The translations under genes were made by a program, and so were the position numbers. Positions 1-64,000 of a DNA stretch of 64,000 nucleotides are shown here, piece after piece. This DNA is from Minisyncoccia bacterium. Lineage in GTDB: Bacteria > Patescibacteriota > Minisyncoccia > UBA6257 > JAAZHW01. Every line of letters starts with the position of its first letter. Positions within the stretch are counted from its first letter, which is position 1. The stretch covers positions 8,003-72,002 of the forward strand of contig JBFEPE010000001.1 in the NCBI GenBank assembly GCA_041550235.1, in the 5' to 3' direction. The notes beneath the pieces were generated by a model, which was not told the DNA's origin, made no database searches, and worked only from the letters and a program-made list of their open reading frames with translations.

Positions 1-864
1 GTTCTTCATGTAATTCCGAGAGAATATTCTGTTGATGATTTACAAAAAATAAAAGACCCATTGGGGATGCATGGAATAAAGTTAGAGGTTGATAGTTTGA
101 TTATTGCAGGATTTATTCCAAATCTAAAAACAACAACAAAGGCATTTGATGAATTAGGAATGAGAGTGGAGGATAAGATATTTAAGCCATTAGCGGCCGC
201 GAGGTCATCAGTCTCAAGAAAGCAAGAAGAAGTTGGGACGGTTTTGGTTGATTTAGGGGGAGATTCAGTTAGTTTTGTTATATTTGAAGAGGGGAGAATT
301 TTGTCCTTGGGTAGTTTTCCTATTGGCTCTAATCACATTACTCATGATATCGCCATTTGCCTTAAAACGAGCTTGGATGTAGCGGAAAAGATAAAGCTTC
401 ATTACGGCTCTGCTATTTCAAGCGAGGTTCAAAGAAAAGATGTCTTTGATTTAAGCAAAATATCGCCTGAATTAGAAGGTGAGATTTCTAAGAAATATTT
501 AGCTGAAATTATTGAAGCGAGATTGGAAGAAATTTTTGGATTTATTATGGCTGAATTAAAGAAGATTGATAGATTTGGAAAATTGCCGGGAGGAGTTGTT
601 TTGGTTGGCTCAGGGGCAAAGATGCCACGATTAGTGAATTTTGTTAAGAATTATCTTCGGTTGCCTGCGAGAATTGGGAGGCCAATAAATTTGGAGGAGG
701 ATTCTGTTCCAGAAGAGATACTGGAGATAATTGATGATCCTTCTTATGCTTCTGCGGTTGGGACATTTCTTTTGGCGATAGATAATCTAAATGCGGATGT
801 TTCCCATAGCCCCTCGCCGTTCTTATCAAAGATAAGGAAAATAGGCAGGATGTTCTTGCCTTAA
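1..864 (+). CDS. ftsA: Cell division protein FtsA, C-terminal part (5' end lies upstream of window)
   Basis: Frame 1 is open from nt 1 (VLHVIPREYSVDDL...) into the listed ORF 61..864. Actin-like ATPase motifs VLVDLGGDSVSFVIFEEG and LVGSGAKMP are typical of FtsA. Confidence 0.7.
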   Translation, partial: VLHVIPREYSVDDLQKIKDPLGMHGIKLEVDSLIIAGFIPNLKTTTKAFDELGMRVEDKIFKPLAAARSSVSRKQEEVGTVLVDLGGDSVSFVIFEEGRILSLGSFPIGSNHITHDIAICLKTSLDVAEKIKLHYGSAISSEVQRKDVFDLSKISPELEGEISKKYLAEIIEARLEEIFGFIMAELKKIDRFGKLPGGVVLVGSGAKMPRLVNFVKNYLRLPARIGRPINLEEDSVPEEILEIIDDPSYASAVGTFLLAIDNLNADVSHSPSPFLSKIRKIGRMFLP

Positions 865-873
865 TCAAGGGGC

Positions 874-901
874 TTGACAAATTATTTATTTATGCTATAA
901 T
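874..901 (+). promoter_or_regulatory. Sigma70-like promoter TTGACA-N16-TATAAT upstream of small ORF pair
   Basis: cttgacaaattatttatttatgctataatgggg has perfect -35 and -10 hexamers. A GGGAGG SD precedes the ATG at 977. Confidence 0.55.
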
Positions 902-976
902 GGGGTCAGGAAAAGTGGATGTTTCATTTTTTCCGAATAAATCAAATTTAAAAATAAAAAACGGGAGGAAAAGAAA

Positions 977-1258
977 ATGAGTAAAAAAGTGGTAGATTAT
1001 TTAAAAGGTGGATGTTTCTTTTTAAGCGAAGTTGATGTGGAGAGATTGCAAAATCTCGGAATGGGAGTGAGTCCGTTAGAGTTTGTCTGCGGCGGAAATG
1101 CACTTCTTTATATGGTTAATCTCCCTGTTGGCTACTTAAAAGTAGTTGGACCAGTTAATGAGGGAAAACCTGTGAAGGCAACCATTATGTCGCCAAAAGG
1201 CAATCCGGTTGTGAGTTGTTGTTGTGATGAAGAAAACAACATCGCCAATAGTAAATGA
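977..1258 (+). CDS. Hypothetical small Cys-rich protein (93 aa)
   Basis: ORF with SD gggagg 8 nt upstream and a consensus promoter. No recognisable family. C-terminal CCCDEENN. Confidence 0.5.
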   Translation: MSKKVVDYLKGGCFFLSEVDVERLQNLGMGVSPLEFVCGGNALLYMVNLPVGYLKVVGPVNEGKPVKATIMSPKGNPVVSCCCDEENNIANSK

Positions 1259-1279
1259 ATTAAAGTGGGAGGAATTACC

Positions 1280-1621
1280 ATGAGAGAGTTAAATCTTGAT
1301 TTTAGTGGCGACCGGTTGTTAAAACCAGTTATGCAAAATTTTTTTTGGATAACCGGAATTAAGACGGCTTCTAGTTGTTCGTCTAATGATGCGATGGATG
1401 TTCTTTGCTTCATCATTACCCCCAATAAAAGACAACCAAATTGGGAGAGTAGAGATGCCGAAAGAGCGGCATCCTTGCTCCTAGATTTTTGCTCTTTGTC
1501 AAAAATTATCATGGACGACTCACGAAAGAGTTGCCTCAAGATTGGGGAAAAGATGTTTGACTTAGAATCTACGACCCCTAATGAGTTGTTAGATTATTCA
1601 AAAATTTATTTAAAGAAGTAA
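1280..1621 (+). CDS. Hypothetical protein (ORF listed from 1265 GTG; ATG at 1280 preferred)
   Basis: SD gtgggagga precedes the ATG. An antisense ORF 1132..1539 overlaps, so coding strand is uncertain. Confidence 0.4.
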   Translation: MRELNLDFSGDRLLKPVMQNFFWITGIKTASSCSSNDAMDVLCFIITPNKRQPNWESRDAERAASLLLDFCSLSKIIMDDSRKSCLKIGEKMFDLESTTPNELLDYSKIYLKK

Positions 1622-1766
1622 GATTGATAGAAGGTGATAAGAAGTAAGAAAGGTGTGTGCGGTATTTAAATATCATCTACAGAAGCACTTGTTTATCGGT
1701 GTGGAGTAGTTGAGGCAGGTGGTCGCCAAAGAGCCACCAAAAACGAACTAATTAAAACTAATTAAA

Positions 1767-1796
1767 AGGGAACCGAAGGGCTCCCTTTTTCATTTC
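1767..1796. terminator. Bidirectional hairpin terminator between the small ORFs (+) and dnaB (-)
   Basis: aagggaaccgaagggctccctttttc: GC stem with GAAG loop, flanked by A-run on one side and T-run on the other. Confidence 0.55.
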
Positions 1797-1835
1797 TTTA
1801 AAATATATAAATCTAATTCTATATAATAATCAATT

Positions 1836-3212
1836 CTACCCCTGATATTCTTCTACACCGCTGAAATTATCATCTATCTCTCTAAACATTGTTGTCTCTG
1901 GTTTAAATTTCAAATTAATGCTACCGAGAGGCCCATTTCTATGTTTGGCAACAATTAATTCCGCCGTATTTTTTTCTTCTTCGCTCACATCATCAGGATG
2001 TTTCTCTCTGTCTTTTCTATGAATAAACATAACAATATCAGCATCCTGCTCAATAGAGCCGGAGTCTCTCAAGTCCGCCAATCGTGGTCTCTTGTGGTCT
2101 CTTTGCTCAATCGCTCGAGATAGTTGTGAAATAGCAATGATAGGAATATTCAATTCTCTCGCCAATGTCTTTAACCCTCTTGATATTTCAGTTGTTTGCT
2201 GAACGAGACCACTGAACTTTGTGTCTCTTGGAATAATCAATTGGAGATAATCAACAATAAGCATATTCAACCCCTTCTCTGCTTGAAGTCGTCTTGCCAT
2301 TGTTCTTATCCTCATAATATTTGATGAGGGAGCATCGTCTATATATATCGGAGACTGGGATATTTGATCAATTCCTTGATGAAGTAAATCGTAATCATTT
2401 TGGCTCTTGCTTAATTTCCCCGTCCTTATTTTCCAAAGATCAACTCCTGATGCCATACTAATAAATCTATCTACTACTTGGTCTCGGGACATTTCCAAGC
2501 TAAAAACACCGATTGAATTTTTTTCCTTTACGGCGGCTTGAAGGGCGATGTTAAGAGCTAATGATGTTTTTCCTAATGATGGGCGAGCAGCTAATATAAT
2601 AAGGTCAGATTTTTGAAATCCGGATAATAAATTATCTAATTTTGTAAATCCAGTGCTTACCCCCCTTATCTTTTTCTCATCTTGCCTGTCTAATCTTTCC
2701 ATAAATTGAGGGATATCTTCTTTAATGCCCTTCAATTGTTGGCTAATAAGAGAGCTTTGGGTTACTTGAAATATTTTTTGTTCAACCTCATCAAGTAAGT
2801 CATCAACATTTCTGTCCTCTTGTCTTCCAAGCCCGTCTATTTCTTGAGCGGTAAAAATTAAATCTCTAAGAATTCTTTTTTGCTGGACTATCTTTGCATA
2901 AGAAGTTATGTGGCTTGATGTTGGAACTCCGCTTGCTAATGTTGATAAGTAAGTTGCTCCGCCGACGGATTCTAATATTTTTTTTGATTTTAATCTTTCG
3001 GTTAGATTTACTATATCAATTGGCTCTCTTTGGTTATATAATTCTAAAATTGTTTCGTATATTTTTTGATGAGCGGGTTTGTAGAAGTCGCTGGGGCTCA
3101 AGAAGTCTCCTATTTTTATAACTCCATTTTTGTCTATTAAAAGAGCCCCCAAAACTGATTGTTCGGCTTCAATATTTTGAGGAGGTATTATGTTTTTATC
3201 AATATTTGACAT
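1836..3212 (-). CDS. dnaB: Replicative DNA helicase DnaB
   Basis: N-terminal PPQNIEAEQSVLGALLID. Walker A AARPSLGKTSLALN. RecA-like C-terminal domain. 458 aa. Confidence 0.9.
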   Translation of the reverse strand: MSNIDKNIIPPQNIEAEQSVLGALLIDKNGVIKIGDFLSPSDFYKPAHQKIYETILELYNQREPIDIVNLTERLKSKKILESVGGATYLSTLASGVPTSSHITSYAKIVQQKRILRDLIFTAQEIDGLGRQEDRNVDDLLDEVEQKIFQVTQSSLISQQLKGIKEDIPQFMERLDRQDEKKIRGVSTGFTKLDNLLSGFQKSDLIILAARPSLGKTSLALNIALQAAVKEKNSIGVFSLEMSRDQVVDRFISMASGVDLWKIRTGKLSKSQNDYDLLHQGIDQISQSPIYIDDAPSSNIMRIRTMARRLQAEKGLNMLIVDYLQLIIPRDTKFSGLVQQTTEISRGLKTLARELNIPIIAISQLSRAIEQRDHKRPRLADLRDSGSIEQDADIVMFIHRKDREKHPDDVSEEEKNTAELIVAKHRNGPLGSINLKFKPETTMFREIDDNFSGVEEYQG

Positions 3213-3252
3213 TTTTTTGTTTTATGATATTATTTTTTATAGGAGGTACAAC

Positions 3253-3654
3253 ATGGGAAAAACAACTTATGAATTTGGCACTCTCTCTGATAATATTCCA
3301 AGGGATAAAATAAATGGTGTAGTGGATGAAATAGAAAATATTGTTTCTGAAAGAGGGGGGGGCTGGATTTTTAAAAAATCAGTAGAAAAAGATAATGACA
3401 GGGAAAAAATAAAGGTATTAATCTTAAAAGAAGGAAAGGGAGTTGTAGATATTGAAATTGATGAAAAAGCATTGGGTTTTGTTGGCTGGCTGGACAAATT
3501 CCCATCCAGACTAAAAGATACTTTTTATCCCCCCAAAATGGAAGTGCTTATTGGAGAGCAAGGTGATGGGTGCAATGATGAAATTGTTGAATTAGGAGAG
3601 AGTATAAGCGACATAATAAGTGGCCATCTACATCTCTTTACAACGACATCTTAA
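3253..3654 (+). CDS. Hypothetical protein (start MGKTTYEF; listed ORF begins 3190)
   Basis: Strong SD taggaggt 6 nt before the ATG at 3253. No family recognised. Confidence 0.5.
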   Translation: MGKTTYEFGTLSDNIPRDKINGVVDEIENIVSERGGGWIFKKSVEKDNDREKIKVLILKEGKGVVDIEIDEKALGFVGWLDKFPSRLKDTFYPPKMEVLIGEQGDGCNDEIVELGESISDIISGHLHLFTTTS

Positions 3655-3739
3655 GGAGTCGTTGATTCGCTGGTTGTTGCTCGCAGTAAGAGTGATAGCC
3701 GGCATTTTTTTAATCAAGGTGGCATAATTCCTTGCCAAG

Positions 3740-3880
3740 GGCAGATATAATTCCCCTCTAATAGAGGGGTGGCTCGCCACGAAAGAAATTGCTTTGCAAT
3801 TTCAACGTGGCTGAGACGGGGTGTTTTTCTTATTCTTTAGACCCCCGCCTTCGCGGGGGTGACAAGAGGGGGTATTTCGT
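3740..3880. repeat. Cluster of GC-rich hairpin repeats (dispersed family; reverse-complement copy near 21680-21735)
   Basis: ccctctaatagagggg, gtggctcgccacg..cgtggctgagacggggtg and acccccgccttcgcgggggt. The segment 3765-3825 is the near reverse complement of 21683-21737. Confidence 0.7.
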
Positions 3881-3962
3881 AATTCAAGATTATTATTATA
3901 TTATCAACATTTTTCAATTAGGCAATGAGAATTATTTTTGATATAATATTATTCGATTATAT

Positions 3963-4031
3963 GGGTCCGCCAGGTTTGGGTGATCTGTATTACCACACAG
4001 CATCTTGGGGGTTCGATTCCCCTCGGATCCA
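3963..4031 (+). tRNA. tRNA-like gene (7-bp acceptor stem, canonical T-arm; anticodon arm not cleanly resolved by eye)
   Basis: 5' gggtccg pairs with 3' cggatcc (one G-U). T-arm GGGGG-TTCGATT-CCCCT. D-arm aggt/atct is plausible. The anticodon stem has mismatches, so this may be an atypical tRNA or a pseudogene. Confidence 0.4.
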
Positions 4032-4057
4032 CATAATCTTTATCCACAACTAAACTA

Positions 4058-4090
4058 TTGACAAAAAAATTAAAAGATATACTATAGTAT
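4058..4090 (+). promoter_or_regulatory. Possible sigma70 promoter (TTGACA plus imperfect -10) driving a short transcript that ends at the 4131-4165 terminator
   Basis: Perfect TTGACA at 4058-4063. tatact/tactat lie 14-16 nt downstream. Confidence 0.35.
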
Positions 4091-4130
4091 TATTGGTAAT
4101 ACAGATCTTTCCAAACTTGGATAGATGCTT

Positions 4131-4165
4131 CGCCCTCTCGGGGGCGTTTTTTTATTTATTTTTTA
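4131..4165 (+). terminator. Rho-independent terminator
   Basis: ttcgccctctcgggggcg followed by tttttttattt. Confidence 0.6.
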
Positions 4166-4188
4166 AATTACATGGAAGCCACTAAAAA

Positions 4189-5598
4189 CTATAATTTCTC
4201 TATATCTTGCCCCTCACTCGTATCCCTCACATCATATCCTAATTTTTTTAACTCATTTCGCAAGTCATCAGAAGTTTTCCAGTCTTGACTATCTCGAGCA
4301 ATCTTTCTTTTTTCTAACAAATCAGAAACCTCATCAGGAATATCAAAATCTTTTCTCGCCTCAGAGTTTCTCAAAATATCCAAACCCAAAATATTATCCC
4401 AATCAGAAATCAATCTTATTTTTTCTGACGAAGAAATATTTTCTGACTTTAACATATTCCAAGCAGTCGCCAATGCTTGAGGAGTATTCAAATCATCTGA
4501 TAAAGCAGAAATAAATTTATCTTGCCATTTTTTAGAATTTTCTAAATTATTATTCTCATCATCATCACTCTTTTCTAAAATCTCACTCACTAAATCATAT
4601 AAATTATTAAGAGAATTATCTGCTCCTCGCATCGTCTCCCAACTAAAATTCAAACCCTTTCTGTAATGAGAATTCATTGTCAAATATCTAAAAGATAGGG
4701 GATGATATCCCTTTTCCTTTATATCATCAATCAAAATCATTGAAGCAGGGTCGCTCTTTGCTATTTTCTTTCCCTCATAACTCACCCATTCATTATGGAG
4801 CCAAAAATTAGATGTCTGCTCTCCAAATGCAGCAGTTGCTTGAGCAACTTCATTTGTATGATGGACTGGAATATGCTCTTTTCCGCCAGTATGAATATCA
4901 AATTTTTTACCCAAATATTTTACTGACATTGCAGTGCATTCAATGTGCCATCCCGGGAAGCCAACACCCCAAGGACTTTCCCATTTCAAAATATGTTGTG
5001 GCTGATTTGTTATCCAAAGAAGGAAGTCCCATGGTTGTTTTTTTTCTTCATCAACATCAACTCTTTTGCCGGCTTCTTGCTCTTTCAAATTTAAATTAGC
5101 AAACTTTTCATATTCTTTAAACTTTGAGGTATCAAAAACTAACCCTGTCTTTGTTTGATAAGTAAATCCTTTTTCTTCTATTTTTTTAATTAAATCTATC
5201 TGCTCTTTAATATGCTCGGTTGCTTTTGATAATATATCTGGCTTTTTAATATTTAATTCGTCCAATGATTTTAAGAATTGCTTTGTATATTTTTCTGCTA
5301 TTTCCATCACTGATAATCCTTCTCTTTTTGCTCCCTTTTCCATTTTGTCTTCACCTGTATCTTCATCAGAGGTGAGATGCCCCACATCTGTGATATTCAT
5401 TACCCACTTCACTTCATAATTTTGGCTCTTTAAGAATCTAACTAATATATCCCAAACGATATAAGCGAACATATGCCCGATATGTTGGTTCCAATATACT
5501 GTTGGGCCACAAGAATATATTCCCACCTTGTTTTTTTCAATGGGTATAAATTCTTGCTTTTTTCTTGTGAGGGTGTTGTATAATTTAATCTCTTTCAT
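4189..5598 (-). CDS. cysS: Cysteinyl-tRNA synthetase
   Basis: CGPTVYWNQHIGHM contains the HIGH motif. Class I fold. 469 aa. C-terminal DALR-like helical domain. Confidence 0.9.
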   Translation of the reverse strand: MKEIKLYNTLTRKKQEFIPIEKNKVGIYSCGPTVYWNQHIGHMFAYIVWDILVRFLKSQNYEVKWVMNITDVGHLTSDEDTGEDKMEKGAKREGLSVMEIAEKYTKQFLKSLDELNIKKPDILSKATEHIKEQIDLIKKIEEKGFTYQTKTGLVFDTSKFKEYEKFANLNLKEQEAGKRVDVDEEKKQPWDFLLWITNQPQHILKWESPWGVGFPGWHIECTAMSVKYLGKKFDIHTGGKEHIPVHHTNEVAQATAAFGEQTSNFWLHNEWVSYEGKKIAKSDPASMILIDDIKEKGYHPLSFRYLTMNSHYRKGLNFSWETMRGADNSLNNLYDLVSEILEKSDDDENNNLENSKKWQDKFISALSDDLNTPQALATAWNMLKSENISSSEKIRLISDWDNILGLDILRNSEARKDFDIPDEVSDLLEKRKIARDSQDWKTSDDLRNELKKLGYDVRDTSEGQDIEKL

Positions 5599-5676
5599 AT
5601 TGTCATTATTCTAATACAAAAAGAGCCGAAATAAAATCAACAGCCTATCCACTCCCAATCCACCACCTCACAAAAT

Positions 5677-5705
5677 TTGACAAATAAATTAAAATGTGAT
5701 ATACT
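5677..5705 (+). promoter_or_regulatory. Sigma70-like promoter TTGACA-N17-TATACT
   Basis: ttgacaaataaattaaaatgtgatatact lies in the cysS/5759 intergenic region. Confidence 0.5.
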
Positions 5706-5758
5706 GGCGGAAGTGTAAAAAACAAAAATGAAAAATATAAGATTAGTGGAGGTAAAAG

Positions 5759-6067
5759 ATGAAGATGTTATTAGTTTTGTTTTGGACTAAATTAAAAAAT
5801 GGAAAATGCATTTCAAAATTCAATGATGACTTTCCAGTTGAAATACTTCCTTTTTTAAAAGAAGGGATGCCAATCGAATTTCCCGATGGTAGAAGTATTA
5901 GAAATATGAAGATTCTTAATTTTGATAAAATTATTGGATCTAGAACGGGTTATTGGTGCCTTAAGGTTGAAGTGAAAATAGAGGGAATAGAAGATAATGA
6001 AGATTTATCAGGATGGAAAGGATGGGAGGAATTAAAAAAAAATTTAAAAGAATTTAGTAATTGGTAG
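5759..6067 (+). CDS. Hypothetical protein (102 aa)
   Basis: SD ggaggtaaaag precedes ATG ATG. No family recognised. Confidence 0.45.
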   Translation: MKMLLVLFWTKLKNGKCISKFNDDFPVEILPFLKEGMPIEFPDGRSIRNMKILNFDKIIGSRTGYWCLKVEVKIEGIEDNEDLSGWKGWEELKKNLKEFSNW

Positions 6068-6181
6068 ATAGTAGATAGTAAAATTTTTTCTTAAAAAAAG
6101 AATAACGAGGTGTAATCACAAAATTATGGAAGATATAATTTTGTGGTTATGCCTTGTTTTTTTATTAATTTATTAATTGGG

Positions 6182-6210
6182 CATACCCCCCGCCGTAGGC
6201 GGGGGGTATG
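6182..6210. repeat. GC-rich hairpin repeat (CCCCCCGCC-GTAG-GGCGGGGGG)
   Basis: cataccccccgccgtaggcggggggtatg is a perfect palindromic stem. Confidence 0.7.
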
Positions 6211-6274
6211 GGATAGATACAACGAGGTTGGACAAAAATGAATTTATTAAAATAAAAATAGCAAAAAAATAAAA

Positions 6275-6814
6275 TTAAGAGGAGAGCCAGATATATATTC
6301 CGGTGAAGATGTCTGAAAATATATTTTCTAATTTTTCTAAATCTCTTTTTGAAAATTTCTTGAGGACAATATCGCCGGCTCTTAACATTTGCTTGCCTTT
6401 TGACAAACTCTGAATAGGTCTTATCCCTATTCTTAATCTCCAAATTTTTTTCGTCCCCAATAATTTAATAATTGAATCAATTCCCTTATGTCCAGCCGAA
6501 CCCCTCTCATATTGCATCTTATATTTCCCCAAAACCAAATCATAATCATCGTGGATTATCAAAATATCATTTGTCTTTGCTTTAAAATATTTTGCGAGCT
6601 TGGAAACTGATTTTCCAGATTCATTCATATATGTTTGAGGAATACAGACAACAAAGCCATTATTTTTTGAAATAAGAGAATTTAATTTCTTATCAAAATC
6701 AAACTCAGATAATTTTTGAGACTCTTGGAATTTTTTGACTATAAGAGACCCGACATTATGCGGAGTATTTTCAAATTTTTCCTCAGGATTCCCCAACCCA
6801 ATTATCAGTTTCAT
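6275..6814 (-). CDS. pth: Peptidyl-tRNA hydrolase
   Basis: MKLIIGLGNPEEKFENTPHNVG is the canonical Pth N-terminus. 179 aa. Confidence 0.9.
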   Translation of the reverse strand: MKLIIGLGNPEEKFENTPHNVGSLIVKKFQESQKLSEFDFDKKLNSLISKNNGFVVCIPQTYMNESGKSVSKLAKYFKAKTNDILIIHDDYDLVLGKYKMQYERGSAGHKGIDSIIKLLGTKKIWRLRIGIRPIQSLSKGKQMLRAGDIVLKKFSKRDLEKLENIFSDIFTGIYIWLSS

Positions 6815-6904
6815 ATATTTTATTTCTAATAATATTTATTTAAAGTTGTCTGATTATAATGTATGGCGATTACCTTCTTTGTTATTCGTGTTTTTTTCTC
6901 TGTC

Positions 6905-7200
6905 ATGCCTGTCCGCCAAAGGCGGATAATACTTCGGCAGCCTGCCCGCCTTTGGCGGGGCATCTCATGTTTTTCTCATTTTTTAGATTCCTGCTTTCGC
7001 AGGAATGACAAAAAATTTGAAAAACATTCTTGCATCATTTAAAAATAATTCTAATATAATCATTCTAATCTAATAATATAGCAAGAGCAAGCCATAGTCT
7101 TGTCATTCTCCTTCAAAGGCGGATATAATTCCCCGCCATAGGCGGACATTCTGCCCTCTAATAGAGGGGTGGTCCGCCTCAGGCGGAGCGGGGTGTTCCT
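6905..7200. repeat. Intergenic array of GC-rich hairpin repeats (CCGCC-N4-GGCGG cores, ccctctaatagagggg)
   Basis: gtccgccaaaggcggat, cccgcctttggcgggg, ccccgccataggcggac, ccctctaatagagggg and ggtccgcctcaggcggagc. Confidence 0.7.
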
Positions 7201-7244
7201 GCACGATTTTTTGAGATTTTGGCGAAGAGATATATAATAAAAAT

Positions 7245-8207
7245 ATGAAAAATGTTTGGGAAAAATTAAGAAATAAAAAAGGGGGATTTTTTTGTTTGGC
7301 CCCAATGTCGGGAATTACAGATATAACATTCCGTCAAATAATATCAAAAATTGGAAGACCCGATATATTTTGGACAGAATTTTTATCATGCGATGGCATC
7401 TGCTCAGCAGGAAAAAAAGAATTATTATCAAACCTTATCTTTGATGAAAAAAAAGAGAGACCAATTATCGCCCAATTTTTTGGCAAAAATCCCGAAAATT
7501 TTTATCAATGCGGAAAATTAGCAAAAGAAATGAAATTTGATGGAGTAGATATAAATTTAGGATGCCCCGACAGGGCAGTTATAAAGCAGGGAGCAGGGGC
7601 AAGTCTTATCAAGGACAAGTTATTAGTCAAAGAGATAATTTCTGCCACTAAAAAAGGAGCAAAAGATTTGCCTGTTTCAGTAAAGACAAGAATTGGCTGG
7701 GATAAGAATGAGGTGGATGATTGGATTTCTTTTTTATTAGAAAATGATTTGACTGCCATCACAATTCACGGGCGAACAAAGAAGCAGGTTTATTCCGGAG
7801 TGGCTAATTGGGAAGCAATAGGAAAAGCGGTGGAGATAAGAAATAGAATGGATAAGAAAACAATAATTATCGGCAATGGAGATATTAAGAGTGCTCAAGA
7901 GGGGATTGATAAGATGAGAATTTTTGGTGTGGATGGAGTTATGATTGGAAGGGGAGTGTTGGCAAATCCATGGGTTTTTTCAGGAAGAGATGGTGATGAT
8001 ATTTCAAGAGAGGAGAGAATTAATACCTTATCAAATCATTTAAAATTATTTAGTAAGATATATAAAGGCAAGAAGCCGTTCAATGAGATGAAGAAATATT
8101 TTAAGCCATATATCTCCGGCTTTTTAGGAGCAAAGGAATTAAGAATTAAGTTGATGAATAGCAATTCAGTCAATGATGCAATTCACATCCTTTTGTTAAA
8201 AAAATAG
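7245..8207 (+). CDS. dus: tRNA-dihydrouridine synthase
   Basis: FCLAPMSGITDITFRQI. TIM-barrel FMN motifs and conserved Cys (NLGCP). 320 aa. Confidence 0.85.
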   Translation: MKNVWEKLRNKKGGFFCLAPMSGITDITFRQIISKIGRPDIFWTEFLSCDGICSAGKKELLSNLIFDEKKERPIIAQFFGKNPENFYQCGKLAKEMKFDGVDINLGCPDRAVIKQGAGASLIKDKLLVKEIISATKKGAKDLPVSVKTRIGWDKNEVDDWISFLLENDLTAITIHGRTKKQVYSGVANWEAIGKAVEIRNRMDKKTIIIGNGDIKSAQEGIDKMRIFGVDGVMIGRGVLANPWVFSGRDGDDISREERINTLSNHLKLFSKIYKGKKPFNEMKKYFKPYISGFLGAKELRIKLMNSNSVNDAIHILLLKK

Positions 8208-8269
8208 AGGGCGATGATTTTGATATTAGATTAATATCAGCATCGCCACTCCTCTTGATAAGGGCATTA

Positions 8270-8770
8270 TCAAAACCCCAGTGCCTTTTTCAGTTTCATT
8301 TCTCTCGGGTCATCAAAATTCCCGTTTTTATCCGCTCCTGATATTATTTTTTCAATAAACATTTTCAACTGATAATCCGTCTGCATTGCCTTTTTGAAAA
8401 TTAATATCATCAAATCTTTATATGGCGAGTCCCAATCCTTGCCAGTGGCAGGAATACTTCTTATAAACAATCCGAAATTGGCGAGAACATTGTTGAGGAC
8501 ATTGAAACATAAGCCACCCGGCATTGAGCCAAATGCGGCGGAAAAGTTTGAGGGGATGTATCCAAGTGTCAGTTGCTCTGTTTTTCTTTCTTGTGAAGCA
8601 ATCTCACTCATCGCTTTTTTATAATCATGACCCATTGCCTTTTTGATTTTCTCATATTTTGCCAGTATTTTTTTGACATACGGCTCAATATGCCCTGTCA
8701 TATCAGCCCCCTTCTCAAACAATTCATTCAATCCTTCTAATTCAGAATCTGAAATTATTGATTCGCTCAT
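8270..8770 (-). CDS. Hypothetical protein (166 aa)
   Basis: Long ORF with ordinary codon usage. No family recognised. Confidence 0.45.
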   Translation of the reverse strand: MSESIISDSELEGLNELFEKGADMTGHIEPYVKKILAKYEKIKKAMGHDYKKAMSEIASQERKTEQLTLGYIPSNFSAAFGSMPGGLCFNVLNNVLANFGLFIRSIPATGKDWDSPYKDLMILIFKKAMQTDYQLKMFIEKIISGADKNGNFDDPREMKLKKALGF

Positions 8771-8913
8771 TTTTTTACCTCGCTTTATTTTTATATTTTC
8801 AAATCCGGACTACCCGAATCTGAATACATCTTGCCATATATAAACTCCCTTGTCAAATTCATCATCCCGCTTTTAAAATTTCATAATACAAGTATAATAA
8901 AAAGCAATATAAT

Positions 8914-9540
8914 ATGGATATTGCGATAATAATTTTTCAATTTATTGTCTTAATGTTCTCCGCTATGATTCATGAAATATCACATGGGTCAGTCGCATAT
9001 ATATTAGGCGACAGAACAGCAAGGGAATTAGGACGAATGACGATGGACCCCAGAAAGCATTTTGACTTATGGGGGTCTCTTGTTTTGCCACTACTACTTC
9101 TATTAGCAAGTGGTGGAAGAATAATGTTTGGTTGGGCAAAGCCAGTCCCTTATAATCCATTTAATTTGAAAAATCCAAAAAGAGATCCCGGACTTATCGC
9201 ATTAGCCGGTCCAATGAGCAATATTTTGATGGCAGTTATTTTTGGATTAGCAATAAGATTAATTGTCGGATTTAATATAGTATCATTATTTAATTTGATA
9301 ATTTGGTTTGATGTGATAGTCCAAATCAATCTAATTTTGGCAATATTTAATTTAATTCCAATTCCACCACTTGATGGAGCAGGAATATTATTCTCATTTT
9401 TACCAAGGGCAGCTGAAAGATTATTTAATGTCATCGCAAGATATGGATTATTTATATTATTAATATTTTTGCTTTATGGATTTAGATTGATATATCCCAT
9501 AATAAGTTGGCTTAGATGGCTCATCATCGGCTCTTTTTAA
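8914..9540 (+). CDS. Site-2 protease family (M50) intramembrane zinc metalloprotease
   Basis: HEISH zinc motif near the N-terminus. NLIPIPPLDGAGI LDG motif. Multiple TM segments. Confidence 0.7.
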   Translation: MDIAIIIFQFIVLMFSAMIHEISHGSVAYILGDRTARELGRMTMDPRKHFDLWGSLVLPLLLLLASGGRIMFGWAKPVPYNPFNLKNPKRDPGLIALAGPMSNILMAVIFGLAIRLIVGFNIVSLFNLIIWFDVIVQINLILAIFNLIPIPPLDGAGILFSFLPRAAERLFNVIARYGLFILLIFLLYGFRLIYPIISWLRWLIIGSF

Positions 9541-9600
9541 TTATCATCTCACATTAAGACTAAAATTGATTTATGTATTTAAAAATAATATAATCAAAAT

Positions 9601-10863
9601 ATGCTTCAATCAAAATTATTTGGAAAAACAAGGAGGGAATCTCCAAAAGATGAAGTCTCAAAAAATGCTCAATTATTAATTAGAGCCGGTTTTGTTGACA
9701 AAGCATCCGCCGGAGTATATTCATATTTGCCATTAGGATTAAGAGTGCTAAGAAAAATAGAGAAAATAATAAGAGAGGAAATAGAGGCAATAGGCGGACA
9801 AGAAGCATTATTTCCAATTCTTATGACAAAAGAACTTTGGGAAAAAACAGGCAGATATAATATTGATATATTATTTAAATTAAAAGATAGAAGCGACAAA
9901 GATTTTGTATTAGGGCCTAGTCACGAGGAAATAATCACAGAAGTAGCAGCAAAAAATATTCTAACCTATAAAGATTTACCACTTGCCGTATATCAAATTC
10001 AAGAAAAATTTCGTGATGAACCAAGACCAAAGGCAGGTCTTATGAGGACGAAGGAATTTATTATGAAAGATTTATATAGTTTTCATGAAAATGAGCAAGA
10101 TTTAGATTTATTTTATGAAAAAGCAAAAAAGGCATATCTAAAAATATTCAAAAGAGCAGGGCTAACCGCTTTTGCAGTTGAGGGCTCTGGAGGTGATTTT
10201 ACTGATGAAATTTCTCATGAATTTATGGTCAAAACAAAAGCAGGTGAGGACATTACCTTTCTTTGTGAATTATGTGGTTGGGCGAGAAATAAAGAGATAA
10301 TTGAAAATTCAAAAACATGCCCTAATTGTGGTGGAAAGTTAAAGCAAGAGAAAACTGTTGAAGGGGGAAATATTTTCAAATTAGGAGATAAATATAGTAA
10401 AGATTTGGGGGTGTATTTCGTTGGTAGAGATGGTCTGAAAAAATTGGCTATTATGGGATGTTATGGCATTGGAACTGGGCGACTTATGGGAACAATCGTT
10501 GAGGCGGTTGGAGATGAGAAGGGGATTATTTGGCCCGATTCAGTCGCTCCATTTTTTGCCCATCTTATCTATTTGCCAAGCGCTGATTCAAAGATGGATA
10601 AGAAGGTAAAATCAGCGGCTGATAAAATTTATCAATCAATATCAAAAATGGGGATAGAAGTTCTTTATGATGATAGAACGGAAATGAGCACAGGAGAGAA
10701 ATTTGCTGATAGTGATTTGATTGGTATTCCTTTTAGGATAATAATGAGCGAGAGAATGTTGGCGAAAAATCAGGTGGAAGTTAAGAGAAGGGGAGAAGAA
10801 AAATCAAGGTTTATTTCTATTAAAGAAATAGTTAAGTTTTTGCAGGATGAGTTGGGTAAATAA
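9601..10863 (+). CDS. proS: Prolyl-tRNA synthetase (short form with Cys4 zinc-ribbon insertion)
   Basis: Class II motifs (FRDEPRPKAGLMRTKEF, GCYGIGTGR). CELCG...CPNCGG insertion. C-terminal anticodon-binding domain. 420 aa. Confidence 0.85.
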   Translation: MLQSKLFGKTRRESPKDEVSKNAQLLIRAGFVDKASAGVYSYLPLGLRVLRKIEKIIREEIEAIGGQEALFPILMTKELWEKTGRYNIDILFKLKDRSDKDFVLGPSHEEIITEVAAKNILTYKDLPLAVYQIQEKFRDEPRPKAGLMRTKEFIMKDLYSFHENEQDLDLFYEKAKKAYLKIFKRAGLTAFAVEGSGGDFTDEISHEFMVKTKAGEDITFLCELCGWARNKEIIENSKTCPNCGGKLKQEKTVEGGNIFKLGDKYSKDLGVYFVGRDGLKKLAIMGCYGIGTGRLMGTIVEAVGDEKGIIWPDSVAPFFAHLIYLPSADSKMDKKVKSAADKIYQSISKMGIEVLYDDRTEMSTGEKFADSDLIGIPFRIIMSERMLAKNQVEVKRRGEEKSRFISIKEIVKFLQDELGK

Positions 10864-10885
10864 AGATCAATTTTTTGTAAAAAAA

Positions 10886-10945
10886 TATATCCCCCGATGA
10901 AATCTTGGGAGATATTTTTTGAGAAGCATGATGCTTCTTCTATTT
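10886..10945 (+). terminator. Tandem hairpin terminators after proS
   Basis: tatcccccgatgaaatcttgggagata + tttttt, then gaagcatgatgcttc + ttctattttt. Confidence 0.5.
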
Positions 10946-11773
10946 TTATTCTTTTTCGTCGTTTTCATCAGGAAGCAGAAAGGCAAACTTGTAGTCGGAA
11001 GGCCACTCATTGTCCGGGCTAGCCGAATTAGTAAACAAACTAAGGCCGTAACTACCGCGACCCAGGGAGAAGATGTGCGGATTGCCCTTGGAATCGGCAA
11101 TCGGATTAGTTTTAAACCGTAAGAACTTACCCATTATCCATTCATAATGCTTCTTTGATGAACCAAGAAGCAAGGCCAAATCATGAGGGCAATCTTTTAA
11201 CCCCATTTCCTCACTCACTCTCCATATATTTTGAGTCGTATCTTTTTCCATGTTTAACCGTCCTACTTCAATAATCACAAACCTTAGAATTTTACCTTTG
11301 AGAGTAGTTTGAAAATTTTTATGAGTAGCCATTTTCTTTGCCGGCTCTGAATAATTACCCCCATTTTTATTTATGCCCCTCAAGAGTTGCTTGGCATCTT
11401 TTCCATTAGCCTCTACTTCAGCGATTTCTACTTCATTTGGTGAAATTGATGAAATGAATATTCTAATTCCCATAGAAACCAATAATGGCAAAAGTCCGAC
11501 ATATTCCCGCAAAAGACGGCCATCTTTGCTGTTTTTAAAACTATATTTAAATATCTCACCACACCAAATTTCCGTTTCGGGTGTAATTTGATCCGGGGTG
11601 ATGGCTATTTTTTCAGGGAGGACATTGAAGTGGAGAGATAGATCAATCCTTGGATCCCTCTTTCTCATCGCATTATCAAATGCTTCCCTAATTTCCTCGC
11701 TACTTAATCCTTTGTGCTGATTAATTAATTTAGAAAAATATTTTTCTAAATCATTATGTCGTTGCGCCGTCAT
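10946..11773 (-). CDS. Hypothetical protein (275 aa)
   Basis: Long ORF. No family recognised. Confidence 0.5.
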   Translation of the reverse strand: MTAQRHNDLEKYFSKLINQHKGLSSEEIREAFDNAMRKRDPRIDLSLHFNVLPEKIAITPDQITPETEIWCGEIFKYSFKNSKDGRLLREYVGLLPLLVSMGIRIFISSISPNEVEIAEVEANGKDAKQLLRGINKNGGNYSEPAKKMATHKNFQTTLKGKILRFVIIEVGRLNMEKDTTQNIWRVSEEMGLKDCPHDLALLLGSSKKHYEWIMGKFLRFKTNPIADSKGNPHIFSLGRGSYGLSLFTNSASPDNEWPSDYKFAFLLPDENDEKE

Positions 11774-11849
11774 TTTAAAACCTCCTTTTAGTCATATATT
11801 TTTTTAAAATCTCTGCTTTCAGAATAATATATATTTATTGATTTGTCAA

Positions 11850-12140
11850 ATTGAGTAGCGGGGGAATTATTGTCAAATTTTTGATTGTGAATATAATTGA
11901 TGATATAGGAATGATGAGAGGGAGAGGCGACCCGCCTTCGTCCGCCTATGGCAGACTTCGGCGGGCGAGGGAAAACACCCCGCCTTCGCCAAGGCTTCGG
12001 CGGGCAATGCCCGTCTCGCCAAGAGGCGAGCCACCCCTCTATTAGTAGAGGGCAGAATGTTCGCCTAAAGAGGGCAGAATGTCCGCCTATGGCGGGGAAT
12101 AATATAATAATTATTTTAATCCTCTCCCCGCCGTAGGCGG
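11850..12140. repeat. Intergenic array of GC-rich hairpin repeats
   Basis: cgcctatggcagacttcggcggg, ccctctattagtagaggg, ccgcctatggcgggg and ctccccgccgtaggcggggagagg. The internal ORFs 11851..12045 and 11948..12136 are artefacts of the GC-rich repeats. Confidence 0.7.
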
Positions 12141-12184
12141 GGAGAGGATGGCGAGAAGTAGTATATTATTCTTAAATTACAAAG

Positions 12185-14068
12185 ATGAAATATTTGGAAT
12201 TAAGAAAAAAGTTTTTTGATTTTTTTGAAAGTAAGAAGCATAAGATAATTGCTTCGGCGAGTTTAATTCCCGAAAATGATATCTCCACCCTCTTTATTTC
12301 TGCTGGAATGCAACCACTTATTCCTTATATATCCGGCAAAGAACATCCACAAGGAGACAGATTGGTAAATATTCAAAAATGTATTAGAACAATAGATATT
12401 GATGAGGTGGGAGATGAAAGTCATCTAACATTTTTTGAGATGATGGGGAACTGGTCCCTTCAAAATTCATATTGGAAAAAAGAATCAATAGAAATGAGTT
12501 GGGAATTTTTGACGGGGGAGAAATGGCTGAATTTAGACAAGAAAAATTTCTCGGTTTCTGTTTTCAAGGGAAATTCAAATTCACTTTTTGATGAGGAAGC
12601 ATTTGATATTTGGAAAAAATTAGGAATTCCTGAGGAAAAAATTGAGAAATTAGGTGAAGATGATAATTGGTGGAAGGTAGGCGAGACAGGTCTTTGTGGT
12701 CCCGACACAGAAATTTTTTATAATGAAACAGAAGTTTGGAATAATGTATTTATGATGTTTAATAGGCGAGTAAGTGGAGAATTGGAAAAATTAGAAAATA
12801 GAGCAATTGATACTGGAATGGGATTGGAGAGGATATTTGCAGTTTTGAATGGCGAGGATGATATTTATAGAACAGAATTATTTTTGCCCATCATTAAAAA
12901 AATAGAGGAAATCTCAGGGGAAAAATATGAGGATAATAAGAGGGAGTTTAGAATTATTGCCGACCACATAAAGGCAAGTGTTTTTATATTGTCAGAAAAA
13001 ATAGAGCCATCAAATACTGAAAGAGGATATGTTTTGAGGCGATTGATTAGAAGGGCGATAAGATATGGAAATTTATTGGGAATAAGAGATGAGTTTTTGA
13101 AAAAAATATCTGACCCAGTTTTTGATATATATTCAGAAATATATCCTGAGTTGGAAGAAAATAAGGAATTTATTTTTGAACAATTAGAGGCAGAGGAAAA
13201 AAAGTTCGGCAAGACATTGATTAGAGGCTTGGAAAAACTTAGAGAAGATTTAAATAATTTCATATCAGGGAAGGACTTTTTTGACTTATATCAAACATAT
13301 GGTTTTCCAATAGAATTAGCCATAGAGGAATTAAAATTGAAAGAAAGGATAATGGATTCTTTGCCTAAAGTTCCAAAATTTGTTAAAGATTCAATAGAAA
13401 AACCAATTGAATTAAAAAGTAAATTAGATGAGGCAAGTAAAAATATTCAAAACGATTTAAAAATAATAGGCCAACAGGTTAATGATGTTGTTAAATATAT
13501 TCCATTTGAAAAAATTGAAAAAATAAAGAAGCAGTTTGAAGAAGAATTAAAAAAACATCAAGAATTATCAAGGACGGCAATCAAGGGAAAATTTAAAGGT
13601 GGTTTGGCTGATAATTCCGAGCAGGCAAAAAAATATCACACAACTGCCCATCTTCTTTTGGCTGCTCTTAAAAATATATTAGGCGATGATGTGGAGCAGA
13701 GGGGAGGCAATATAAATTCAGAGAGATTGAGATTTGATTTTTCTTATCCTCAAAAATTAACTGATGAGCAGAAAAAAGAAATTGAGGACTGGATAAATGA
13801 TAAGATATCAAAAAAATTAGAAGTAGAAAAAGAGGAAATGAGTTTGGAAGAGGCAAGAAATTCTGGAGCAACAGGAATCTTTGATGAGAAATATGGTGAC
13901 CCTGTTTCTGTTTATAGTATTTTAGAAAAAGAAACAGGTGAGACTTTCAGTCGGGAAATTTGTGGTGGTCCTCATATAGAAAATACAAGTGAATTAGGTA
14001 GATTTAAAATAATAAAGGAGGAGTCCGCCTCCTCCGGAATAAGACGAATCAAGGCAGTGTTGGGATAA
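12185..14068 (+). CDS. alaS: Alanyl-tRNA synthetase, short form (catalytic, tRNA-recognition and editing domains only)
   Basis: N-terminal MKYLELRKKFFDFFESKKHKII...FEMMGNWS. Editing HxxxH (HTTAHLLLAAL) and CGGPH. 627 aa, versus about 870 for typical AlaRS. Confidence 0.85.
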   Translation: MKYLELRKKFFDFFESKKHKIIASASLIPENDISTLFISAGMQPLIPYISGKEHPQGDRLVNIQKCIRTIDIDEVGDESHLTFFEMMGNWSLQNSYWKKESIEMSWEFLTGEKWLNLDKKNFSVSVFKGNSNSLFDEEAFDIWKKLGIPEEKIEKLGEDDNWWKVGETGLCGPDTEIFYNETEVWNNVFMMFNRRVSGELEKLENRAIDTGMGLERIFAVLNGEDDIYRTELFLPIIKKIEEISGEKYEDNKREFRIIADHIKASVFILSEKIEPSNTERGYVLRRLIRRAIRYGNLLGIRDEFLKKISDPVFDIYSEIYPELEENKEFIFEQLEAEEKKFGKTLIRGLEKLREDLNNFISGKDFFDLYQTYGFPIELAIEELKLKERIMDSLPKVPKFVKDSIEKPIELKSKLDEASKNIQNDLKIIGQQVNDVVKYIPFEKIEKIKKQFEEELKKHQELSRTAIKGKFKGGLADNSEQAKKYHTTAHLLLAALKNILGDDVEQRGGNINSERLRFDFSYPQKLTDEQKKEIEDWINDKISKKLEVEKEEMSLEEARNSGATGIFDEKYGDPVSVYSILEKETGETFSREICGGPHIENTSELGRFKIIKEESASSGIRRIKAVLG

Positions 14069-14096
14069 TTTTTATATGGTATAATAATGATGTAAT

Positions 14097-14576
14097 ATGA
14101 GTAAGAAACAAATCTATATATTTATCTTTGCAATAGCAATAGTCGTATTAGCGATGATATTTTTAGTTCCTTCTGGAAATGATGATTGGGTTTGTCAAGA
14201 TGGCGAAGTGCCATCAGGGGGAGCATGTATTATAGATGAAAATAATAATATGAAAGAATTGAAAATAGAGATAATAAGTGAAGGCGATGGCGATGCCATC
14301 TCTTCAGGTCAAACTGCGGTCGTTCATTATGAGGGGCGATTGGAAAATGGACAAAAATTTGATTCCAGTTTAGATAGGGGAGTTCCTTTTGAGTTCCTCC
14401 TCGGTTCAGGATTTGTTATTGCTGGTTGGGATCAAGGAGTTGTTGGAATGAAGATTGGAGAAAAGAGAAAGTTGACTATCCCATCTCATTTAGGATATGG
14501 AGAAAATGAGATTCCCGGAATGATTCCCGCAAACTCAACCCTTATTTTTGAAGTAGAATTGTTGGATATAAAATAG
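14097..14576 (+). CDS. FKBP-type peptidyl-prolyl cis-trans isomerase with N-terminal membrane anchor
   Basis: [17 protein letters not shown]...[30 protein letters not shown] is a canonical FKBP domain. Confidence 0.8.
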
Positions 14577-14692
14577 GGTTTTGCTATTGACATTGTTTTT
14601 TAATTGTTTAGTATAATAAAGAAATGAATAAATATATAAAATATTATTATTTGAAATTGGAAAGCAGTTAAAAAACATTAGTTGTGTTTTTA

Positions 14693-14764
14693 CAACCGCT
14701 TTCTTATAGGCGGTTTTTTCTTTTCTGTCGGGGGGCAAAAATGATTTTTCATTTTTGCCCCCCG
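14693..14764 (+). terminator. Hairpin terminator followed by a perfect 38-bp GC-clamped palindrome
   Basis: caaccgctttcttataggcggtttttt, then ggggggcaaaaatgatttttcatttttgcccccc. Confidence 0.5.
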
Positions 14765-15345
14765 GAAGACAAGATGGATATTGGCAGGCGAGCGAGGAGC
14801 TTAAAAATTTGATATAAGGGTATAAAATTGTATTTTTAATTTTCTAAATTGTTATGCGGAATAATTTAGAAAAAAGATGAGATATCGATTCCAAGCATCA
14901 CTTTTGTTATTTTTTAGAGGGGCGATTTATTAATTCCCTCCCCCGCCGTAGGCGGGGGAGGGAATGGAGTTAGAAAATAATAAGAGTGATGTTTGGATAA
15001 TAATATTTCTCATCGGGGCAGATAATTAAGGGTGTGTGGTGGATGCCTTGACTTGTAAAGGCGAAGAAGGACGTGGCGTGGCTGCGATAAGCTTCGGGGA
15101 GTTGCTTAGCAAACTTTGATCCGGAGATTTCCGAATGGGGAAACCCATCTCGAATTTAAACTCGAGATATCCCATCTTATCTTAAAGATGGGGAGCTAAC
15201 CCGCTGAAGTGAAACATCTCAGTAAGCGGAGGAAAAGAAAAAAAGATGAATTATTTGTTCCACTTGTTTTAAATATTAGAACAAGTAGAACATCTAATTC
15301 ATTCATTCCCTAAGTAGCGGCGAGCGAAAGGGGAAGAGCCCAAAC

Positions 15346-15448
15346 CCAGCCCCAGTTTTTATCTAGTGACGAAATTTGTATTTGATTAATTTATTAAGAA
15401 AAAGATTATTTATTCAAATAAAAGTGGCTGGTTAAAAACTGGGGCTGG
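15346..15448 (+). mobile_element. 23S intervening sequence copy a (hairpin element with CCAGCCCCAGTTTT / AAAACTGGGGCTGG termini)
   Basis: About 103-nt AT-rich insert bounded by a perfect 14-nt terminal inverted repeat. About 95% identical to copy e at 17801-17901. Confidence 0.7.
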
Positions 15449-15765
15449 GGGTTGTAAGATTATAAAATCTCGTTTAATCGTGGTAGAGAAAAAATTAAGT
15501 TTATTAATAGAATTTGCTGGGAAGCAAAACCAAAGAAGGTGATAGTCCTGTATATGAAAATTTACTTATCTCTATGTTTATTTTCTTGAGTACTTCGGAA
15601 AAGGAAAAATCCGAAGGAATCTAGCTGAACTATCAGCTAAGGCTAAATACTTTACAAGATCGATAGCGAACCAGTACCGTGAGGGAAAGGTGAAAAGCAG
15701 GCCGGTGAGGCCAGTGAAATAGTACCTGAAACCACACATTTACAAGCAATCAGAGTCTGTCATAT

Positions 15766-15945
15766 CTGTTTGTTCTTTTTAAATTTAAAATCTTTTTGAT
15801 CTACTTGCAGAAGGTCTTGAGATGCATTTTAGTTAGCAGGGGGGAGGCATTTTTTGCCTGGTTAAGACCATATTTTCCCTAGACCCAAACGGGATACCCC
15901 CATTGCTTTATTTAATAGTGTCCTTTTTAAAAAAAGGACAAACAG
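15766..15945 (+). other. 23S expansion segment / IVS bounded by ctgtttgttc...ggacaaacag
   Basis: About 180-nt insert relative to consensus 23S domain I/II. Closed by a 10-bp inverted repeat. Confidence 0.5.
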
Positions 15946-16011
15946 ATGTGGCGGATAATGGTGTGCCTATTGAAGAATGAGCCAACGAGTGTATGGATAT
16001 TGCTGATTAAC

Positions 16012-16119
16012 CCAGCCCCAGTTTTATGATAGTTTTCTAAAGTGAATAAAATTTTGATTCGCTTTGGAACGAGCGACATGTGTGTTGCTGATAAAACTTA
16101 TTGGTAAAACTGGGGCTGG
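16012..16119 (+). mobile_element. 23S intervening sequence copy b (same terminal inverted repeats, different interior)
   Basis: cccagccccagtttt...aaaactggggctgggg. Confidence 0.7.
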
Positions 16120-16660
16120 GGAAGTCAAAGGGAAACCAAGTCTTAACAGGCGACAACAATTTTTTCTTTTGGTCTTATTGGCTAAAGGAAAAATTTGTAA
16201 GTAGTATTCATACGACCCGAAGCCAGAGCGAGCTTGCCATGGCCAGGGTGAACCTCATCGAAAGATGAGGGGAGGCCCGAACCGTTAGGTCGTGCAAATC
16301 CTTCGGATGAGCTGTGGTAAGAAGTGAAAAGCTAATCGAGCCTGGTAATAGCTGGTTCTCCTCGAAATAGTTTTAGGACTAGCGTCTATTTTATCCTATT
16401 GCAGGTAGAGCTACTGGTTGAGAAGAATAGGGGGCAACCTCGGCTTCTTAGTCAAACTCCGAATGGTGATAGGTTATGAATAGGCAGTTAGACTGTGGGG
16501 GCTAAGCTCCATGGTCAAAAGGGCATGAACCCAGATCGCCATCTAAGGTCCCTAAATCTAGACTAAGTGTTGCAAAAGGTAGTGATCGACCGAAGACAGG
16601 TAGGATGTTAGCTTAGAGGTAGCTATCATTTAAAGAGTGTGTAACAACCCACTGCCATAT

Positions 16661-16762
16661 CCAGCCCCACTTTTTAACTTGAAATCTAAATTTTTCATTG
16701 GTTTATAATTGCAAAAAGTTTTAAATCGTGATTTATAGATTCTAGCTAAAAAGTGGGGCTGG
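16661..16762 (+). mobile_element. 23S intervening sequence copy c (variant termini CCAGCCCCACTTTTT / AAAAAGTGGGGCTGG)
   Basis: Inserted between gagtgtgtaacaacccactg and ggtcg of the conserved helix. Confidence 0.65.
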
Positions 16763-17377
16763 ATTGGTCGGTTGCATCGAAAATGTATCGGGGCTAAGTC
16801 TAGTACCGAAGTTGCGAATTTCCTCGCTTTTTAGTGGGGGAGTGGTAGAGGAGCATTCCATATGTGATGAAGCTGGACCCGAGAGGGCTGGTGGAGTATA
16901 TGGAAGAGAGAATGTTGGCATGAGTAACCGCAAGCAAGGTGAGAAACCTTGTCGCCGAAAACCCAAGGTTTCCGTGGCAATGTCAATCAGCCACGGGTTA
17001 GGCGGCCCTAAGGCGATGGCGAAAGCCGTAGTCGATGGACAGCTGGTTAATATTCCAGCTCTTCTAAGTAAATTCGATGGAGTGACGGGGGAAATAAGGT
17101 TGAGTGTCTTATTGGTTTGGCATTACTACCCCTAAGAAATGTTTTTTTGGTAAATCCGGAAAACTGCTTTTAATAGCGAATTTCGGGGGATGCAAAATTC
17201 CGCTTCGGCGGGAAATTTGACTGAATAGCCCTCCAAGAAAAGCTTCTAAGATATATTTATTTAGAATCCGTACTCTAAACCGACACAGGTGGGTAGGTAG
17301 AGAATACCAAGGCGAACGGGTGAGTCTTCCTTAAGGAACTCGGCAAAAAAGCGACCGTAAGTTCGCGATAAGGTCTT

Positions 17378-17683
17378 CCAGCCTCAGTTTTGTGTTATAA
17401 TTTATGATATGTGGGTTGTATATATCATACAAAATGATTTTTCAGAAGAAATCTATATCGGCATAACCAAGGATTTAAAAAGAAGAATCTCAACTCATAA
17501 TTCTAATGGCAAAAAATTTACCACTAGGAAAAATGGTAAATGGATTTTGATTTATGCTGAGGCATACAAGTCAAAAAAAGATGCTATTGTAAGAGAGATG
17601 AAATTGAAAAATCATGGAAGTGCAAAGCATAATTTAATTAAACGAATTAAAAATAGTTTAATTGAACACAAAACTGAGGCTGG
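17378..17683 (+). mobile_element. 23S intervening sequence copy d, carrying a GIY-YIG endonuclease ORF (termini CCAGCCTCAGTTTT / AAAACTGAGGCTGG)
   Basis: Same terminal inverted-repeat architecture as copies a-c and e, but 306 nt long with an internal ORF. Confidence 0.7.
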
Positions 17684-17756
17684 ACGCAGCGAAAGTATCC
17701 CTGGCGACTGTTTATCAAAAACACAGGTCCCTGCTAACTCGCAAGAGGATGTATAG
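17409..17756 (+). CDS. GIY-YIG family homing endonuclease-like ORF inside 23S IVS (C-terminal ~25 aa read through into rRNA exon)
   Basis: VYIIQN...YIGITKDLKRRISTHN matches GIY-(10)-YIG with conserved R and H/N. The ORF starts 18 nt inside the IVS. Confidence 0.6.
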   Translation: MWVVYIIQNDFSEEIYIGITKDLKRRISTHNSNGKKFTTRKNGKWILIYAEAYKSKKDAIVREMKLKNHGSAKHNLIKRIKNSLIEHKTEAGRSESIPGDCLSKTQVPANSQEDV

Positions 17757-17800
17757 GGGCTGATGCCTGACCGATGCGGGAAGGTTAAATCTGGCGGTCC

Positions 17801-17901
17801 CCAGCCCCAGTTTTTATCTAGTGACGAAAATTTGAATTTAATTAATTTATTAAAAAAGATTATTTATTCAAATAAAAGTGGCTGGTTAAAAACTGGGGCT
17901 G
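17801..17901 (+). mobile_element. 23S intervening sequence copy e (near-identical to copy a)
   Basis: ccagccccagtttttatctagtgacgaaaatttgaattta...aaaactggggctgg. Confidence 0.7.
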
Positions 17902-18379
17902 GGGGCTAACTGGATGAAGCCCCCGTCAATGTCGGCCGTAACTATAACGGTCCAAAGGTAGCGAAATTCCTTGTCGGGTAAATTCCGACGTGCATGAACG
18001 GCTTAACGACTGGGGAACTGTCTCAAGGAAGAGCCCGGTGAAAATGCAATTTCAGCGAAGATGCTGAGTACCCGCAGCAAGACGAAAAGACCCCGGGAGC
18101 TTTACTGTAGCTTGGTATTGGGCTTGAGAATGTAATGCGTAGCATAGGTGGGAGACTTTGAAGTTTCAATTTCGGTTGAGATGGAGTCGCCAGTGAAATA
18201 CCACTCTTTATATTTTTAAGTTCTAACCTTGATGGAAAAAACATTAGGGGACAGTGCCTGGTGGGCAGTTTTTCTGGGGCGGAATCCTCCCAAAGAGTAA
18301 CGGAGGAGTTTATTAAGGTCAGCTAGGTGCGGATGGAAATCGCACTGATAGTGTAAAGGCAAAAGCTGGCTTAACTGCG

Positions 18380-18480
18380 AGGCCTACAAGCCGAGCTCTA
18401 TTTCGTGTTTCGCATAAGAACTTTCAAGAAAATAATAATTCTACCCCCGCCCATACGGGCGGGGGTAGAATAGGCAAATT
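18380..18480 (+). repeat. 23S expansion containing a GC-hairpin repeat (ctacccccgcccatacgggcgggggtag)
   Basis: About 100-nt insert relative to consensus. It carries the same hairpin family seen in intergenic regions. Confidence 0.5.
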
Positions 18481-18596
18481 TAACTCTGGAATTTCTTGTG
18501 CGGAGCATGAGATAGACTTTCTAGATAATTATATTTAGATCGAGATACGAAAGTAGAACTTAGTGACCCGATGGTTCTCTGTAGAAAGGCCATCGA

Positions 18597-18628
<32 letters not shown>

Positions 18629-18766
18629 TTAGTTGCGCCCAAGAGTCCATATCGACGGCGCAGTTCGACACCTCGATGTCGGCTCATCTTATCCTGGAGG
18701 CGGAGAAGCTTCCAAGGGTTTGGCTGTTCGCCAATTAAAAAGATACGCGAGCTGGGTTCAGACCGT

Positions 18767-19122
18767 TGAGTAGTCAAGATAATTTTTGGTTTTTAGGGTG
18801 GATAGTGTGTTTCTTTCTCTTAAATTAATTAAAATTATTATTAAATTGACTTTTCAGCAGTCTGAATCCGAGGAATAAGACATCAATTTACGGCGGCATT
18901 TCGTAGTAATACGGAATGAAAAACCGACTCATATCGGTGGAATCCCAATGGGACAATACCGAGGGAAGTTGTGTATGTTAATATCATGGTGGTCATTTCG
19001 TCAAATAAAAGATAATGTTAAATGACATGCATTAACCCCGTAGAGACTATATGTCGGTCTCCTCTTTTGACAAAGAGGACGAAGATATAGTCCAATGCAC
19101 TTAGTAATAAGTGGGAAACATG
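18767..19122 (+). mobile_element. Group I intron in 23S rRNA (ORF-less, ~356 nt)
   Basis: Exon junction gaccgt|cgtaagacaggttgg reconstitutes conserved GAACGUCGUGAGACAGUUCGG. Intron follows a U and ends in G. R-like gtagagacta (19040-19049) and S-like aagatatagtcc (19082-19093). Confidence 0.6.
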
Positions 19123-19263
19123 CGTAAGACAGGTTGGTCTCTATCTGCTGTGGGCGTTGATACTTGAGGGAATTTGACCCTAGTACGAGAGGACCGGGTT
19201 GAACGAACCTCTGGTCTATCAGCTTTCCTACCAGGGGAATTGCTGAGTAGCTAAGTTCGGTTG

Positions 19264-19296
<33 letters not shown>

Positions 19297-19480
19297 CATC
19301 CCAAGATTAGGTATCCATTTCAATTTATTGGAAGTCATCCCCTCAGAGACGATGAGGTTGATAGGCTTTAGGTGTAAGGTCAGTAATGATTTTAGCCAAG
19401 AAGTACTAATCGGATGAGTTCTGCCTCGATGAGAGATATTATTTATTATTAATATCAATTTTTACCCTTATATTTTTAAG

Positions 19481-19739
19481 CATCCAGATCCGGTTTTGGT
19501 TCTTTTAAAAACCATTCAATAATGGGCAAAGGAGAGCGAGCGGGCAAATAAAACAATTTGGGCCTTTGAGGACGAAAGTGGCCAGAACCTTAAATTTATT
19601 TGAAACTCCCTGAGTAGCGGCGAGCGGAAAGGGAGAATAGCCATGGCAAGAATAAAATAAATAAAAAAGGGGAAAATAAATAGCCTCATGTCGCTCGCTC
19701 TCTGCCCACCCTTTTAAGAATCAAAACCGGATCTGGATT
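19481..19739. repeat. Nested inverted-repeat element in the 23S-5S spacer carrying a 23S-like fragment
   Basis: Outer inverted repeat catccagatccggttttg / caaaaccggatctggatt. Inner inverted repeat ggagagcgagcgggca / tgtcgctcgctctctgcc. Internal ctccctgagtagcggcgagcggaaaggga resembles the 23S segment at about 15304-15330. Confidence 0.6.
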
Positions 19740-19753
19740 ATAATGTTAAAATT

Positions 19754-20080
19754 ATGAAAACAATAAAGTTTGAGAAATCTCTTGTTCCTTTGGTATTATC
19801 AGGGGAGAAATATTCTACATGGAGAATGTTTGATGATAAGGATTTATCAGTTGGTGATGAGTTGTCGCTTGTGAATAAAGAAACAGGAGAAGAATTTGGA
19901 AAAGCGAAAATAAAGAATATAATAATAAAGAAATTTAAAGATATAGATGAGAATGATTTTAAGGGACATGAGAAATTTTCAAGTTTAGAAAATATGGAGA
20001 ATAAGTATAGAGAATATTATGGCGATAAGTTTTCTATCAACGAAGATGTAAAGATGATTGAGTTTGATTTATTAAGATGA
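19754..20080 (+). CDS. ASCH-domain protein (108 aa) located between 23S and 5S rRNA
   Basis: MKTIKFEKSLVPLVLSGEKYSTWRMFDD...GDEL matches the ASCH/PUA-like beta-barrel signature. Followed by GC hairpin caccaccgcccattcgggcggtggt. Confidence 0.55.
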   Translation: MKTIKFEKSLVPLVLSGEKYSTWRMFDDKDLSVGDELSLVNKETGEEFGKAKIKNIIIKKFKDIDENDFKGHEKFSSLENMENKYREYYGDKFSINEDVKMIEFDLLR

Positions 20081-20258
20081 TATATCACCACCGCCCATTC
20101 GGGCGGTGGTCTAAAGAACGAAGCAAAAGAACACCTCGTCCAGCCCCTAACTTGCAGAGGCTGGACGCCCCTCTATAAGAGGGGAATAATACAAAGAAAT
20201 AAATGATTTTTCTACTTATTGATTAAAAAATATATTAAAAAATTTAAAATTTTTTGTA

Positions 20259-20373
20259 TATTGGTATTTTATCTAAGTGTGACCCACCTGTTCCCATTCC
20301 GAACACAGAAGTGAAAGCATTTAGACCCGATGGTACTTGCCCGAACACGGTTGGTAGAGTAGGGTATGCCAAT
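20259..20373 (+). rRNA. rrf: 5S ribosomal RNA
   Basis: ccacctgttcccattccgaacacagaagtgaaag...ccgatggta...agagtagggtatgcc. Helix I pairs ttggtat with atgccaa. Confidence 0.8.
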
Positions 20374-20386
20374 ATTCAAAAGATTT

Positions 20387-21097
20387 TTAATTTTTTTTAT
20401 TTATTTCAATAATCTTGATATTCTTCTTTCTCCACTCATCTATTTTCTTATGATGTCCGGAGAGGAGGACTTTTGGGACTTTCCAAGCGGCCTTCTTATT
20501 TTTTGAATTTGGATAGAAAATCTCAGGTCTTGTATAAGAGGGGACACTAATCAATTTTTCGCCCATTCTCTTTGCCCTCTTGTTCTCTAATGATTCAATA
20601 TTCCCCATAAAATTTGGCAGAAGCCGAGATATGCTTTCTACTATTGCTAATGCTGGAATTTCTCCTCCGCTCAAAACAAAGTTTCCAAGTGAGATTTCTT
20701 CGTCGGCAATATATTTTGATACCCGCTCATCAATCCCTTCATAATGCCCGCAAATAAGTATTATATGGTCGTATTTTGATAATGCCCCTGCTCTTTTCTG
20801 ATTGAAAACCTTGCCTCCCAATGAAAGAAGGATGGTTCTAATCTTTGAATCCTTTTTTCTTATTTTTGATTTTATTTTTTTAACCGCTTTAAATATCGGC
20901 TCTATTTTCAAAACCATTCCCGGTCCTCCGGCAAAAGGTCTATCATCTACTTGCTTATGTTTGCCAATGGAAAAATCCCTTAGATTATAAAGGTTTATTT
21001 TTATTATTTTTTTGTCCCTTGCTTTTTTCAAGAGGGAAGCATCAAAGTATTTTTCAATTGCTTCAGGAAATATTGTGATGATATGAAATGTCGTCAT
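20387..21097 (-). CDS. trmD: tRNA (guanine37-N1)-methyltransferase
   Basis: MTTFHIITIFPE...DDRPFAGGPGMV. SPOUT knot motifs. 236 aa. Confidence 0.9.
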   Translation of the reverse strand: MTTFHIITIFPEAIEKYFDASLLKKARDKKIIKINLYNLRDFSIGKHKQVDDRPFAGGPGMVLKIEPIFKAVKKIKSKIRKKDSKIRTILLSLGGKVFNQKRAGALSKYDHIILICGHYEGIDERVSKYIADEEISLGNFVLSGGEIPALAIVESISRLLPNFMGNIESLENKRAKRMGEKLISVPSYTRPEIFYPNSKNKKAAWKVPKVLLSGHHKKIDEWRKKNIKIIEINKKN

Positions 21098-21139
21098 ATT
21101 TTTTTAAAAATTATGAAATAATAAAAAAATATTGATGGC

Positions 21140-21224
21140 ATCACTACCCCCGCCGTAGGCGGGGGTAGTGATATAAAAGTTGGCGGACATCTCTACCCCC
21201 GCCGTAGGCGGGGGTAGAGATGTA
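21140..21224. repeat. Two tandem GC-hairpin repeats (ctacccccgccgtaggcgggggtag)
   Basis: cactacccccgccgtaggcgggggtagtg and ctctacccccgccgtaggcgggggtagag. Confidence 0.75.
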
Positions 21225-21268
21225 AAATAGTTATCTATAATGTTAATAATTAAAAAATAATAAGCGAT

Positions 21269-21517
21269 TTAAATTCCCATGCCCATCATTTTCTTTGCCA
21301 TTCTCATCTGAAGTTCCTTTACGGCGGAATTGAATAATTCCTTTATTATTTTTTCTTGTTCTGATGTGGCTAATTCTGGGTTTAGGATTATCTCATCCAT
21401 TGTGAAGTCTCCTCTCACGACGATTTTAACTCCTTGTTTCTCAATCTCAACTTTCTTATTTTTTATTTCATTGCTAATACCCTTCATCTGAGAAATTTGT
21501 TTTAATTTATCAAACAT
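21269..21517 (-). CDS. ybaB: YbaB/EbfC-like nucleoid-associated protein (short)
   Basis: MFDKLKQISQMKG...VKIVVRGDFTMDEIILNPEL. 82 aa. Confidence 0.65.
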   Translation of the reverse strand: MFDKLKQISQMKGISNEIKNKKVEIEKQGVKIVVRGDFTMDEIILNPELATSEQEKIIKELFNSAVKELQMRMAKKMMGMGI

Positions 21518-21682
21518 ATTTTTGTTTTTAGATTATTTTTTTCTTGCGACTGAATTGCTTCTATTCTAACAGATTTTTTTGGATTTTGCTAAAATCTCAC
21601 AATCGCTTTGTGTTTTTTATTTATATAGATATAATGATTTTATGTATCTCACTTCTTTAAAGTCTAATAGGATAAATAAGAA

Positions 21683-21840
21683 CACCCCCGTCTCAGCCAC
21701 GTTGAAATTGCGAAGCAATTTTTTACGTGGCGAGGCGAAACCCGCCTTCGTTAAAACTTCGGCGAGGCGAAACCCGCCTTCGTTAAAACTTCGGCGAGGC
21801 GAAACCCGCCTTCGTTAAAACTTCGGCGAGGCGAAGAAAA
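21683..21840 (+). repeat. GC-hairpin repeat followed by 3 tandem copies of a 32-bp unit (gaaacccgccttcgttaaaacttcggcgaggc) ending at the aspS start codon
   Basis: Direct reading. The last unit ends ...cttcggcgaggcgaagaaaaatATG. Confidence 0.8.
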
Positions 21841-21842
21841 AT

Positions 21843-23147
21843 ATGAGGATATATATTAAAGATATAAAAAATAAAATAGGGGAGGAAATTAAAATAAAAG
21901 GCTTTGTTCAAACAATAAGAGACCAAAGTAAAATAAAATTTTTGATAATAAGAGATATTTCTGGAATCATTCAGGCAGTATTATTATCAGAAAACTCGGA
22001 GGCATTTAAGGCGACAGATGGATTAACCAATGAATCAGTGGTAGAGATTATTGGCAAGGCAAAAGAGGAAAAACAGGCACCCGAAGGAGTAGAAATAGAG
22101 ATAAGGGAAATTAAGATATTATCATTAGCCGACCCAAACTTGCCAATTCCGGTTGTAGAAAAAACAGGTGGAGAAGTAGATGTAAATAAAAGATTTGATT
22201 GGCGATGGATTGATTTAAGAAAGAATGATAAATTGATGATGATGAAGATATGGACTGAGATGGAAAGATTTTTTAGAAAATTTTGGGAAGAAAATAAATA
22301 TTTGGAAATACACTCACCAAAATTAATGGGCTCACCAAGTGAAAGCGGGGCAAATGTTTTTGAAGTAAAATATTTTGATAGAAAAGCATATTTGGCTCAG
22401 TCACCACAATTTTATAAGCAAATGGCGATGGCTTCTGGATTGGAAAAAGTTTTTGAGGTTGGTCCAGTATTTAGGGCAGAGCCATCATTTACCACAAGGC
22501 ACTCAACCGAATTTGTCGGTTATGATGCTGAAATTTCATATATTGAATCTCATCAAGATGTTATCGGCGAGATAGAGAGAATGATTAATTTTGTGTTAAG
22601 TGGAATTAAGGATAAATTTGAGGGAGAGATAAGGGATGTATTTGGGCAGGAAGTTGTTGTTCCTCAAATTCCATTTCCTCAATTAACAATGGCCGAGGCG
22701 AAAAAAATATTATCTAATTTAGGTGTTCCAAGCCAAGACAATGATTTGAGTCCCGAAGAAGAAAGGGCAATATGCGATTATATTAAAGAAAAAGAGGGGC
22801 ATGAATTTGTTTTCATCACAGAATATCCCATTGATATTCGTCCATTTTATCATATGAGAAAAGAAGATAACCCCAATATTACAAAAAGTTCAGATTTGCT
22901 TTGGAAAGGTGTTGAGATTATCACCCTTGCCCAAAGAGAGCATAGATATGATGTTTTAGTAAATCAAGCGAAAGAAAAGGGATTAGGCAATTCAGTTGAT
23001 TTTTATACTAATTTTTTTAAGTATGGCTGTCCTCCTCATGGTGGCTTTGGATTGGGTGCTTCAAGATTTTTAATGAAGATGTTGGACTTGCCAAGTATTA
23101 GAGAGGCGACATATCTTTTCCGCGGAGTAAATCGGCTGGAACCATAA
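21843..23147 (+). CDS. aspS: Aspartyl-tRNA synthetase, archaeal/eukaryal-type (class IIb, 434 aa)
   Basis: N-terminal OB fold. Motif 2 FRAEPSFTTRHSTEF. Motif 3 GGFGLGASRFLM. Confidence 0.85.
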   Translation: MRIYIKDIKNKIGEEIKIKGFVQTIRDQSKIKFLIIRDISGIIQAVLLSENSEAFKATDGLTNESVVEIIGKAKEEKQAPEGVEIEIREIKILSLADPNLPIPVVEKTGGEVDVNKRFDWRWIDLRKNDKLMMMKIWTEMERFFRKFWEENKYLEIHSPKLMGSPSESGANVFEVKYFDRKAYLAQSPQFYKQMAMASGLEKVFEVGPVFRAEPSFTTRHSTEFVGYDAEISYIESHQDVIGEIERMINFVLSGIKDKFEGEIRDVFGQEVVVPQIPFPQLTMAEAKKILSNLGVPSQDNDLSPEEERAICDYIKEKEGHEFVFITEYPIDIRPFYHMRKEDNPNITKSSDLLWKGVEIITLAQREHRYDVLVNQAKEKGLGNSVDFYTNFFKYGCPPHGGFGLGASRFLMKMLDLPSIREATYLFRGVNRLEP

Positions 23148-23151
23148 AAAA

Positions 23152-24528
23152 ATGATAAATTTGGAGAAAATTAAAAAAATATATTTTGTCGGCATAAAAG
23201 GAGTTGGAATGTCGGCATTGGCAAGCATATTTAAAAATGCTGGATTTTCAGTTCTTGGCTCAGATGTGAATCAAAAATTTTTCACTGATGAAGTTTTAAA
23301 AAAAGAAGGAATAAAGTTTCACAATGGATTTGATGTCAATAATCTAAAAAAATTTAACCCTGATTTAGTGATTTATTCCTCTGCTCATAAAGAAAATAAA
23401 GAATTAGAAAAAGCAAAAGAATTAGAAATTCCCGCCATTGATTATGGGCAGGGAATGTCTTTGATTTTTAATAAGAAATTTGGAATAGCCGTCTGTGGTT
23501 CTCATGGAAAAACAACTGTCTCTGCTTTGTTGGGGCAAGTATTGGAGGAGGCAAAATTAGACCCGACCGTTTTAGTTGGTTCCCGAGTGGAGAAATGGAA
23601 GGCAAGCAGTAGAATAGGCGAGTCAAATATAATGGTGGCAGAAGTTGATGAATATCAAAATAAATTAAAAAATTATTTTCCAAATGGAGTTGTTTTATTG
23701 AATGTTGATTTTGACCATCCAGATTTTTTTAAAAGCAAAAAAGAATATGACGATGTTTTTATAAAATTTATTAGCAAAATACCAAGAGACGGATTTTTGG
23801 TTGCTAATTTTGACGATAAGAAAGTAAGAAAGATGGCGGGTAGGGTGAAGTGCGAGGTGATATCTTTTGGATTGGAGAGCGGAGAATTTCAAGCAAAAAA
23901 AATAAAATATATTTCATCAAGAAAAATATTTCAATTTGAAGTTTGGCAGGGAGAAAAAAATATGGGAAAAATAGAAACGGGGCTTATTGGAGAGCATAAT
24001 GTTTTAAATATATTATCGGTGATTTCTACCTCTTTGAAGTTGGGAGTTGATTTCAAATCTATCAAAAGGGGAATCTCATTATTTAAAGGCACGAAGAGGA
24101 GGATGGAATTTAAGGGCGAGGTAGATGGGGTAAAAGTGATTGATGATTATGCTCATCATCCAGCAGAGATTAAGGCGACATTATCGGCAATAAGAAATGT
24201 ATTTCCAAAGAAAAGAATTATTTGTATATTTCAGCCACATACATTTTCTCGGACAAAATCATTATTAAATGATTTTGCTAAATCTTTTGTTGAGGTGGAT
24301 TCAACGATAATTTTAGATATTGATGGTTCGGCAAGGGAGAAGTCGGGCGATATTCATTCTCTTGATTTAGTCAAAAAGGCAAAAAAATTTAGCAATATTA
24401 AATATATTTCTAATTTTGATGAGACAATAGATTTTTTGAAGAGTGATTTGGAAAGGGGAGATATTCTCATAACAATGGGGGCGGGTAATGTCTGGCAAAT
24501 AGGCGAAGATTTTTTGAATTTAAAATAA
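23152..24528 (+). CDS. murC: UDP-N-acetylmuramate--L-alanine ligase
   Basis: IYFVGIKGVGMSALASIF, GSHGKTT and Mur ligase C-terminal motifs. 458 aa. Confidence 0.9.
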   Translation: MINLEKIKKIYFVGIKGVGMSALASIFKNAGFSVLGSDVNQKFFTDEVLKKEGIKFHNGFDVNNLKKFNPDLVIYSSAHKENKELEKAKELEIPAIDYGQGMSLIFNKKFGIAVCGSHGKTTVSALLGQVLEEAKLDPTVLVGSRVEKWKASSRIGESNIMVAEVDEYQNKLKNYFPNGVVLLNVDFDHPDFFKSKKEYDDVFIKFISKIPRDGFLVANFDDKKVRKMAGRVKCEVISFGLESGEFQAKKIKYISSRKIFQFEVWQGEKNMGKIETGLIGEHNVLNILSVISTSLKLGVDFKSIKRGISLFKGTKRRMEFKGEVDGVKVIDDYAHHPAEIKATLSAIRNVFPKKRIICIFQPHTFSRTKSLLNDFAKSFVEVDSTIILDIDGSAREKSGDIHSLDLVKKAKKFSNIKYISNFDETIDFLKSDLERGDILITMGAGNVWQIGEDFLNLK

Positions 24529-24614
24529 TGAGAGGATGTTTTTTTTGGAGATAGAAATTATCCCCCCGCCCGCCTACGGCGGGCGGGGGGATTTAATGCT
24601 CTATCTAAATAAAT

Positions 24615-24648
24615 TTGACAAGGGCTTAAAATTGTGATTATATGTAAG
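24615..24648 (+). promoter_or_regulatory. Sigma70-like promoter (TTGACA-N17-TTATAT) preceded by GC hairpin
   Basis: ttgacaagggcttaaaattgtgattatatg. SD ggagg lies before the ATG at 24692. Confidence 0.45.
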
Positions 24649-24691
24649 GCAGAGACAATTTGTCTTAAAAAATATAAAATGGAGGTTTAAA

Positions 24692-25303
24692 ATGGAATTA
24701 AAAAAAGATTTACAGGATTTAAAAATTGAAGATCGTCTAAATCTCAATAGACAAAGTTGGGTTGAGTATTGGGAGAATCAATATCCTACCCTAAAAGGTT
24801 TTGTTAATTTTGAAAAGTTAGAGATTGGCAGAGAAAGATATCTGAAAGTGTTAGCAGAAATATTTAAATTAGAGGATATAATTCCAGAAGATTATCTATT
24901 TGAGGTAATTAAAATTAGGAGAGAGGACCTAATAAGCACATTAGAAGAATTAAAAAGTTTTTTGGATGGAGAAATTAATTATATGAGGGGTGAGGTGGAG
25001 ACTTATGGACTCAAATCGCAGGAACAATCTCATTTATTACTCTACTTAGAAGAAATTAAACATTTTGAAAAAAATCTGATAGAACTTCTATCTTTTGATG
25101 GTTTTGTTTATGGCAATCTATCCCCTTATGGAATTATGTTCAGAATTACGTTTTTTTATTTGAAAGCAATTGTTGAACTTAGATACAAAGATCCTTATAA
25201 AGATCTTGATGATAAATCTTTTATAGGATTTTACAAAAATTTTATTGATTTTAAAATGTGCTTTATAGAGAGTATTGTCAGTCAATATCATTTTTGGTAT
25301 TGA
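24692..25303 (+). CDS. Hypothetical protein (203 aa) between murC and murD
   Basis: SD aatggaggtttaaaATG. No family recognised. Confidence 0.5.
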   Translation: MELKKDLQDLKIEDRLNLNRQSWVEYWENQYPTLKGFVNFEKLEIGRERYLKVLAEIFKLEDIIPEDYLFEVIKIRREDLISTLEELKSFLDGEINYMRGEVETYGLKSQEQSHLLLYLEEIKHFEKNLIELLSFDGFVYGNLSPYGIMFRITFFYLKAIVELRYKDPYKDLDDKSFIGFYKNFIDFKMCFIESIVSQYHFWY

Positions 25304-25645
25304 AATAATGCTATTCGATAAATAATAATGGAGGATTCCGAAAGGGATTCTCTTTTTTTAGGAGTTAAAAGATGAGAGAAGGGCAAAGACGAGCCAAGCA
25401 TATTTTCACATTTTTTGTCATTTCTGCGAAGGCAGAAATCTAAAAAATGAGAAAATATGAGATTCTTCGCCGAAGGCGAACGGGCCGACGGAGTATTATC
25501 CGCCCGCCATAGGCGGATGTACCACCTATGGCGGACGGGAATGACAAGAGAGAGGTGGGAATGACAGGGGAGAGAATGGCAAATAAAGAATGCCTTTACT
25601 TTTTGTAATTATGATAACGATGTGTAAAATAATAATATATAAAAA

Positions 25646-27070
25646 ATGAATAAAAATAAATTTAAAAACAAAAAGGTTCTATTGATGGGATTGGGGATAT
25701 TGGGTGGTGGAGTAAATATCGCAAATTGGCTCATTTCACAAGGAGCTATTTTGACTATCACGGATTTAAAAAAGAGAAGCCAATTAAAAGAATCAATTCT
25801 CAAATTAAAAAATAAAGACAAGCAAAAATTTGTATTAGGAAAGCATAGAAAAGAAGATTTCATCAACAATGAAATTATTGTCTTAAATCAAGACATCCAA
25901 TTAAACAACCCCTTTTTAAAAATCGCCGAAGAAAATAATAAGCAAATAGAAGACGAACTCACTCTATTCTATAAAAATAGCCCATCAAAAAATATAATTG
26001 CCATTACCGGCACAAGAGGAAAAACAACCACATCAAATTGGATAGCCCATCTATTAAGAAAAAAATTTAAGGGAATAAAGGCAATAGGAAATTCTCCTGA
26101 AAATTCTTTGATAGGGAATATAAATAAAATAAAGAAGGGGGAGCCAATAATCATTGAATGCCCATCCTGTATTTTGGAGCAAGCAAACAGAGTCAAATTT
26201 TCTCCAAAAATAGCAGTCATCACAAATATTTATAGGGACCATTTAAATAGACATAATGGGAAAATTAGGGAATATGCCATTACAAAAGCAAATATATTTT
26301 TAAATCAGAGCAAGAGTGATCTTTTGATTTTGAACTATAAAAATAAATGGACGAACTTTTTTATCAAGATGAAACCAAGGGCGAAAATTTTATTTTTCTC
26401 TACTTCTAATTTGTCAACCCAATTGAATGGAATATTTATTAAAAAAGGGGAGATATTTTTCAGGGAAAATGGCAGGGAAAAATTTATTTTTCATACAAAG
26501 AAATTTGTTGAAAAATGGGGAAGTCATAATTTGGAAAATATTCTGCCAGCCATTTTAGTTTCTTTGAAAAATGAAATCTCTGTGAGTGATGTCGTGAGTG
26601 GGATTGATGAAATTCCTCAAATCAAGTTTAGGCAAGAATTAGTTTTTAATAATGGCAGATTAAAAATATATAACGATACGGCATCTACCTCTCCAGAAGC
26701 AGGCATTTCTGCTATAAAAAGATTTTATAATAATGGGAGTGGCGATAAGGTTGTTTTAATAACTGGTGGAACAGATAAGGATTTGGATTATTCAGAGTGG
26801 GCAAAGTATTTGAAAAAATATTTCAAAAAAGAAAATGTTGTTTTTCTTTCTGGGAGTGCGACTGATAAGATGAAGAAGGAGGTTGAATGGGAAAAAGTGA
26901 TTGAGTTTAATTCTCTGAAAGAATGTTTTGATAAGGCGATAAGAATGACTGGAGAAAATAATTCAGCAACTATTGTCTTTTCGCCCGCCTCAAAGTCATT
27001 TGAGAAATTTAATAATGAGTTTGATAGGGGAGAGCAATTTAATAATCTCATCAATAAATTAAGTATTTAA
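25646..27070 (+). CDS. murD: UDP-N-acetylmuramoylalanine--D-glutamate ligase
   Basis: KKVLLMGLGILGGGV Rossmann N-terminus. IAITGTRGKTTT P-loop. 474 aa. Confidence 0.85.
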   Translation: MNKNKFKNKKVLLMGLGILGGGVNIANWLISQGAILTITDLKKRSQLKESILKLKNKDKQKFVLGKHRKEDFINNEIIVLNQDIQLNNPFLKIAEENNKQIEDELTLFYKNSPSKNIIAITGTRGKTTTSNWIAHLLRKKFKGIKAIGNSPENSLIGNINKIKKGEPIIIECPSCILEQANRVKFSPKIAVITNIYRDHLNRHNGKIREYAITKANIFLNQSKSDLLILNYKNKWTNFFIKMKPRAKILFFSTSNLSTQLNGIFIKKGEIFFRENGREKFIFHTKKFVEKWGSHNLENILPAILVSLKNEISVSDVVSGIDEIPQIKFRQELVFNNGRLKIYNDTASTSPEAGISAIKRFYNNGSGDKVVLITGGTDKDLDYSEWAKYLKKYFKKENVVFLSGSATDKMKKEVEWEKVIEFNSLKECFDKAIRMTGENNSATIVFSPASKSFEKFNNEFDRGEQFNNLINKLSI

Positions 27071-27112
27071 ATAATTGCTAAATTATAAATATTTTATAGA
27101 ATTAAAATAATC

Positions 27113-27425
27113 GCCAATGTAGCTCCCGCCGAAGGCGGGCGAAGCAGTTGGTGGAGGTTGGAACATTACGAAGTTGTGTTTCAACCCGTGGTAAGGAGTA
27201 CATTTATTTATATTTTGCCAATGTAGCTCCCGCCGAAGGTGGGCGAAGCAGTTGGTGGAGGTTGGAACATTACGAAGTTGTGTTTCAGCCCATGGTAAGG
27301 AGTATATTTATTTTTATTTTGCCAATGTAGCTCCCTCCGTCGCCAAGGCTATGGAGGGGCATGCAGTTGGTGGAGGTTGGAACATTACGAAGTTGTGTTT
27401 CAACCCATGGTAAGGATTAGATATA
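27113..27425 (+). repeat. Three tandem ~104-bp repeats, each a scrambled tRNA-Thr-like fragment with an embedded GC hairpin
   Basis: Each unit starts gccaatgtagctc (the tRNA-Thr 5' end), carries cccgccgaaggcgggcga and ends c(c/a)tggtaagga(g/t)ta (anticodon loop + 3' stem). Units start at about 27113, 27217 and 27321. Confidence 0.75.
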
Positions 27426-27456
27426 TCTTCTCAAATATTAAAATCTGAAAAAATAT

Positions 27457-27494
27457 GCCAATGTAGCTCAGCTGGTAGAGCAACTCCATGGTAA
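27457..27494 (+). pseudogene. 5' half of a split tRNA-Thr(GGT) gene (acceptor through anticodon loop)
   Basis: gccaatg-ta-gctcagctggtagagc-a-actcc-atggtaa. The 3' partner lies at 45551-45592. Confidence 0.75.
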
Positions 27495-27650
27495 TTTCTC
27501 TCCCGTGATAAGTAGAGTGAAATTAGTTAGAATACAAGAGAAAGTTAATGGATAAGGGGGTTTTAGCGGGGAGGCATCTGGCAAAAATGGGTCGTGGTCG
27601 GTAGATGTAAAAATTATCATTAAACAGCAAAAGGTTATTATATCTCTTTT

Positions 27651-27723
27651 GCCGTTGTAGCTCAGTTGGTAGAGCAACGCCGTGGTAAGGCGTAGGTCAG
27701 CGGTTCAAGTCCGCTCAACGGCT
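27651..27723 (+). tRNA. tRNA-Thr (anticodon GGT), island-borne copy
   Basis: gccgttg/caacggc acceptor. D-arm gctc-agttggta-gagc. Anticodon arm acgcc-gtGGTaa-ggcgt. T-arm agcgg-ttcaagt-ccgct. Discriminator T. Confidence 0.85.
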
Positions 27724-27748
27724 CCTTAAAAAGCATTACAGATTAGTA

Positions 27749-28660
27749 ATGTTTTTTATTATTATGGATATACAAATTTTAGTTCGTAAGTTTTGTGATT
27801 ATTCAACTTTTATTAAAGGATATACTCCGCAAACAATTAAGAGATATAGGCAGACAATTCGTTCCTATATCAAATTCGCTAATATCACTGAAATAGAGGA
27901 AGTGAATTTAGAGAATGTTCGTAATCTTTTTTATTCTGGCCGAACCCAAAGGAATTGGTCAACCAATACCTATATCTGCTACCATAAATCTTTAATTGTT
28001 TTCTTTCGTTGGTGTGTAAGTGAAGGCCACCTTCAATCCAATCCAGCCGAAGAGATTGAAGTGCCGAAACTGGAAAAGAAAATTCCGCCTAAATTAACCA
28101 AGCAAGAAACGATGAGGATATTGGAAGTAGTAGAAAATTATCCTTATATCAATGATTTTTTAAGGCAAAGAAATTATGCTATCTTTGCCACAATCATAAT
28201 GGCAGGATTGAGAAAAAATGAGATTATCAATTTAAGGTGTGTTGATATAGATATTGAAAATCTCTCTATTTTTATTCGGCAGGGGAAAGGAAGTAAGGAT
28301 CGGATTGTGCCAATCAATTACAAATTAGCTGAAATTTTAAGCAAATACGAAAAAGAAAGAAAAAGATTGAAAAAAACTTGCCCCGAATACTTTGTTTCTC
28401 TCTATAAAAATATGGGGATTAGGCATAATGGCTTAAAGTTATTGGTAGAACAAATATCAAAAGCATCGGCGATTAAATTCACTCTTCACAAATTAAGGCA
28501 TACCTTTGCCACAATGATGTTGGAGGGAGGATGTGATATTTATTCTCTCTCTAAAATGATGGGCCATAATGATATAAAAACAACCACAATTTATTTGGCC
28601 GCCAGCATAGAGCATTTAAGAGAACAGATGATTAAACACCCAATGGGAGATGTTTTGTAG
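27749..28660 (+). CDS. Tyrosine site-specific recombinase/integrase (XerC/D-like)
   Basis: C-terminal catalytic box HKLRHTFATMMLEGGCDIYSLSKMMGHNDIKTTTIYL (R..H-R..Y). 303 aa. Adjacent to the tRNA. Confidence 0.9.
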   Translation: MFFIIMDIQILVRKFCDYSTFIKGYTPQTIKRYRQTIRSYIKFANITEIEEVNLENVRNLFYSGRTQRNWSTNTYICYHKSLIVFFRWCVSEGHLQSNPAEEIEVPKLEKKIPPKLTKQETMRILEVVENYPYINDFLRQRNYAIFATIIMAGLRKNEIINLRCVDIDIENLSIFIRQGKGSKDRIVPINYKLAEILSKYEKERKRLKKTCPEYFVSLYKNMGIRHNGLKLLVEQISKASAIKFTLHKLRHTFATMMLEGGCDIYSLSKMMGHNDIKTTTIYLAASIEHLREQMIKHPMGDVL

Positions 28661-28730
28661 GCACTCTTGGATTTACACTTGACTTTTTGTGTGTTTATGG
28701 TTAATATAGTAAGGGAGGTAAAAATAAAAA

Positions 28731-29326
28731 TGTTTACAGAAAAAATAAAAAAGAAAAAAAGAAACATTTCTCAATGCGAATTAACAAGTAGAAGTTCTGA
28801 GAAGCAAAAATCAGAATTAAAAAAGAAAAGAAAGGGATTGGCCAATAAAGACATAAGAAATCTTTTGAAGTTAAGCTCATTTGTTAAGGAGATAATGGAT
28901 TATAATGGTTATAGGGTATTTTTAACTCCAAATGGAGCTGGTGAGATCAGTGGAAGGTTTAAGCAGGTAAAAAGACATATATTAGAGCATAAAATCAAAG
29001 TGAAAACTTCAATACAAAGGTTATTGGAGTATAAAAAAACACTCATAGAAAATGGATCTGGAATAATAGAAAAAGATATTGCCACTATAAACAGAGAAAT
29101 ATATTTTAACTATCATTTATACAAACAAACGAAAAACAGAGAAAAGAGAATTAGAAAAAAGAACAACCCAATAATTGAAGGAATTTCTGAAAGTGGAAAA
29201 GAAAATAGACGACAAAGAAAATTATCAGGAGATGAAGATCAGCAGGTAAGAATAGCTTGGAAAAAATCCCACGATATTATAACCAAAAGTAAAACAAGGA
29301 ATGCTAATCTCAAAAAAGCTAAATAA
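28731..29326 (+). CDS. Hypothetical basic protein (listed ORF from 28667; ATG at 28731 preferred)
   Basis: SD gggaggt precedes 28731. Lys/Arg-rich. No family recognised. Confidence 0.4.
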
Positions 29327-29334
29327 TTAGCACA

Positions 29335-29365
29335 AATCCGTTCTAACTCAGAGCGGATTTTAATT
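29335..29365 (+). terminator. Hairpin terminator
   Basis: aatccgttctaactcagagcggatttt. Confidence 0.5.
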
Positions 29366-29400
29366 TATCTCTTGCCAATAAGAAATTTCGCCGTATAATA

Positions 29401-29592
29401 AAATCAATAATTTAATATGCCTAACCCCTATGATTATTCATAGGGTATGGCGATAAATCCATCCCTGTATTGAGCTCCTCGTTCAGCTTATCAGGGATGG
29501 TCATATTCGGAAACGGATATGGATGATCGCAAGATCGTCAGGTTGGCGGGGAGCTTTGTGTTCCAAGTCAACCACTAAAACCATCCCTAAAT
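29401..29592 (+). ncRNA. Candidate structured cis-regulatory RNA in the 5' leader of the 29593 membrane-protein gene
   Basis: Locally GC-richer. Hairpins ccctatga-ttat-tcataggg; ccatccctg...cagggatgg; tattcg-GAAA-cggata; gatc-GCAA-gatc; ggttg...caacc. A second ccatccc copy abuts the start codon. Confidence 0.4.
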
Positions 29593-30564
29593 ATGAAAAA
29601 CAAAAGCGAAAAATCAGATATATTTGCTCGCATATTCTATATATTTGGTTTTATCCTCAATAGATTATTTTATGTTTTCATTTCTCTATTGGTTATATAT
29701 CTAATTGAAGAATTTGTTTTCAAATCATTAGATATAGCCATTCCTTTTAATAATTTCTTTTGGTGGCTGATTATTTTAGTTAATTTCACAGGATATTTTC
29801 TAAAAATGTTTGGCTGGAAACAAGAAATTAAAATTACCGGCCAAGCATTCATTATCATCTCTTTTGTTTGGATGTGGCTTCAATTTTCCTTTGGTCAATT
29901 CTTAATCTTATTTCCCATTTATTTCTTAACCAAAACAATTGCCGATGTGATTATGATTTTAATAATAAGTTCAGATAAGTTTAATTCCAGTATTAAAGAA
30001 AAAGCCCAGAGAAGAGAAAAAAGCAGATGGATTATCAAAAAAGCTGAAAAGAGAATTTGGTCTGCGAGAGAAGGAGAATGGATTTTCAAGAGAATAAAAG
30101 AATTAACCCAAGAAGAATACCCTAATTTAGAAAAATGGCTTAAAGACGAACCCGAAGATTTTATAGAAAGTATAAAACAAAATGTTTTTATCAATATAGA
30201 GAAAGATATTAAAACAGAGACCGAAGATTTTTTTGAAGAAATTAAAAATCTTTATCTGACAGAAGAGATGAAAATAGCTCTTGATAGGTTAGAAAACGAC
30301 AAAAAAGAAGGCATAACTCGTTTTGAAGGCCTATCCGAAGAAATATCTTTTGACGGCCAAAATACAATTCTTTTTGGAGTAAAACTGACCAAATATCCAA
30401 TCATTGAAGAAAAACTATTATCCAATCCCGAAGTAGTTTATATGAAAGTCCAAGAAGTATCTGAAAAATATCATAACAACAATTACGAAACAGCCATCTC
30501 AATGATTGAAATGGATTTAACCCCTCTTTCAGAAGAAAAAAGAGAGCAATGGTGGAACAGATAG
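29593..30564 (+). CDS. Hypothetical membrane protein (4-5 N-terminal TM helices, acidic cytoplasmic C-terminal domain)
   Basis: Hydrophobic segments LFYVFISLLVIYLI, FWWLIILVNFTGYF and FIIISFVWMWLQF. No family recognised. Confidence 0.5.
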   Translation: MKNKSEKSDIFARIFYIFGFILNRLFYVFISLLVIYLIEEFVFKSLDIAIPFNNFFWWLIILVNFTGYFLKMFGWKQEIKITGQAFIIISFVWMWLQFSFGQFLILFPIYFLTKTIADVIMILIISSDKFNSSIKEKAQRREKSRWIIKKAEKRIWSAREGEWIFKRIKELTQEEYPNLEKWLKDEPEDFIESIKQNVFINIEKDIKTETEDFFEEIKNLYLTEEMKIALDRLENDKKEGITRFEGLSEEISFDGQNTILFGVKLTKYPIIEEKLLSNPEVVYMKVQEVSEKYHNNNYETAISMIEMDLTPLSEEKREQWWNR

Positions 30565-30705
30565 ACCCCATTTGGCACCAAATTGGCACACGGAAAGGGA
30601 TGAGCCAAAAAACATAGGAATATACTCAAATCAAAGAAACAAGCCCAAAAATTGAAAATTTGCCCTCAAATTCGGCACTCCACAGATATATTTCATTGAT
30701 TTCTA

Positions 30706-30774
30706 CCTCAAGAAGAGTAGTATTAGGAATATATAATATCAGAGGATAATAAATCCCAATACTCTTCTTGAGAT
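30706..30774. promoter_or_regulatory. 18-bp inverted repeat upstream of the R-M operon (possible operator)
   Basis: ctcaagaagagtagtattagg ...30 nt... cccaatactcttcttgag. Confidence 0.35.
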
Positions 30775-30837
30775 AGGGATTAAATTTTTAACAAAATCAT
30801 TGATAAATAGTTAAAAATAAGCGATAATATAGATATT

Positions 30838-33216
30838 ATGGATATAAAAATAGTAAATAAATATCTAAGTTCTCAAAAATTGAAAGCAGTGGAAATGCTT
30901 GATTTTGAAAATGGGAAAATAAAGTATTCTGATTTAATTAAACAATACAGGGAAATAAAGAATTTTAAAGGAAATGAAGAAATTGTTAGAGCTTATTTAT
31001 TATCCAAACTTTCTAATGAATTAGGATATAAGTTGGAAAATATTGAAATAGAAAAAGAATATGATATTGGTCGGCCAAAGGTTAATAAGCCAAGAATTGA
31101 TTTAATCGTCAGGGACGATGAAGGAAATGCTTTTCTATATGTTGAATTAAAAAGCCCTGAGGAATATGAAAAAAACAAGGATGAAGTAATTGAAAAACAA
31201 TTATTTGGCTTAACTTCTCAGGAAAAGGGACAAGGAAAAAATGTGAAATATCTTGTTCTCTATTCTTTTGAAATTATAAACGAAGAAATAAAAGATAGAG
31301 CAATTATTATTGATTATGAAAAATATTCATCTTTTGATAAGTGGGAAGAAGAAAGAAATTTTACTGATGAATTGCCAAAAAGATACGGTAAAGCCCAAAA
31401 AGAGCCATACAAAAAAGGTGGCAAAAAAGACTTGAGAGCCGATTTTGCTCCCGAAGAATTAGAAGCAAAAAGAAAAAATCTTCATAATGTTTTATGGGGT
31501 GGGGGCGGAACAGACGATAACGAAATCTTTGCCTCTTTGGTAAGAATTATTTTAGCTAAAATTCAAGATGAAACTGAAAGAAAAAATGGTGAAAAATATG
31601 AATTTCAGATTTTTTCTTTTCAAGACGGGGATAGCTTTGAAAGTAATGAAGAAATTTTTGAAAGAATAAATAAACTTTACAGAAGGGCTTTGAAGGAAAA
31701 AATGTATATTACCGATGAAAACAAGATAGAAAAATCTTTTGTTATTGATGAAAACAAGTTTTCTATTAGTAAATTAAAATATACTATTTCCGAGTTAGAA
31801 GAATATTCTTTTGTTGATGGAAAAGATAGCTTTAATGGAAAGGATATTTTAGGCCAATTTTTTGAGGGTATTGTCCGAGACGGCTTTAAGCAAAATAAAG
31901 GGCAATTCTTTACTCATTCTAATATTGTCCAATTTATCCTTTATGCCCTTCAATTAGATAAATTGGCGATAGAAAGAATAAATAAAGATAAAGAAATTCC
32001 TTATTTGATTGATCCTTCGGCTGGAAGCGGAACATTTTTGATTGAGTATATGAATTTTATTACTCAAAACATTAAATACAAACAAAAAGATAAATTAGAT
32101 AATAACCGAGATATTGAAGATAAATTCAATGACTGGTTTATGCCTTATAATAGAGAGAATAAATGGGCTAAAGATTTTATCTATGGCGTAGAACATAACT
32201 TTGATTTAGGAACTGCCTCAAAAGTTAATATGATTTTACACGGAGACGGCTCAACAAATATTTTTGTTAAAGACGGACTTCTTCCTTTTAATTACTATAC
32301 CAAAGACAAAGGAGTTAATATTCTTGATGATGAGAAAGAAGATAAAGAATATTTTGATAAGAATATCAACGGAAAATTTGATGCTATTATTACTAATCCG
32401 CCTTTCTCGGTGGATTTAGATAAAGATACTAAAAAAACACTAAAAGATAGTTTTGTTTTTGGGGATAAGAAAAATTCTGAAAATCTTTTTGTTGAAAGGT
32501 GGTATCAATTATTAAAAGAGAATGGAAGATTGGGAGCAGTCTTGCCTGAAAGTGTTTTTGATACTACGGAAAATAAATATATTAGATTATTTTTATATAA
32601 ATATTTTAAAATAAAGGCGGTTGTTTCTTTGCCTCAATTAGCTTTTCAGCCCTATACTTCCACTAAAACCAGCTTGCTTTTTGCCCAAAAGAAAACCCAA
32701 GAAGAAATTAAAAAATGGGATGAATTATGGGCGACTTATTCTAAGGATTATAGTCAATTAAAAACAAGGGTAGAAAAAGAGGTAGAACATTTTATCAAAG
32801 GAAAAGAAATTCAAAAGAGTTGGGCTATTGCTAAAGAAACAGAGAAAAGAAGAAAGGATAATGTTCTTTATCTTCTTAATCAAGTTATAGATAGAAAGAT
32901 TGATTTAGATTTATCTCTTCAAGAATTGGTTGAAAAATATCAAGACGAAATAATAGATCTGTTGAAAATAGAGAAAGAAACAGATGTTTTTGGCTTTGTT
33001 AATGCTTGGTGGGTATTTGGTGCTGTTTCTAAAGAATTGGATTATCCAATCTTTATGGCCGAAGTTGAAAATGTTGGTTATAAAAGGACAATAAGAGGAT
33101 TAAAACCAATGCCAAATGATTTATTCAGAAGGAATGAAAATGGCGAAATTATGATTGATGATAATAAAAAAGAAACCGCTTTAGATTTTATGAGGTCGGA
33201 TGTGGAGTGGGATTAA
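30838..33216 (+). CDS. Fused restriction-modification enzyme: N-terminal PD-(D/E)XK nuclease + gamma-class N6-adenine DNA methyltransferase (Type IIG/IIB A-subunit-like)
   Basis: PRIDLIV...FLYVELK (D...ExK). MTase motif I LIDPSAGSGTFL. Motif IV AIITNPPFS. HsdM-like VVSLPQLAFQPYTSTKTSLLF. 792 aa. Confidence 0.8.
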   Translation: MDIKIVNKYLSSQKLKAVEMLDFENGKIKYSDLIKQYREIKNFKGNEEIVRAYLLSKLSNELGYKLENIEIEKEYDIGRPKVNKPRIDLIVRDDEGNAFLYVELKSPEEYEKNKDEVIEKQLFGLTSQEKGQGKNVKYLVLYSFEIINEEIKDRAIIIDYEKYSSFDKWEEERNFTDELPKRYGKAQKEPYKKGGKKDLRADFAPEELEAKRKNLHNVLWGGGGTDDNEIFASLVRIILAKIQDETERKNGEKYEFQIFSFQDGDSFESNEEIFERINKLYRRALKEKMYITDENKIEKSFVIDENKFSISKLKYTISELEEYSFVDGKDSFNGKDILGQFFEGIVRDGFKQNKGQFFTHSNIVQFILYALQLDKLAIERINKDKEIPYLIDPSAGSGTFLIEYMNFITQNIKYKQKDKLDNNRDIEDKFNDWFMPYNRENKWAKDFIYGVEHNFDLGTASKVNMILHGDGSTNIFVKDGLLPFNYYTKDKGVNILDDEKEDKEYFDKNINGKFDAIITNPPFSVDLDKDTKKTLKDSFVFGDKKNSENLFVERWYQLLKENGRLGAVLPESVFDTTENKYIRLFLYKYFKIKAVVSLPQLAFQPYTSTKTSLLFAQKKTQEEIKKWDELWATYSKDYSQLKTRVEKEVEHFIKGKEIQKSWAIAKETEKRRKDNVLYLLNQVIDRKIDLDLSLQELVEKYQDEIIDLLKIEKETDVFGFVNAWWVFGAVSKELDYPIFMAEVENVGYKRTIRGLKPMPNDLFRRNENGEIMIDDNKKETALDFMRSDVEWD

Positions 33217-34672
33217 AAAAACTATGGGAAACAACCAAACTTCAGAAAAAATAAAAATAGAGATAAAAGATGTTATGCCTGACTTTAAAGAGCATTTATC
33301 ATTAAAAGGAAATGATAGAGTGTTTTTTTCTGGTAAATTTGGAATTGGAAAGAGTTATTTCTTAAAAGAATTTTTTAGATTAGGAGAGGAAAACTATGAG
33401 GTTTTTTATCTATTACCAACGAGGTATCAAATAAGTCCCAATGAAGATATTTTAGATTTTATAAAATACGATGTTTTAGTTGATTTAATAAATAAAAATA
33501 AAGAAATTTTTAAAGGCAACAATTTTAATAGCTTTATAGATCTAAAAAGATTGTTTTATATTTGGGGCAAGGATAATTTTTACGAGATTTTTAAAAAGGG
33601 GTTAGATTTTATTCCAAAATTAGGCAAACCTTTAAAAGAAGTCGTTAATTTAATTGATAATTTTAGAAATTTCAAATACGAAGTTGAATTAGGCGACAAG
33701 GGTTTTGTAGATAATTACATCAAGGAAATAAAGTCCAAAGATATAGTTGAAAGCGATCATTTAAGTTATTTATTAACTGAAAAAATAAACAATTTAAAAG
33801 GAGAAAAAGAAAGTGTTTTGATAATAGACGATTTAGATAGAATTGACCCAGACAATATTTTTAGAATTTTAAATATTTTTTCTGTTTATTTCAACGAAGA
33901 TAATTCTGAAATGCCTAATAAATTTGGTTTTGATAGGATTATTTTTGTTGGCGACCATAAAAATATAAGAAGTATTTTTAACCATAAATATGGAGAAAAT
34001 ACCGATTTCAGAGGTTATTTCAATAAATTTTTTAGATATAAAATTTATGAATTTGATAACGACAAGGCTATAGAAAATGCTGTAAGTATATTGATAGATA
34101 GTATGAAAGAAGTTGGAATAAATGTATCAAAAATTTTTGAAAAATTAGGATACGGCAGGCTTTTATTGGAAGATGTTTTAAAGAGATCAATAAATTTAAA
34201 ATCAAATAAAGAAAAGGTTAATTTAAGGCAACTTTTAAATGTTTATCTTTTTCCAAGTCTTCATTTAAAAGATAACAAATACTATAACGATCAATTTCTC
34301 TCTATTGCTAAGAAAATGATCCAATTTATAGATTTATCAATTAAGTTTTTAATTGATATTTTTGGTGGAGATGAAAAATTTTTGATAGAAGTTTTGAATA
34401 AGATAATTCTTGAATCTGGATTTTATAAAAATCAAAATTATAGAGATGACCTCTATAATCATTATTCAAGAGCTATATTAAGTGAGATTTTAAATAAAAA
34501 TTTTGTAAAAGATAGTAATAATCCTGCGGAAGAAAAGTGGGAAGAAAATTTAGGTAATGTTATAGGGAATGTGGCCGGAGGCCCTGAATTAAAAGTATTT
34601 TATACCTTGTTAATTAAATACTTAGAAAGTGGTAAATATAAAAAGGATAGTATTAGAAATTATGATTTATAG
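33200..34672 (+). CDS. KAP-family P-loop NTPase
   Basis: Walker A FSGKFGIGKSYFLKEF. KAP-type Walker B VLIIDDLDRIDPDNIF. 490 aa. Overlaps the preceding gene by 17 nt. Confidence 0.65.
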   Translation: MWSGIKKTMGNNQTSEKIKIEIKDVMPDFKEHLSLKGNDRVFFSGKFGIGKSYFLKEFFRLGEENYEVFYLLPTRYQISPNEDILDFIKYDVLVDLINKNKEIFKGNNFNSFIDLKRLFYIWGKDNFYEIFKKGLDFIPKLGKPLKEVVNLIDNFRNFKYEVELGDKGFVDNYIKEIKSKDIVESDHLSYLLTEKINNLKGEKESVLIIDDLDRIDPDNIFRILNIFSVYFNEDNSEMPNKFGFDRIIFVGDHKNIRSIFNHKYGENTDFRGYFNKFFRYKIYEFDNDKAIENAVSILIDSMKEVGINVSKIFEKLGYGRLLLEDVLKRSINLKSNKEKVNLRQLLNVYLFPSLHLKDNKYYNDQFLSIAKKMIQFIDLSIKFLIDIFGGDEKFLIEVLNKIILESGFYKNQNYRDDLYNHYSRAILSEILNKNFVKDSNNPAEEKWEENLGNVIGNVAGGPELKVFYTLLIKYLESGKYKKDSIRNYDL

Positions 34673-34681
34673 AGAATTAAA

Positions 34682-36124
34682 ATGCTAAAAAATTTTACAA
34701 CACAATTTAGAGATTTAGGCAAAGAAACATCAATTAGATTTGATTTCAGTTTTATTGATTTTCAAAATACTTTTTTAGTTAAAGATTATTATTCTTTTAG
34801 TGATTTATTTGAAATTAAGGAGAACAACAGAAAGGATATTTCTGAAATAAAGGATGATTTTTACTATTCAGAAATAGGAAATGTTAATAAATTGGGAGAG
34901 GTTGATCCAGTAAAATTAAATTTTGATGAAAAGTCTGAAGAATATTTAGATTATTTTAAGAAAATAGAGAGGGGAGATATTATTGAGGTCGGGGAAGGGG
35001 AAATTCTAATATCAAAAGTTCGTCCTAATCTAAAGAAATATGTTTTTATTGATGATAAAAATAAAGAATATTTTTATACTTCTGCTTTTATTCACTTAAA
35101 ACCAAAAAAATTAAATAAAGTTTTATATTATTCATTAAGAAGTTTATTTTTTGATAATTTAATAGCTATTTCAAGACAGGGCAAAGGTTATCCTACTTTG
35201 AAAAATGAAGATTTATATTACTTAAAATTCAATAAAGAAATGATTGATAAATTAGAAAGTAAAGAAAAAGATATAAATAGCAAAATAATCCCCAATGAAA
35301 ATAAAATTAAGGAATTGAAAGACAAAATAGAAAAACCGCAGGATATAATCAATGAAGTTTTTGCTAATGAATTTAGTTTTGATTTAAAAAAATTTGAGGA
35401 ATTAAAGAAAGAAAATATTTTTTCTGTTAATTTTAGTGATTTTTCTAATTACCACAGCCTAAGATTTGATTTTAAAAACAAGAAATTTTTTCCAATTTTT
35501 GAAGATATTATTTCAAAACTTGATACAATTAGACTAAAAAATATTGTTTTAGAAGATCCGCTTTATGGAGCAAATGAGCCTGCTATTGATGGTGTTGTTG
35601 GTAATGATATAAGATATGTAAGAATAACTGATATAGATGATTTGGGGGAATTAACAAATAACGAATGGAAAACCGCCGAAAATATAGACGAAGTTTATTT
35701 ATTAAAAGATTTAGATTTTCTTTTTGCGAGAAGTGGTAATACGGTCGGTAAAAGTTTTTTATATAATTCAAATAAACACGAAAAATCTATTTTTGCTGGA
35801 TATTTTATAAAATTTAAAATTGATTTTAAAAATTTAAATCAATTATTTTTCCTTTATTATTCAAAATCTTTTATTTTTGAATTATGGAAAAATGGAATTG
35901 TAAGAGTAAAGGGGCAACCAAATATAAATGCTAACGAATATTTAGAACTTCAAATTCCTAATATCCCATTATCTAAACAAAAAGAAATAGTTAAAAAAAT
36001 AAAATCTCGATTAGATAGACAAGAAGAAATCAAAAAAGAAATAGAAAAAGAGAGGGATAAGATAGATAAAATAATTGAAAATGCTATAATACAAACACTT
36101 GAGGGCTATAAGCCCCTGCTCTAA
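34682..36124 (+). CDS. Type I/IIB restriction-modification specificity (HsdS-like) subunit with two target-recognition domains
   Basis: Two TRD signatures (ISRQGKGYPTLKNEDLYYLKF; ARSGNTVGKSFLYN). C-terminal coiled-coil spacer KQKEIVKKIKSRLDRQEEIKKEIEKERDKIDKII. 480 aa. Confidence 0.7.
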   Translation: MLKNFTTQFRDLGKETSIRFDFSFIDFQNTFLVKDYYSFSDLFEIKENNRKDISEIKDDFYYSEIGNVNKLGEVDPVKLNFDEKSEEYLDYFKKIERGDIIEVGEGEILISKVRPNLKKYVFIDDKNKEYFYTSAFIHLKPKKLNKVLYYSLRSLFFDNLIAISRQGKGYPTLKNEDLYYLKFNKEMIDKLESKEKDINSKIIPNENKIKELKDKIEKPQDIINEVFANEFSFDLKKFEELKKENIFSVNFSDFSNYHSLRFDFKNKKFFPIFEDIISKLDTIRLKNIVLEDPLYGANEPAIDGVVGNDIRYVRITDIDDLGELTNNEWKTAENIDEVYLLKDLDFLFARSGNTVGKSFLYNSNKHEKSIFAGYFIKFKIDFKNLNQLFFLYYSKSFIFELWKNGIVRVKGQPNINANEYLELQIPNIPLSKQKEIVKKIKSRLDRQEEIKKEIEKERDKIDKIIENAIIQTLEGYKPLL

Positions 36125-36152
36125 AATTCGGGGTGAGGGTTTTTGTAAAAAT

Positions 36153-37706
36153 ATGAAATTATTATTAGCTGGGCCAGGGACAGGAAAAACAACAAAAATA
36201 AAAGAGATAATTAACTCCAAATCTGAGAAAGATAGGGTTCTTGTTATATCTTTTACTAATGCTACGGTTCAAGATCTTTTAGCCGATTTTCGCAAAGATG
36301 AAATTAACATAGAAGAAAAAGATTGTAGCACTTTACATAAATATGCTCTACGAATTAACCACCAAAAAAAATTACATATTTTGAATGAGTTTGAAAAAAA
36401 GATATTAGAATTTTATGCTAAAAAATTTAATTCTAATTTTGATGATTTATGTAGAACGCTTGGCTGTATAACCTTTGATCAAATGATCATACAAACATCC
36501 GAATATATAAAGTCAAATCCTTTATATCTAAACGAAATTATTGATGATATTGATTTGTTTATTGTTGATGAATACCAAGATTTCAACCTTATTGAAAGAA
36601 ATCTTATTGATCTAATAGCACAAAAAGCAAAAGATGTTTTTGTACTCGGCGATGATGACCAATGTATCTATGATTTCAAGGACGCAAATTCCGATGGCAT
36701 TATTGAGTTGTATAATTCAAAAAATGTTGAAAATGTTTCGCACGATCATATTTGTTATAGATGCCCCGATAAAATAGTCAGTGCTTGTTTTAATCTAATA
36801 AATAAAAACCAAAAGAGAATTAAAAAAGAGTGGAGGCCAAGTGAAAAAGAGGGAGATCTGATATTTAATCAGATATTAACACAACAGGAAACATCAGAAT
36901 ATATTTTGAATGAGATAAATAAAATTAAACAAGATGACCCCACTTCTTCTATTATGATATTATCTTCAGTAAGGTTTGCCGTTGAGGATTTATTAAATTT
37001 TTTTGATGATAACAAAATGGATTATGTTGATTTTTGGAAACCCAAAATGGATTTAGAAAAATTAAAAAGAATTTGGGAAATAAAAATCGTTTTTGGCGAA
37101 AAAAAATTATTAAATCTTTTATTCCTAATACAATTAAGCATTAAAGGAAAAAATAGCCACATAAAAAAGTGTCAAAAAATAATAAATGAAAATTTGGATT
37201 TTGATGATTTATTAGATTTTTCAAAAGAAAACAATTTATTGGGAGATGAAGTTATTAAATTATTTGATACTAAAATATCCTTAGAAGACATTCTAAAGAT
37301 TAAAAAATATGAATTCTTAAGCGATCACATAAGAGAAGAGTTTCTAAAAGAAGATTTAGAAAAATTGACAAAAATTGTATCGGAGCCAGTAGAATTTAAT
37401 CCAAGTGGAATAAATGTATCTTCTATACACAAATCAAAGGGACTACAGGCAGACTATGTTTTTATATTGGGGGTTGTTGAGGGAATAATACCTAATTCTC
37501 TAAAGGGATTAGATACGATTGAGGCTCAAAGAAGATTATTATTTGTTGGAATGAGTAGGGCAAAAAAGAGGCTTTATCTCGTCTCTACCGCTGAATGGGA
37601 TGGCAAATATGTTCATAGGGTTGATAAAAACAAATTTAAGTTTGATCCAAAATCAAGAAAACACTTAGCAAGCTCATCAATTTTTATTTCAGATCTTGAT
37701 TTATAA
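36153..37706 (+). CDS. UvrD/Rep-like superfamily 1 helicase (short, ~517 aa; listed ORF begins 36099)
   Basis: Walker A LLAGPGTGKTT. Motif II FIVDEYQDFN. Motif III VFVLGDDDQCIY. Motif V SSIHKSKGLQADYVFI. Motif VI LLFVGMSRAKKRLYL. Confidence 0.8.
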   Translation: MKLLLAGPGTGKTTKIKEIINSKSEKDRVLVISFTNATVQDLLADFRKDEINIEEKDCSTLHKYALRINHQKKLHILNEFEKKILEFYAKKFNSNFDDLCRTLGCITFDQMIIQTSEYIKSNPLYLNEIIDDIDLFIVDEYQDFNLIERNLIDLIAQKAKDVFVLGDDDQCIYDFKDANSDGIIELYNSKNVENVSHDHICYRCPDKIVSACFNLINKNQKRIKKEWRPSEKEGDLIFNQILTQQETSEYILNEINKIKQDDPTSSIMILSSVRFAVEDLLNFFDDNKMDYVDFWKPKMDLEKLKRIWEIKIVFGEKKLLNLLFLIQLSIKGKNSHIKKCQKIINENLDFDDLLDFSKENNLLGDEVIKLFDTKISLEDILKIKKYEFLSDHIREEFLKEDLEKLTKIVSEPVEFNPSGINVSSIHKSKGLQADYVFILGVVEGIIPNSLKGLDTIEAQRRLLFVGMSRAKKRLYLVSTAEWDGKYVHRVDKNKFKFDPKSRKHLASSSIFISDLDL

Positions 37707-37715
37707 ATAAAAACT

Positions 37716-38603
37716 ATGACAAAAAAAGAGAATGATTTGTTTATAAACGATTTTCCAATGGTAAATTCAGATGAAGAATTAGAAGAATTATCATTACAAT
37801 ACCCAAAATATGATCCATATTATATAGCCAGTGGCTCAATAAAGGACAGAAAAGAGTATTTTGAAAAACTTTGGAAGATTTATAGAAACTATGCTGATAA
37901 GCATTTTTTGAAAGAAGTTAAAACCAATTTTCATCAGAGGAGTTGGGAGATGTATTTATCTAATTTATTTATTGAAAATGGATTTGAAATTTCCTCTAAA
38001 GATAAGGGGCCTGATATAAAAATTGATTTGGGAGATAGGAATTTATGGATAGAATGCGTGGCTTCAAAAAAAGGCGAGAAATCTGATAAGGTTCCAGATA
38101 TGATGTATGAGGTTGTTCAAGATGTGCCAGCAGATAAAATGTTATTAAGAATAACCAACTCAATAGATAAAAAATTTAAGAAATATCAAAAATATGTGAA
38201 AGACAGCATAATAAAAAAAGGGGATTATTATATTATTGCTGTGAATGCCGGAGGGTTTGGATATATTGTTGATACAGATATGCCTTTAATTCTTAAATGT
38301 TTAATTTCTATTGGTTTTTGGAGTTATAAAAAATTAGAAGATGGATCATTTAGTAAGCCATTTCTTAGCAGGAGAGAATATATAGAAAAACAAAACAAGA
38401 AAAAAGTAAAAATGAATTATTTTGAAGATAAGAAATATAATGGAATTAGCGGAGTTATCTATACTCCAAACAATGTTCTAAATTTAAGAGATAAAGATGA
38501 TTGTATATTTATTAGCAATCCCTTGGCTAAAAATGAGTTGCCAAAAAGTTATTTACCATTTATTCGTGAAGTCAAAATAACAAAAGATAAAATAATTTTT
38601 TAA
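37716..38603 (+). CDS. Hypothetical protein with possible PD-(D/E)XK nuclease core
   Basis: GPDIKIDLGDRNLWIECVASKKG resembles a D...E.K active-site arrangement. Otherwise unrecognised. Confidence 0.4.
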   Translation: MTKKENDLFINDFPMVNSDEELEELSLQYPKYDPYYIASGSIKDRKEYFEKLWKIYRNYADKHFLKEVKTNFHQRSWEMYLSNLFIENGFEISSKDKGPDIKIDLGDRNLWIECVASKKGEKSDKVPDMMYEVVQDVPADKMLLRITNSIDKKFKKYQKYVKDSIIKKGDYYIIAVNAGGFGYIVDTDMPLILKCLISIGFWSYKKLEDGSFSKPFLSRREYIEKQNKKKVKMNYFEDKKYNGISGVIYTPNNVLNLRDKDDCIFISNPLAKNELPKSYLPFIREVKITKDKIIF

Positions 38604-38612
38604 TACGAAAAT

Positions 38613-39065
38613 ATGATAAAAATAAGAAACAAAAAAATTGAAGTTTTGGTTGCCTATACTACTCCCGAAATGTGGGATGCTGTTGAAGATACAAAAATAG
38701 CAGTTCAGGGCCAAAGTGCCAAAGACGCTGATTATTTTGCTTTTGCGAGAATGGGATTAAAAGAAAATAAAGGAAGAGCGATAATTACTCATATTGCCGA
38801 AATTGGCAAAACAAAATCAAATGTTCCAGTTGAAGAATATATTAAAAAATTTCCTAAATTATCAGAATACTTTAGAAAAAGAAATTGGAATGGTTTTAGT
38901 AAGGAATACTATTTAGAGAATATCCGAGAATTAAAAAATCCCATTTATCATAAAATAGGCGACAAAGCCAAGGGAAGAGTAAGATTTTATACAAATTTGA
39001 ATGAGTTAAAAAATGCTAATTTTATGAGGGATATTAAAACATTAAGTCAGTTAAATAAAAGATAA
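38613..39065 (+). CDS. Hypothetical protein (150 aa)
   Basis: Tightly linked within the operon (10-nt gap). No family recognised. Confidence 0.4.
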   Translation: MIKIRNKKIEVLVAYTTPEMWDAVEDTKIAVQGQSAKDADYFAFARMGLKENKGRAIITHIAEIGKTKSNVPVEEYIKKFPKLSEYFRKRNWNGFSKEYYLENIRELKNPIYHKIGDKAKGRVRFYTNLNELKNANFMRDIKTLSQLNKR

Positions 39066-39321
39066 AAATATGGTAGTTTATTATGGTCCGCCAGATATGA
39101 GCGGGATTGAAAAAGAAATAGAGAAATCAAATTCTTCATCTACTCGTTATAACAAGAAAATGCTTTGGGTGGCTGTGGCAACTTTGATTTTTACCATTAT
39201 CGCAGTGGCTATAAGTGCTTATTTAATACTTTGATTTTTTCAATAATTGGTTTAGAAATTTTATTGTTAGAATTTTTATTAAAGTTGAAAATCATAAAGA
39301 AATTAAAAAACATTAAAAACT

Positions 39322-41454
39322 ATGGAAATATCACAATTATTATCAGCAATAAACAAAAAAGAAATAGTCGTTCCTGAGTTCCAAAGAGAATATGTTTGGA
39401 GATTAGAACAAGCAAAAGAATTGATGACTTCTCTGTTTAAGGATTATCCAACAGGAAGTATTTTAGTTTGGCCAACAAATAAACCGCCAAAGATAAAAAA
39501 CAATGCTGTTGATATTAAAGATATTGGGACGGTTAGGGTTTTATTAGATGGCCAACAGAGATTAACCACTTTATATCTCTTAATTAAAGGACAAATTCCG
39601 CCATATTACAGAGAAGACGACATAACGAATGATCCAAGACATTTATATTTCAATTTAGAAACAGGAGATTTCAACTACTATCAAAAACAAAAAATGGAAG
39701 GGAACTCTTTTTGGAAAAGAGTTGTTGATTGTTTCAATGATGATTTTGATATTTTTTCTTTGGAAAATGATATAAAAGAAAAAGGTGGAGATTTTTCTGA
39801 ATTAGGGAGAAAAATAAACAATAACATTGGAAAATTAAAAAGTATTTTAAGAGAAGATTATCATATTCAACAAGTTCCCGATGGGGTAGAAATTGATGAA
39901 GCTATTGATATTTTTGATAGAGTTAATTCAAAAGGAACAAAACTTACTGATGCCGAGCTTGTTTTAACTCATATCGCTGGAAAATGGCCGGAAGTTAGAG
40001 AGAAGATGAAAGAAAGCATAAGAGAATATAGAAAAACTGGTTTTGATTTTAGTTTAGATTTTCTAACAAGATGTATGACAATAATTATTACCAAATCAGC
40101 CCTCTTTGAAAAAATGAATGATGAGATTTATAAGAATACAAGAGAAGAAGATTATAAAGAAAAATGGAAAAATCTAACCAAGATATTTAATTATTTGCTT
40201 CCAATCTTAAAAGAAAATGGTTATATAAACGGAAGTGGAGATTTAAGCACTAATAATGTTTTAGTTCCAATAGTTGCCTATATTTCTCAAAATTCTTTTT
40301 CTTTTCCAAATACTCCAATTAGAAACTATTTCTTATACTGGATGTTTTTGGCTTCTGTTTGGGGCCGATATAGTAGCCGAACCGACCAAAGTTTAGACAG
40401 AGATGTTTATCTTGCTATAAACAGCCAAAATCCGATAGATGACTTACTTAAAGAAATAGAAGACCAAAGGGGAAGATTAGAGGTAAAACAAGCAGATTTA
40501 GAAGGGAGAGGATCGGCACACCCGCTCTATAAAATGCTTGGAATTTTGGCTCGGTATAATAAGGCGATTGACTGGAAGAATGGCGGATCTCTCAATGAAA
40601 CATTAGGAGAAGAATATGCTATTCATAGTCATCATATTTTTCCACAAGGTCTTTTATATAAAAATGGATATACTTCCGATAATCATTTAGATAAAAAAAT
40701 TGTTAATGAGATAGCAAATAGGGCTTTTATAACAAGAGATGCCAACCTTGATATTTCAGACAAGAAACCGCTTGATTATCTAAGAGAAATAAAGAAAAAA
40801 TATCCCGAAGCTCTAAAACAGCAATTTATACCTGAATTTGAAAATTTATGGGATATAGGCAAATTTAGAGATTTTTTGGCCGAAAGAAGAATTTTAATAG
40901 CTCAATCTATAAATGATTTTCTTGATAATCTAAAAGCTGAAGGTGAAAAGATAGAGATTGATAGAGTTGATTATGAAAAGATTATAGAAAGAGGAGAAGA
41001 CAATTACATAGAGTTCAAATCTTCTTTAAGGTGGGATATGAATAGAAATACAACTAACTCAGATTTAAAAAAAGAAATAGCCAAAGCAATGTCAGCCTTT
41101 ATGAATACGGAAGGAGGCAGATTATTTATTGGAGTTAATGATGAGGGTGAAATTTTAGGATTAGATAATGATTATAAGACATTAGGAACACGACAAAATA
41201 AAGACGGATTTCTTCAAAAAATGGATCAGGTAGTTGAAAATTACTTAGGAAGGGAATTTTTTGAGTATATTAGCATTAAGATAATAAAAATAGATGATAA
41301 GGATGTCTGTTTAGTTGAATTAACTAATAGCGGAAAACCTGTCTATCTGAAATTAAAAGACAAAGAGGAGTTTTATATTAGGGGATCAGCCTCTTCTCGT
41401 CCATTAAGTTTGAGTGAAGCCAATGAATATATTAAAAATCATTCTTGGGAATAA
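39322..41454 (+). CDS. GmrSD-like Type IV restriction-type protein: DUF262 (ParB-like NTPase/nuclease) + DUF1524 (His-Me/HNH) + C-terminal Schlafen/AlbA_2 domain
   Basis: N-terminal VVPEFQREYVW (DUF262). Central EYAIHSHHIFPQGLL...NRAFITRDANLDISDK (DUF1524). C-terminal IEFKSSLRWD...AFMNTEGGRLFIGVNDEGEILGL (AlbA_2). Confidence 0.75.
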   Translation: MEISQLLSAINKKEIVVPEFQREYVWRLEQAKELMTSLFKDYPTGSILVWPTNKPPKIKNNAVDIKDIGTVRVLLDGQQRLTTLYLLIKGQIPPYYREDDITNDPRHLYFNLETGDFNYYQKQKMEGNSFWKRVVDCFNDDFDIFSLENDIKEKGGDFSELGRKINNNIGKLKSILREDYHIQQVPDGVEIDEAIDIFDRVNSKGTKLTDAELVLTHIAGKWPEVREKMKESIREYRKTGFDFSLDFLTRCMTIIITKSALFEKMNDEIYKNTREEDYKEKWKNLTKIFNYLLPILKENGYINGSGDLSTNNVLVPIVAYISQNSFSFPNTPIRNYFLYWMFLASVWGRYSSRTDQSLDRDVYLAINSQNPIDDLLKEIEDQRGRLEVKQADLEGRGSAHPLYKMLGILARYNKAIDWKNGGSLNETLGEEYAIHSHHIFPQGLLYKNGYTSDNHLDKKIVNEIANRAFITRDANLDISDKKPLDYLREIKKKYPEALKQQFIPEFENLWDIGKFRDFLAERRILIAQSINDFLDNLKAEGEKIEIDRVDYEKIIERGEDNYIEFKSSLRWDMNRNTTNSDLKKEIAKAMSAFMNTEGGRLFIGVNDEGEILGLDNDYKTLGTRQNKDGFLQKMDQVVENYLGREFFEYISIKIIKIDDKDVCLVELTNSGKPVYLKLKDKEEFYIRGSASSRPLSLSEANEYIKNHSWE

Positions 41455-41690
41455 TTATGCTATCAAAATAAGAAACAAAAAATTTTATCAAAAAGCATAT
41501 AGGGATAATTTTGATGAAGAAATTATTAGAAAAGAAATAGGCAAAACAGGTGTTAGAATAACCAATTTATTTGAGAGAGTTTTTGGCCTATTTAAATTAA
41601 AATAAATAGAATAGAATGGATTATTATTGAGAGAAAAGAATTAAAAAACTGATAATTGAAACCAGTTTTTAATACTCCGAAATTAAACCA

Positions 41691-42575
41691 TCAGTCATCA
41701 TCCACCAAATCAGTCTCAAAAATCGCATAAATCGGATAATGGTCTGAAATGTCTTCAATCAAATCTTGGTCCGTAATCCCGTATTCTTGGTCAAAGTAAA
41801 AGACACTGGCTGTATTGGTTGAGTATTCAGAGAAATAAGTGTCTGCCTTCATAACAATCCGGTCATAAGTCCAGTCGGTTTTAGTCATTGTATCCATATC
41901 ATTACTGATTACCCAGTAATGATTTATTGTTTTGAAGGGATTTGTTGTTGTATTTTCATCAAAATAACTTCCATCGGCATTAAAGTCTCCCATTACAATA
42001 ATATCTTTTTCATTGGGATTTTGAGAAAGAATATAATTATATACATCTTCTAAATGGGCTATTTCTCTGTTTGTATCATCGGGTTTAGTGTGAATCCCTG
42101 CTAATGTAAAATCAAAATCTCCACTTCTGAAAGAAGCAATATATGGTTCTCTCTCAAAAACATTTCTTATGTCATTATAGATATAATCAGAGCCAGTAAT
42201 AAAATTTACCTTGTCTGTATTATAGAAGTAAGCATAAGATTCTTTACTATTTGTTCTTCCTACCCCCTCGCTTTTTACAAAGGCATATTTATCAGAGCCA
42301 ATATCTTCATTTATCTTTTCTAAATAATAATCTGCTGTTTCTTCTTGGGCATCTCTTATTTCCTGAACCAACATAATATCAAATTCTTGAGCTATTTTAA
42401 CTAATTGCTCCATTACTTCGGGCTTATTTCTTTTTGTTTCCCCAAATATCTGAATGTTAAAAGCCCCCACCTTGATTGGACCGGGAAGAGTAGATTGACT
42501 TGTTCCAAAGAATACAAGAACTCCAGCCAAAATTGCTGGAATTATGATTTTTAATAATTTTTTGATATTAAACAT
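41691..42575 (-). CDS. Secreted/membrane-anchored endonuclease-exonuclease-phosphatase (DNase I-like) family nuclease
   Basis: N-terminal signal/TM. EEP motifs GAFNIQIFG, MLVQE, GIHTKP, GDFNA and SDHYP. Confidence 0.75.
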   Translation of the reverse strand: MFNIKKLLKIIIPAILAGVLVFFGTSQSTLPGPIKVGAFNIQIFGETKRNKPEVMEQLVKIAQEFDIMLVQEIRDAQEETADYYLEKINEDIGSDKYAFVKSEGVGRTNSKESYAYFYNTDKVNFITGSDYIYNDIRNVFEREPYIASFRSGDFDFTLAGIHTKPDDTNREIAHLEDVYNYILSQNPNEKDIIVMGDFNADGSYFDENTTTNPFKTINHYWVISNDMDTMTKTDWTYDRIVMKADTYFSEYSTNTASVFYFDQEYGITDQDLIEDISDHYPIYAIFETDLVDDD

Positions 42576-42581
42576 AACTTT

Positions 42582-42815
42582 TTAATGAATTCTATCTCTT
42601 GGTGGCATTGGATCTTTCCCATAACTATCTTTATCCTGTATTTTTCCATCTTTCCCGTGAATTATATGTTCTACTTCATCTTTTTTGGCTTGTTTAATGG
42701 ATGCTTTTATTGCCCGATCTTTTGTTGAATGAGAAGAAAGAGGGGTTTTTCTTCCTTCTTGGATTGTTCGCCACCCTCCATCCTTATATGTTGTGTGAAT
42801 GTTTTTCTTAGGCAT
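42582..42815 (-). CDS. Small hypothetical protein (DUF2188-like?)
   Basis: YKDGGWRTIQEG...AIKASIKQAKKD resembles small KGGW proteins. Weak. Confidence 0.35.
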   Translation of the reverse strand: MPKKNIHTTYKDGGWRTIQEGRKTPLSSHSTKDRAIKASIKQAKKDEVEHIIHGKDGKIQDKDSYGKDPMPPRDRIH

Positions 42816-42936
42816 AATTTTTATTTAATTAACGACCTTTGTAAAAATCCGAAAACTGAATTACTTCCGATTTTTATAAATCCTTGAATTAGATTTGCTT
42901 TTATTATATCAGAATTAGTGTTAAAGTTAAACCAAT

Positions 42937-43131
42937 ATGCTAACAGATAAAGAAATAGATGATTTTATTGAGTTATACAAGAAAAAATTTGGAAAAGAAA
43001 TTGGCAGAGAAGAGGCGATTAGAAAAGGGGCAAAATTAGTTCGGCTTGTAGAAGCTATTTTGAAACCTAAAGATAGTAATCCTAAAAAAGCGGAACATAT
43101 TATTGATGAAAGCCACAAAAAACCTATTTAA
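42937..43131 (+). CDS. Small hypothetical protein (64 aa), possible DNA-binding
   Basis: Helical, basic. Located upstream of the iteron-like repeats. Confidence 0.3.
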   Translation: MLTDKEIDDFIELYKKKFGKEIGREEAIRKGAKLVRLVEAILKPKDSNPKKAEHIIDESHKKPI

Positions 43132-43169
43132 TAAATGGGTTTTTGTTTATTTTTTATGATAAAAGTAAT

Positions 43170-43465
43170 AAAAAAATGCTGGCTACTACTGGCTACGCGA
43201 GGGGGTAATGACAAAAAATACTTAAATTTTTAAGTGATTGGGAAAACTTAATATCAAAACCTAAAAAAGCAAGTAAATAAAAGGTTTTTTCTATTTTTTA
43301 GGTCAAAATAATTATCAAAAAAATGATGGCTACTAATGGCTACAAGAAGGGATTATAAAATAAAAAATCTTGGAAAATCTTGGAAATTTGAGGGGGTATG
43401 ACAACATAGGTAGTGCTGTTTTTTTGTTTGCCCTATTGATTTTTTAGGGTAAAATAAGGTTATAA
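43170..43465. repeat. Two ~140-bp tandem units each with paired TGGCTAC iteron-like direct repeats spaced 10 bp
   Basis: tggctactactggctac (43180-43196) and tggctactaatggctac (43326-43342). Further shared blocks gggggta(a)tgacaa and tttt(t)agg(g)t(c/a)aaataa. Confidence 0.65.
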
Positions 43466-43480
43466 TTTTGTTAACAAAAA

Positions 43481-44308
43481 ATGAAAGATAATAAAGAAAA
43501 CAAAAAATCCTATTTAACTCAAGGAGATAAGAAATTATTGATATCTTTTAGAAGATTTTTGAAAAGAGAGCCAGTTTTATTAAAAATTCAAGATTTAAGA
43601 AAGAAATATGATATACCAAAAAATGGATTAAAAAAGAATGAAGTTTTTAAGCCAAATGAAGATGGATATCAAATCTATGTGGGAGATTTTGATTTTCCAA
43701 TCAGGATTGATTTTAATTCCGCCCTTAGAAAAGATATTAAAGAATATCTTCTTGAAGAATTTCCTGTAAAATCTAATTTTATTATACATCTAACGAAGAT
43801 GTTTATTTTGTATAACAACATTGATGATTATATAGATTTTGATAAATCCAAAGAAGAAGTTGATTTAGAATTATTTAACATATTTGATTTAGTTGATGAT
43901 ATGGAGATAGGTTATGATGTTATGAATGATCGTGATGCTGGGACTGGTCAAATTCACGGCTTTATTGAAGAAATAATGAATAGAGGAATGGAATATCCAA
44001 TTTCAATAGGAATACCAAACGGAGCCACTAAAAGGGATTTATTAGAATATATAAAGAAAAATTGGAATAAAATTGAAAAATTAAGAAATTCCAAAAAAGA
44101 AAATAAAAAATGGTTAGCCGTAAGAAAAAGTAATCCCGAGATTGAGAGAAGAGATGATTTTATTTATAAGCATAGAAAAAAATCATTAAAAGAAATAAAG
44201 GATTTAGTTATAGAAAAATTTGAAGGAAGTTTAGATGGCGATAGAAGGATTTTATATACTTGGCAAATTAAAAATATAATTGATAGAGAAAAGAAAAAAA
44301 GGAGCTAA
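43481..44308 (+). CDS. Hypothetical protein (275 aa) upstream of second integrase
   Basis: No family recognised. Lys-rich termini. Confidence 0.45.
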   Translation: MKDNKENKKSYLTQGDKKLLISFRRFLKREPVLLKIQDLRKKYDIPKNGLKKNEVFKPNEDGYQIYVGDFDFPIRIDFNSALRKDIKEYLLEEFPVKSNFIIHLTKMFILYNNIDDYIDFDKSKEEVDLELFNIFDLVDDMEIGYDVMNDRDAGTGQIHGFIEEIMNRGMEYPISIGIPNGATKRDLLEYIKKNWNKIEKLRNSKKENKKWLAVRKSNPEIERRDDFIYKHRKKSLKEIKDLVIEKFEGSLDGDRRILYTWQIKNIIDREKKKRS

Positions 44309-44417
44309 GTGTATCACACTTAGTTTTTAGTGCCATTTCGTTTTATTTCTTAAAATCTGGTTAATAATCAGATTTTTTTATTTTTCAAGAAATATCTGAT
44401 TTAAGATTTTAGGAAAT

Positions 44418-45344
44418 ATGAAAGATCTATTTGAACAATTTATAAAACAGCAAGAATATGTTGAAAGGAAAAGAAAAAAGACGATAGAAAATTATCGGCA
44501 GAATTTTAATTTATTGTTTGGCTTTAAGCCTGATTTGAAATTGGAAGATTTAACCGAAGAAACAATGATTGATTTCTTTGAGTATCTTGATACAAGGGAA
44601 AGAAGGGTCGGAAAGAAAATGATTGTTAGAAAAATTAAAAATTCCAGTATCGCCACAATAAGAGGAAAATTAGAGGTATTTTTTAGGTGGTTAGTTGATA
44701 GGGAGCATATCAAATCTAATCCATTTGAAAAAATACCATACCCGGAAGTTTCCTACACAAGCAAAGAGGCTTTCACGAAAGAGGAATTTGATAAAATTTT
44801 TATAAACATCGTTAGAGATATTAAATGGGTCAATGATTTTTTGCGAAAAAGAAACACAGCAATGATAATGACTTTAGTATTAACTGGGATAAGAAGAGAA
44901 GAGTTATTAGAATTAAAGCTGTCTGATATTGATTGGAAGAATAAAAAAATAACAATTAGAGATGAAACTTCTAAATCTAAAAGAACAAGAACTATTCCTA
45001 TGTCGCCAGATTTGAGGCCATTTTTAGAGGATTATTTAATAACCAGAACTAATAAGAAAAATAGTTTTCTTTGGGTCAATGGCAGAGATGAAAAATTTAC
45101 TGAACACGGCTGGAAGCATCTTGTTAAAAAACTAAAAGAAGAAACAGAAACTAATTTCCGCACCCATAGATTTAGACATACATTTGCTTGTAATTATTAT
45201 CGGCAGAGAAAAGATCCGGTTGGATTACAAAAAATGATGGGACATCAAGATATTAAAACTACTTTTAAGGTATATTTGCGATCCATAGATGATGATGATT
45301 TAACAAAAGAAATGAATAAATTTAAGATTTCTAAGTTTTATTAA
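44418..45344 (+). CDS. Tyrosine site-specific recombinase/integrase (second copy, divergent from 27749)
   Basis: HRFRHTFACNYYRQRKDPVGLQKMMGHQDIKTTFKVYL. N-terminal SAM-like core-binding domain. 308 aa. Confidence 0.9.
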   Translation: MKDLFEQFIKQQEYVERKRKKTIENYRQNFNLLFGFKPDLKLEDLTEETMIDFFEYLDTRERRVGKKMIVRKIKNSSIATIRGKLEVFFRWLVDREHIKSNPFEKIPYPEVSYTSKEAFTKEEFDKIFINIVRDIKWVNDFLRKRNTAMIMTLVLTGIRREELLELKLSDIDWKNKKITIRDETSKSKRTRTIPMSPDLRPFLEDYLITRTNKKNSFLWVNGRDEKFTEHGWKHLVKKLKEETETNFRTHRFRHTFACNYYRQRKDPVGLQKMMGHQDIKTTFKVYLRSIDDDDLTKEMNKFKISKFY

Positions 45345-45550
45345 AAATGGTCTTGCTAAAGTAAAATGTATCCGCTATTATTGAAGCATCTTAACAATTA
45401 AACAGCTTTTCTTTTTTGCTTTTTAGGGTCTTTTTTCCAAATGAGCGAAATTGGTAAATGGGTCGTGCTAAAAACCAAGTGTTTTGAGTGAAAATCCCCA
45501 TTTTATCAGGTTTTATCGGCATTTTTAGAGAAAAAGGGTGGAGCTGTTTA

Positions 45551-45592
45551 ATGGTAAGGAGTAGGTCAGCGGTTCAAGTCCGCTCATTGGCT
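45551..45592 (+). pseudogene. 3' half of the split tRNA-Thr(GGT) gene
   Basis: atggtaa-ggagt-aggtc-agcgg-ttcaagt-ccgct-cattggc-t. Complements the 5' half at 27457-27494 (gccaatg/cattggc, actcc/ggagt). Confidence 0.75.
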
Positions 45593-45599
45593 CTTTTAG

Positions 45600-45625
45600 A
45601 GAGATTGATTAAATCTCTTTTTTTG
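45600..45625 (+). terminator. Hairpin terminator after the tRNA 3' half
   Basis: agagattgattaaatctct + ttttttg. Confidence 0.45.
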
Positions 45626-45636
45626 TTTTTCTTTTA

Positions 45637-45716
45637 AAAATATGTTAAAATATATACATATTTAGAGGGCAAAAGCCCCTGCTCTGAATCTTTGGGGTAG
45701 GGGTTTTAATATAAAT
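45637..45716 (+). repeat. Copy 1 of a ~50-bp direct repeat plus hairpin cassette (second copy at 48282-48371; partial third at 36101-36152)
   Basis: aaaaatatgttaaaatatatacatatttagagggcaaaagcccctgctct...ggggtaggggtttt...atATG. Confidence 0.75.
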
Positions 45717-46928
45717 ATGAACAAAGATATATCTAAAATTTTTATACCAAAACTTACATATAATGAGTTATCTTTTGTTAAAGGGAAGGGGGTTCCAGCA
45801 ATAATAATGGATGCTTATTTAGTTGCTTATAGAAAAAAAGTTGCTGATAAAATCAGACAGGAAACAAGTTTGTTTATCATTGATCCTAATACCAATTATT
45901 TTGTTGATGATTATTGTAAGAAAAAACCTAGTTTTAAAAGTTTATCAACTACCCCAAAGAAACCATATAAAATAGATGAATTATTGACCGATGAAGGAGT
46001 TAGAAAATACGAAATGGTTTTAAATAATATTAGAAATCAGATAAATAACAATGCTGGATTAATAATATTGCCTTATTTATATATGGACAGCATAGATGAT
46101 GTTAAATTTAATTTAAATTTAACGATGATTAGTGATGGTTTGAGAGTTATAAAAGATAATAAAATAAAATACCCGACATATGCAATGATTAATATAGGTA
46201 ATAATATTTTTAATGATTATTCTAAAATAGATTTCTTAATAGGAAGATATTTTGTTGATTTCAAAAATGAATTAGACGGATATTTTGTAATGATAAACAA
46301 TTTTGATTGTCGCAGAGCTAGTAAAGAGGAGTTATTGGGATTAGCATATTTAACTTTTCGTTTATCAGGAAAAAAGGATCTTTATTTTTTGAAGATGGGA
46401 GATTATGGAGAAATTCTTTGTAGTATAGGTGCTACTGGTTATAGTAGTAGTTTGGCTGGAGGCGAAACTTTTAATGCAGACAATTTATCTAAGAAAAAAA
46501 TAGGAAAGATTTTTGGTAGGAATCATAAGGAAATAACTTATGTAGCTGAATTATTTATTTATCTAAATGATGAGATTTTAAAGAAGATAAAGTATTCTTG
46601 CGATTGTGAAGTTTGTAAAGGCAATATCCCAAGCAGCTGGAATGATACGAGGATGCATTTTCTCAATAGAAAATTAATGGCGATAGAGGAATTAAATAAG
46701 ATAGAAGATGGTGAAAAAATTAAATTTATGATTTCTAAAATAAATAATTCTATTGAACAAGTCGCTGAATATAATTCAAAATTTGCCCCCTTGTCAATTA
46801 AAGCAGATTTTCTTTTGAAATGGAAGCAAGTTTTAAAAGAAGTAATAAATTGGAAAGACGATGACTCAAAGAAAGTTGATACGATTGATTTAGATAAAAT
46901 TATAGAGGAGGCACGAAAATCTCAATGA
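45717..46928 (+). CDS. Hypothetical protein (403 aa) with tRNA-guanine-transglycosylase-like motifs
   Basis: VMINNFDCRR (cf. TGT catalytic xMFDCV) and SCDCEVCKG (CxCxxC zinc subdomain) followed by H 15 aa later. Otherwise unrecognised. Confidence 0.45.
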   Translation: MNKDISKIFIPKLTYNELSFVKGKGVPAIIMDAYLVAYRKKVADKIRQETSLFIIDPNTNYFVDDYCKKKPSFKSLSTTPKKPYKIDELLTDEGVRKYEMVLNNIRNQINNNAGLIILPYLYMDSIDDVKFNLNLTMISDGLRVIKDNKIKYPTYAMINIGNNIFNDYSKIDFLIGRYFVDFKNELDGYFVMINNFDCRRASKEELLGLAYLTFRLSGKKDLYFLKMGDYGEILCSIGATGYSSSLAGGETFNADNLSKKKIGKIFGRNHKEITYVAELFIYLNDEILKKIKYSCDCEVCKGNIPSSWNDTRMHFLNRKLMAIEELNKIEDGEKIKFMISKINNSIEQVAEYNSKFAPLSIKADFLLKWKQVLKEVINWKDDDSKKVDTIDLDKIIEEARKSQ

Positions 46929-47371
46929 ATATAGTCCCCGATACTAATTTGTTATTAAAGGGATTATTGTTTAGGGGTGATGCTAGACAAATAATCAATT
47001 TAGCTTATTCAAAAAAAATAAACCTTTATGGGAGTAAGGGCTCTTTTGAGGAGATAAAGAGAGTCGTTTATTATAAAAATTTTAAAAAATATCTTGAAAA
47101 AGAAATTTATACGCCAGAGAAATTAATTGTTTCTTATAGATCATTAATTAATATAGCTACAATAAACAAAAATTATAAAGATTTGAAAGTTGTAAAAGAT
47201 GATCCAGACGATGATGAATTCTTAAAAATAGCAAAGACAATAGAATCGCAGATCATAATATCTAGCGATAAGCATTTAAGAAGAATCGAAAAATATGATG
47301 ATATCAGAATAATAGAGCCAGAGATTTTTATTAAAATTTACCCTAAAATATTAGGCAGAAAATTCATTTAA
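46925..47371 (+). CDS. PIN-domain nuclease
   Basis: MNIVPDTNLLL (first acidic residue), DDPDDDEFL, ISSDKHL. Start overlaps the upstream gene (ATGA). Confidence 0.7.
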   Translation: MNIVPDTNLLLKGLLFRGDARQIINLAYSKKINLYGSKGSFEEIKRVVYYKNFKKYLEKEIYTPEKLIVSYRSLINIATINKNYKDLKVVKDDPDDDEFLKIAKTIESQIIISSDKHLRRIEKYDDIRIIEPEIFIKIYPKILGRKFI

Positions 47372-48022
47372 TATTTTTTTGTTTAATATTGATTCAGCCG
47401 CTAAATTAAATTTATATTTGTTTAGTGCTTTTTTTGGTTTAAGATTTGTGATCTCAAGTCCTTTATTTTCAAGATTTAATATTATTAATCCAATTTCATG
47501 TTTTTCTAACAATTTCTTATCTATAAGGTGTTCCTGAGATGATGGCATAGCTAAATATACTTTATTAGCAAATGATTTATATCTATTGGCTTGAAGTATG
47601 CCTCTTTTCCAGTTTTTTAGTTTAGCTTCTATAGCAATTATCTCCTTAGCAATGGGCATCCACCCATTTATTTTATAATAATATTGATCGTCAATTATTT
47701 TAATGAAATTATCATCTTGTAGTTTTTTTAAATATTTATACTTCAGTGTATTTCTTGATATTTTTAATCTATTGATAATAAATTCTATATCCACCTTTTT
47801 TCTTTTTCCCATTTCTGGCAAAAGATCAAATATTCTAAAATAATCTTCATTTTCGATTGATTTATATTGTTTATGATTCTTTCTTATTAAACAATTATTA
47901 GAGTCGAGCTTAAATAACACTAAATCAGCTATACCATAACCAACCCCAACTTCCCTTTTGGTTAGATAGCCATTTTTAGACAACTCTTTTTCTAGCAAGG
48001 AGACAAAATATTTTTCTGTCAT
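47351..48022 (-). CDS. PD-(D/E)XK nuclease-family protein (Mrr/Hjc-like core)
   Basis: GYGIADLVLF...IAIEAKLKNWKRGILQANRY shows a D / E-x-K / Q-x-x-R-Y arrangement. 223 aa. Confidence 0.5.
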   Translation of the reverse strand: MTEKYFVSLLEKELSKNGYLTKREVGVGYGIADLVLFKLDSNNCLIRKNHKQYKSIENEDYFRIFDLLPEMGKRKKVDIEFIINRLKISRNTLKYKYLKKLQDDNFIKIIDDQYYYKINGWMPIAKEIIAIEAKLKNWKRGILQANRYKSFANKVYLAMPSSQEHLIDKKLLEKHEIGLIILNLENKGLEITNLKPKKALNKYKFNLAAESILNKKILNEFSA

Positions 48023-48281
48023 ATTAATATTATACTATAATAATAGATTTAATGACATACTTACTCTTAAATAGTGAAAGACGGCGAGCAATCTTGTCGC
48101 TTTGTTGATTTAATAATACCATAATTAAAGATAATATAAAGTCTAAAATTCCAGAAGTAATTATTTAGAGAATTAAGCATTCAAAAATTTAGTATTTTTA
48201 ATATTATATAGATTGCTTTTTATTGTCAGATTTTTTATTTATCAAATTTGCCATAATAATACAGGCAAATTTATTTTATTT

Positions 48282-48371
48282 AAAAATATGTTAAAATATA
48301 TAAATATTTAGAGGGCAAAAGCCCCTGCTCTATTTGTGTCGAGATGGGGCTTTTATTATTAAATTAAAAAT
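48282..48371 (+). repeat. Copy 2 of the direct repeat plus hairpin cassette
   Basis: aaaaatatgttaaaatatataaatatttagagggcaaaagcccctgctct; perfect stem aaaagcccc/ggggctttt, then attattaaattaaaaatATG. Confidence 0.75.
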
Positions 48372-48677
48372 ATGAATTATTATAATTTAGAAAACAGAAA
48401 AATATTGGGTGGCATTCTTGTTGTTATCTCATTAGTAATCTTTTTCTCAATTATTGGTGGAAATAATAATATAGCATCCAATCAAATTAAAAATGACAAT
48501 CAATTTAGAAGTGAATTAAAAAATTGTTTAGAAAAGGTAGATGAAATATACAATACAGCAAAATTAATGAGATCGTCAATTTATGAGCAATACAATTTTT
48601 CTAAGAAAGAGAAGGATGAATATGTAAGGATAATGGAAGAATCAAGGCAAAAAGATGTGGGGCAATGTTATGAATAA
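48372..48677 (+). CDS. Small membrane-anchored hypothetical protein (101 aa)
   Basis: N-terminal TM ILGGILVVISLVIFFSIIGG. Confidence 0.4.
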   Translation: MNYYNLENRKILGGILVVISLVIFFSIIGGNNNIASNQIKNDNQFRSELKNCLEKVDEIYNTAKLMRSSIYEQYNFSKKEKDEYVRIMEESRQKDVGQCYE

Positions 48678-48701
48678 TATGAATTATTATATCAAAACAA
48701 T

Positions 48702-48932
48702 TTGGGGGCAGTAATAATCTTGACTTTAATCATACCCTTATATATACTTTGGTATATGAATACAAATACTAAAAATAAAACCATTCTAAATATAAAAACG
48801 GATAAGGGGTTAAAAGGGCCATCAAAAATGCTAAAAGAGATTATTAAAAAAGCCAATGAAGATTATAAAAAGGGGGATGTTTTTGGTCCTTTTGATAATG
48901 TCAAAGATCTTGTTAAAAGTTTAGAATCGTAA
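48702..48932 (+). CDS. Small membrane hypothetical protein (76 aa)
   Basis: N-terminal TM. No family recognised. Confidence 0.3.
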   Translation: MGAVIILTLIIPLYILWYMNTNTKNKTILNIKTDKGLKGPSKMLKEIIKKANEDYKKGDVFGPFDNVKDLVKSLES

Positions 48933-49040
48933 TTTTATGAGTTTTTTGAATAAAATTTTGTTTTAAGTGGCTTGATTTATGGGATATATAATATAATATA
49001 AGAACACTCATAGTGTTATGAGGTTTGTTATAATTAGAAA

Positions 49041-50615
49041 ATGGATGCAGATATAAATTACCTAAAAATTGGTAAGGCAAGCGAAATAAAAAACAGGAAA
49101 GATAGGCGAATCTTTCGTTTTTTTGAGATATTGCCGGGGGCACTATCATGGCTCACTCTAATCCTTATATTCATTATTTCTTGGCTCTACCCAATATGGG
49201 CAGTTGTTTTTGTTGTCTTATTTGATACATATTGGTTTTTTAAAACATTATTTTTTACAATCCATGCCGTTCATACATTCAAAATTTTAAGAAAAAGTTT
49301 AAAAACAGATTGGTTGATAGAGTTAAAAAATCTGCCAAAAGAAAAGTATAATTCACAAGGGATATCTTCTTGGGAGGATATATATCACCTTATTATATTC
49401 CCAATGGTTATTGAGGAATATGAAGTTGTGCGAGAAACATTTTTGGCGATAGAAAAATCAAATTATCCATTGGAAAAATTAATAGTTGTTCTCGCTTATG
49501 AGGAGAGAAAAGAAAATCATGGAAAAGAAGTGGTAGAAAAGATAAAAGATGAGTTTGGTAATAAATTCTTCAAATTATTAATAACAAAACATCCTGATGG
49601 AATAGAGGGGGAATTAGCAGGCAAGGGGGCCAATGAGACATGGGCGGCAAGAAGAGCCAAGGAAGAGATAATTGATGAGTTGAAAATACCATATGAAAGG
49701 GTTGTTGTATCCTCATTTGATGTTGATACTGCAATTTCTCCAAACTATTTCGCCTGTCTTTCATATAGATATCTCACTGCAAAAAATCCTCTTCGCTCAA
49801 GCTTTCAGCCAATCCCATTTTTTACAAATAATATTTGGCAAGCCCCAGCATTAGCAAGGGTTATTTCTTTTTCTGCAACATTTTTTCAATTCATTCAGCA
49901 ATCTAGACCAGAAAAAATGACTACTTTTTCTTCACATTCTATGCCCTTTGCATCTTTGGTAGAAATAGATTTTTGGCAGACAAATGTAGTGAGCGAAGAT
50001 TCCCGAATTTTTTGGCAATTTTATCTTTTTTATAATGGAGATTGGGAGGTAGTCCCTCTTTTCTACCCGGTTAATATGGATGCGAATGTTGATAGAACAT
50101 TTTGGGGAACAATGGTGAATCAATATAAGCAACAAAGGAGGTGGGGATATGGTGCTCATGATTTGGCATATATATTTTTTGGATTTACAAAGAACAAGAA
50201 AATTTCTTTAAAAGATAAGTTGTCTTGGGGTTTTGTGGCATTAGAAGGATTCTACTCATGGGCGACGAGTGCCTTGATTATTTTTCTTTTAGGTTGGTTG
50301 CCTAATATTTTAGGTGGAGCAAGATTCAGCACCACGATTATTTCATTCAATCTACCAAAAATAACTAGTTATATAATGACTGCTGCTACGGTTGGTTTAA
50401 TTATTATGGCAATATTAAGTTTTTGGTTTTTGCCACCTCGTCCTCCAAGATTTGGAAAATTTAGATATGTTTGGATGGTTCTTCAGTGGATATTTGTTCC
50501 TGTGGCGATGATTGTTTTTGGTTGTATTCCGGCACTGGAAGCTCAAACAAGATTAATATTTGGAAAATATATGGGATTTTGGCCCACCCCAAAGCATAGG
50601 CAAGCGGACGAATAG
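49041..50615 (+). CDS. Processive family-2 glycosyltransferase (cellulose/chitin-synthase-like) integral membrane protein
   Basis: DxD (SSFDVDT), SEDSRIF and QQRRWGYG (QxxRW). Multiple TM helices at both ends. Confidence 0.75.
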   Translation: MDADINYLKIGKASEIKNRKDRRIFRFFEILPGALSWLTLILIFIISWLYPIWAVVFVVLFDTYWFFKTLFFTIHAVHTFKILRKSLKTDWLIELKNLPKEKYNSQGISSWEDIYHLIIFPMVIEEYEVVRETFLAIEKSNYPLEKLIVVLAYEERKENHGKEVVEKIKDEFGNKFFKLLITKHPDGIEGELAGKGANETWAARRAKEEIIDELKIPYERVVVSSFDVDTAISPNYFACLSYRYLTAKNPLRSSFQPIPFFTNNIWQAPALARVISFSATFFQFIQQSRPEKMTTFSSHSMPFASLVEIDFWQTNVVSEDSRIFWQFYLFYNGDWEVVPLFYPVNMDANVDRTFWGTMVNQYKQQRRWGYGAHDLAYIFFGFTKNKKISLKDKLSWGFVALEGFYSWATSALIIFLLGWLPNILGGARFSTTIISFNLPKITSYIMTAATVGLIIMAILSFWFLPPRPPRFGKFRYVWMVLQWIFVPVAMIVFGCIPALEAQTRLIFGKYMGFWPTPKHRQADE

Positions 50616-50779
50616 TCTTGGAATAGATACTCAAAATCTTTTGTTGAAGAGAATCGCCCAAAATTTAATATTTGGTATCGGAAGTCTAATAAAAAAATCA
50701 AAAATCCCCTAAATTATCAGAGGATCTTTGATTGGTTTAAGTGGGGCATTTGCTGTCAATAGCAAGTCTTGTTTAACGA

Positions 50780-51226
50780 TTATGGGTAGGGCTTGATAAT
50801 GAGGCAACGATTTTCTTTTTCGCCCTCGCTTTCGGTAATGATATTAGGATTTATTGATAAGCCATTATGAATAATCATTCTCTCATAGGAATTAAGACCG
50901 GGAAGTCGGACTGGCTTCTTTGTTACTAAAACTCTGTGAGCCGCTTCTTTGGCTGCTTGAATGAGTTTCTCTTCTTGTATTTTTTTATAATTATTAACAT
51001 CTAATGAAGCCCTCTTTGAGGGGTCGTCCATTATTTTTCTCACTAAAAGATTGAAAATATATTCAAGGTCTTTCAAATTTGCTCCTTCTTTTCCAATGAG
51101 CCAGCCAGCATAATCAACTTTTATATTTGCCTTTATTGAGTCATCAGATTCCCATATTTTTATCTCTGCATTTTCAACTGAAAGATATTTAAGAATTTTT
51201 TCAATTATATTTTTTATTTCTTCCAT
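50780..51226 (-). CDS. jag: Jag/KhpB-like RNA-binding protein (KH + R3H)
   Basis: KH: VDYAGWLIGKEGANLKDLEYIF. R3H: VRLPGLNSYERMIIHNGL. Synteny with yidC. Confidence 0.75.
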   Translation of the reverse strand: MEEIKNIIEKILKYLSVENAEIKIWESDDSIKANIKVDYAGWLIGKEGANLKDLEYIFNLLVRKIMDDPSKRASLDVNNYKKIQEEKLIQAAKEAAHRVLVTKKPVRLPGLNSYERMIIHNGLSINPNIITESEGEKENRCLIIKPYP

Positions 51227-51378
51227 TATAAATAGGTTAATCTATTTATAGTTTTTTGTAAAGAGCGAAGGGGCATTATTCTTGAATTAATTTCAGGAGT
51301 GAAAAAATGTTTTATTGCTTAATAACTAAAAAAATTAGCACTAACACAAATGCTTCTTGCATTCTTGTTAATGCCATA

Positions 51379-52023
51379 TTATTGGTATTTCTTAATTTCC
51401 TCAATACATCTAAATACTCCATTTGGAATATCTTGTTTAGATATATCACCTTTTTCAGCATAGTTAATTAATCTTTCTATTTTAGCAATAGATCGATAGG
51501 CAAACTCTCTTTTAGGACGATCGATTAAATCCAATAGGGATCCTTCGGGCGGACAACAAATTAGTTCAATTTTAGGATATTGTTTTTGAAAAGTAGCCAC
51601 ACATCTTCTCATATGACTTGGCTTTGCCACTAAAATCAGACACTTATGATTGATTTCATACTCATCTAATTTTTTAATACCAAATTTAACATTTTCTAAA
51701 GTATTAGTTGCCTCCGCTTCTTTAATAATAGCACTTTCAGGAACTTTGTTTTTAATTAAAAAATTAGATATAATTTCAGCCTCGGAAATCAAATTACCTT
51801 CTGAAAAATTATTAGACCCAATACCGCCGCTAATTAAAATATGTGGGGCATATCCTCTTTGATATAATTCCAATACCCTGCTATGAACCAGTGGCAATTT
51901 TACACTCCCAAATACAAAAATAACATCCGCTTTTTTTGGTTTATTTCTTATAACCAAAAAATTCTGGATCGGCTCTAATAATTTTTCAAATTCTTTTTCA
52001 GATAAATCTTTTATCGCCTTCAC
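51379..52023 (-). CDS. DUF218/YdcF(SanA)-like protein
   Basis: ADVIFVFGSVKL...ISGGIGS...ESAIIKEAEATNTLENV. Confidence 0.6.
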   Translation of the reverse strand: MKAIKDLSEKEFEKLLEPIQNFLVIRNKPKKADVIFVFGSVKLPLVHSRVLELYQRGYAPHILISGGIGSNNFSEGNLISEAEIISNFLIKNKVPESAIIKEAEATNTLENVKFGIKKLDEYEINHKCLILVAKPSHMRRCVATFQKQYPKIELICCPPEGSLLDLIDRPKREFAYRSIAKIERLINYAEKGDISKQDIPNGVFRCIEEIKKYQ

Positions 52024-52299
52024 TTCATCCTCCTATCAATTAAAAATTTTAAATAAATTCTTTATTCTATATGACTTTACCATTTTATCTATATTTTATA
52101 TTGAATAAAAATTTATAATTGTCAAATCATAATTATTATCTAATACAAAATCATCTTGGAATAACCCTCTTCCCTTATATTTTAAGTTAATTAACCCGCA
52201 AATTAATTCTTTGGTTTTTAAATAAAAAATTGATTATCACCCCTTAAAAAATTCTTATTTTAAGGGGCGATAATCTTAAGAGATAAGCCTAATTCCATT

Positions 52300-52497
52300 T
52301 CAGATATATTTCTTAATCAGACGACCTTTTTTCTCCCTACTTTTTACAAAGTAAAGATGTATTCCCATGATTGTCAGTAAGATGACAAGATAGCCCAGTG
52401 AATAAATTGGGACATTAGCTTGAGCTGTTATCGGTGCTGTTATTACAAAAACAATCAAAAGTATAAGATAAGTCATTATTTGTTCCTCCAATATCAT
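52300..52497 (-). CDS. Small membrane hypothetical protein (65 aa)
   Basis: Single long hydrophobic segment. Weak. Confidence 0.25.
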   Translation of the reverse strand: MILEEQIMTYLILLIVFVITAPITAQANVPIYSLGYLVILLTIMGIHLYFVKSREKKGRLIKKYI

Positions 52498-52610
52498 TTT
52501 TTTAACTCCGTTACTTCTAAATACAGACTATCACAAATATATTCATTTGTCAAATATAAGATTTGTTGAAAATAGAAAAAATTATTTTTTGTTCTTAATT
52601 AAATATTAAG

Positions 52611-53345
52611 TTAAACTTCTTTCTTATCCTCATCTATATTTATATTCTTTTGGACGAGCCATTGTTGGAATATGGAGAATAGAGTTGATACTGACCAATA
52701 GACTGCCAATATAGAAGGGAGTCGGACAAGAATAACAAATGTTATGAGCGGGGCAATCAGGCCTATATTTTTTTGTAGCGAGGCAGTTATTCTTTGCATC
52801 GGAACTTGTGGTTCGTCTTTTGATGATTTATTTGGAGATGGTGGGATTAGCATCTTTGATGAGATAAATTGAATAATGGCAGTTATTATTGCCAACCAAA
52901 TATTTGGTTGAGACAAATCTATAATCCCCAAAAAATAGATATTAACAACATCTGGCTGAGTGATGAAATTATATAGTGTAGCCATTCTTTCATCAGAAAA
53001 TCCATTTAAGAAAACACGATAGACGGCTAATAATATTGGCAATTGAAGTAGTGTTATGAGGCAACTTCCAAATGGACTGGCTCCATATTTTTTATATAAT
53101 TCCATTTGTGCCTTAACTAATTTTTCTTTATTGTCTTTATATTCTTTTTGTAATTTTGCTAATTCTGGCTGGATTTTGCTCATCAGAATTTGTTGCTTTG
53201 TGCTTTTCTGAAATAGGGGATACAAAATAGCCCGAATAATAACGGTAAGAATAATTGTCGCCACTCCAATATCAGGGATAATATTATAGATAAATATTAG
53301 GGCATTAAACAATGGTTGAACTAAAAATGCATCAAATGGATTCAT
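52611..53345 (-). CDS. yidC: Membrane protein insertase YidC (short, 244 aa)
   Basis: Five TM core. ILYPLFQKSTKQQILMSKIQPELAKLQKEYK. Synteny with yidD and rnpA. Confidence 0.85.
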   Translation of the reverse strand: MNPFDAFLVQPLFNALIFIYNIIPDIGVATIILTVIIRAILYPLFQKSTKQQILMSKIQPELAKLQKEYKDNKEKLVKAQMELYKKYGASPFGSCLITLLQLPILLAVYRVFLNGFSDERMATLYNFITQPDVVNIYFLGIIDLSQPNIWLAIITAIIQFISSKMLIPPSPNKSSKDEPQVPMQRITASLQKNIGLIAPLITFVILVRLPSILAVYWSVSTLFSIFQQWLVQKNINIDEDKKEV

Positions 53346-53349
53346 ATTT

Positions 53350-53580
53350 TTAATTATTTATATTATTAGAAAATGGGTGGCATTTTGCAATTCTCTTCAT
53401 TGCTAATTTTCCTCCCCTTAAAAAACCTTTTTCTTGGATATTTCTTGCCGCAAATTCTGAACAGGTTTCATTAAATCTACAAGGAATATTAACTAACCAA
53501 ATATTACGAAATACTCCTTTTTGAGGAGATAAGAATAATTGATATATTTTTATTAGAAATAAAAAAAAGTTTTTAATCAT
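53350..53580 (-). CDS. yidD: Membrane protein insertion efficiency factor YidD
   Basis: KIYQLFLSP...CRFNETCSEFAARNIQEKGFLRGGKLAMKRIAKCHPF. Confidence 0.8.
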   Translation of the reverse strand: MIKNFFLFLIKIYQLFLSPQKGVFRNIWLVNIPCRFNETCSEFAARNIQEKGFLRGGKLAMKRIAKCHPFSNNINN

Positions 53581-53915
53581 ATAAGGTTAGATTTCTTTAA
53601 TAGCAATTCAACTGCTTTCTTAACTTCTGAAAAATCTTTTTCCAAGATTTCTTTTTTAGGGAAGAAAATTATATCGTAGCCAGATAGATTTTTTAATAAT
53701 GGTCGGATTATCTCAAGAATTCTTCTTCTTGCTTTATTTCTCGTTACTGCCTTTTTAGATGTTTTCTTACTTATTATAACTGATATTCTTGTATGATCTA
53801 ATTGATTTGGAATATATTTAATATCTAATCCAGCGACTCTGTTAAATTCGCCTTTTTCTGATATTTTTTCAAAATCTCTTTGTAGTTTCAAGCGAAATTT
53901 TTTTGCCAAAGCCAT
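53577..53915 (-). CDS. rnpA: RNase P protein component
   Basis: LKLQRDFEKISEKG...ISVIISKKTSKKAVTRNKARRRILEI contains the RNR motif. Overlaps yidD by 4 nt. Confidence 0.85.
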   Translation of the reverse strand: MALAKKFRLKLQRDFEKISEKGEFNRVAGLDIKYIPNQLDHTRISVIISKKTSKKAVTRNKARRRILEIIRPLLKNLSGYDIIFFPKKEILEKDFSEVKKAVELLLKKSNLI

Positions 53916-54019
53916 ATTTTTATTTTTTTGTTTTTCTATACTTGGGGCGGAGTGATTTATAGCAGGGATACAATCTCAAAAAAATCAAAATTTTGAATAT
54001 CTAAAAAGTATTTGTGCTA

Positions 54020-54052
54020 CCCCCCCCGCCTCTGGCGGGGGGGGTAGCATGA
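54020..54052. repeat. GC-hairpin repeat (tgctaccccccccgcctctggcggggggggtagca)
   Basis: Near-perfect palindrome. Confidence 0.75.
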
Positions 54053-54402
54053 CGGTATTCATACTATTTATACAGTGAGTTGTTTTCTGCCCTTCCTTCG
54101 CCTTCTCTTTAAGACATTTTGCCCATAATTATTTTGGCTTCTTTTCCTAAATCCATGGGTTCTTTTCCTTTTTTTATTTTTTGGCTGGTATGGTCTTTTC
54201 ATATTATTTGATAATTTATTATTTTTATTATTGCCATTCTATCATTTTATTTTATTTTTAGCAATGCGAGTCTTGTCCAAGGCAATTATTAAATTTGACA
54301 AGTTTTGATATACATTATATTATCAAAGTGGTTTTACAATGTCGGCAAATGATTTAAAAATTTAAAAAAATATGAGTGATGAAAAAATAAAGGAGGTGTA
54401 AT

Positions 54403-54693
54403 ATGGCTGATGTAACAGGTGGTATAGTTTTTAGGAAAGAAGGAATATCTGCTTGGCAACCCGATGGTAATATTCTTTCTGGAGGATCTTATCCTCGCCT
54501 TTCGCTGTCAGAAATTCTTATAGAGATTATAGATGGAACGGGTGAATATGCTCTTAGAAAGATTATTGAATCTGACGAGGGCAGGGTATTTTTAAGGAAA
54601 TTAGGATATGATCTTGTTTTTGAGGATGATGATAGTCCCCAAGATGATTATGATATTGATAGAGAAGCAGAAATTGATGCTTGTTATAGATAA
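54403..54693 (+). CDS. Hypothetical small acidic protein (96 aa)
   Basis: Strong SD aaggaggtgtaatATG. Terminator-like hairpin at about 54700-54750. Confidence 0.5.
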   Translation: MADVTGGIVFRKEGISAWQPDGNILSGGSYPRLSLSEILIEIIDGTGEYALRKIIESDEGRVFLRKLGYDLVFEDDDSPQDDYDIDREAEIDACYR

Positions 54694-54769
54694 AAGTGTT
54701 GATTAAGCAAAAGGGGCGGTTGGATCAATCCAGCCGTCTTTTTTTAGGAAACTATGGGTGACGGGAGGC

Positions 54770-54845
54770 AGAGATTCCCCGCCATAGGCGGGCAGGCCGC
54801 CGGAGTATTATCCGCCTCAGGCGGACGGGAATGACAGGGGAGATA
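54770..54845. repeat. GC-hairpin repeats
   Basis: ccccgccataggcgggcaggccgccggagtattatccgcctcaggcggacggg. Confidence 0.7.
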
Positions 54846-55079
54846 ATTTTTCTATTTCGTAATTCAAGGTTTATCGTGAAATAAATCCCCAATAATATTA
54901 TTTGACAATTATTTTTTTAGTAGTAATATAGAAAAGTGTTTAGTAGAAAGGCGAAACAATCTATGAGTTGATATAGAGTGGTATTAATATCATCTCTCTT
55001 GCTGATTTTGTCGGCGAAAAGGGATGTAAATCAGTCGTTTTATTAATCTTTTATTTTTAAATAAAATAATAAAAATCTT

Positions 55080-55955
55080 ATGATTTTACCAAAAAAACCA
55101 AAAGTTGTTGAAGAAAAAGACAACTTCGCAATATTTGAAATAGAGGGATTATATCCCGGATATGGTCTCACATTAGGCAATGCATTAAGAAGAGTGCTCT
55201 TATCCTCATTGGAAGGTGCAGCCATCACAAGTGTTCAAATCAAGGGAGTGAGCCATGAATTTTCCACTATTGATGGAGTGATGGAGGATGTTGTTCAAAT
55301 CATTCTCAATCTAAAAAAGATTAGAGTCTCTCTTTTTTCTAACGAACCACAAAAAATAACATTATCCGCTAAGGGCGAAAAAGTTATTACAGCAAAAGAT
55401 ATAAAAGAAAACTCCAATGTAGAAATTTTAAATAAGGATGCTCATATTGCCACATTATCAAGTAAAAAATCATCATTGGAAATGACAATGGTTGTAGAAA
55501 GAGGATTAGGATATTCTCCTTCTGGGACAAGAAGCGAGGAGAAATTATCAGTTGGGAACATTAGTTTGGATGCCCTTTTCTCTCCGGTTATGAAGGTAAA
55601 TTATGAAGTGAAAGATATGAGGGTAGGCGATAGAACTGATTATAATAAATTAAGATTATATATTGAAACTGATGGATCTCTCACTCCAAAATTAGCTCTA
55701 AAAAAGTCAGTTAATATTTTATTGGGTCATTTGAAGGTGGTAGGCGATTTAGGAATTGATGATGATGGAGAATTATCTTCTCCTGATGATGAAGACAAAA
55801 ACAAGGATGAGGAAAATGAGACAAAGAGGCATGACTTTTTGATTTATGATGGCGAGGAACCAGCAGGTGAAGGCAGGGGTTCTGACGATGATTATTTTCC
55901 AGCCAAGGAAAAAGAATCATCAAAAAAGAGTAAGGGCAAGAGTAAGAAAAAATAA
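55080..55955 (+). CDS. rpoA: DNA-directed RNA polymerase alpha subunit, lacking a recognisable C-terminal domain
   Basis: N-terminal domain motifs (FEIEGLYPGYGLTLGNALRRVLLSS...). 291 aa. The last ~65 aa are an acidic/Lys-rich low-complexity tail with no helix-hairpin-helix alpha-CTD. Confidence 0.8.
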   Translation: MILPKKPKVVEEKDNFAIFEIEGLYPGYGLTLGNALRRVLLSSLEGAAITSVQIKGVSHEFSTIDGVMEDVVQIILNLKKIRVSLFSNEPQKITLSAKGEKVITAKDIKENSNVEILNKDAHIATLSSKKSSLEMTMVVERGLGYSPSGTRSEEKLSVGNISLDALFSPVMKVNYEVKDMRVGDRTDYNKLRLYIETDGSLTPKLALKKSVNILLGHLKVVGDLGIDDDGELSSPDDEDKNKDEENETKRHDFLIYDGEEPAGEGRGSDDDYFPAKEKESSKKSKGKSKKK

Positions 55956-55964
55956 TCAAATATT

Positions 55965-56318
55965 ATGAAAAATTTAAAGACTGGACGAAAATTTAATAGA
56001 AAAAAAGGACAAAGAAGATCATTCTTAAGGCAGATGATGGCTAACTTGATATTGAATAAGAGAATAGAGACAACGGAGGCAAGGGCAAAAGAAATAAGAC
56101 AGAAATTAGAGAAAGAAATCACTCTTGCAAAAAAACAAAATTTAGCAAGTTTGAGATTATTAATAAGTCGATTAGGGGAGAAGCCGGCATTTGAACTTCA
56201 AAAGAATGTTGCTCCTAAGTTTGAGAATAGAAATGGCGGTTATTTGAGAATTATAAAAAGTCCTGTTTTGACAAAAAGAGATGGAAGCAAAAAGGCCGTT
56301 ATTGAGTTCGTTGAGTAG
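55965..56318 (+). CDS. rplQ: 50S ribosomal protein L17
   Basis: KTGRKFNRKKGQRRSFLRQMMANLI...GGYLRIIK. Confidence 0.9.
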   Translation: MKNLKTGRKFNRKKGQRRSFLRQMMANLILNKRIETTEARAKEIRQKLEKEITLAKKQNLASLRLLISRLGEKPAFELQKNVAPKFENRNGGYLRIIKSPVLTKRDGSKKAVIEFVE

Positions 56319-56358
56319 TACCCGCCTTCGTCAAGACTTCGGCGGGCGAAGAAAAAAT

Positions 56359-56709
56359 ATGAGGGAGATAAAGATTGATGCAGAAAATAAAATAATTGGG
56401 AGATTGGCAACAAGGATTGCTGTTCTTTTGTGTGGCAAGGATTTGCCATCATACAACCCAAGATTAGAAGGAGATACGAAGGTTATTATTGAAAATATAA
56501 AGAAGGCAAAATTTTCTGGAAATAAATTTGAAAAAAAATTATATAGAAGACATACTGGATACATTGGTCATTTAAAAGAATTCACGGCTAAACAAGTTTT
56601 TGAAAAAGATCCAAGAGTATTATTGCAAAAAGCAGTAATGGGGATGTTGCCTAAAAATAAGTTGAGGGCGAGGAGAATAAAAAATTTAGTTTTTTTGAAG
56701 TCAAATTAA
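56359..56709 (+). CDS. rplM: 50S ribosomal protein L13 (listed ORF begins 56281; ATG at 56359)
   Basis: MREIKIDAENKIIGRLATRIAVLL. Preceded by hairpin ...cttcggcgggcgaagaaaaaatATG. Confidence 0.9.
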   Translation: MREIKIDAENKIIGRLATRIAVLLCGKDLPSYNPRLEGDTKVIIENIKKAKFSGNKFEKKLYRRHTGYIGHLKEFTAKQVFEKDPRVLLQKAVMGMLPKNKLRARRIKNLVFLKSN

Positions 56710-56783
56710 GAAACCCGCCTTCGTCAACCCACCTTCGCTAAAGCTACGGCAGGGCAGGGGACTTCGGCGGGCGAAGAAAAAAT

Positions 56784-57251
56784 ATGGAAAAAAAATCTAC
56801 ATCTACAAAAAAAACTGATACTACAAAAAAAGTTGTTAAAAAAAGTGGGTCAGTGGCAAAAAAAGAAAAATACTATGAGGCGGTAGGAAGAAGGAAAACT
56901 TCTACGGCGAGGGTTCGTTTATTTACAAAAAAGAAGGGATTTACAATAAATGATAAGGAGTATAAGGAATATTTTCCAATTCTTAGGCTTCAGAAAAAAG
57001 TCAATATTCCTTTTGATAAGATGAATATTGAGGATAAGTTTGGTGTCTCTGTTAAGGTTGTCGGGGGAGGAATTAATTCCCAATCCGATGCTATTAAGTT
57101 GGGAATTAGTAGGGCATTAGTAAAATTTAACCAGGATTTTAAGAAAAGACTTCGACGGGTTGGGCTTCTCACTCGTGATGCAAGGGAGGTGGAGAGAAAG
57201 AAGCCAGGGCTTCGCAAGGCCCGAACTGCCCATCAATGGAGTAAGAGGTAG
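56784..57251 (+). CDS. rpsI: 30S ribosomal protein S9 with Lys-rich N-terminal extension
   Basis: C-terminal GLLTRDAREVERKKPGLRKARTAHQWSKR. Confidence 0.9.
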   Translation: MEKKSTSTKKTDTTKKVVKKSGSVAKKEKYYEAVGRRKTSTARVRLFTKKKGFTINDKEYKEYFPILRLQKKVNIPFDKMNIEDKFGVSVKVVGGGINSQSDAIKLGISRALVKFNQDFKKRLRRVGLLTRDAREVERKKPGLRKARTAHQWSKR

Positions 57252-57305
57252 TTTAATAAAAAAGGTCTTATTTATATAATTTTTCTATAATAATATAATA
57301 AAAAT

Positions 57306-58598
57306 ATGAAAAAAATATTATTGTTCCTCGTTGTCGTTTCTTTAATTATTCCCTTTGTCCCCGCCAATGCGGAGGATAATGTCATTAATGATGAGAATAT
57401 TATTAATCTGATTGTTGGTGAGGAGAAAAAGATATCTGATGATATTTCTTTAAAATTGATCAAACTAATGGAAGTAGAAGGCAATGCTTTGTGTACAAAA
57501 ACTAATCTGGAACCTTGTCTCAGCTATATAGAGATAAAAATGGGTAATATGTCAAAATCTACCGTAATAACTATGGAAAATTTTTATCCGATATCAAGTT
57601 TTTATCCGACAATCTCTTCTGATTTTAAAATAGGTCTGATTGGAAAAAAAGATTATCAAACCGGAATTTTTGAAATACAAAAAGAAGGATTAATATCTAG
57701 TGTATCCGAGTTAGAACAAGAAATAACACCTTCTTCGCCCAAACCTATTTTAGAAAGTGATATTTCTGAGCCAATTTCTTATCAAACTATTAAGCCTCAA
57801 ATTGGAATAAAGGAATCAATAACAATATCATCTGATCAAATATCAATTTATAACGAAGAAAAAGAAACAGAAACAATATATAATGCTCCAACTTCGGTTG
57901 AAGAGACAAAAACAGCAATAAAAATAGAGGTTGGTGATATAGAATCGGGAAAAAGAGAAATTAATATCAAGCCAGTTAGAGATAAATTAATTTTAGAAAT
58001 GGTAAAAGGAGCGACTAATGAGGATTGCGAGATGTATTCATCTGAGTGCAAAAAGGGGGATGAGATTCTTTGCCAAAAATATGATTTTAATTGCTCTAAT
58101 TTAGAAAAACAAACTTGTGAAAATTATCTCTTGTCTTGTAAAAAAGGCAATGAAGATGCTTGTGTTAAATGGGATTTAAATTGCAAGCAGAAAGAAGTAA
58201 CCCCAGAATTTTGTGGTAAAATTTTATCTCTTTGCCAAGATGGGCTCATAGAGAGATGCAAGGAATATAATGTTTCTTGCCAACAGAAAGAAATTGTTTC
58301 TGTTTCCACCAAAGAAGTTCTTAATATTAAGGAAAATAAAATATTTATGAATGAAAAAGAGATTAAGGTGATGCCGGACACAGCTAGTGAAAGTGCTATT
58401 GATAAATTATCTCTCAATAAAGATGTTGAAATAGAATTGAAAGATACTGGCAAGCCAGTTTATGAGGTGATTGGCTCCCAAGAAAAAAGAATTTTAGGTC
58501 TTTTCAAGACAGCAGTAAAAGTAACAACAACTCTTAGTGCAGAAACAGGAGAAATTGAGAAAACAAAGAAGCCATGGTGGAGTTTCTTGGCATGGTAA
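57306..58598 (+). CDS. Secreted Cys-rich hypothetical protein (430 aa)
   Basis: Signal peptide MKKILLFLVVVSLIIPFVPANA. About 14 Cys in a repetitive CxxC/CxxxC block. Confidence 0.5.
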   Translation: MKKILLFLVVVSLIIPFVPANAEDNVINDENIINLIVGEEKKISDDISLKLIKLMEVEGNALCTKTNLEPCLSYIEIKMGNMSKSTVITMENFYPISSFYPTISSDFKIGLIGKKDYQTGIFEIQKEGLISSVSELEQEITPSSPKPILESDISEPISYQTIKPQIGIKESITISSDQISIYNEEKETETIYNAPTSVEETKTAIKIEVGDIESGKREINIKPVRDKLILEMVKGATNEDCEMYSSECKKGDEILCQKYDFNCSNLEKQTCENYLLSCKKGNEDACVKWDLNCKQKEVTPEFCGKILSLCQDGLIERCKEYNVSCQQKEIVSVSTKEVLNIKENKIFMNEKEIKVMPDTASESAIDKLSLNKDVEIELKDTGKPVYEVIGSQEKRILGLFKTAVKVTTTLSAETGEIEKTKKPWWSFLAW

Positions 58599-58859
58599 GA
58601 TATCTATTGACAAAAAATAAAATATGATTATAATGAGGGGACTTTTTGATTTTTTGACAAAATAATTAATTTGTCCCCTTATTAGGGCTGATAATCGCCC
58701 CAATTATCTTGTGATTTTAAATAAAAATAAGATAAATTAATAAAAGATTAATTTTAGAACCCATTGCTTTTTGCGGGTTGTTTTTGTTCTCATTTTTTAT
58801 TTTATTGCTTGAGGCTGTGGATAAGTGAAATAGAAGGTAAGAACAAGTATAACTGCGAT

Positions 58860-59060
58860 TAGGAATAGGCGAGCATGATGCTTCCTGTCACCCCTGCGAA
58901 GGCAAGGGTCTAAATAAATGGCAAGTGAGTGGTAATAGTGAGGTTGAGATTCCCGCCTTCGCGGGAATGACAAAGAAGAAATAGGAATGACAAAGGAGAG
59001 AGGATGACGCCCCCTCCTGTCGCCTCCGCGAAGGCGGAGGTCTAAAGAAAAGAAAGTAAG
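58860..59060. repeat. GC-hairpin repeat array
   Basis: cacccctgcgaaggcaagggtc, cccgccttcgcgggaatgacaa and cgcctccgcgaaggcggaggtc. Confidence 0.7.
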
Positions 59061-59193
59061 GACTGAATTAAAAATTGAATATAATCTATTTTAGGATTTG
59101 ATTGAGGTAAGGTGGAATAATAAAAAACGGAGGTGGCAATTATCAATTTATTAATTGCCATTTATCCTCCAAGGTTGCCTGTTGTTGATATCA

Positions 59194-59490
59194 CTAATTT
59201 TTAATTTTAAATTCGATTAATAATCCTTTTAGACTATCCTCATCAATTTTAGCAAATCTTAACTCGTCAGATTCAAGGTATTTCAAATGCAAACGAAGAT
59301 TCAAAACATTAGTTGAGCAAGAATCAGTTTTAAAGCTCACAAGAGATAATCCCTCACAAGATTTTCCATAAACAAGAAATGGCACCCATCCATTTATGAA
59401 TTTGCGACTATGATTAATTGCAATAACTATATCACCATCTTCTAAATTCTCTAGTTTCTTAAAATATTTGTCTTCTACTTCTATTGTCAT
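59194..59490 (-). CDS. Hypothetical protein (98 aa) inserted between rpsI and rpoB
   Basis: Preceded on the minus strand by TTGACA-N15-TATAAT and SD aggagg. No family recognised. Confidence 0.45.
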   Translation of the reverse strand: MTIEVEDKYFKKLENLEDGDIVIAINHSRKFINGWVPFLVYGKSCEGLSLVSFKTDSCSTNVLNLRLHLKYLESDELRFAKIDEDSLKGLLIEFKIKN

Positions 59491-59536
59491 GCCTACCTCC
59501 TGAAATCAGATTATAATAGAGAAATTGTTTTGTCAA
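59491..59536 (-). promoter_or_regulatory. Promoter/RBS cassette (TTGACA-N15-TATAAT-ctgatttcaggaggt-ATG), copy 1
   Basis: Reverse complement of 59491-59536. Near-identical copy at 63677-63722. Confidence 0.55.
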
Positions 59537-59539
59537 TGG

Positions 59540-59823
59540 GGAGATTCCCGCCTTCGCGGGAATGACAAAGAAGAATGGAATAAAAATAAATCAAATAATC
59601 CCTCCCCCCGCCTTCGGCGGGGGGAGGGGATAAGGAAGAAACAGGAACGACACCTCTCCCGTGTCACCCCCGCGAAGGCGGGGGTCTAAAAACCAAGGGA
59701 AACACGATGAGAATTGTTGAGATGCCTGCCTCCGCAGGCATGACAATAAAATATTTAAATAATACCCGCCTTCGTTAAAATAGAATATCCGCCTCTGGCG
59801 GACTATGGCGGGCGAAGAAAAAT
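59540..59823. repeat. GC-hairpin repeat array ending at the rpoB start
   Basis: cccgccttcgcgggaatgacaa, ccccccgccttcggcggggggagggg, cacccccgcgaaggcgggggtc, gcctgcctccgcaggcatgac and ...ctatggcgggcgaagaaaaatATG. Confidence 0.75.
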
Positions 59824-62800
59824 ATGGCTAAAAAAATAAAAGTTTTCTCAAGTGAGCCGGATGTGTTGGAGGGATTAAAGAATTTGCCTAATCTTTGCGA
59901 AATCCAATTAAACTCATATAACTGGCTCATAAAAAAAGGGTTTAAGGATTTATTTAAGGAAGTTTTTCCAATAAGTGATTATACCGGCAATGAATTAGAA
60001 ATAGATTTTGATGGTTATTTCTTAGACCAGCCAAAATTTGACGAGATCTCATCAAAAGAAAAACGACTCACTTATGAAGCACCCTTGAGAGTCAATTTCA
60101 AATTAACAGACAAGAAAAGCAAAAGAGAAACAAAGCAAGAAGTATATTTTGGAGACTTTCCTGTCATGACAGACAGGGGAACTTTTATTATAAACGGAGT
60201 AGAACGAGTTGTAATTTCTCAAATTGTTCGCTCCAGTGGATTATATTTCACAGCCGAGATGTTAAAAGGAAGGAAGCATTTTGGTGCAAAAATAATTCCT
60301 GATAGAGGAGCATGGTTGGAATTTTCAACTGGCTTGGATAGAGCAATTTATGTTAAGATTGACAAAAAAAGAAAAATCGCCGTTTCGGCATTATTGAGAA
60401 TATTTGGATTAGATTCAGATGAGAAAATATTAGAGGCATTTAAGGGGACGGATATTGGGGAAGTAAGTTTTATAGAAAAGACGATTAAAAAAGATGCATC
60501 AAAAAATGAAGAAGAGGCATTTATGGAAATTTATAGAAGAATTAGGCCAGGTGATTTAGCCACACCAGAGAGTGCAAAAAGTTTAGTTGAGGCAATGTTT
60601 AAGAGAGATGACAGATATGATTTGAGTGATGTTGGAAGATATAAATTAAATCAAAGATTGGGGATGGGCGATAAAAATAATAGTAGGCAATTGACAATAG
60701 AAGACTTAATTGAAGTTGTTAAAATAATAATAGAATCAAATAATGATAGAACAAAAGAGCCAGACGATATTGATCATTTAGGAAATCGTCGTGTGAGGGC
60801 AGTTGGAGAAGTTTTGCTTTCGCGGATAAGGGTTGGGCTTATGAGATTAAGAAGGGTAGTTCAGGATAGAATGTCTACTTATGATAGGGAAACATTGATG
60901 CCAACTCAATTAATAAATATCAGAACTGTTATGGCGGTCGTTGATGAGTTTTTCAATACCTCTCAATTATCGCAATTTATGAATCAAGAAAATCCATTGT
61001 CCGAGTTAGAGCATAAAAGGAGAATGTCTGCAACAGGTCCGGGTGGATTAAATAGAAAGAGGGCTGGGTTTGAAGTGAGAGATGTTCATCGCACTCACTA
61101 TGGAAGGATTTGTCCAATTCAAACACCAGAAGGAGCAAATGTGGGATTAGTGAGTCATTTGTCTTGTTTTAGCCGTCTCAATGATTTTGGATTTATAGAA
61201 ACACCTTATTTTAAAGTTGAAAATGGAGTAATAACAAAAAAATTAGAATATTTAAATGCTTGGGAGGAGGAAAATTATTATATCGCATCAGCGGGATTTA
61301 AAAAAGATAAAAATAATAAAATAACGGGAAAAGAAGTTGGGGGAAGATATAAGGGAATTCCAGGCTTCTACCCAACTTCAAAAATTCAATTCTCAGATGT
61401 TTCACCATTTCAAATATTTAGTATTGCTACTGGACTTGTTCCATTTGTTGATCACAATGATGCCAACCGTGCTTTGATGGGATCAAATATGCAAAGGCAA
61501 GCTGTCTCTTATGTTTTGTCTCAAGCCCCATTAGTTGGAACGGGTATGGAGGAAAAGGCAGCTGTTGATTCAGGGCAGACATTGGTAAGTAAAGATGCGG
61601 GCGAAGTAACAGAAGTAGATGCTAACCATGTAAAAATAAAAAATAAAAATGGCAAATTAAAATTATATAATCTCCATAATTTTAAGAGAACAAACCAAGA
61701 TACTTGTTTATCTCAAAGGCCAATTGTTAAGGTTGGGCAGAAAGTTAAAGAGGGGCAGGTTTTGGCTGATAGTTTGATGACTGATAATGGAGCATTGGCA
61801 TTAGGACAAAATCTTTTGGTGGCCTTCTTGTCATGGGGTGGTTCTAACTATGAGGATGCTATTGTTTTGTCTGAGAGAGTAGTTCAAGAGGATAGATTTA
61901 CATCAATGCATATTGAGGATTTTTATTGTGATGTGAGGGATACAAAACTTGGTCCGGAATTAACAACATTAGATATTCCAAATGTATCCCTTGAAAGATT
62001 AAAGAATTTGGATGAGGAGGGGATTGTGAGAGTAGGAGCAGAAGTTGGCTCTGGTGACATTTTAGTTGGAAAAATTTCTCCAAAAGGAGAGACTGATTTA
62101 ACGGCTGAGGAGAGATTATTGAGGGCAATATTCGGAGAAAAGGCAAGAGATGTTAAGGATACATCTCTCACTATGAAGCACGGAAAGAGGGGAAGAATAG
62201 TTGGGATAAGAATATTTTCTCGAGAAAATGGAGATAAATTAGAGCCGGGCATAATCAAAAGAATTCAAATTCAAGTTGCTCAAATGAGAAGAGTTTTGGC
62301 TGGGGATAAGTTGGCTGGAAGGCATGGAAACAAAGGAATTATTTCAAAAATTGTCCCAGTAGAGGATATGCCATATATGGAAGACGGGACTCCGGTGGAT
62401 ATTATTCTTAATCCACTGGGTGTTATTTCAAGAATGAATTTAGGGCAGATATTAGAAACTCATTTGGGATTAGCTGCTTCAAAGTTGGGTTATCGTGCAG
62501 TTACCCCTGTTTTTGCTGGTGCGACTGAGGATGAGATACGAAAAGAATTGAAAACGGCTGGTTTTCCAGAAGATGGAAAGGTGGTCCTTTATGATGGGCA
62601 AACAGGAAGGGCATTTGATCAAAGAGTTGTTGTTGGTTATCAATATATGTTGAAGTTGAATCATATGGTTGAGACAAAAATTCATATGAGGTCTATTGGT
62701 CCATATTCTCTAATTACACAGCAACCATTAGGCGGAAAGGCTCAATTAGGAGGACAGAGATTTGGAGAGATGGAAGTATGGGCATTGCAAGGATATGGAG

Positions 62801-63081
62801 CGGCTTATGCTTTGCAAGAAATGCTCACTGTAAAATCAGATGATGTGATGGGAAGGGTTTCTGCTTATGAGGCGATTGTCCGAGGGCAAAAGTTTAGCCC
62901 ACCAAATATTCCAACTTCATTTGATGTATTGATAAATGAGTTGAAGAGTATGGGGTTGAATGTTGAACTTATTGGTGGAACGAAAAAGTTTTTTGATGAT
63001 GATAAGGGAGCGAGAGGTGAGGTAAATGAGATAAGGGGAGAGGCATCAGAAGCATTTTCAGAAGACTCCGAAAGAGAGTAG
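59824..63081 (+). CDS. rpoB: DNA-directed RNA polymerase beta subunit
   Basis: Conserved blocks throughout (GTFIINGVERVVISQ, HRTHYGRICPIQTPEG, NMQRQAV, GGQRFGEMEVWAL). 1085 aa. Confidence 0.95.
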   Translation: MAKKIKVFSSEPDVLEGLKNLPNLCEIQLNSYNWLIKKGFKDLFKEVFPISDYTGNELEIDFDGYFLDQPKFDEISSKEKRLTYEAPLRVNFKLTDKKSKRETKQEVYFGDFPVMTDRGTFIINGVERVVISQIVRSSGLYFTAEMLKGRKHFGAKIIPDRGAWLEFSTGLDRAIYVKIDKKRKIAVSALLRIFGLDSDEKILEAFKGTDIGEVSFIEKTIKKDASKNEEEAFMEIYRRIRPGDLATPESAKSLVEAMFKRDDRYDLSDVGRYKLNQRLGMGDKNNSRQLTIEDLIEVVKIIIESNNDRTKEPDDIDHLGNRRVRAVGEVLLSRIRVGLMRLRRVVQDRMSTYDRETLMPTQLINIRTVMAVVDEFFNTSQLSQFMNQENPLSELEHKRRMSATGPGGLNRKRAGFEVRDVHRTHYGRICPIQTPEGANVGLVSHLSCFSRLNDFGFIETPYFKVENGVITKKLEYLNAWEEENYYIASAGFKKDKNNKITGKEVGGRYKGIPGFYPTSKIQFSDVSPFQIFSIATGLVPFVDHNDANRALMGSNMQRQAVSYVLSQAPLVGTGMEEKAAVDSGQTLVSKDAGEVTEVDANHVKIKNKNGKLKLYNLHNFKRTNQDTCLSQRPIVKVGQKVKEGQVLADSLMTDNGALALGQNLLVAFLSWGGSNYEDAIVLSERVVQEDRFTSMHIEDFYCDVRDTKLGPELTTLDIPNVSLERLKNLDEEGIVRVGAEVGSGDILVGKISPKGETDLTAEERLLRAIFGEKARDVKDTSLTMKHGKRGRIVGIRIFSRENGDKLEPGIIKRIQIQVAQMRRVLAGDKLAGRHGNKGIISKIVPVEDMPYMEDGTPVDIILNPLGVISRMNLGQILETHLGLAASKLGYRAVTPVFAGATEDEIRKELKTAGFPEDGKVVLYDGQTGRAFDQRVVVGYQYMLKLNHMVETKIHMRSIGPYSLITQQPLGGKAQLGGQRFGEMEVWALQGYGAAYALQEMLTVKSDDVMGRVSAYEAIVRGQKFSPPNIPTSFDVLINELKSMGLNVELIGGTKKFFDDDKGARGEVNEIRGEASEAFSEDSERE

Positions 63082-63202
63082 TTATTCTTTAAAAATTAAA
63101 AATCAGATTTCAGGATTTTTTCAGGAGTGGGTTGGTGGGGAAATAAAAAAGGGCAGAGGTTGCTTTTTCTCAAAGCAACATGCCCGGTGAATACGAGATT
63201 AT

Positions 63203-63676
63203 TTAATTTAAAAAATTAAAAGATATTTCGATCTCGGATACCTCTGATAATTCCAATTTGGTGAGACCACTAAAGAAATTGATTAAGGCCAAAGATGGTC
63301 TTTCACATTCATGTCCCAATTTGATTTGTCTTTTCCAAAACCTTCTCTTCTCTAATACCTCTTCAATATGATAGATGTTGTGATAGACCTTATGCTCAGT
63401 TCTTTCAATGACCTTGAGAACTCTTTTCAGATGACCGCCTTCGGGAAATGTGATAATTAACCCCTTATGCATTTTTTCTTTATTAACCATTTGCCTGTAC
63501 TTAATCATTTTTTCGTAGTCGCATAAATATTGAACGATGCAATAAATTGGAATTTCATTATAAGATGAAACAAGGTCGGCTGTTTTTGCCTCAACTAGTT
63601 CATAAAACACGGCACCATTTTCATCAGGCTCCATCTTCCTTAGTTCAAGATTAAGAAATTCTTCTTTTTTACCCAT
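63203..63676 (-). CDS. Hypothetical protein (157 aa) inserted between rpoB and rpoC
   Basis: Same promoter/RBS cassette as 59194..59490. No family recognised. Confidence 0.45.
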   Translation of the reverse strand: MGKKEEFLNLELRKMEPDENGAVFYELVEAKTADLVSSYNEIPIYCIVQYLCDYEKMIKYRQMVNKEKMHKGLIITFPEGGHLKRVLKVIERTEHKVYHNIYHIEEVLEKRRFWKRQIKLGHECERPSLALINFFSGLTKLELSEVSEIEISFNFLN

Positions 63677-63722
63677 TGAAACCTCCTGAAATTAGATTAT
63701 AATAAATAAATTATTTTGTCAA
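63677..63722 (-). promoter_or_regulatory. Promoter/RBS cassette, copy 2 (TTGACA-N15-TATAAT-ctaatttcaggaggt-ATG)
   Basis: Reverse complement of 63677-63722. Confidence 0.55.
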
Positions 63723-63729
63723 TAATATA

Positions 63730-64000
<271 letters not shown>

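Follow-up and report, generated by a model that had tools for sequence, protein, structure and literature searches.

RAT/terminator attenuator leaders are bound by BglG/SacY-type antiterminators. Putative mobile promoters (PMPs) were defined by Matus-Garcia, Nijveen & van Passel (2012, PMC3488235) as non-coding stretches of 50-100 nt, at least 80% identical, that precede non-homologous genes within the same genome. We analyzed a 64-kb stretch of DNA (hereafter the window) from a Paceibacteria bacterium with a tiny genome, where a short hairpin repeat precedes three unrelated modules of a mobile defence island. Copies 2 and 3 of this repeat fall within the PMP definition, with 98.1% identity over 53 nt, the -10 included, and unrelated downstream genes. 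Copy 1 lies below the PMP threshold, since it shares no more than the 22-nt core and a 3' arm that has diverged. Tentatively, and at slightly under an even chance in our judgement, we read the element as a portable promoter-proximal leader, spread by duplication or recombination, whose terminator-like hairpin would both insulate and attenuate each module.

A repeated unit ahead of three island genes

Three copies on the + strand share the core GAGGGC-N3/4-AGCCCCTGCTCT. After each core comes a G-run/T-run arm that folds back to pair with AAAGCCCCTGCTCT, and 8-25 nt beyond it an ATG (Table 1). The recurrent hairpin cassette before three island genes that an earlier note had described was recovered, as was its perfect 9-bp stem in copy 3 (AAAAGCCCC/GGGGCTTTT, 48316-48324 / 48346-48354); the 53-nt extent of the copy 2/3 repeat, with its extended -10, had been missed there. 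The 12-mer AGCCCCTGCTCT occurs exactly three times in the window (36111, 45674, and 48320), and the 22-mer AGAGGGCAAAAGCCCCTGCTCT exactly twice (45664 and 48310), where shuffles expect 0. GGGC-N3-6-GCCCC was found within the window only at the three element sites, and the rest of the 64 kb contained no further copies of the motif. A one-mismatch match to AGCCCCTGCTCT at 20783 was rejected as chance (inside coding DNA, 0.15 expected). All copies are co-oriented with the downstream gene and lie directly upstream of its start codon (<=25 nt from ATG), and GAGGGC is invariant in all of them despite its position outside the terminator stem. Copies 2 and 3 constitute a 53-nt duplication, promoter included, identical at 52 of 53 positions; the likeness stops right after CTGCTCT, the promoter being common to both and the 3' arm not.

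Table 1. Coordinates of the element copies and of the island's attachment features in the window
Feature	Position	Strand	Remarks
Copy 1 extended -10-like TGCTATAAT	36082..36090	+	native S-subunit codons N-A-I-I
Copy 1 core GAGGGCTATAAGCCCCTGCTCT	36101..36122	+	encodes non-homologous S-subunit C-terminal tail; stop codon 36122-36124
Copy 1 3' arm GGGGTGAGGGTTTTT	36130..36144	+	helicase ATG at 36153
Copy 2 53-nt repeat unit	45633..45685	+	TGTTAAAAT promoter 45643-45651, spacer, 22-nt core 45664-45685
Copy 2 3' arm TTGGGGTAGGGGTTTT	45692..45707	+	16-bp hairpin with 45672-45687; TGT-like gene ATG 45717
Copy 3 53-nt repeat unit	48279..48331	+	promoter 48289-48297, core 48310-48331
Copy 3 3' arm GAGATGGGGCTTTT	48341..48354	+	pairs with AAAAGCCCC..CTC or GCTCTATTT; 101-aa gene ATG 48372
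tRNA-Thr(GGT)	27651..27725	+	left attachment end of island holding copy 1
Xer-like integrase	27749-28660		adjoins tRNA-Thr(GGT)
Right attachment repeat: native tRNA-Thr 3' part, displaced	45551..45593	+	100% identical to L022 tRNA

An extended -10 (TGnTAWAAT) sits 10-13 nt 5' of every core, and in copies 2 and 3 it is the TGTTAAAAT of the common 53-nt unit. In copy 1 the promoter scan returned TAGATA-16-TATAAT with TG; this -10 is made of native S codons, shortly past which the S homologues terminate, and may be fortuitous. TGnTAWAAT occurs 26 times in the window, 12 of them outside called ORFs; two more lie in unannotated RNA/intergenic stretches, which gives 14 intergenic sites, several at plausible promoter distance from start codons. 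When the window was compared to a public relative (L022, MAG JBFFCO01), the TG and the -10 hexamer were kept and the 22-nt core showed 0 changes, while 4 of 31 other upstream positions were changed. Two other promoter readings were rejected: a leaderless promoter 3' of the hairpin has acceptable spacing only in copy 3 (TAAATT-N6-ATG), and a sigma-54 promoter in GGGC...TGCT has spacing that is 1-2 nt off and varies among copies.

The three downstream genes proved to be as previously described: a GajB/UvrD-like helicase after copy 1, a protein with TGT fold after copy 2, and a small putative membrane protein of 101 aa after copy 3, with an N-terminus hydrophobic by eye. Exact-protein look-ups for the helicase, the TGT-like protein, and the PIN, 524-aa, and 150-aa proteins returned no match. 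Copy 2 begins 40 nt downstream of the right attachment repeat; it is preceded by the tRNA remnant, and copy 3 by a divergent gene, neither by an ORF 3' end. The 53-nt units are direct repeats flanking a 2.6-kb TGT-like/PIN/223-aa module. Of the two tyrosine recombinases in the island, one (44418-45344) lies 300 nt upstream of copy 2. The host genome also holds about 30 other GC-rich intergenic hairpin repeats, which belong to several families and in some cases directly precede start codons.

Folding of the putative leader and its possible regulation

The same long hairpin is predicted to be possible in all three copies, with the 5' arm AAAGCCCC..CUC. RNAalifold on four sequences yielded a common long hairpin of 11 pairs in which differing 3' arms pair with one 5' arm; 0 of the 11 pairs changed on both sides, the 5' arm being invariant in these four sequences. 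Copy 2 folds at -22.5 kcal/mol (z -3.5 to -4.5 vs. shuffles) with a 16-bp stem and only U4, copy 3 at -18 kcal/mol (z -2.2 to -2.4), and copy 1 at -12.5 kcal/mol (z -0.15 to -0.4), where a shuffled sequence is equally stable. The U-tracts after the hairpins are short (4-5 U), and a simple terminator scan listed the copy 3 hairpin as terminator-like (48327-48350) and did not list copy 2. A smaller 5' hairpin (GAGGGC-loop-GCCCCU, -7 to -9 kcal/mol), with a loop that varies between AAAA and UAUAA, is predicted to exclude the long hairpin in copies 1 and 2. In the minimum-energy fold of copy 3 it coexists with a terminator-like hairpin, GCUCUAUUU/AGAUGGGGC plus U4. Unrelated low-GC phage contigs carry nearly the same AAAGCCCCTGCTCT...GGGGCTTTTTT hairpin, always followed by a T-run and AT-rich sequence, and by this layout the phage hairpins appear shaped like a plain terminator.

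Under the portable-leader reading, a sigma-70-type extended -10 would start transcription a few nt before the conserved 22-nt segment, and the nascent RNA is predicted to fold first into the small hairpin GGGC-loop-GCCC. The downstream G-run would then pair with AAAGCCCCUGCUCU into a 12-16-bp hairpin with U4-5, 8-25 nt before the AUG, a predicted intrinsic-terminator shape. This hairpin would keep transcription that arrives from the S operon (copy 1) or the tRNA (copy 2) from running on into the module and would also end part of the module's own transcripts early, so that each defence or accessory module would be transcribed autonomously, at a low level, and with a structured leader at its 5' end. 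The non-coding unit would have been duplicated or recombined onto the heads of unrelated modules, and because the copies are repeats they would double as breakpoints during module exchange. Of the three natures proposed in the earlier note, the terminator-promoter junction cassette comes closest, the order being promoter, hairpin, gene.

To place a constitutive terminator directly after a promoter would be wasteful if read-through were not regulated, and a simple terminator does not explain the strict conservation of GAGGGC outside the terminator stem. The former consideration favours a regulated switch, in which the element is a shared cis-regulatory RNA: the 5' hairpin GAGGGC-loop-GCCCCU would be an antiterminator competing with the terminator for AAAGCCCCUGCUCU, a protein or ligand would stabilize one of the folds, and the three island modules would be switched on together, e.g. 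on phage attack. GAGGGC mimics the 3' arm of the terminator (GGGGY), a classic antiterminator design; the 5' hairpin comes first in co-transcriptional order, with the exclusion predicted for copies 1 and 2, and the core is unchanged relative to L022 next to the 4/31 changes just upstream. However, the coexistence of both hairpins in the minimum-energy fold of copy 3 implies no switch there, and the varying loop argues against a loop-specific binder. An Rfam 15 covariance-model search gave no gathering-score match, and even at E <= 10 the matches were noise, none lying consistently over the core. The hairpin is absent upstream of the homologous TGT-like genes in L179 and L188, covariation was not seen, no candidate regulator was identified, and the family, judged by the searches described below, appears essentially confined to one lineage. 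We consider the antitermination leader unlikely. The shared regulatory RNA proposed earlier keeps the exclusive folds of copies 1 and 2 in its favour and has the Rfam, covariation, and TGT-like homologue results against it.

Two more specific RNA candidates were rejected. A preQ1 or other riboswitch before the TGT-like gene found no Rfam match even at E <= 10 and lacks an A-rich tail after the P1 helix. For an sRNA seed with trans targets, the sole complement in the window was a 10-mer within a gene (7591-7600), at chance level.

Module boundaries, relatives, and mobility

The 480-aa ORF overlapping copy 1 has PADLOC matches to Type I specificity subunits (E 1e-16 to 1e-17), and the overlap with the last codons of hsdS (..LEGYKPLL and stop) that had been noted before is present in it. 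About 40 S-subunit homologues terminate at ...EIIEKAI(K) and a stop, and the window protein adds the element-encoded QTLEGYKPLL before its own stop; copy 1 provides the last ~10 codons of the S gene. In relatives, 3-4 nt separate the S stop codon from the start of the next gene, which is not the same at different loci. The S|helicase junction is formed by the element and absent from S homologues and their loci, and copy 1 sits at the variable junction of an MTase-X-S-Y system. The suggestion that the helicase gene was appended via the element holds in substance, since S homologues end earlier and the next gene varies by locus. From its sequence, copy 1 is an older copy that has diverged and become joined to the S gene at its end. 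Copies 2 and 3 might have been remnants of the 3' end of an hsdS gene, but this idea was rejected: S homologues lack the core, and the reading frame upstream of both copies is closed.

Compared to homologous S|Y junctions, copy 1 resembles a ~62-nt insertion that lengthens the ORF in frame, and Rickettsia palindromic elements also extend ORFs in frame. This, together with the other hairpin repeats of the host genome, would suit a selfish REP-, RPE-, or MITE-like miniature palindrome inserting into AT-rich spacers and gene ends, its place before start codons being incidental. We give such a palindrome little credence. There are only three copies in the 64 kb, in a single orientation relative to the gene and all <=25 nt from ATG; neither terminal inverted repeats nor target duplications were seen at the copies, and no RAYT, IS200/IS605, Y1, or other transposase was found among the scanned window ORFs. 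A mobile palindrome would carry both arms, but here only the 5' arm is conserved, and copies 2 and 3 have the promoter in common and not the 3' arm.

Among public genomes (185,579 species) there was one real copy only, the L022 orthologue of copy 3; 241 million metagenome records held no real copy, and viral contigs gave 0 matches to GAGGGCN{3,4}AGCCCCTGCTCT. Except for L022, the matches to this pattern in genomes (73) and metagenomes (104) were chance matches in GC-rich coding DNA. A looser viral scan returned generic terminators and chance matches only, and phage blastn only AT-rich promoter-like noise. The earlier note had named absence of the motif elsewhere as counting against its cassette, and this is largely what was found, the window having no more copies and the public scans one orthologue.

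In relatives, module boundaries lie at the element edges or within the element. L022 homology to the window begins at 48279, the left edge of the copy 3 unit. In L178, a near-identical strain contig (99.3%), homology begins at 48325, at CTGCTCT inside the copy 3 core, and an ABC-transporter operon is found in place of the promoter and 5' core. The closest TGT-like homologue, in L188, retains TGTTAAAAT and CATATTTAGAGGG, so the promoter and the beginning of the leader are native to the TGT-like module and were copied from there.

These boundaries bear on whether the hairpin unit is a recombination site, an attachment or crossover site for a site-specific recombinase or for RecA acting on the 53-bp repeat, with modules inserted or swapped through it, each bringing a promoter or arriving behind one. 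Both the copy 2/copy 3 repeat and the L022 homology begin at 48279, and the similarity of the two copies ends after the same CTGCTCT at which L178 homology begins. Further, direct 53-nt repeats around a 2.6-kb module are expected from Campbell-type integration, copy 1 is exactly at the variable MTase-X-S-Y junction, and two tyrosine recombinases are at hand. Yet boundaries would also coincide if rearrangements did no more than leave a working promoter intact, and a derived breakpoint within the core is seen in L178 only. The sequence left of copy 2 is not homologous to that left of copy 3 in L022, so simple site integration needs further events. The element has no pair of inverted recombinase arms around a 6-8-bp spacer, and the integrases are Xer-like and stand beside the tRNA-Thr attachment repeats, where their role is already explained. 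A recombination site is, in our view, quite improbable.

Very improbable is the stronger form, that the unit is a true crossover site with its core at or near CTGCTCT, by which Paceibacteria islands exchange defence and accessory modules behind a ready-made promoter. An integron-like logic, with a promoter-carrying 5' site and Xer-like recombinases or short-homology recombination, would follow from this crossover-site reading and is just as doubtful. Against the TIGR02249 integron-integrase model the integrases scored 111.2 and 49.4 bits (cut-off 265); their best matches are Xer-type, also below the Xer cut-offs. Neither of the attC cores RYYYAAC/GTTRRRY is present around the hairpin, the nearest sequence, GTTAAAA in the promoter, failing at the last position. 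An attC-like site, as had been proposed, is not borne out by Xer-like integrases, missing cores, and copies at gene 5' ends. A dif/Xer site was also rejected: TATGTTAAA, which resembles the E. coli XerD arm, has no partner arm or spacer and was treated as chance in AT-rich DNA.

Comparison with known systems

If the portable-leader reading is true, the locus is a small, clean example of a reduced CPR genome wiring new defence modules with a copied ~50-nt promoter/leader, a terminator-like hairpin isolating each module from its neighbours. It would also account for island module boundaries that coincide with the repeat, and would aid transcription-unit annotation in Paceibacteria, whose promoters and terminators are poorly known.

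The likeness to lambda nut/boxB, a small hairpin with GC stem and A-rich loop just after a mobile-element promoter and before a terminator, is only formal; here boxA is missing, the loop varies between copies, and an N-like protein was not identified. The element shares with REP/REPIN and Rickettsia palindromic elements that it is a short hairpin repeat in a compact AT-rich genome with one copy extending an ORF, and differs from both in its very low copy number, fixed orientation, single conserved arm, and the lack of any RAYT-type transposase seen. Like integron attC, it is an imperfect hairpin at the boundaries of exchangeable modules with tyrosine recombinases nearby; unlike attC, it stands at the gene 5' end, bears a promoter, and has neither R''/R' core sites nor a cassette array.

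With promoter-proximal intrinsic terminators and attenuator leaders such as RAT, the element has in common the order of its parts (a promoter, a short 5' hairpin that is conserved and overlaps with the 5' arm of a hairpin plus U-tract, and the gene) and, in copies 1 and 2 though not in copy 3, predicted folds that exclude each other. These leaders differ in that our element has no RAT sequence similarity, is not conserved across genera, and was seen with no CAT/PRD or other antiterminator gene. It departs from PMPs in that the recycled stretch also includes the 5' arm of a hairpin resembling a terminator. The element looks like a recycled promoter plus terminator-like leader rather than like anything of a new class.

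Copies and architecture of the repeat

The earlier note had placed a hairpin cassette at three sites (copies 1, 2 and 3, near 36101, 45664 and 48310), and re-reading of the window found these sequences, on the forward strand, as described. The 22-mer AGAGGGCAAAAGCCCCTGCTCT occurs in the window exactly twice, at 45664 and 48310 (none expected in shuffles), and the 12-mer AGCCCCTGCTCT exactly three times, at 36111, 45674 and 48320. A fourth 12-mer candidate at 20783, with one mismatch and in coding DNA, was rejected as chance. The pattern GGGC-N3-6-GCCCC was confined to the three copy sites, and fuzzy searching of the remaining window turned up no degenerate copy. The stretch common to copies 2 and 3 is longer than previously given: it has 53 nt with an identity of 52/53 (45633-45685 and 48279-48331) and takes in an extended -10, TGTTAAAAT. 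The order of parts is the same in all copies. The extended -10 comes first, 10-13 nt ahead of the core (GAGGGC-N3/4-AGCCCCTGCTCT); after another 7-14 nt, which vary, follows a 3' arm made of a G-run ending in four or five T, and AT-rich DNA then leads up to the ATG.

TGnTAWAAT was found 26 times in the window, 14 of them intergenic and two at leaderless-mRNA spacing; judged by its placement, it behaves like a genuine promoter motif in the host genome. Two strong extended -10 motifs (TGTTATAAT and TGGTATAAT, at 49026-49043 and 14077-14099) end 6 and 11 nt ahead of start codons, distances suggesting that this organism has mRNAs that are leaderless or nearly so.

Between the window and L022, the related contig with the copy 3 orthologue, 4/31 positions upstream of the core had changed, with TG and TAAAAT intact, and 0/22 within it. 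One position differed in the 3' part, weakening the short hairpin and neutral for the long one. The contrast suggests that the core is under constraint, though on small counts.

Features of the island, the repeat copies and the background (window positions unless a contig is named)
Feature	Position	Detail
tRNA-Thr	27651-27725	island left boundary; Xer-like integrase next
Displaced native 3' part of tRNA-Thr	45551-45593	
Methyltransferase/S-like gene pair	30838-36124	
Same pair, contig L181	5629-10929	
Same pair, contig L183	3175-9023	
Copy 1 extended -10	36082-36090	TGCTATAAT
Copy 1 3' arm		GGGGTGAGGGTTTTT
Copy 2 3' arm		TTGGGGTAGGGGTTTT
Copy 3 3' arm		GAGATGGGGCTTTT
Copy 1 fold		-12.5 kcal/mol; z about -0.3
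Copy 2 fold		-22.5 kcal/mol; z -3.5 to -4.5
Copy 3 fold		-18 kcal/mol; z about -2.3
Three-gene TGT-like module	45717-48022	
Homologous module, contig L179	6004-8300	
Homologous module, contig L188	143-1791	
Background hairpins	3835-12162, 21137-27367, 54012-63846	
Example background hairpins	6177-6218, 12118-12162, 21137-21225, 24557-24603, 54012-54061, 59596-59641	

Folding and distribution

The unlike 3' arms of the three copies each pair with one invariant 5' arm, AAAGCCCC..CUC. RNAalifold, given the three copies and the L022 orthologue, recovered this long hairpin, with no compensatory changes in it. In stepwise folding a small 5' hairpin, GGGC/GCCC, is the first helix; it competes with the long hairpin in copies 1 and 2, and in copy 3 it is compatible with a second, terminator-like hairpin. 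Low-GC phage contigs carry a near-identical AAAGCCCCTGCTCT-loop-GGGGCTTTTTT followed by AT-rich DNA, the shape of a plain terminator, so the 3' two-thirds of the element have a generic intrinsic-terminator shape.

Searching 185,579 species genomes for GAGGGCN{3,4}AGCCCCTGCTCT gave 73 matches, of which only L022, the copy 3 orthologue, was not a chance match. The remaining genome matches, in GC-rich coding DNA, were rejected, as were all 104 in metagenome contigs. Viral contigs had 0 matches, and Rfam gave none at gathering score or at E <= 10. A homologous module of TGT-like, PIN and 223-aa genes (L179, 57% identity) is without a leader of the copy 2 type. The closest TGT-like homologue (L188, 60%) retains TGTTAAAAT and a 13-nt identity, CATATTTAGAGGG, without the hairpin; promoter and leader start are thus the TGT-like module's own. 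The hairpin is restricted to this lineage. That the element is a regulated antiterminator RNA, a reading whose strongest point is the invariant GAGGGC, is unlikely given the copy 3 geometry, the variable loop, the absence of covariation and the homologous loci without hairpin.

About 30 GC-rich perfect hairpins in several repeat families occupy core-genome spacers of the host, whose genome has 33% GC, some between ribosomal-protein genes and some right before start codons, a placement therefore normal in this host. None lies inside the island (27.7-50.7 kb), and the family of copies 1-3 is the island's own small version of them. One background type is CCCCCGCC-GTAG/TTCG/GAAG-GGCGGGGG; start-codon-adjacent hairpins ...CTTCGGCG(A/G)GGC(G/A)AAGAAAAATATG stand at 21843, ~56361, ~56786 and ~63874, and three tandem 32-nt units at 21729-21835. 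The background looks like a REP-like population, of which we know no description for Paceibacteria. That the island element itself is REP- or MITE-like seems improbable.

The island and its junctions

All three copies lie in a variable region between 27.7 and 50.7 kb; at about the latter point core genes return (jag-like, yidC, yidD, rnpA, rpoA, L17, S9). The only related genome record found was a Candidatus Paceibacteria MAG. The island has replaced the 3' half of tRNA-Thr, whose native 3' part, with 100% identity to L022, is now 17.9 kb downstream. Tandem ~104-nt repeats of a unit made of a tRNA fragment and a hairpin precede tRNA-Thr (27113-27416); the locus (compare L022 177-357) is an integration hot spot scarred by repeated events. 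The island also holds a LOOT RNA (RF03000, 86.6 bits, 29418-29539) between a 219-aa and a 323-aa ORF of unknown function. Outside it, the 23S rRNA (15016-19428) measures 4413 nt vs 2925 nt for the model, hence large insertions, and repeats a 108-nt segment internally (15345-15451 vs 17800-17905, 95%).

Copy 1 is preceded by a Type I/IIG-like methyltransferase, a KAP NTPase and a specificity-subunit-like (S) gene, and followed by a GajB-like helicase, a PD-T7-5-like gene and a GmrSD/HEC-05 gene. About 40 inspected S homologues end in ...EIIEKAI(K); the window protein has an extra QTLEGYKPLL, coded by copy 1. What comes next in relatives varies, being the gene of a serine recombinase or of a HARE-HTH protein, and starts 3-4 nt past the S stop, so ~62 nt (36091-36152) are extra at a variable junction, which supports the earlier proposal that the helicase block was joined to the S end via copy 1. 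The pairing of the methyltransferase (HSDR_N_2, N6_Mtase, Eco57I) with the S-like gene is conserved, but what lies between them varies: KAP NTPase in the window, SduA_C in L183, nothing in L181. Past the S-like gene follow, by locus, the helicase block, a large serine recombinase or HARE-HTH.

Copy 2 leads into a 403-aa TGT-fold protein and then a PIN gene, and its 53-nt unit and that of copy 3 form direct repeats either side of the 2.6-kb TGT-like module. Two further genes, PIN_3 and a divergent one of ~223 aa, complete this conserved module. The best Foldseek matches of the 403-aa protein (AF2 pLDDT 88) are archaeosine TGT 1iq8, QTRT 7ovo and TGT 2pwu, and CBASS Cap10 9ntn is also listed; the protein has an invariant CxCxxC...H motif. 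Nothing in Pfam, NCBIfam, PADLOC or the PDB sequences matched it, and its homologues number only ~20, most of them in Patescibacteria-type metagenomes; the module is a candidate for a new nucleic-acid base-exchange/toxin system.

Copy 3 precedes a 101-aa orphan. Homology with L022 starts at 48279, the left edge of the copy 2/3 repeat. In L178, a near-identical strain contig (99.3% identity over the 101-aa gene), it starts within the core, at CTGCTCT, and an ABC-transporter operon stands in place of the promoter and the core's 5' part. That operon is of the liv type; the L178 junction (6329-6430) reads ...caatGCTCTGCTCTATTTG, with GCTCT in tandem, vs ...AGCCCCTGCTCTATTTG in the window (48279-48374). 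An exact 15-nt direct repeat, ATATGAATTATTATA, lies at the start region of the 101-aa gene and right past its stop (48370-48384 and 48677-48691). The helicase start ATATGAAATTATTATTA (36151) resembles it. Chance may account for these similarities (~2 matches with <=2 mismatches expected in shuffles).

Proposed role of the repeat unit

As these junctions show, rearrangement boundaries fall at the repeat unit. A dedicated recombination site would fit them, and so would a repeat that is spared or used by homology. The attC-like site of the earlier note fails as an integron attC on integrase, core motifs and position; we regard a recombination site as improbable, and a crossover site that carries a promoter and serves to exchange modules as slightly more so. 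Our preferred, still tentative reading is a portable, promoter-proximal leader; its terminator-like hairpin would insulate and attenuate each module, and the unit may have spread through duplication or recombination. The repeat is real and restricted to its lineage, and among known kinds of element it is best filed as a reused (mobile) promoter plus terminator-like leader.

Follow-up and report, generated by a model that had tools for sequence, protein, structure and literature searches.

A BrxU-like GmrSD protein with a C-terminal Schlafen domain on an island integrated at tRNA-Thr

We analysed a 64,000-nucleotide stretch of DNA from a Minisyncoccia bacterium (the window) and focused on a single gene. 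The analysis supports a protein that joins a complete GmrSD/BrxU-type body, comprising a DUF262 NTPase, a helical linker and a His-Me finger nuclease, to a C-terminal Schlafen/AlbA_2 domain. The open reading frame (39322..41454, forward strand) begins with ATG and encodes 710 amino acids plus stop. Its boundaries and motifs are exactly as a first-pass annotation, made from the letters alone, had given them; FQREYVW is found at residues 20–26, HSHHIFPQ at 435–442, NRAF at 466–469 and IEFK at 563–566. The start residue is the same in aligned homologues. Both Pfam domains (GmrSD_N and SLFN_AlbA_2) recur in more than 120 full-length homologues, which are about 707 amino acids long. The AF2 model of the 710-residue monomer has a mean pLDDT of 85.7. 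The features of the gene are:

39322..41454, + strand: whole gene, BrxU-like GmrSD enzyme with C-terminal Schlafen nuclease domain (open reading frame list, translation)
39328..39972, + strand: DUF262 / GmrSD_N (ParB-like NTPase) domain, residues 3–217 (PF03235)
39376..39390, + strand: EFQRE motif of DUF262, residues 19–23 (alignment)
39547..39561, + strand: DGQQR nucleotide-hydrolysis motif, residues 76–80 (counterpart of BrxU D98–R102)
39973..40557, + strand: alpha-helical linker, residues ~218–412 (DSSP of the AF2 model)
40558..40956, + strand: His-Me finger (DUF1524-like) nuclease domain and trailing long helix, residues ~413–545 (HEC-05/BrxU profile)
40624..40647, + strand: HSHHIFPQ catalytic motif (counterpart of BrxU DHIYP)
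40705..40728, + strand: NEIANRAF, residues 462–469, with the Asn residues of the HNH/His-Me motif (conservation)
40996..41406, + strand: Schlafen / AlbA_2 domain, residues 559–695 (PF04326)
40996..41019, + strand: Ex4ExK Schlafen catalytic motif, E559-DNYI-E564-F-K566 (alignment to pig SLFN11)
41140..41142, + strand: D607 in FIGVND, third acidic residue of the Schlafen site (alignment)

Conservation was counted in 85 family sequences, from bacteria and archaea, at 42–64% identity. The catalytic residue sets of DUF262, the His-Me finger and the Schlafen domain are all conserved in the family. Since each is kept in 83–85 of the 85 sequences, all three sites are under purifying selection. The family is found in 224 species-representative genomes of bacteria and archaea, and comprises at least 312 clusters at 50% identity (E<=1e-30). 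No model was returned when NCBIfam was searched with the protein.

The Pfam check proposed in the first-pass annotation did recover domain profiles. At the N-terminus, DUF262 was borne out by PF03235 (residues 3–217, 113.5 bits against a cut-off of 33.2, E=1.9e-32). For this region, the family profile matches BrxU (PDB 7p9k) with E=6.4e-21, and hhalign gives a probability of 99.1%. The EFQRE motif, which aligns with AIQRE of BrxU, is invariant in 28/28 sequences; in the larger set, 84/85 sequences retain each of E19, R22 and E23, and 83/85 retain Q21. DGQQR is present in all 85. Hence, the domain has the (D/E)xQR and DGQQR motifs that mark DUF262 in the GmrSD family. Defence by BrxU needs S42, Q101, R102, D474 and H475, and the Q101A and R102A mutants lose it (PMC8565348). 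As we read the alignments, these five positions equate to S37, Q79, R80, H437 and H438, conserved in 83–85 of the 85 sequences. A further trait of the GmrSD family is an alpha-helical linker of 200–400 residues that joins both domains (PMC4619093). The protein has such a linker: DSSP of the AF2 model is all-helical over residues ~210–412, and the segment aligns with the BrxU linker as far as residue ~327.

The central nuclease domain required closer scrutiny. A DUF1524 His-Me finger had been proposed here, and this holds for the fold and the BrxU family relationship but not for the Pfam profile. On the isolated segment, PF07510 (DUF1524) reached 15.9 bits (E=0.012), short of the 23-bit cut-off. 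Such a score does not indicate absence, because BrxU itself, a GmrSD enzyme established by structure and biochemistry, gains only 17.0 bits, while a full-length family member at 40.7% identity scores 21.9 bits and a Nostoc relative at 34% identity 22.7 bits. Moreover, isolated residues 385–545 match positions 485-594/600 of the PADLOC HEC-05 (BrxU-family) profile, which is its nuclease end, with E=6e-9, and Foldseek matches the AF2 model to BrxU. Alignment of the His-Me sub-alignment to the BrxU C-terminus by hhalign recovered only a 14-residue motif (E=0.06). We therefore rely on the PADLOC BrxU-family profile, transitive homologues and the fold match.

Within this region, the AF2 model has strand-helix elements at residues 434–438, 467–471 and 472–478. 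HSHHIFPQ aligns with FHVDHIYPKG of BrxU; of the 85 sequences, 84 retain H437, 84 H438 and 84 N466, and all have F440 and N462. In BrxU, the D474A and H475A mutants are dead (PMC8565348). The protein thus has the C-terminal DUF1524-type His-Me/HNH nuclease of GmrSD enzymes, with the acidic residue of (D/E)H replaced: the residue preceding the catalytic His is His, versus an essential Asp in BrxU.

The C-terminal Schlafen/AlbA_2 domain was also recovered, as a PF04326 match to residues 559–695 (72.1 bits, cut-off 25.3, E=7.3e-20). The family profile matches SLFN11, SLFN12 and SLFN14 chains with E=1e-7 to 1e-6. Foldseek matches of the domain are DIP2311 (3lmm), the SAMD9 tRNase domain (9o0d/7ksp) and SLFN11/14/12/5/13. 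The Ex4ExK motif aligns with ESQSIEFK of pig SLFN11, and E559, E564 and K566 are each kept in 83/85 family sequences. NTEGG (residues 595–599) and FIGVNDEG (602–609) follow. D607, also kept in 83/85, aligns with the second Asp of GVDD in SLFN11 and with GVHDE in SLFN5. Ex4ExK is defined as the catalytic motif, and in prokaryotic Schlafens it is needed for tRNA cleavage and defence (PMC13056530; bioRxiv 10.1101/2025.07.24.666596). Because this required motif and D607 are both kept, the domain is more likely a second nuclease effector than the nucleic-acid-binding module, redirecting specificity, that the first-pass annotation had suggested. DNA binding is also possible for Schlafen/AlbA_2 domains, PDB entry 7ksp being titled 'hSAMD9_DBD with DNA'; RNA cleavage is therefore not their sole possible role.

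The Schlafen part is a modular add-on. Its closest relatives (45–52% identity) are the C-termini of an SNF2 helicase, BrxL, a DEAD/MZB helicase, a DUF4420 nuclease and others, and GmrSD-subfamily relatives without Schlafen match residues 1–539 only. The fold, and the site of Ex4(E/D)xK plus Asp, are shared with SLFN11, SLFN13 and SLFN14 (human, pig), the SAMD9 tRNase domain and the bacterial RorSlfn5. These are antiviral tRNA-cleaving effectors joined to sensing or regulatory modules; in our protein, by contrast, Schlafen is joined to a partner that is a nuclease in its own right. Eukaryotic Schlafen cores are two-lobed whereas the Schlafen part of the protein is single-lobed, so oligomerisation would be needed.

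For the body, the nearest characterised system is BrxU from Escherichia fergusonii pEFER (PDB 7P9K/7P9M), a GmrSD-family Type IV restriction enzyme. The PADLOC HEC-05 profile, whose representative is a 99.2%-identical homologue of BrxU, covers residues 2–536 of the protein (E=7.6e-51). Foldseek aligns the AF2 model to the whole BrxU chain of 7P9K over 617 columns (E=2.7e-15). The order of DUF262, helical linker and His-Me finger is the same, and at the positions of the essential S42, Q101, R102 and H475 the protein has the same residues as BrxU. However, identity is only ~20–26%, DHIYP is replaced by HHIFP, RLFDS by ELMTS with Ser alone kept, and ~165 additional C-terminal residues form the Schlafen nuclease domain. 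Whereas BrxU sits between brxC and pglX on pEFER, Pfam and PADLOC scans of the neighbours found no BREX genes flanking our gene. We thus rejected a BREX-embedded BrxU in the strict sense.

The founding Type IV enzymes against glucosyl-hmC DNA, GmrSD and Eco94GmrSD (E. coli CT596 and STEC_94C), have the same architecture of DUF262, linker and DUF1524, the last an NTP-stimulated HNH nuclease (PMC4619093, PMC4437046). A trait of the family is NTP-stimulated cleavage of DNA that carries hmC, glc-hmC or 5mC, unmodified DNA being spared. Unlike the protein, they have no Schlafen domain. Extra domains listed for the family as of 2015 were DUF4268, DUF4357 and DNA_binding_1; AlbA_2 was not among them (PMC4619093). 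The closest relatives of the body without Schlafen are the DUF262 protein of Nostoc pNPM2 (WP_104902226.1) and similar plasmid-borne GmrSD proteins. WP_104902226.1 is 34% identical over residues 1–539 (E=3e-101), VHHIFP...NAIAN included, and sits in a defence locus where it adjoins the DISARM gene drmC. It is the sole such relative that we examined, and has another C-terminal extension (~245 amino acids) in place of Schlafen; this extension matched nothing in Pfam. SspE, the phosphorothioate-sensing GmrSD-like nicking enzyme (PDB 6JIV), has a DUF262 plus DUF1524-type architecture in common with the protein, and had been named earlier as a comparator. It proved a poor one, and an SspE-like reading was rejected. 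The family profile matches 6jiv with E=0.34 and the PADLOC SspE matches are partial (1.9e-6 and 6e-4). In addition, no Ssp or Dnd model of PADLOC or Pfam matched the seven upstream open reading frames (29593-39065) or the downstream nuclease gene.

Fusions of DUF262 to Schlafen are already catalogued as class pSlfn7 (Taboada et al., Nat Microbiol 2026; PMC13056530), and the gene adds a member. It has the PF04326 domain, the Ex4(E/D)xK motif, the GmrSD_N.SLFN_AlbA_2 architecture and a location among defence genes that define the class. Long forms with domains at similar positions appear in the portion of the Taboada table available to us, for example NC_013159.1_200 (DUF262 at 13–229, Slfn at 603–750; PMC13056530). 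The RefSeq genomes of our locus set were not found in the accessible parts of the supplementary tables. We found no description, in the literature searched, of the three-active-site make-up of DUF262, His-Me finger and Schlafen.

The class member EcoSlfn7 (E. coli UC4224, WP_028985442.1) defends E. coli, with a 538-fold drop in T7's plating efficiency (EOP) (PMC13056530). It is the only DUF262-Slfn protein with demonstrated anti-phage activity, and stands as a one-gene module within a mobile element (a P2-like prophage). Among prokaryotic Schlafen defence proteins, phage-triggered tRNA cleavage is demonstrated only for RorSlfn5. Like our protein, EcoSlfn7 combines an N-terminal DUF262 and a C-terminal SLFN_AlbA_2 in a single polypeptide. 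However, it has 589 amino acids rather than 710, and no His-Me nuclease domain was detectable (with the His-Me sub-alignment, hhalign produced no meaningful match, E=0.21). Transfer of function from EcoSlfn7 is weak because the two proteins share 23% identity, confined to DUF262, because EcoSlfn7 lacks the His-Me domain and because its DUF262 is of the NsnA/PD-T4-2_A type, versus BrxU-like here. The two are probably independent fusion events.

The gene is carried on a 17.9-kb island integrated at tRNA-Thr(GGT), which lies at 27651-27725. Briefly, the ends of the island are 45-nt direct repeats that are 91% identical, and the integrase gene adjoins the right end:

27683..27727, + strand: attL, 3' half of tRNA-Thr(GGT), left island end (45-nt direct repeat)
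44418..45344, + strand: tyrosine recombinase (island integrase) adjoining attR (PF00589 Phage_integrase, E=1.8e-31)
45552..45596, + strand: attR, repeat of the tRNA-Thr 3' half, right island end (direct repeat)

The island also bears a restriction-modification (RM)-like operon, a GajB-like UvrD helicase and a PD-T7-5-like gene. No conserved partner was found among the neighbours of 60-odd homologues; the commonest neighbour family, N6_Mtase, accounts for 10 of 123 immediate neighbours. The three homologue contexts that we inspected all differ, and are RM or toxin-antitoxin islands. Hence, we propose that the gene works alone.

On balance, and judging from sequence and model, we lean towards an anti-phage enzyme that acts autonomously as a single polypeptide, has three active sites and is carried as cargo of the tRNA-Thr defence island. 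Residues 1–545 constitute a complete BrxU-type GmrSD enzyme. Its ParB-like DUF262 domain (S37, DGQQR) would bind and hydrolyse NTP and, by analogy with BrxU, hydrolysis may drive a change of oligomeric state. The His-Me finger (H437–H438, N462, N466) would cut DNA that is probably foreign and may carry modified bases. Homology to BrxU makes Type IV (modified-DNA) dependence plausible; the distantly related EcoSlfn7, the only DUF262-Slfn protein assayed, restricts T7, which is not known to carry hypermodified bases. The final ~150 residues form a Schlafen nuclease lobe with its Ex4ExK plus D site intact. This second effector might cut tRNA or other RNA once the GmrSD body engages phage DNA, adding translational shutdown to DNA restriction. 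We infer that an NTP-controlled dimer/monomer switch of the body could gate two single-lobe Schlafens to form an active clamp. A dual-nuclease immune enzyme of this kind, in which the BrxU-like body cuts possibly modified phage DNA and an NTP-driven dimer-to-monomer cycle gates the Schlafen tRNase, is a tentative model.

Other divisions of labour between body and Schlafen domain can be considered. The body, DUF262 and His-Me finger together, might only sense phage DNA or NTP status and leave the Schlafen RNase as sole effector of abortive infection. Such an arrangement has been proposed generally for prokaryotic Schlafen fusions, Taboada et al. read the domains fused to pSlfns as sensors (PMC13056530), and EcoSlfn7 defends without a His-Me domain. 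We nevertheless consider it unlikely for this protein, since near-invariance of H437, H438, N462 and N466 (84–85/85) is unexpected if the nuclease domain only binds; moreover, the body has every part of a GmrSD, and its subfamily includes relatives without Schlafen. A catalytic Schlafen could instead act on DNA, such as single-stranded or nicked phage DNA, and together with the His-Me finger produce double-strand breaks rather than tRNA cuts. Two nuclease sites on a DNA-tracking enzyme would offer a simple way to cut both strands, and the model matches SLFN5-N (7cux) and SLFN14 (9nyy), whose PDB titles cite nucleic-acid or DNA binding. However, of the characterised prokaryotic Schlafens, RorSlfn5 cuts tRNA and Cash is reported to do so, and RorSlfn5 is reported as unlikely to act on DNA. 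This makes a DNA substrate of the Schlafen domain quite improbable. That AlbA_2 is a non-catalytic binding module, tuning the DNA target specificity of a Type IV enzyme, seems very doubtful. AlbA_2-type domains do bind nucleic acids, the AF2 model matches 7ksp, and varied C-terminal extra domains are known in GmrSD homologues (PMC4619093). Against this, the site that aligns with the SLFN11 active site is retained almost throughout the family, and the same Schlafen subtype occurs on proteins that do not cut DNA (BrxL, SBP_bac_3), which an effector fits better.

Coupling to the upstream operon had also been suggested in the first-pass annotation. In its strongest form, the gene would be the last member of an operon (methyltransferase / KAP NTPase / S-subunit / UvrD / PD-T7-5-like) and work only with it. 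The operon and the gene have the same orientation, and a promoter/terminator scan found no terminator-like site between them, although the scan performed no better than on shuffled sequence. GmrSD-like genes are often embedded in the same orientation in RM type I, Hma and BREX loci (10.1101/2024.01.29.577857). However, a 256-bp gap that holds a separate 54-aa open reading frame intervenes, homologues adjoin quite different genes and the upstream set never recurs next to them. Furthermore, GmrSD proteins that are embedded in this way, BrxU among them, function independently (PMC8565348). Dependence on the operon is thus extremely unlikely, and an enzyme that acts autonomously remains the reading that we prefer.

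The find itself is modest, as this architecture had been catalogued before and phage defence had already been demonstrated for one class member. If all three conserved sites work, the family would be a compact natural experiment that wires a DNA-sensing restriction enzyme to an RNA-cutting Schlafen effector, the logic now proposed for human SLFN11 and SAMD9. If the dual-nuclease gating is true, engaging foreign DNA would also stop translation, so that phages able to block or outpace restriction would still meet abortive infection as an in-built second line. In prokaryotes, this would parallel the way in which the SLFN11 tRNase is reportedly activated on binding single-stranded DNA. On this view, the same Schlafen cassette attached to BrxL, SNF2 and DEAD/MZB helicases would serve DNA-targeting defence proteins in general as a 'suicide add-on'. 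The modest size of the protein suits it to direct biochemistry. At least two unrelated fusions are mixed in the published pSlfn7 class, one of which has the DNA nuclease while the other lacks it. As for annotation, the label 'DUF262 domain-containing protein' conceals a His-Me nuclease missed by Pfam as well as a probable tRNase.

We focused on the protein encoded by the GmrSD-Slfn gene (39322..41454, + strand; ATG start, 710 codons and a stop). Its first residue is shared by more than 100 homologues. The open reading frame and its translation confirmed the first-pass annotation, every quoted peptide motif being found where expected. Pfam recovered two of the three proposed domains, GmrSD_N/DUF262 (PF03235, aa 3-217, E=1.9e-32) and SLFN_AlbA_2 (PF04326, aa 559-695, E=7.3e-20). 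The third, DUF1524 (PF07510), was not significant: it reached 15.9 bits, against a cut-off of 23 bits, and only with the middle segment scanned alone.

The structure of BrxU, a GmrSD-family Type IV restriction enzyme of Escherichia fergusonii pEFER, has been solved (7P9K), and mutagenesis has placed the nuclease at its DHIYP motif (PMC8565348). At the same profile positions, BrxU itself scores just 17.0 bits. Hence, PF07510 under-detects the BrxU branch. The PADLOC HEC-05 profile is centred on BrxU, the chosen HEC-05 homologue being 99.2% identical to it (10.1101/2024.01.29.577857). This profile matched aa 2-536 (E=7.6e-51), and aa 385-545 alone matched its positions 485-594 of 600 (E=6e-9). 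PF07510 gave 21.9 bits for a full-length family member on Haloquadratum plasmid PL100 (40.7% identical) and 22.7 bits for a Nostoc plasmid relative (34% identical, E=3e-101 over aa 1-539). We also built an AlphaFold2 model from a 28-sequence alignment (mean pLDDT 85.7, pTM 0.68), which aligned over the whole BrxU chain (617 columns, E=2.7e-15). The rmsd was high, as expected because GmrSD domains are flexibly linked and the BrxU crystal form is an intertwined dimer (PMC8565348; 10.1101/2024.01.29.577857). With hhalign, the middle region and the single BrxU sequence aligned at the SHHIFPQ/VDHIYPK motif only (E=0.06). Hence, the His-Me assignment rests on profile, transitive homologues and fold, not on pairwise similarity. 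By these measures, we take the body to be a complete BrxU-type GmrSD enzyme. The GmrSD-like body proposed at first pass was right; the DUF1524 call missed the Pfam cut-off but is upheld by the BrxU-profile match at the nuclease end and by the whole-chain fold match.

We assessed conservation in 84 family members sharing 42-64% identity with the query; 80 loci of species-representative genomes and three of metagenomes supplied them. They derive from Patescibacteria, Omnitrophota, Chloroflexota, Bacteroidota, Proteobacteria, Planctomycetota and several archaeal lineages. Each EFQRE residue was kept in 83-84 of the 85 aligned sequences, and DGQQR in all 85. In the His-Me region, H437, H438 and N466 were each present in 84/85 and N462 in 85/85. 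Mutation of BrxU S42, Q101, R102, D474 or H475 abolishes defence (PMC8565348). As we read the alignments, these correspond to S37, Q79, R80, H437 and H438. The sole difference among the five is the residue preceding the catalytic His, which is Asp in BrxU and His here. Among HNH motifs, such a pair of His residues is nothing unusual and occurs, for example, in colicin DNases.

The Schlafen residues E559, E564, K566 and D607 were each retained in 83/85 sequences. E559-x4-E564-x-K566 exactly matches Ex4ExK, the Schlafen catalytic motif as defined by Taboada et al., which mutation shows to be needed for defence by the bacterial Schlafen protein RorSlfn5 (PMC13056530; 10.1101/2025.07.24.666596). 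In the family profile alignment, ESQSIEFK of pig SLFN11 coincides with this motif, and SLFN11 GVDD with D607.

The Schlafen domain is not a fixed part of the enzyme. In several plasmid relatives, the match to the query is limited to aa 1-539. In the Nostoc pNPM2 relative (L088:4001-6319), which adjoins DISARM drmC, a different unannotated C-terminal extension of ~245 aa replaces Schlafen. These sequences point to a swap site at the C-terminus of this GmrSD subfamily. A search with aa 385-710 against 1.84 billion cluster representatives gave 312 matches at E<=1e-30, many being proteins of ~700 aa whose alignment covers both domains. The closest relatives by the Schlafen domain alone (45-52% identity) were C-terminal appendages of SNF2 helicase, BrxL Lon-like protease, DEAD/MZB helicase, DUF4420 PD-(D/E)XK, SBP_bac_3 and sigma70_r4/HARE-HTH proteins. 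Since these are unrelated and mostly self-sufficient defence proteins, the module is better explained as an effector than as an adaptor of DNA specificity. Consistent with this, Schlafen RNases around BREX are viewed as suicidal effectors that serve as a back-up (PMC12839542). The appendages on the BrxL protease, SNF2 helicase and DUF4420 nuclease (P0174, P0184 and P0169) are of the same Schlafen subtype, and such Schlafen-appended and swapped-C-terminus architectures may merit their own survey.

AlbA_2 is absent from the GmrSD literature on that family; the extra domains named by Machnicka et al. 2015 are DUF4268, DUF4357 and DNA_binding_1 (PMC4619093). Taboada et al. catalogued 5,930 prokaryotic Schlafen proteins (10.1101/2025.07.24.666596; Nat Microbiol 2026, PMC13056530). 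Their DUF262-fusion class, pSlfn7, has 109 members (1.8%) and a value of 0.76, which we read as a defence score (PMC13056530). One member, EcoSlfn7 of E. coli UC4224, reduced T7 plating 538-fold (PMC13056530). Hence, the architecture class is already published, with one member validated. The main bodies of both texts give no mechanism for pSlfn7 and contain no GmrSD, HNH or ParB. EcoSlfn7 (WP_028985442.1, 589 aa, within a P2-like prophage) has the same Pfam domain order as our protein but only 23% identity, restricted to DUF262. In PADLOC, it is matched best by NsnA and PD-T4-2_A and by the BrxU profile over aa 8-58 only, and no His-Me motif or domain was detectable. By sequence, pSlfn7 thus holds at least two kinds of protein. 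The short kind, including EcoSlfn7, is DUF262-Slfn with no DNA nuclease; the long kind (~705-765 aa) resembles our protein in domain positions among the entries listed. Our protein is of the long kind, better termed BrxU-like GmrSD + Schlafen. In the literature searched, an intact His-Me DNA nuclease beside the Schlafen site in this widespread long form was not described.

The gene lies in a block with the following features.

27651-45596: genomic island, 17.9 kb, integrated at tRNA-Thr(GGT)
27683-27727: attL, 45-nt direct repeat, 3' half of tRNA-Thr(GGT)
30838-39065, + strand: six-gene operon upstream of the GmrSD-Slfn gene
44418-45344: tyrosine recombinase, inside the repeat-flanked block
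45552-45596: attR, second repeat copy, 91% identical to attL

G+C is 0.32-0.37 ahead of the island (20-28 kb) versus 0.24-0.32 inside; past attR it is still low (0.26-0.29) to ~50 kb. Given the flanking repeat, recombinase and lower G+C, the GmrSD-Slfn gene is cargo of an integrated defence island, together with an RM-like operon and a membrane nuclease gene. The operon is unusual in composition. Its products are a protein with HSDR_N_2 and N6_Mtase domains and weak similarity to MAD2, a KAP NTPase, a specificity subunit resembling HsdS, a UvrD helicase of GajB-like type, a PD-T7-5/PD-T7-1-like protein and a 150-aa protein that matched nothing. HsdR is absent from these six genes, which may form a defence system that is Type IIG/MADS-like or composite.

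The best-supported reading, which we judge somewhat more probable than not, is that one protein makes up the whole system and combines an NTPase switch with two nucleases. It draws on domain identity, conservation at three sites, Schlafen modularity, gene autonomy and the mobile defence context. The His-Me finger would restrict foreign, possibly modified DNA, like BrxU, and the Schlafen lobe would cut tRNA, like RorSlfn5 and SLFN11. The two activities may be coupled, plausibly through a dimer-to-monomer shift of the ATP-dependent type described for BrxU (PMC8565348). Because the eukaryotic Schlafen core has two lobes (PMC13056530; 10.1101/2025.07.24.666596), the lone lobe probably requires a partner lobe. 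Less probably, Schlafen could be the sole effector and the GmrSD body only a sensor; EcoSlfn7, which defends with no detectable His-Me motif, speaks for this, and the near invariance of the His-Me residues in the long form speaks against it. Schlafen could also cut DNA, again a less probable reading. The binding module suggested at first pass, non-catalytic in that role, is probably wrong: Ex4ExK and D607 persist almost throughout the family, and the domain sits on unrelated defence proteins.

Dependence on the upstream operon, also suggested earlier, is probably incorrect too. A gap of 256 bp, which contains a 54-aa ORF, separates the operon from the gene. Three homologue loci differ in context: a toxin-antitoxin/Abi island, an SNF2/N6_N4 methylase/ResIII operon, and housekeeping genes beside HipA and DarT-Macro. 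We also took a census of the ORFs immediately flanking the gene on either side at 60-odd loci (123 proteins), in which N6_Mtase (10), Eco57I (6) and ResIII (4) were the most frequent Pfam families. No conserved partner gene was found in the three loci or the census. Hence, the gene appears to be a module that is autonomous and is often inserted in RM/defence neighbourhoods. Hma, BREX and type I RM loci are likewise reported to harbour embedded GmrSD-like genes (10.1101/2024.01.29.577857).

Further features were seen on the island or next to it. The 54-aa ORF (39070-39234, + strand), a putative gene with no Pfam match, has a hydrophobic C-terminal helix (MLWVAVATLIFTIIAVAISAYLIL). The convergent Exo_endo_phos nuclease gene (41691-42575, - strand) encodes an N-terminal hydrophobic segment and weak MnuA membrane nuclease similarity; its product is probably a DNase that is secreted or sits on the cell surface. 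A full-length LOOT RNA motif (Rfam RF03000; 29418-29539, + strand; 86.6 bits) directly precedes a multi-pass membrane-like ORF (29593-30564). Just upstream of the integration site, 27113-27494 holds three tandem ~104-nt repeats, each opening with a tRNA-like 5' end (GCCAATGTAGCTC); 27456-27494 is 87% identical to the tRNA-Thr 5' half. These are tRNA fragments or pseudo-tRNAs, perhaps scars of earlier integrations.

An 83-nt repeat (83% identical; core AGGGCAAAAGCCCCTGCTCT) at 45628-45710 and 48274-48356 immediately precedes ORF starts 45717 and 48372. The core occurs a third time (36089-36123) where the UvrD-like gene starts (36099). These copies may represent a common element, regulatory or hairpin-forming. 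Just outside attR, 45717-47371 (+ strand) encodes two proteins whose reading frames overlap by 4 nt, one of 403 aa that matched nothing and one with a PIN_3 domain (46925-47371); they may act as a pair, either toxin-antitoxin-like or defensive. The 23S rRNA gene (15016-19428, + strand) is 4413 nt long, compared with 2925 nt for the model; its ~1.5 kb of insertions and an ORF inside it suggest an rRNA intron. Such introns are common in candidate-phyla-radiation bacteria. Within the gene, ORF 17409-17756 encodes 115 aa (...IYIGIT...) resembling a GIY-YIG homing endonuclease.

Follow-up and report, generated by a model that had tools for sequence, protein, structure and literature searches.

Few immune roles are known for enzymes with the tRNA-guanine transglycosylase (TGT) fold. 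In the Dpd restriction-modification (RM) system, self DNA is marked by the DNA-guanine transglycosylase DpdA (PDB 7UI4; PMC10164549); Cap10 of type IV CBASS (PDB 9NTN; bioRxiv 10.1101/2025.04.06.647259) handles a base-protein conjugate; and a role has been predicted for TGT in BREX-related systems (PMC12839542). All three are dependent on 7-deazaguanine chemistry. The general acid/base Asp (Zm D102, Ec D89, DpdA D95) is stated to be invariant in catalytic TGT and DpdA proteins (PMC10164549).

Here, we compare these systems to a three-gene locus in a window of 64,000 nucleotides (the whole stretch of DNA analysed, from contig JBFEPE010000001.1 of a Minisyncoccia bacterium). Gene A (45717-46928, plus strand, 403 aa) encodes a predicted divergent TGT-superfamily TIM-barrel protein, gene B (46925-47371, plus strand, 148 aa) a PIN_3 nuclease recognised by profile matches, and gene C (47351-48022, minus strand, 223 aa) a PD-(D/E)XK nuclease with an inserted winged helix. 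The start codon of B lies on the stop codon of A (ATGA, an overlap of 4 nt), and there is no small ORF between them. B and C are convergent, and their 3' ends overlap by 21 nt. A promoter-like site upstream of C (48029-48058, minus strand; ATGTCA, 18 nt, TATAAT) has 10 of 12 consensus matches and is a consensus match only. The GC content of the trio is 0.27-0.29, slightly lower than that of the backbone, and is non-discriminating. The ATGA coupling of the 403-aa gene to the next gene had been described in a sequence-only reading of this DNA, and it is as described.

When the model of A was searched with Foldseek, TGTs were the only matches at E <= 1e-3, and the TGT-type (beta/alpha)8 barrel stood above generic TIM barrels, in agreement with the TGT-like fold suggested by the sequence-only reading. 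The modelled protein consists of the TIM barrel, a Cys3-His zinc site (C295, C297, C300, H314) and a C-terminal helical domain. The four zinc ligands are invariant in 19 sequences and occur in 100-118 of 120 representatives, and the Cys triplet aligns with the zinc motif CDCYTC of E. coli Tgt. In TGTs, the zinc subdomain is used on nucleic acid. The other conserved residues of A are D56-P57-x-T59, Q108, P119-Y120, E250 and Y275. The suggestion of a TGT-like fold had been based on two short motifs, CxCx2C and FDC, and only the former stands: it is invariant and aligns with the TGT zinc site, whereas FDC (196-198) is variable among relatives of A (FNG, FDG, FDS, GDC) and aligns with the GGLAVGE loop, not with MFDCV. 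The order of motifs is colinear with that of E. coli Tgt, i.e., FIPK corresponds to FMPVGT, IID56PNT to LTD89SGG, GYFV to GYAVGG, GGE250TF to MFD264CV, and CxCxxC to CxCxxC. It should be noted that the alignment of A residues to TGT (hhalign) is weak, with a probability of 25% and P of 7.5e-4; a broader E. coli Tgt comparison profile could have made it stronger, as the one used contained only sequences that are at least 83% identical.

The frequencies of putative active-site residues were counted in 120 representatives of A at no more than 50% identity. P57 and P119 are each conserved in 118 of them, Q108 in 110, T59 in 107, Glu or Asp at position 250 in 103, and D56 in 101. D56, which is located in DPxT at the end of a strand, is aligned with Ec D89 only in a low-confidence global hhalign alignment; the position is occupied by Asn in 12 of the 120 representatives, and both D56 and P57 are present in all kinase fusions (21/21). 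The residue of A that aligns with the nucleophile Asp of MFDCV (Zm D280, Ec D264, DpdA D256, Cap10 D248) is E250 (GGETF), with Glu in 90 and Asp in 13 representatives; the carboxylate is kept, but it is not the invariant Asp of TGT, DpdA and Cap10. For the base-recognising Asp (Zm D156, DpdA D130, Cap10 D122), hhalign and the 120 representatives revealed no counterpart in A. The A strand opposite this region, LIILPYLY, contains the invariant P119-Y120 without a conserved acidic residue, hhalign places a gap opposite FDEC, and D124 is acidic in only 63 of the 120 representatives. Of the catalytic Asp residues to which the sequence-only reading had pointed, carboxylates align weakly at the D56 and E250 positions, with Glu at the putative nucleophile position, and the guanine-reading Asp is missing.

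No match of A to PF01702 or to the NCBIfam Tgt models was found at E <= 1, and single-sequence and profile searches of Pfam, NCBIfam, PADLOC, PHROGs and PDB sequences returned nothing meaningful. None of the scanned relatives matched PF01702, and five distant relatives without a kinase domain matched no Pfam family at E <= 0.1. A weak match of A to PHA01746 was below the cutoff and was discarded. Judging from the structural model, A belongs to the TGT superfamily but has diverged strongly; it kept the barrel and the zinc subdomain, and the guanine- or 7-deazaguanine-reading Asp was lost. From its residues, A could be a non-catalytic binder, as is the TGT-superfamily protein QTRT2, because the nucleophile position has Glu and D56 is Asn in ~10% of representatives.

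The two nucleases are better defined. B matches PF13470 (PIN_3) with an E-value of 8.7e-14 (52.8 bits, cutoff 27) and TIGR00305 with an E-value of 1.2e-14 (54.6 bits, cutoff 29.15); D6, the Glu after an invariant Gly-Ser, the D-x-DDD cluster and the C-terminal Asp in SSDKH are invariant in 10 loci. C has no significant sequence match to Pfam or PDB entries, and both the restriction-endonuclease-like fold and the D...(D/E)xK motif are present (D33 ... E132-x-K134, plus Q144), with the winged-helix domain inserted at approximately residues 55-118 and the nuclease triad invariant in 42 sequences. These profile matches, folds and residues confirm the PIN-domain nuclease and the converging PD-(D/E)XK nuclease that had been proposed from the letters. 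Nuclease domains of NucS/EndoMS, XisH-like proteins and type IIS restriction enzymes have the same fold and D...ExK motif; however, C has a winged helix between the first and the second halves of the nuclease core. B resembles the PIN component of VapBC in having the PIN_3 domain with intact acidic residues and a gene that is downstream of, and overlaps, its partner. In contrast to VapBC, the partner is a 403-aa enzyme-like TIM barrel, rather than a small DNA-binding antitoxin, and the trio always has a third, convergent nuclease gene.

A similar mixture of likeness and difference was observed for the TGT-fold systems. DpdA also combines the TGT fold with a zinc site, whereas A has no profile match and differs in the base-reading and nucleophile residues described above. 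A is accompanied by a PIN nuclease and a PD-(D/E)XK-winged-helix nuclease, compared to the DpdD-K helicases and nucleases of the Dpd system. In the inspected loci, no called or annotated gene was recognised as a preQ0 gene (QueC, QueD, QueE), as the ParB-like ATPase DpdB, as DpdC, as any of DpdD-K or as a transporter, and none of these were present among 29 window ORFs scanned against Pfam; the preQ0 genes suggested earlier as support for DNA or tRNA modification were not seen within this range. Bacterial Tgt (PDB 3UNT/2PWU; PF01702) is only 11-13% identical to A, has the D156 that A is missing and does not have the extra C-terminal helical domain; Tgt genes are found beside housekeeping genes of the queA/yajC type, whereas A is found among islands and nucleases. 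Cap10 shows the opposite pattern to A, i.e., the zinc site is lost, while all base-reading Asp/Ser residues and the Asp nucleophile are kept, and neither CD-NTase nor Cap9 (QueC-like), both components of type IV CBASS, occurs in any of the listed neighbourhoods of the module.

Eleven other loci, with identities as low as 31%, have kept the A-B-C geometry; L001, L003, L004, L008, L009 and L013-L016 show exactly the same geometry as the window. The pairing of a TGT-like protein with a PIN nuclease, noted earlier at this one locus, is therefore conserved. In distant relatives, the PIN nuclease is swapped for a Ser/Thr kinase and C is kept: a homolog of C (hhalign 99.9%) comes after either a kinase-A fusion or a split kinase plus A. 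Another distant relative (L099) has, in a different gene order, two such neighbours: a PIN_3 gene next to a Panacea-like gene, and a C homolog of 129 aa (98.3%) that lacks the winged helix; a 222-aa gene of the same locus was ruled out as the C homolog (hhalign probability 0.3%). No C homolog was found near the distant relatives in L101 and L104, and RES toxin pairs are located beside some A relatives. RM operons or recombinases are frequent immediate neighbours of the trio. Type I RM is directly upstream of the module in L013 and L007/8; a type I R-like gene, a IIG methylase and Mrr are neighbours in L003, a type IIG gene in L009/10, and type II RM in L016. Integrases or serine recombinases are near the module in L001/2, L004-6, L007/8 and L011. 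The A family includes 458 representative clusters at E <= 1e-3, and its distribution is patchy, over several phyla and always in islands. The fold, the conserved residues, the linkage of genes in 11 loci across changes of gene order and the island context are direct observations.

No relatives of A were detected in phage and plasmid collections (tblastn) or in viral contigs (pattern scan), so nothing ties the module to a known target. PADLOC models did not match A or C, which is expected for a new system, yet provides no support for it. We could not find a description of the TGT-like, PIN and PD-(D/E)XK trio, a conserved architecture; the remark of the sequence-only reading that the TGT-like and PIN pairing is absent from described toxin-antitoxin and defence architectures agrees with these searches of PADLOC models and the literature.

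The trio has a defence island as its neighbour. The tRNA 3' half reported earlier beside the module is a 3' fragment of tRNA-Thr(GGT) (45552-45596, plus strand), 91% identical to 27683-27727 (family D14), which reproduces the 3'-terminal 45 nt of the intact tRNA-Thr(GGT) located at 27651-27725; an exact 26-mer is common to the two and is found only in those two places, and ARAGORN called no tRNA at 45552-45596. Since the fragment copies the 3' end of the intact tRNA-Thr, the trio is placed outside an ~18-kb integrated island, 32 nt past its right-hand end. On this sequence comparison, the fragment is read as the right-hand attachment-site remnant of an integrated defence island of 27.7-45.6 kb, that is, as context rather than as a part of the module. 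The island contains a type IIG RM-like gene, a KAP NTPase, a UvrD helicase, a GmrSD_N-Schlafen gene and two integrases. No further tRNA-Thr fragment, which would be a sign of tandem island accretion, was found to the right of the trio.

The near-identical direct repeats reported around the three genes are real, except that the coordinate of the second repeat was off by one: 45637-45685 equals 48283-48331 with the exception of one base (C/A), and no pair of comparable quality was found in 100 shuffles. The two copies are longer (45628-45710 and 48274-48356, both plus strand), with 83% identity across 83 nt, and end 6 nt before the ATG of A and 15 nt before the ATG of a 101-aa ORF (48372-48677), respectively. 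Copy 1 contains an extended -10-like element TGTTAAAAT (45643-45651), which was spotted by eye and was not reported by the consensus promoter scan, two hairpins, a small one (GAGGGCAAAAGCCC) and one of 16 bp, and a T-run; its RNA fold has an energy of -27 kcal/mol (z -4.3). The hairpin of copy 2 has a 3' arm unlike that of copy 1 with the pairing kept and a T-run after it, and there is a terminator-like match at 48327-48350. A third, diverged copy (family D9; 36078-36152, plus strand) contains TGCTATAAT, GAGGGCTATAAGCCC, a hairpin CCCCTGCTCT..GGGGTGAGGG and TTTTTGTAAAAAT; it is directly followed by ATG 36153, which we read as the true start of a UvrD-like helicase gene, with Walker A immediately after it and helicase domains found in the product. 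An Rfam scan of 45300-48400 produced a lone minus-strand match to HPnc0260, below threshold (E 0.03; 40 bits versus a cutoff of 59 bits) and regarded as a chance match in AT-rich DNA.

If the repeats were attL and attR of a 2.6-kb cassette that has no integrase of its own, entered the genome downstream of tRNA-Thr and depends on the neighbouring tyrosine integrase for mobilisation in trans, several features would be accounted for: 55 of 58 nt are identical, the borders at 45685/48331 are sharp with unlike flanks on either side, the segment enclosed by the repeats is precisely the one that moves from genome to genome, the integrase gene is 280 nt upstream, and the crossover point would lie within the hairpin whose differing 3' arms both pair. 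However, the third copy precedes an unrelated gene, every copy has a -10-like element and ends just 5' of an ATG, five other trio loci that were checked have no flanking repeats, and the exact repeat core was not found in metagenome contigs. The ORF list contains no recombinase gene inside the module. An empty site was not found because synteny is lost in relatives; in those of the downstream 524-aa gene (<=65% identical), tRNA-Arg(CCG) takes the place of this region. We regard attachment sites as distinctly improbable. The best reading of these sequences is that the repeats are copies of a promoter and hairpin-leader cassette, not the ends of a mobile element or transposon; copy 1 would drive A and copy 2 the next plus-strand gene, and the copies would delimit the module here without being mobile-element ends. 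On this reading, the repeats are a generic cassette and not the module boundaries they had been taken for, which was the doubt already raised about them; the parallel doubt about the TGT fold is answered by the Foldseek matches.

What the module does can be read in several ways. In a Dpd-like RM system, A would act on the DNA of its own host and insert a modified base there by transglycosylation, C would restrict unmodified incoming DNA, and the PIN nuclease would be an accessory effector. The fold and the zinc site of A and the resemblance of C to restriction endonucleases (PaqCI, HindIII and FokI-type domains) fit this scheme, as do the convergent, overlapping genes, an arrangement common in type II RM systems; the expected base-reading Asp and the 7-deazaguanine, DpdB, DpdC and transporter genes are nevertheless absent from A and from the inspected loci, respectively, and neither the kinase swap nor a PIN toxin is expected of a modification enzyme. 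Precedents exist in DpdA (PMC10164549) and in the TGT of BREX-related systems (PMC12839542), and this arrangement nonetheless appears rather unlikely. The DpdA-like insertion of 7-deazaguanine raised by the sequence-only reading is likewise unlikely, because A has no counterpart of the guanine-recognising Asp and the inspected loci contain no 7-deazaguanine genes.

Somewhat better placed, and still improbable in our judgement, is a toxin-antitoxin or abortive infection system. The PIN nuclease would be its toxin, held by A as a large antitoxin or sensor without catalytic relevance, and C would be a winged-helix regulator whose nuclease is vestigial or secondary. PIN_3/TIGR00305 proteins usually act as the toxin of a two-gene toxin-antitoxin pair, and TIGR00305 is named as a toxin component, so by analogy A may simply be an unusual antitoxin. 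The ATGA coupling with the toxin gene downstream, the interchangeable effector (PIN or kinase), the RES pairs near some A relatives and the Panacea-like gene adjoining PIN_3 in L099 are consistent with this. Conversely, conservation in A is highest at the positions that align with TGT catalytic and zinc sites (DPxT, E250, Cys3His), rather than in a surface patch, the nuclease triad of C is invariant, and RES pairs are self-sufficient toxin-antitoxin modules, the adjacency of which may be mere co-location in islands. We give almost no credence to A being a housekeeping TGT or another tRNA-modifying enzyme with two unrelated nucleases as neighbours: the fold is common to tRNA-modifying TGTs and a tRNA remnant is nearby, but the Tgt models do not match A even at E <= 1, the family is patchy and confined to islands, A is strictly linked to B and C, and the remnant belongs to the integration site of the neighbouring island.

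The reading that we prefer, at about an even chance of being correct, is that the three genes make up a single conserved conflict module of the defence type, which is based on a remodelled TGT-fold enzyme and is carried in defence islands and beside RM operons. We infer its substrate, catalysis, order of events and defence phenotype as follows. A would keep carboxylates at the general acid/base (D56, in the near-universal DPxT) and nucleophile (E250) positions and would attack an N-glycosidic bond, excising or exchanging a base other than guanine or preQ0; its target would be nucleic acid, most likely invader DNA. C, an obligate partner with its own winged-helix DNA-binding domain, would cut at or near the lesion made by A. 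B, the translationally coupled PIN nuclease, would be a swappable toxic effector, the place of which is taken in relatives by a Ser/Thr kinase with C retained. More tentatively, and with considerable doubt, this module may be the first example of a defence class, base-excision restriction. A TGT-fold enzyme that does not use 7-deazaguanine chemistry would remove or exchange a base in invader nucleic acid and hand the lesion to the PD-(D/E)XK-winged-helix nuclease, and interchangeable toxins (a PIN RNase, a Ser/Thr kinase, possibly RES) would provide an abortive second layer. Patescibacteria and other uncultured lineages would be the most frequent carriers of such systems, which would often be integrated into RM operons.

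In comparison to the 7-deazaguanine-dependent enzymes, the A family kept the fold and the zinc site, has another base pocket and no 7-deazaguanine genes, and is hard-wired to two nucleases or a kinase. If A is active, it would represent a new enzymatic principle in phage defence, possibly a new base-editing or glycosylase activity on nucleic acid, and this activity would be found in candidate-phyla bacteria, the immune repertoire of which is poorly charted.

Three genes make up the module: gene A (45717-46928, plus strand, 403 aa), gene B (46925-47371, plus strand, 148 aa), whose start ATG overlaps the stop codon of A (ATGA), and gene C (47351-48022, minus strand, 223 aa), which converges with B and overlaps it by 21 nt at the 3' ends. 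Our gene calls agree with the sequence-only reading, which had placed a coupled A-B pair and a convergent C between near-identical direct repeats. The same geometry was found in every trio locus recovered, down to 31% identity in A: A and B overlap or lie at most 5 nt apart, and C converges on the PIN gene with a 3' overlap of 18-24 nt (47351-47371 in the window; 7614-7634 and 9614-9637 in L001 and L013, two other loci with A relatives). The retained overlap could be a form of antisense or transcriptional-interference control, or mere compaction. The product of B scores above the curated cutoffs for PIN_3/TIGR00305, and its acidic residues are invariant in ten loci, bearing out the earlier assignment as a PIN nuclease. 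The source names of A relatives are Patescibacteria, Parcubacteria, Elusimicrobia, Omnitrophota, a Paludibacteraceae genome, and MAGs labelled Gammaproteobacteria.

Distant A relatives are found with other partners: (i) 21 representatives (P0192, P0198, P0205 and 18 others) carry a Ser/Thr kinase fused N-terminally to the TGT-like domain, and a convergent C homolog (hhalign 99.9%) is retained at two kinase loci (L011 801-2804, fused; L103 2343-4359, split); (ii) in L099/L100, a Panacea-like gene, PIN_3, a C homolog of 129 aa that has no winged helix (hhalign 98.3%) and the A-like gene follow each other in this order on one strand; (iii) the A-like gene adjoins a divergent RES toxin and a small antitoxin-like gene (L101 891-3169; L104/L105 4001-6266), and no C homolog is present at these loci. 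The A-C linkage outlasts sequence divergence and changes in gene order, which is strong evidence that A and C work together, in most cases alongside a toxic effector. The A-B overlap and the RES loci speak for a rival, a PIN toxin-antitoxin pair in which A serves as antitoxin or sensor; the conservation of A at the positions aligned with catalytic and zinc residues of TGT speaks against it, and we consider it rather unlikely. A SNIPE/T5orf172 nuclease gene lies two genes downstream of the RES-adjacent A-like gene in L101.

Protein A had no match among Pfam, NCBIfam, PADLOC and PHROGs models or PDB sequences. A word-indexed search yielded 20 relatives, and an exhaustive profile search yielded 458 representative clusters at E<=1e-3, 59 of them at E<=1e-30. 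A profile built from 120 representatives of the family aligns weakly to E. coli Tgt (probability 25%, P 7.5e-4), yet the alignment is colinear along the entire protein, pairing FIPK of A with FMPVGT, IID56PNT with LTD89SGG (the acid/base; Zm D102), GYFV with GYAVGG, YFLKMG with YLMGVG, GGE250TF with MFD264CV (the nucleophile; Zm D280) and CDCEVC with CDCYTC. The last pair upholds the TGT-like C-x-C-x2-C zinc knuckle noticed earlier, and the Cys3-His site is among the best-conserved positions of the family, together with D56 (kept in 101 of the 120 representatives and in all 21 kinase fusions), P57, T59, Q108, P119, E/D250 (103 of 120) and Y275. The FDC (196-198) that had been taken for a catalytic-type motif aligns instead with the GGLAVGE loop of TGT and is variable across the A family, so this match is coincidental. 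TGT and DpdA have an invariant zinc site and three invariant Asp residues (PMC10164549); A shares the zinc site, but has no equivalent of the guanine-reading Asp, the strand that bears it in TGT, DpdA and Cap10 being LIILPY in A, with an invariant Pro-Tyr and no conserved acid. Cap10 shows the opposite pattern, having lost the zinc site but neither the Asp nucleophile nor the residues that read the base (bioRxiv 10.1101/2025.04.06.647259), whereas A keeps the zinc subdomain and two carboxylates around a rebuilt base pocket. A is therefore assigned to the TGT superfamily at the level of fold, and not filed as a TGT or DpdA enzyme. A Dpd-like self-modification system, for which the shared zinc site might speak, is unlikely in view of the missing guanine-reading Asp; no queuosine/preQ0 genes were found among the 29 window ORFs scanned.

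The direct repeats that flank the trio (45628-45710 and 48274-48356; 83 nt, 83% identity) differ by a single base between 45637-45685 and 48283-48331, and none of 100 shuffles gave a comparable pair; the near-identity attests to recent duplication or gene conversion. Both copies contain an extended -10-like element, TGTTAAAAT (spotted by eye; a consensus scan did not report it), a small hairpin, GAGGGCAAAAGCCC, a longer hairpin with its 5' arm in the identical core and 3' arms that differ yet still pair, and a T-rich tail running up to an ATG. A third copy, ~70% similar and made of the same elements (36078-36152), directly precedes ATG 36153, which we take as the actual helicase start in place of the ORF-finder TTG 36099, because the Walker A motif comes at once after it; the cassette copy implies the same. 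In our reading, the repeats are a promoter/structured-leader cassette reused ahead of several plus-strand genes. The near-identical pair is real, but a role as the ends of a mobile module did not hold up, given the third copy elsewhere and the absence of flanking repeats at the five other trio loci checked; the alternative for the repeats themselves, a cassette flanked by attachment sites, faces the same evidence and is unlikely. A second long direct-repeat pair (15345-15451 and 17800-17905, 2455 nt apart; 53 nt identical plus 58 nt at 79%) brackets another short segment, each copy containing an inverted repeat, CCCCAGCCCCAGTTTTT...AAAAACTGGGGCTGGGG. GC-rich hairpin repeats of several families occupy many intergenic sites (e.g., 6172, 12110, 14925, 21132, 21723-21846, 56303, 56759, 59590, 59800 and 63732-63874) of a genome otherwise of ~30% GC. 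One type (…GGCGGGCGAAGAAAAAATATG) directly precedes start codons 21843, 56784 and 59824, so that leaders of the hairpin-plus-AAATATG kind seem to occur generally in this genome.

Directly left of the trio, the 3'-terminal 45 nt of tRNA-Thr(GGT), whose intact gene lies at 27651-27725, recur at 45552-45596 with 91% identity, indicating an ~18 kb integrated element that spans 27.7-45.6 kb and ends 32 nt before the trio. This element (27651-45596) is a defence island. Tyrosine integrase genes at its two ends (27749-28660; 44418-45344) enclose a type IIG RM-like gene (30838), a gene for a KAP NTPase (33200), an uncharacterised 480-aa gene followed by one for a UvrD-like helicase (the two possibly forming a Gabija-like pair), one for a GmrSD_N-Schlafen/AlbA_2 protein (39322) and, on the minus strand, one for an EEP nuclease (41691). 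What remains of the window is chromosome with housekeeping genes (DnaB, aminoacyl-tRNA synthetases, Mur ligases, RpoB). A 104-nt unit is repeated in three tandem copies directly upstream of tRNA-Thr (27113-27435; 95% and 70% identical to the first). Relatives (<=65% identical; L017-L022) of the 524-aa membrane-protein gene at 49041-50615 have tRNA-Arg(CCG) directly before them, whereas 48372-49040 in the window holds two small ORFs (101 and 76 aa) and no such tRNA; the entire 45.6-49.0 kb stretch may thus be variable.

Elsewhere, complete type I RM operons lie directly upstream of the trio in the same direction (L013, L007/8), and a type I R-like gene, a IIG methylase and Mrr (L003), a type IIG enzyme (L009/10) or a type II RM pair (L016) lie near it; tyrosine integrases or serine recombinases are neighbours in L001/2, L004-6, L007/8 and L011. 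To the observed folds, conserved residues, gene linkage and island context we add a working model, in which A would contact nucleic acid through its TGT-type zinc subdomain and the D56/E250 pair would act on the N-glycosidic bond of some base that is neither guanine nor preQ0; C, which combines a DNA-binding winged helix of its own with a NucS/restriction-like core, would cleave the marked or damaged site, and the PIN or kinase, coupled to A, would serve as a toxic effector that can be exchanged. No PADLOC models exist for A or C, and literature searches of partial coverage returned no earlier description of the architecture. Recruitment of TGT-fold proteins to prokaryotic immunity is already known, and we rate the A-B-C architecture as a variant of it. 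The frequent place of the trio inside RM operons would fit, speculatively, a layer of defence that catches invaders whose base modifications evade classical restriction.

Follow-up and report, generated by a model that had tools for sequence, protein, structure and literature searches.

[quoted passage not shown] After the intact N-terminal domain (NTD) there is only a 69-residue tail, predicted to be disordered, that turns from acidic to Lys-rich. Bacterial RNA polymerases are commonly assumed to possess an alpha-CTD throughout; this domain recognises UP elements at strong promoters, those of rRNA among them, and docks class I activators. Here, the domain is absent from the gene, from the window and from the rpoA neighbourhoods of relatives, and the CTD-less form is spread clade-wide. 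Comparison of related proteins indicates repeated loss, and codon comparison shows that the tail is under purifying selection. Thus, the original prediction, in which a charged low-complexity tail follows an intact NTD and the alpha-CTD is missing, holds when examined with Pfam, a lineage-specific HMM and AlphaFold2.

The rpoA Gene and Its N-Terminal Domain

55080..55955, plus strand: rpoA, ATG start, 291 codons and stop; RNA polymerase alpha subunit without C-terminal domain
55080..55745, plus strand: alpha N-terminal domain (residues 1–222), dimerisation and beta/beta' assembly platform; PF01193 and PF01000

The translated open reading frame corresponds exactly to the predicted protein of 291 amino acids ending in ...SKKSKGKSKKK. 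In Pfam, PF01000 matched residues 52–168 with the model covered in full (E 2.9e-31) and PF01193 matched residues 26–217 (E 5.8e-21). Two NCBIfam rpoA equivalogs scored above their cut-offs (TIGR02027, 254.0 versus 227.8; NF003519, 283.2 versus 277), and the protein was under the cut-offs of the remaining six rpoA sub-models. These equivalogs align over the first ~230–250 of 298–344 model positions only, corresponding to the N-terminal ~75%. The best solved RpoA chain was that of B. subtilis (6wvj_A, E 1.7e-57), and the alignments to solved chains in the PDB all end at query residue ~220–240. An AlphaFold2 model calculated from a 101-sequence alignment exhibited a pLDDT >90 across almost all of residues 1–222. 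All 19 invariant columns of the 101-sequence RpoA alignment are present in the NTD. Judged by these sequence features, the NTD looks fully functional, and assembly into alpha2-beta-beta' is predicted.

Canonical bacterial RpoA, represented by the B. subtilis (6wvj_A) and E. coli (4ljz_A) proteins, shares with the window protein the NTD and the gene order rpoA-rplQ. In contrast, it carries a ~70-residue helix-hairpin-helix alpha-CTD (PF03118) in place of the disordered charged tail predicted here. Archaeal RpoD and eukaryotic Rpb3 are homologous assembly-platform subunits that, like the window protein, naturally have no alpha-CTD. The corresponding model NF001988 gave a weak match (E 2e-7; 30.9 versus a cut-off of 153). 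This score is far under the cut-off. By its NTD, its equivalog scores and its gene context, the window protein is clearly an RpoA of the bacterial type and not an archaeal RpoD.

Absence of the alpha-CTD from the Protein

55746..55952, plus strand: 69-residue tail (residues 223–291), predicted to be disordered, replacing linker and alpha-CTD; HMM, Pfam and AlphaFold2
55758..55820, plus strand: acidic tail segment (residues 227–247), DDDGELSSPDDEDKNKDEENE; read from the sequence
55797..55907, plus strand: lineage-specific central tail segment (residues 240–276), KNKDEENETKRHDFLIYDGEEPAGEGRGSDDDYFPAK; identical in three known variants
55905..55952, plus strand: Lys-rich C-terminus (residues 276–291), KEKESSKKSKGKSKKK; read from the sequence

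A diverged alpha-CTD might be concealed within this tail, whose 69 residues roughly match an alpha-CTD in length and include a conserved segment that contains aromatics (FLIYDG, DDDYFP). However, sensitive HMMs found no alpha-CTD in the protein. The RNA_pol_A_CTD profile (PF03118), suggested along with the original prediction as a check, was absent from the window RpoA even at E ≤ 10, and the tail alone (residues 223–291) gave zero Pfam matches at this threshold. For a second alpha-CTD HMM, the last 85 residues of each of 57 CTD-bearing patescibacterial RpoAs were used. This HMM recovered 57 of 57 CTD-bearing relatives, which is not an independent control because the same 57 sequences were used to build it. 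It matched none of 63 short homologues. On the tail it scored ~0 bits, aligned solely to low-complexity linker columns. The AlphaFold2 model contained no helix past residue 222; residues 231–291 formed neither helix nor strand at a pLDDT of 44–59, and the tail is predicted from this model to be disordered. The tails of the closest relatives comprise just 24–49 amino acids and are too short to hold the domain. We therefore consider a concealed alpha-CTD extremely improbable.

Integrity of the Reading Frame

55965..56318, plus strand: rplQ (ribosomal protein L17), PF01196, E 4e-25; start 9 nt past the rpoA stop

A frameshift, a sequencing error or a misassembly could have cut short a normal rpoA of ~320 amino acids. 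No evidence for such an artefact was found, apart from the low complexity of the tail and the A-rich DNA of its Lys-rich end, a region with small in-frame indels between strains. Several observations argue against an artefact. A frameshift or sequencing error near position 55750, named with the original prediction as a possible source of error, is excluded: the frame is open to 55955, rplQ follows at 55965, and no frame of the window contains an alpha-CTD. Because rplQ starts 9 nt past the stop codon, there is no space for CTD-coding DNA after rpoA. An identical 291-residue RpoA is present on an independently assembled Logan contig. A species-representative scan yielded the Paceibacteria MAG contig JBFFCO010000011.1 (L002), which has 95–96% nucleotide identity to the window and encodes an RpoA of 289 residues (P0280) with the same layout. 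A third variant of 297 residues (P0279), from the 90% cluster of the window protein, likewise has this layout. The three proteins differ by in-frame substitutions and small indels, and the 95–97% identical variants from other MAGs thus retain frame and layout. Furthermore, rplQ starts 2–88 nt (median 24) past the rpoA stop in 61 further CTD-less loci, which leaves no pseudogenised CTD remnants there. An artefact is exceedingly unlikely.

Search for a Separately Encoded alpha-CTD

A trans-acting alpha-CTD might be encoded elsewhere, either alone or as part of a second, CTD-bearing alpha subunit as in Francisella. Two different alpha subunits do occur in some bacteria (Francisella; PDB 6wmp; PMC3294249), and the searched part of this genome amounts to 64 kb. 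The search for a separate alpha-CTD-like reading frame, which the original prediction had called for, was nevertheless negative in the 64-kb window and in related loci totalling 882 kb. With the lineage HMM, no alpha-CTD match was obtained in any of the six frames of the window (best E 1.7). In 83 related loci comprising the 882 kb, matches of this HMM were confined to full-length rpoA genes, so that a separate CTD gene beside rpoA in relatives is rejected for the neighbourhood only. Some 650 kb around rpoA (within about 6 kb) in more than 60 CTD-less relatives held no CTD-like sequence. Within the window, ORF96 (54403–54693, 96 codons), located just 5' of rpoA, was considered as a separate CTD. 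Its stretch GTGEYALRKI appears faintly helix-hairpin-helix-like by eye; the HMM score was −1.2 bits and there was no Pfam match, and the candidate was rejected. We know of no precedent for a free CTD untethered from its NTD. From the window and the related loci searched, an alpha-CTD supplied in trans appears improbable.

Distribution of CTD-Less RpoA and Repeated Loss

About 60 of the nearest homologues have the same CTD-less layout. All of the closest ~24 are CTD-less; the source labels are Candidatus Paceibacterota, Colwellbacteria and Patescibacteria. The best 120 clusters at 90% identity exhibited a bimodal length distribution, with proteins of 250–291 residues without PF03118 (63 of 120) and proteins of 305–356 residues with PF03118. 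About 60 of 80 species-representative genome loci were CTD-less, many Moranbacteria among them. The complete genome CP175956.1 encodes a CTD-less RpoA of 236 residues. At 50% identity, 95 of the best 150 representatives had a CTD and 50 had a complete NTD without CTD; about 10 of these 50 possess Arg/Ala/Pro-rich tails resembling frameshifted high-G+C genes and were not counted as real.

In an NJ tree of 192 NTD sequences the inferred root was CTD-bearing. The window protein (P0001) and L002 fell into a clade of 52 sequences, all of them CTD-less, and further pure CTD-less clades comprised 49, 8, 8 and 3 sequences. The full data require a minimum of 8 changes of the CTD state, and 100 of 100 NJ bootstraps gave 6 or more. 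Since regain of the domain is implausible, these changes are read as losses, and the tree indicates that the CTD was lost repeatedly within the Patescibacteria. The number of independent losses is approximate because it derives from a single-domain NJ tree.

Three RpoA-containing proteins were unusually long, namely P0121 (569 residues), P0122 (526 residues) and P0176 (664 residues), with two matched stretches each. They could represent tandem alpha subunits, fusions with neighbouring genes or gene-calling artefacts.

Composition and Selection of the Tail

The tails of CTD-less RpoAs comprise 11–72 residues (median 38) and are typically acidic and then Lys-rich. In CTD-bearing relatives the linkers, too, are charged and of low complexity, often in the order acidic-basic-acidic. 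The tail is therefore best read as a retained linker, and would be derived from the segment that once joined the two domains.

Accepting that the CTD was truly lost, the tail may still be a functionless remnant of this linker, its composition a mere consequence of A+T-rich codon bias. Lys-rich ends are indeed favoured by A+T-rich coding sequence, and the resemblance to the charged linkers of CTD-bearing relatives speaks for such a remnant. The tails cannot be aligned between clades, and their dN exceeds that of the NTD by a factor of 3–10. The CTD-less subclade to which the complete genome CP175956.1 belongs is nearly tail-less, with a purely acidic stretch of 11–27 residues and no basic patch. 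Consequently, the basic patch is not obligatory.

Against a functionless remnant stands the pattern of substitutions. Between the window and L002 the dN/dS ratio (Nei-Gojobori) was 0.010/0.096 = 0.10 for the NTD and 0.036/0.346 = 0.10 for the tail, the latter calculated from 16 differing codons only (11 synonymous and 5 nonsynonymous differences). Among the other unsaturated pairs the tail dN/dS was mostly 0.1–0.5 and thus <1; many Moranbacteria pairs were saturated (dS undefined) and left out of the calculation. The central 37 residues of the tail are unchanged in the window protein, P0279 and P0280/L002, and all substitutions and indels flank this segment. These codon comparisons show purifying selection on the tail of the window lineage.

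The distribution of basic residues also argues against a remnant shaped by composition. At least 5 Lys or Arg residues in the best 8-residue window were found in 112 of 122 CTD-less tails versus 13 of 70 linkers of CTD-bearing relatives. Lys and Arg accounted for ≥50% of the 12 C-terminal residues in 74 of 120 CTD-less RpoAs; such ends were far less common in other reading frames of the same genomes (2 of 44 in the window and 73 of 943 in related loci). A basic patch of this kind occurs in 5 of 7 pure CTD-less clades. Moreover, four divergent CTD-less 50% clusters from Patescibacteria/Parcubacteria MAGs (P0146, P0181, P0231 and P0256) end in KKRGRPKK after an acidic spacer, whereas this motif was found in 0 of 163 linkers of CTD-bearing relatives. 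On balance, a tail without function is a serious possibility, but we regard it as somewhat doubtful.

Binding to the minor groove of A+T-rich DNA is common to the alpha-CTD and AT-hooks, and this makes the KKRGRPKK ends suggestive. These ends resemble AT-hooks and Lys-rich minor-groove tails such as those of the histone-H1 type; the window tail likewise has a Lys-rich patch at its end. Two of the four clusters matched the AT-hook model PF02178 with 13.1 and 12.5 bits, under the cut-off of 17.4. The window protein gave no match to PF02178 and its tail contains no GRP core of the AT-hook; its DNA binding is putative. Proceeding from a genuine loss of the alpha-CTD, the tail may have been kept because its basic end makes nonspecific electrostatic contact with upstream DNA. 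A more far-reaching proposal, which we advance tentatively and consider rather unlikely, is that the Lys-rich ends are a minimal replacement of the alpha-CTD that evolved repeatedly. A flexible acidic spacer would then present a basic patch to the A+T-rich minor groove upstream of −35, and in some lineages this end would have become the canonical AT-hook-like KKRGRPKK. Through such tails, small-genome bacteria would obtain a UP-like contact that is sequence-unspecific and needs no folded domain. In the window lineage, the invariant tail segment KRHDFLIYDGEEPAGEGRGSDDDYFPAK would serve as an additional short motif for binding a partner.

Comparison with Known CTD-Less Alpha Subunits

A 2021 paper states in one sentence and without data that Parcubacteria lack the alpha-CTD, and lists naturally CTD-less alpha subunits also for Hodgkinia, Tremblaya and Euglena chloroplasts (PMC8321222). 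In these cases, as in the window RpoA, the NTD was kept and the CTD lost in a reduced genome, and the Parcubacteria belong to the same lineage. The main text of the source cited there for Parcubacteria (PMC4508563) mentions neither RNA polymerase nor alpha, and no other description of a CTD-less Parcubacteria alpha subunit was found in the literature searched. Because the loss in Parcubacteria was already stated (PMC8321222), the window RpoA is real but not a new kind of protein. The repeated loss, the charge-patterned tail under selection and the AT-hook-like ends appear to be undocumented detail in the literature searched.

The architecture of the window protein is equivalent to that of the engineered E. 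coli alpha(1–235) and of the truncated B. subtilis RpoA-del (PMC4495994). Such truncated alpha subunits assemble into polymerase and give basal transcription, and the alpha-CTD is required for the contacts to UP elements and class I activators (PMC8321222, PMC4495994). In B. subtilis the truncation doubled the doubling time and lowered the expression of genes for ribosome synthesis and carbon sources (PMC4495994). These truncations are laboratory forms, whereas the CTD-less form of the window is natural and has a charged tail that is conserved.

Transcription initiation in this Paceibacteria organism would accordingly proceed without contacts of a folded alpha domain to DNA or activators. [quoted passage not shown] Promoter strength would be set by the elements contacted by sigma, and the prediction follows that these hexamers alone determine it and that regulation proceeds without alpha-dependent activators. 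Loss of the CTD is in line with the limited set of regulators in these genomes; the CRP/FNR family, for instance, is absent from the candidate phyla radiation (CPR) (PMC12531629). The scarcity of transcription factors and the altered promoter architecture expected in the original prediction would be reasonable corollaries. The large and repeatedly arisen set of natural CTD-less polymerases in Patescibacteria means that bacteria can dispense with the alpha-CTD. Should the conserved basic or AT-hook-like tails contact upstream DNA, they would constitute a new, minimal way of performing the task of the alpha-CTD and would also be a useful component in the engineering of small polymerases.

Promoters and Gene Neighbourhood of rpoA

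54902..54929, plus strand: candidate sigma-70-like rpoA promoter, TTGACA-16 nt-TAATAT; 10/12 in a consensus scan, ~150 nt before the start codon

The block 54901–55047, which holds this candidate promoter, is 96% identical in L002. A perfect sigma-70 consensus (TTGACA-17 nt-TATAAT) is located at 14588–14617, right after an FKBP gene and ~400 nt upstream of the 23S rRNA gene. Anecdotally, this agrees with promoter strength being set by sigma.

Relatives have the order infA-rpsM-rpsK-rpsD-rpoA-rplQ-rplM-rpsI, in one case with rpoB-rpoC directly next. Upstream of rpoA, L002 contains three open reading frames of the size of S13, S11 and S4. The homology between the window (54700–55080) and L002 (1–1876) ends at 54901, and upstream of rpoA the window carries ORF96 and then rpmH-rnpA-yidD-yidC on the opposite strand. 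Thus, rpoA has been separated from the leading genes of the alpha operon (rpsM-rpsK-rpsD); the rplQ side of its position was kept and the upstream half of the linkage lost. In the same window rpoB extends from 59824 to 63081, and the start of rpoC lies near 63871.

A G+C-rich element, (CCCGCCTTCGTCAAG)ACTTCGGCGGGCGAAGAAAAAATATG, was observed at 56321–56361, 56746–56786, 59781–59826 and 63833–63873, and also at 11955–11975. It lies directly 5' of, and overlaps, the start codons of rplM, rpsI, rpoB and rpoC; the true ATG of rplM is probably at 56359. Four matches with ≤3 mismatches were obtained versus 0 expected by chance. The leader of rpoA consists of A and T only and is without the element. 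Folding of the element was no better than that of shuffled sequence, and no structure is therefore claimed for it.

The region between rpsI and rpoB (57306–59823) contains an open reading frame of 430 codons with a hydrophobic N-terminus, a Cys-rich middle and no Pfam match, and a field of G+C-rich hairpin repeats at 58886–59690. In the relative L083 rpoB directly follows rpsI, and the homologous region of L002 holds two longer reading frames for 564 and 582 amino acids. The gap between rpoB and rpoC (63082–63870) measures ~790 nt; it is 5 nt in L083. It contains a minus-strand reading frame for 157 amino acids (63203–63676, no Pfam match) and a tandem 60-nt repeat (63732–63832).

Other Features of the Window

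The match to 23S rRNA at 15016–19428 is 4413 nt long versus a model of 2925 nt, corresponding to insertions of ~1.5 kb. Since the insertions include an open reading frame for a GIY-YIG endonuclease (17409–17756), this suggests an intron with a homing endonuclease in the 23S rRNA gene. The 5S rRNA (region 19754–20375) is parted from the 23S rRNA by an ASCH-domain reading frame, and there is no adjacent 16S gene.

At 27651–47400 a tRNA-Thr gene is followed by an integrase and an island of low G+C content (24–30%). This island contains a LOOT RNA (29418–29539), an N6-methylase/Eco57I-like protein, a KAP NTPase, a UvrD-like helicase, a GmrSD-Schlafen protein, a second integrase and a PIN-domain protein. 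It probably represents a defence or mobile island that became integrated here.
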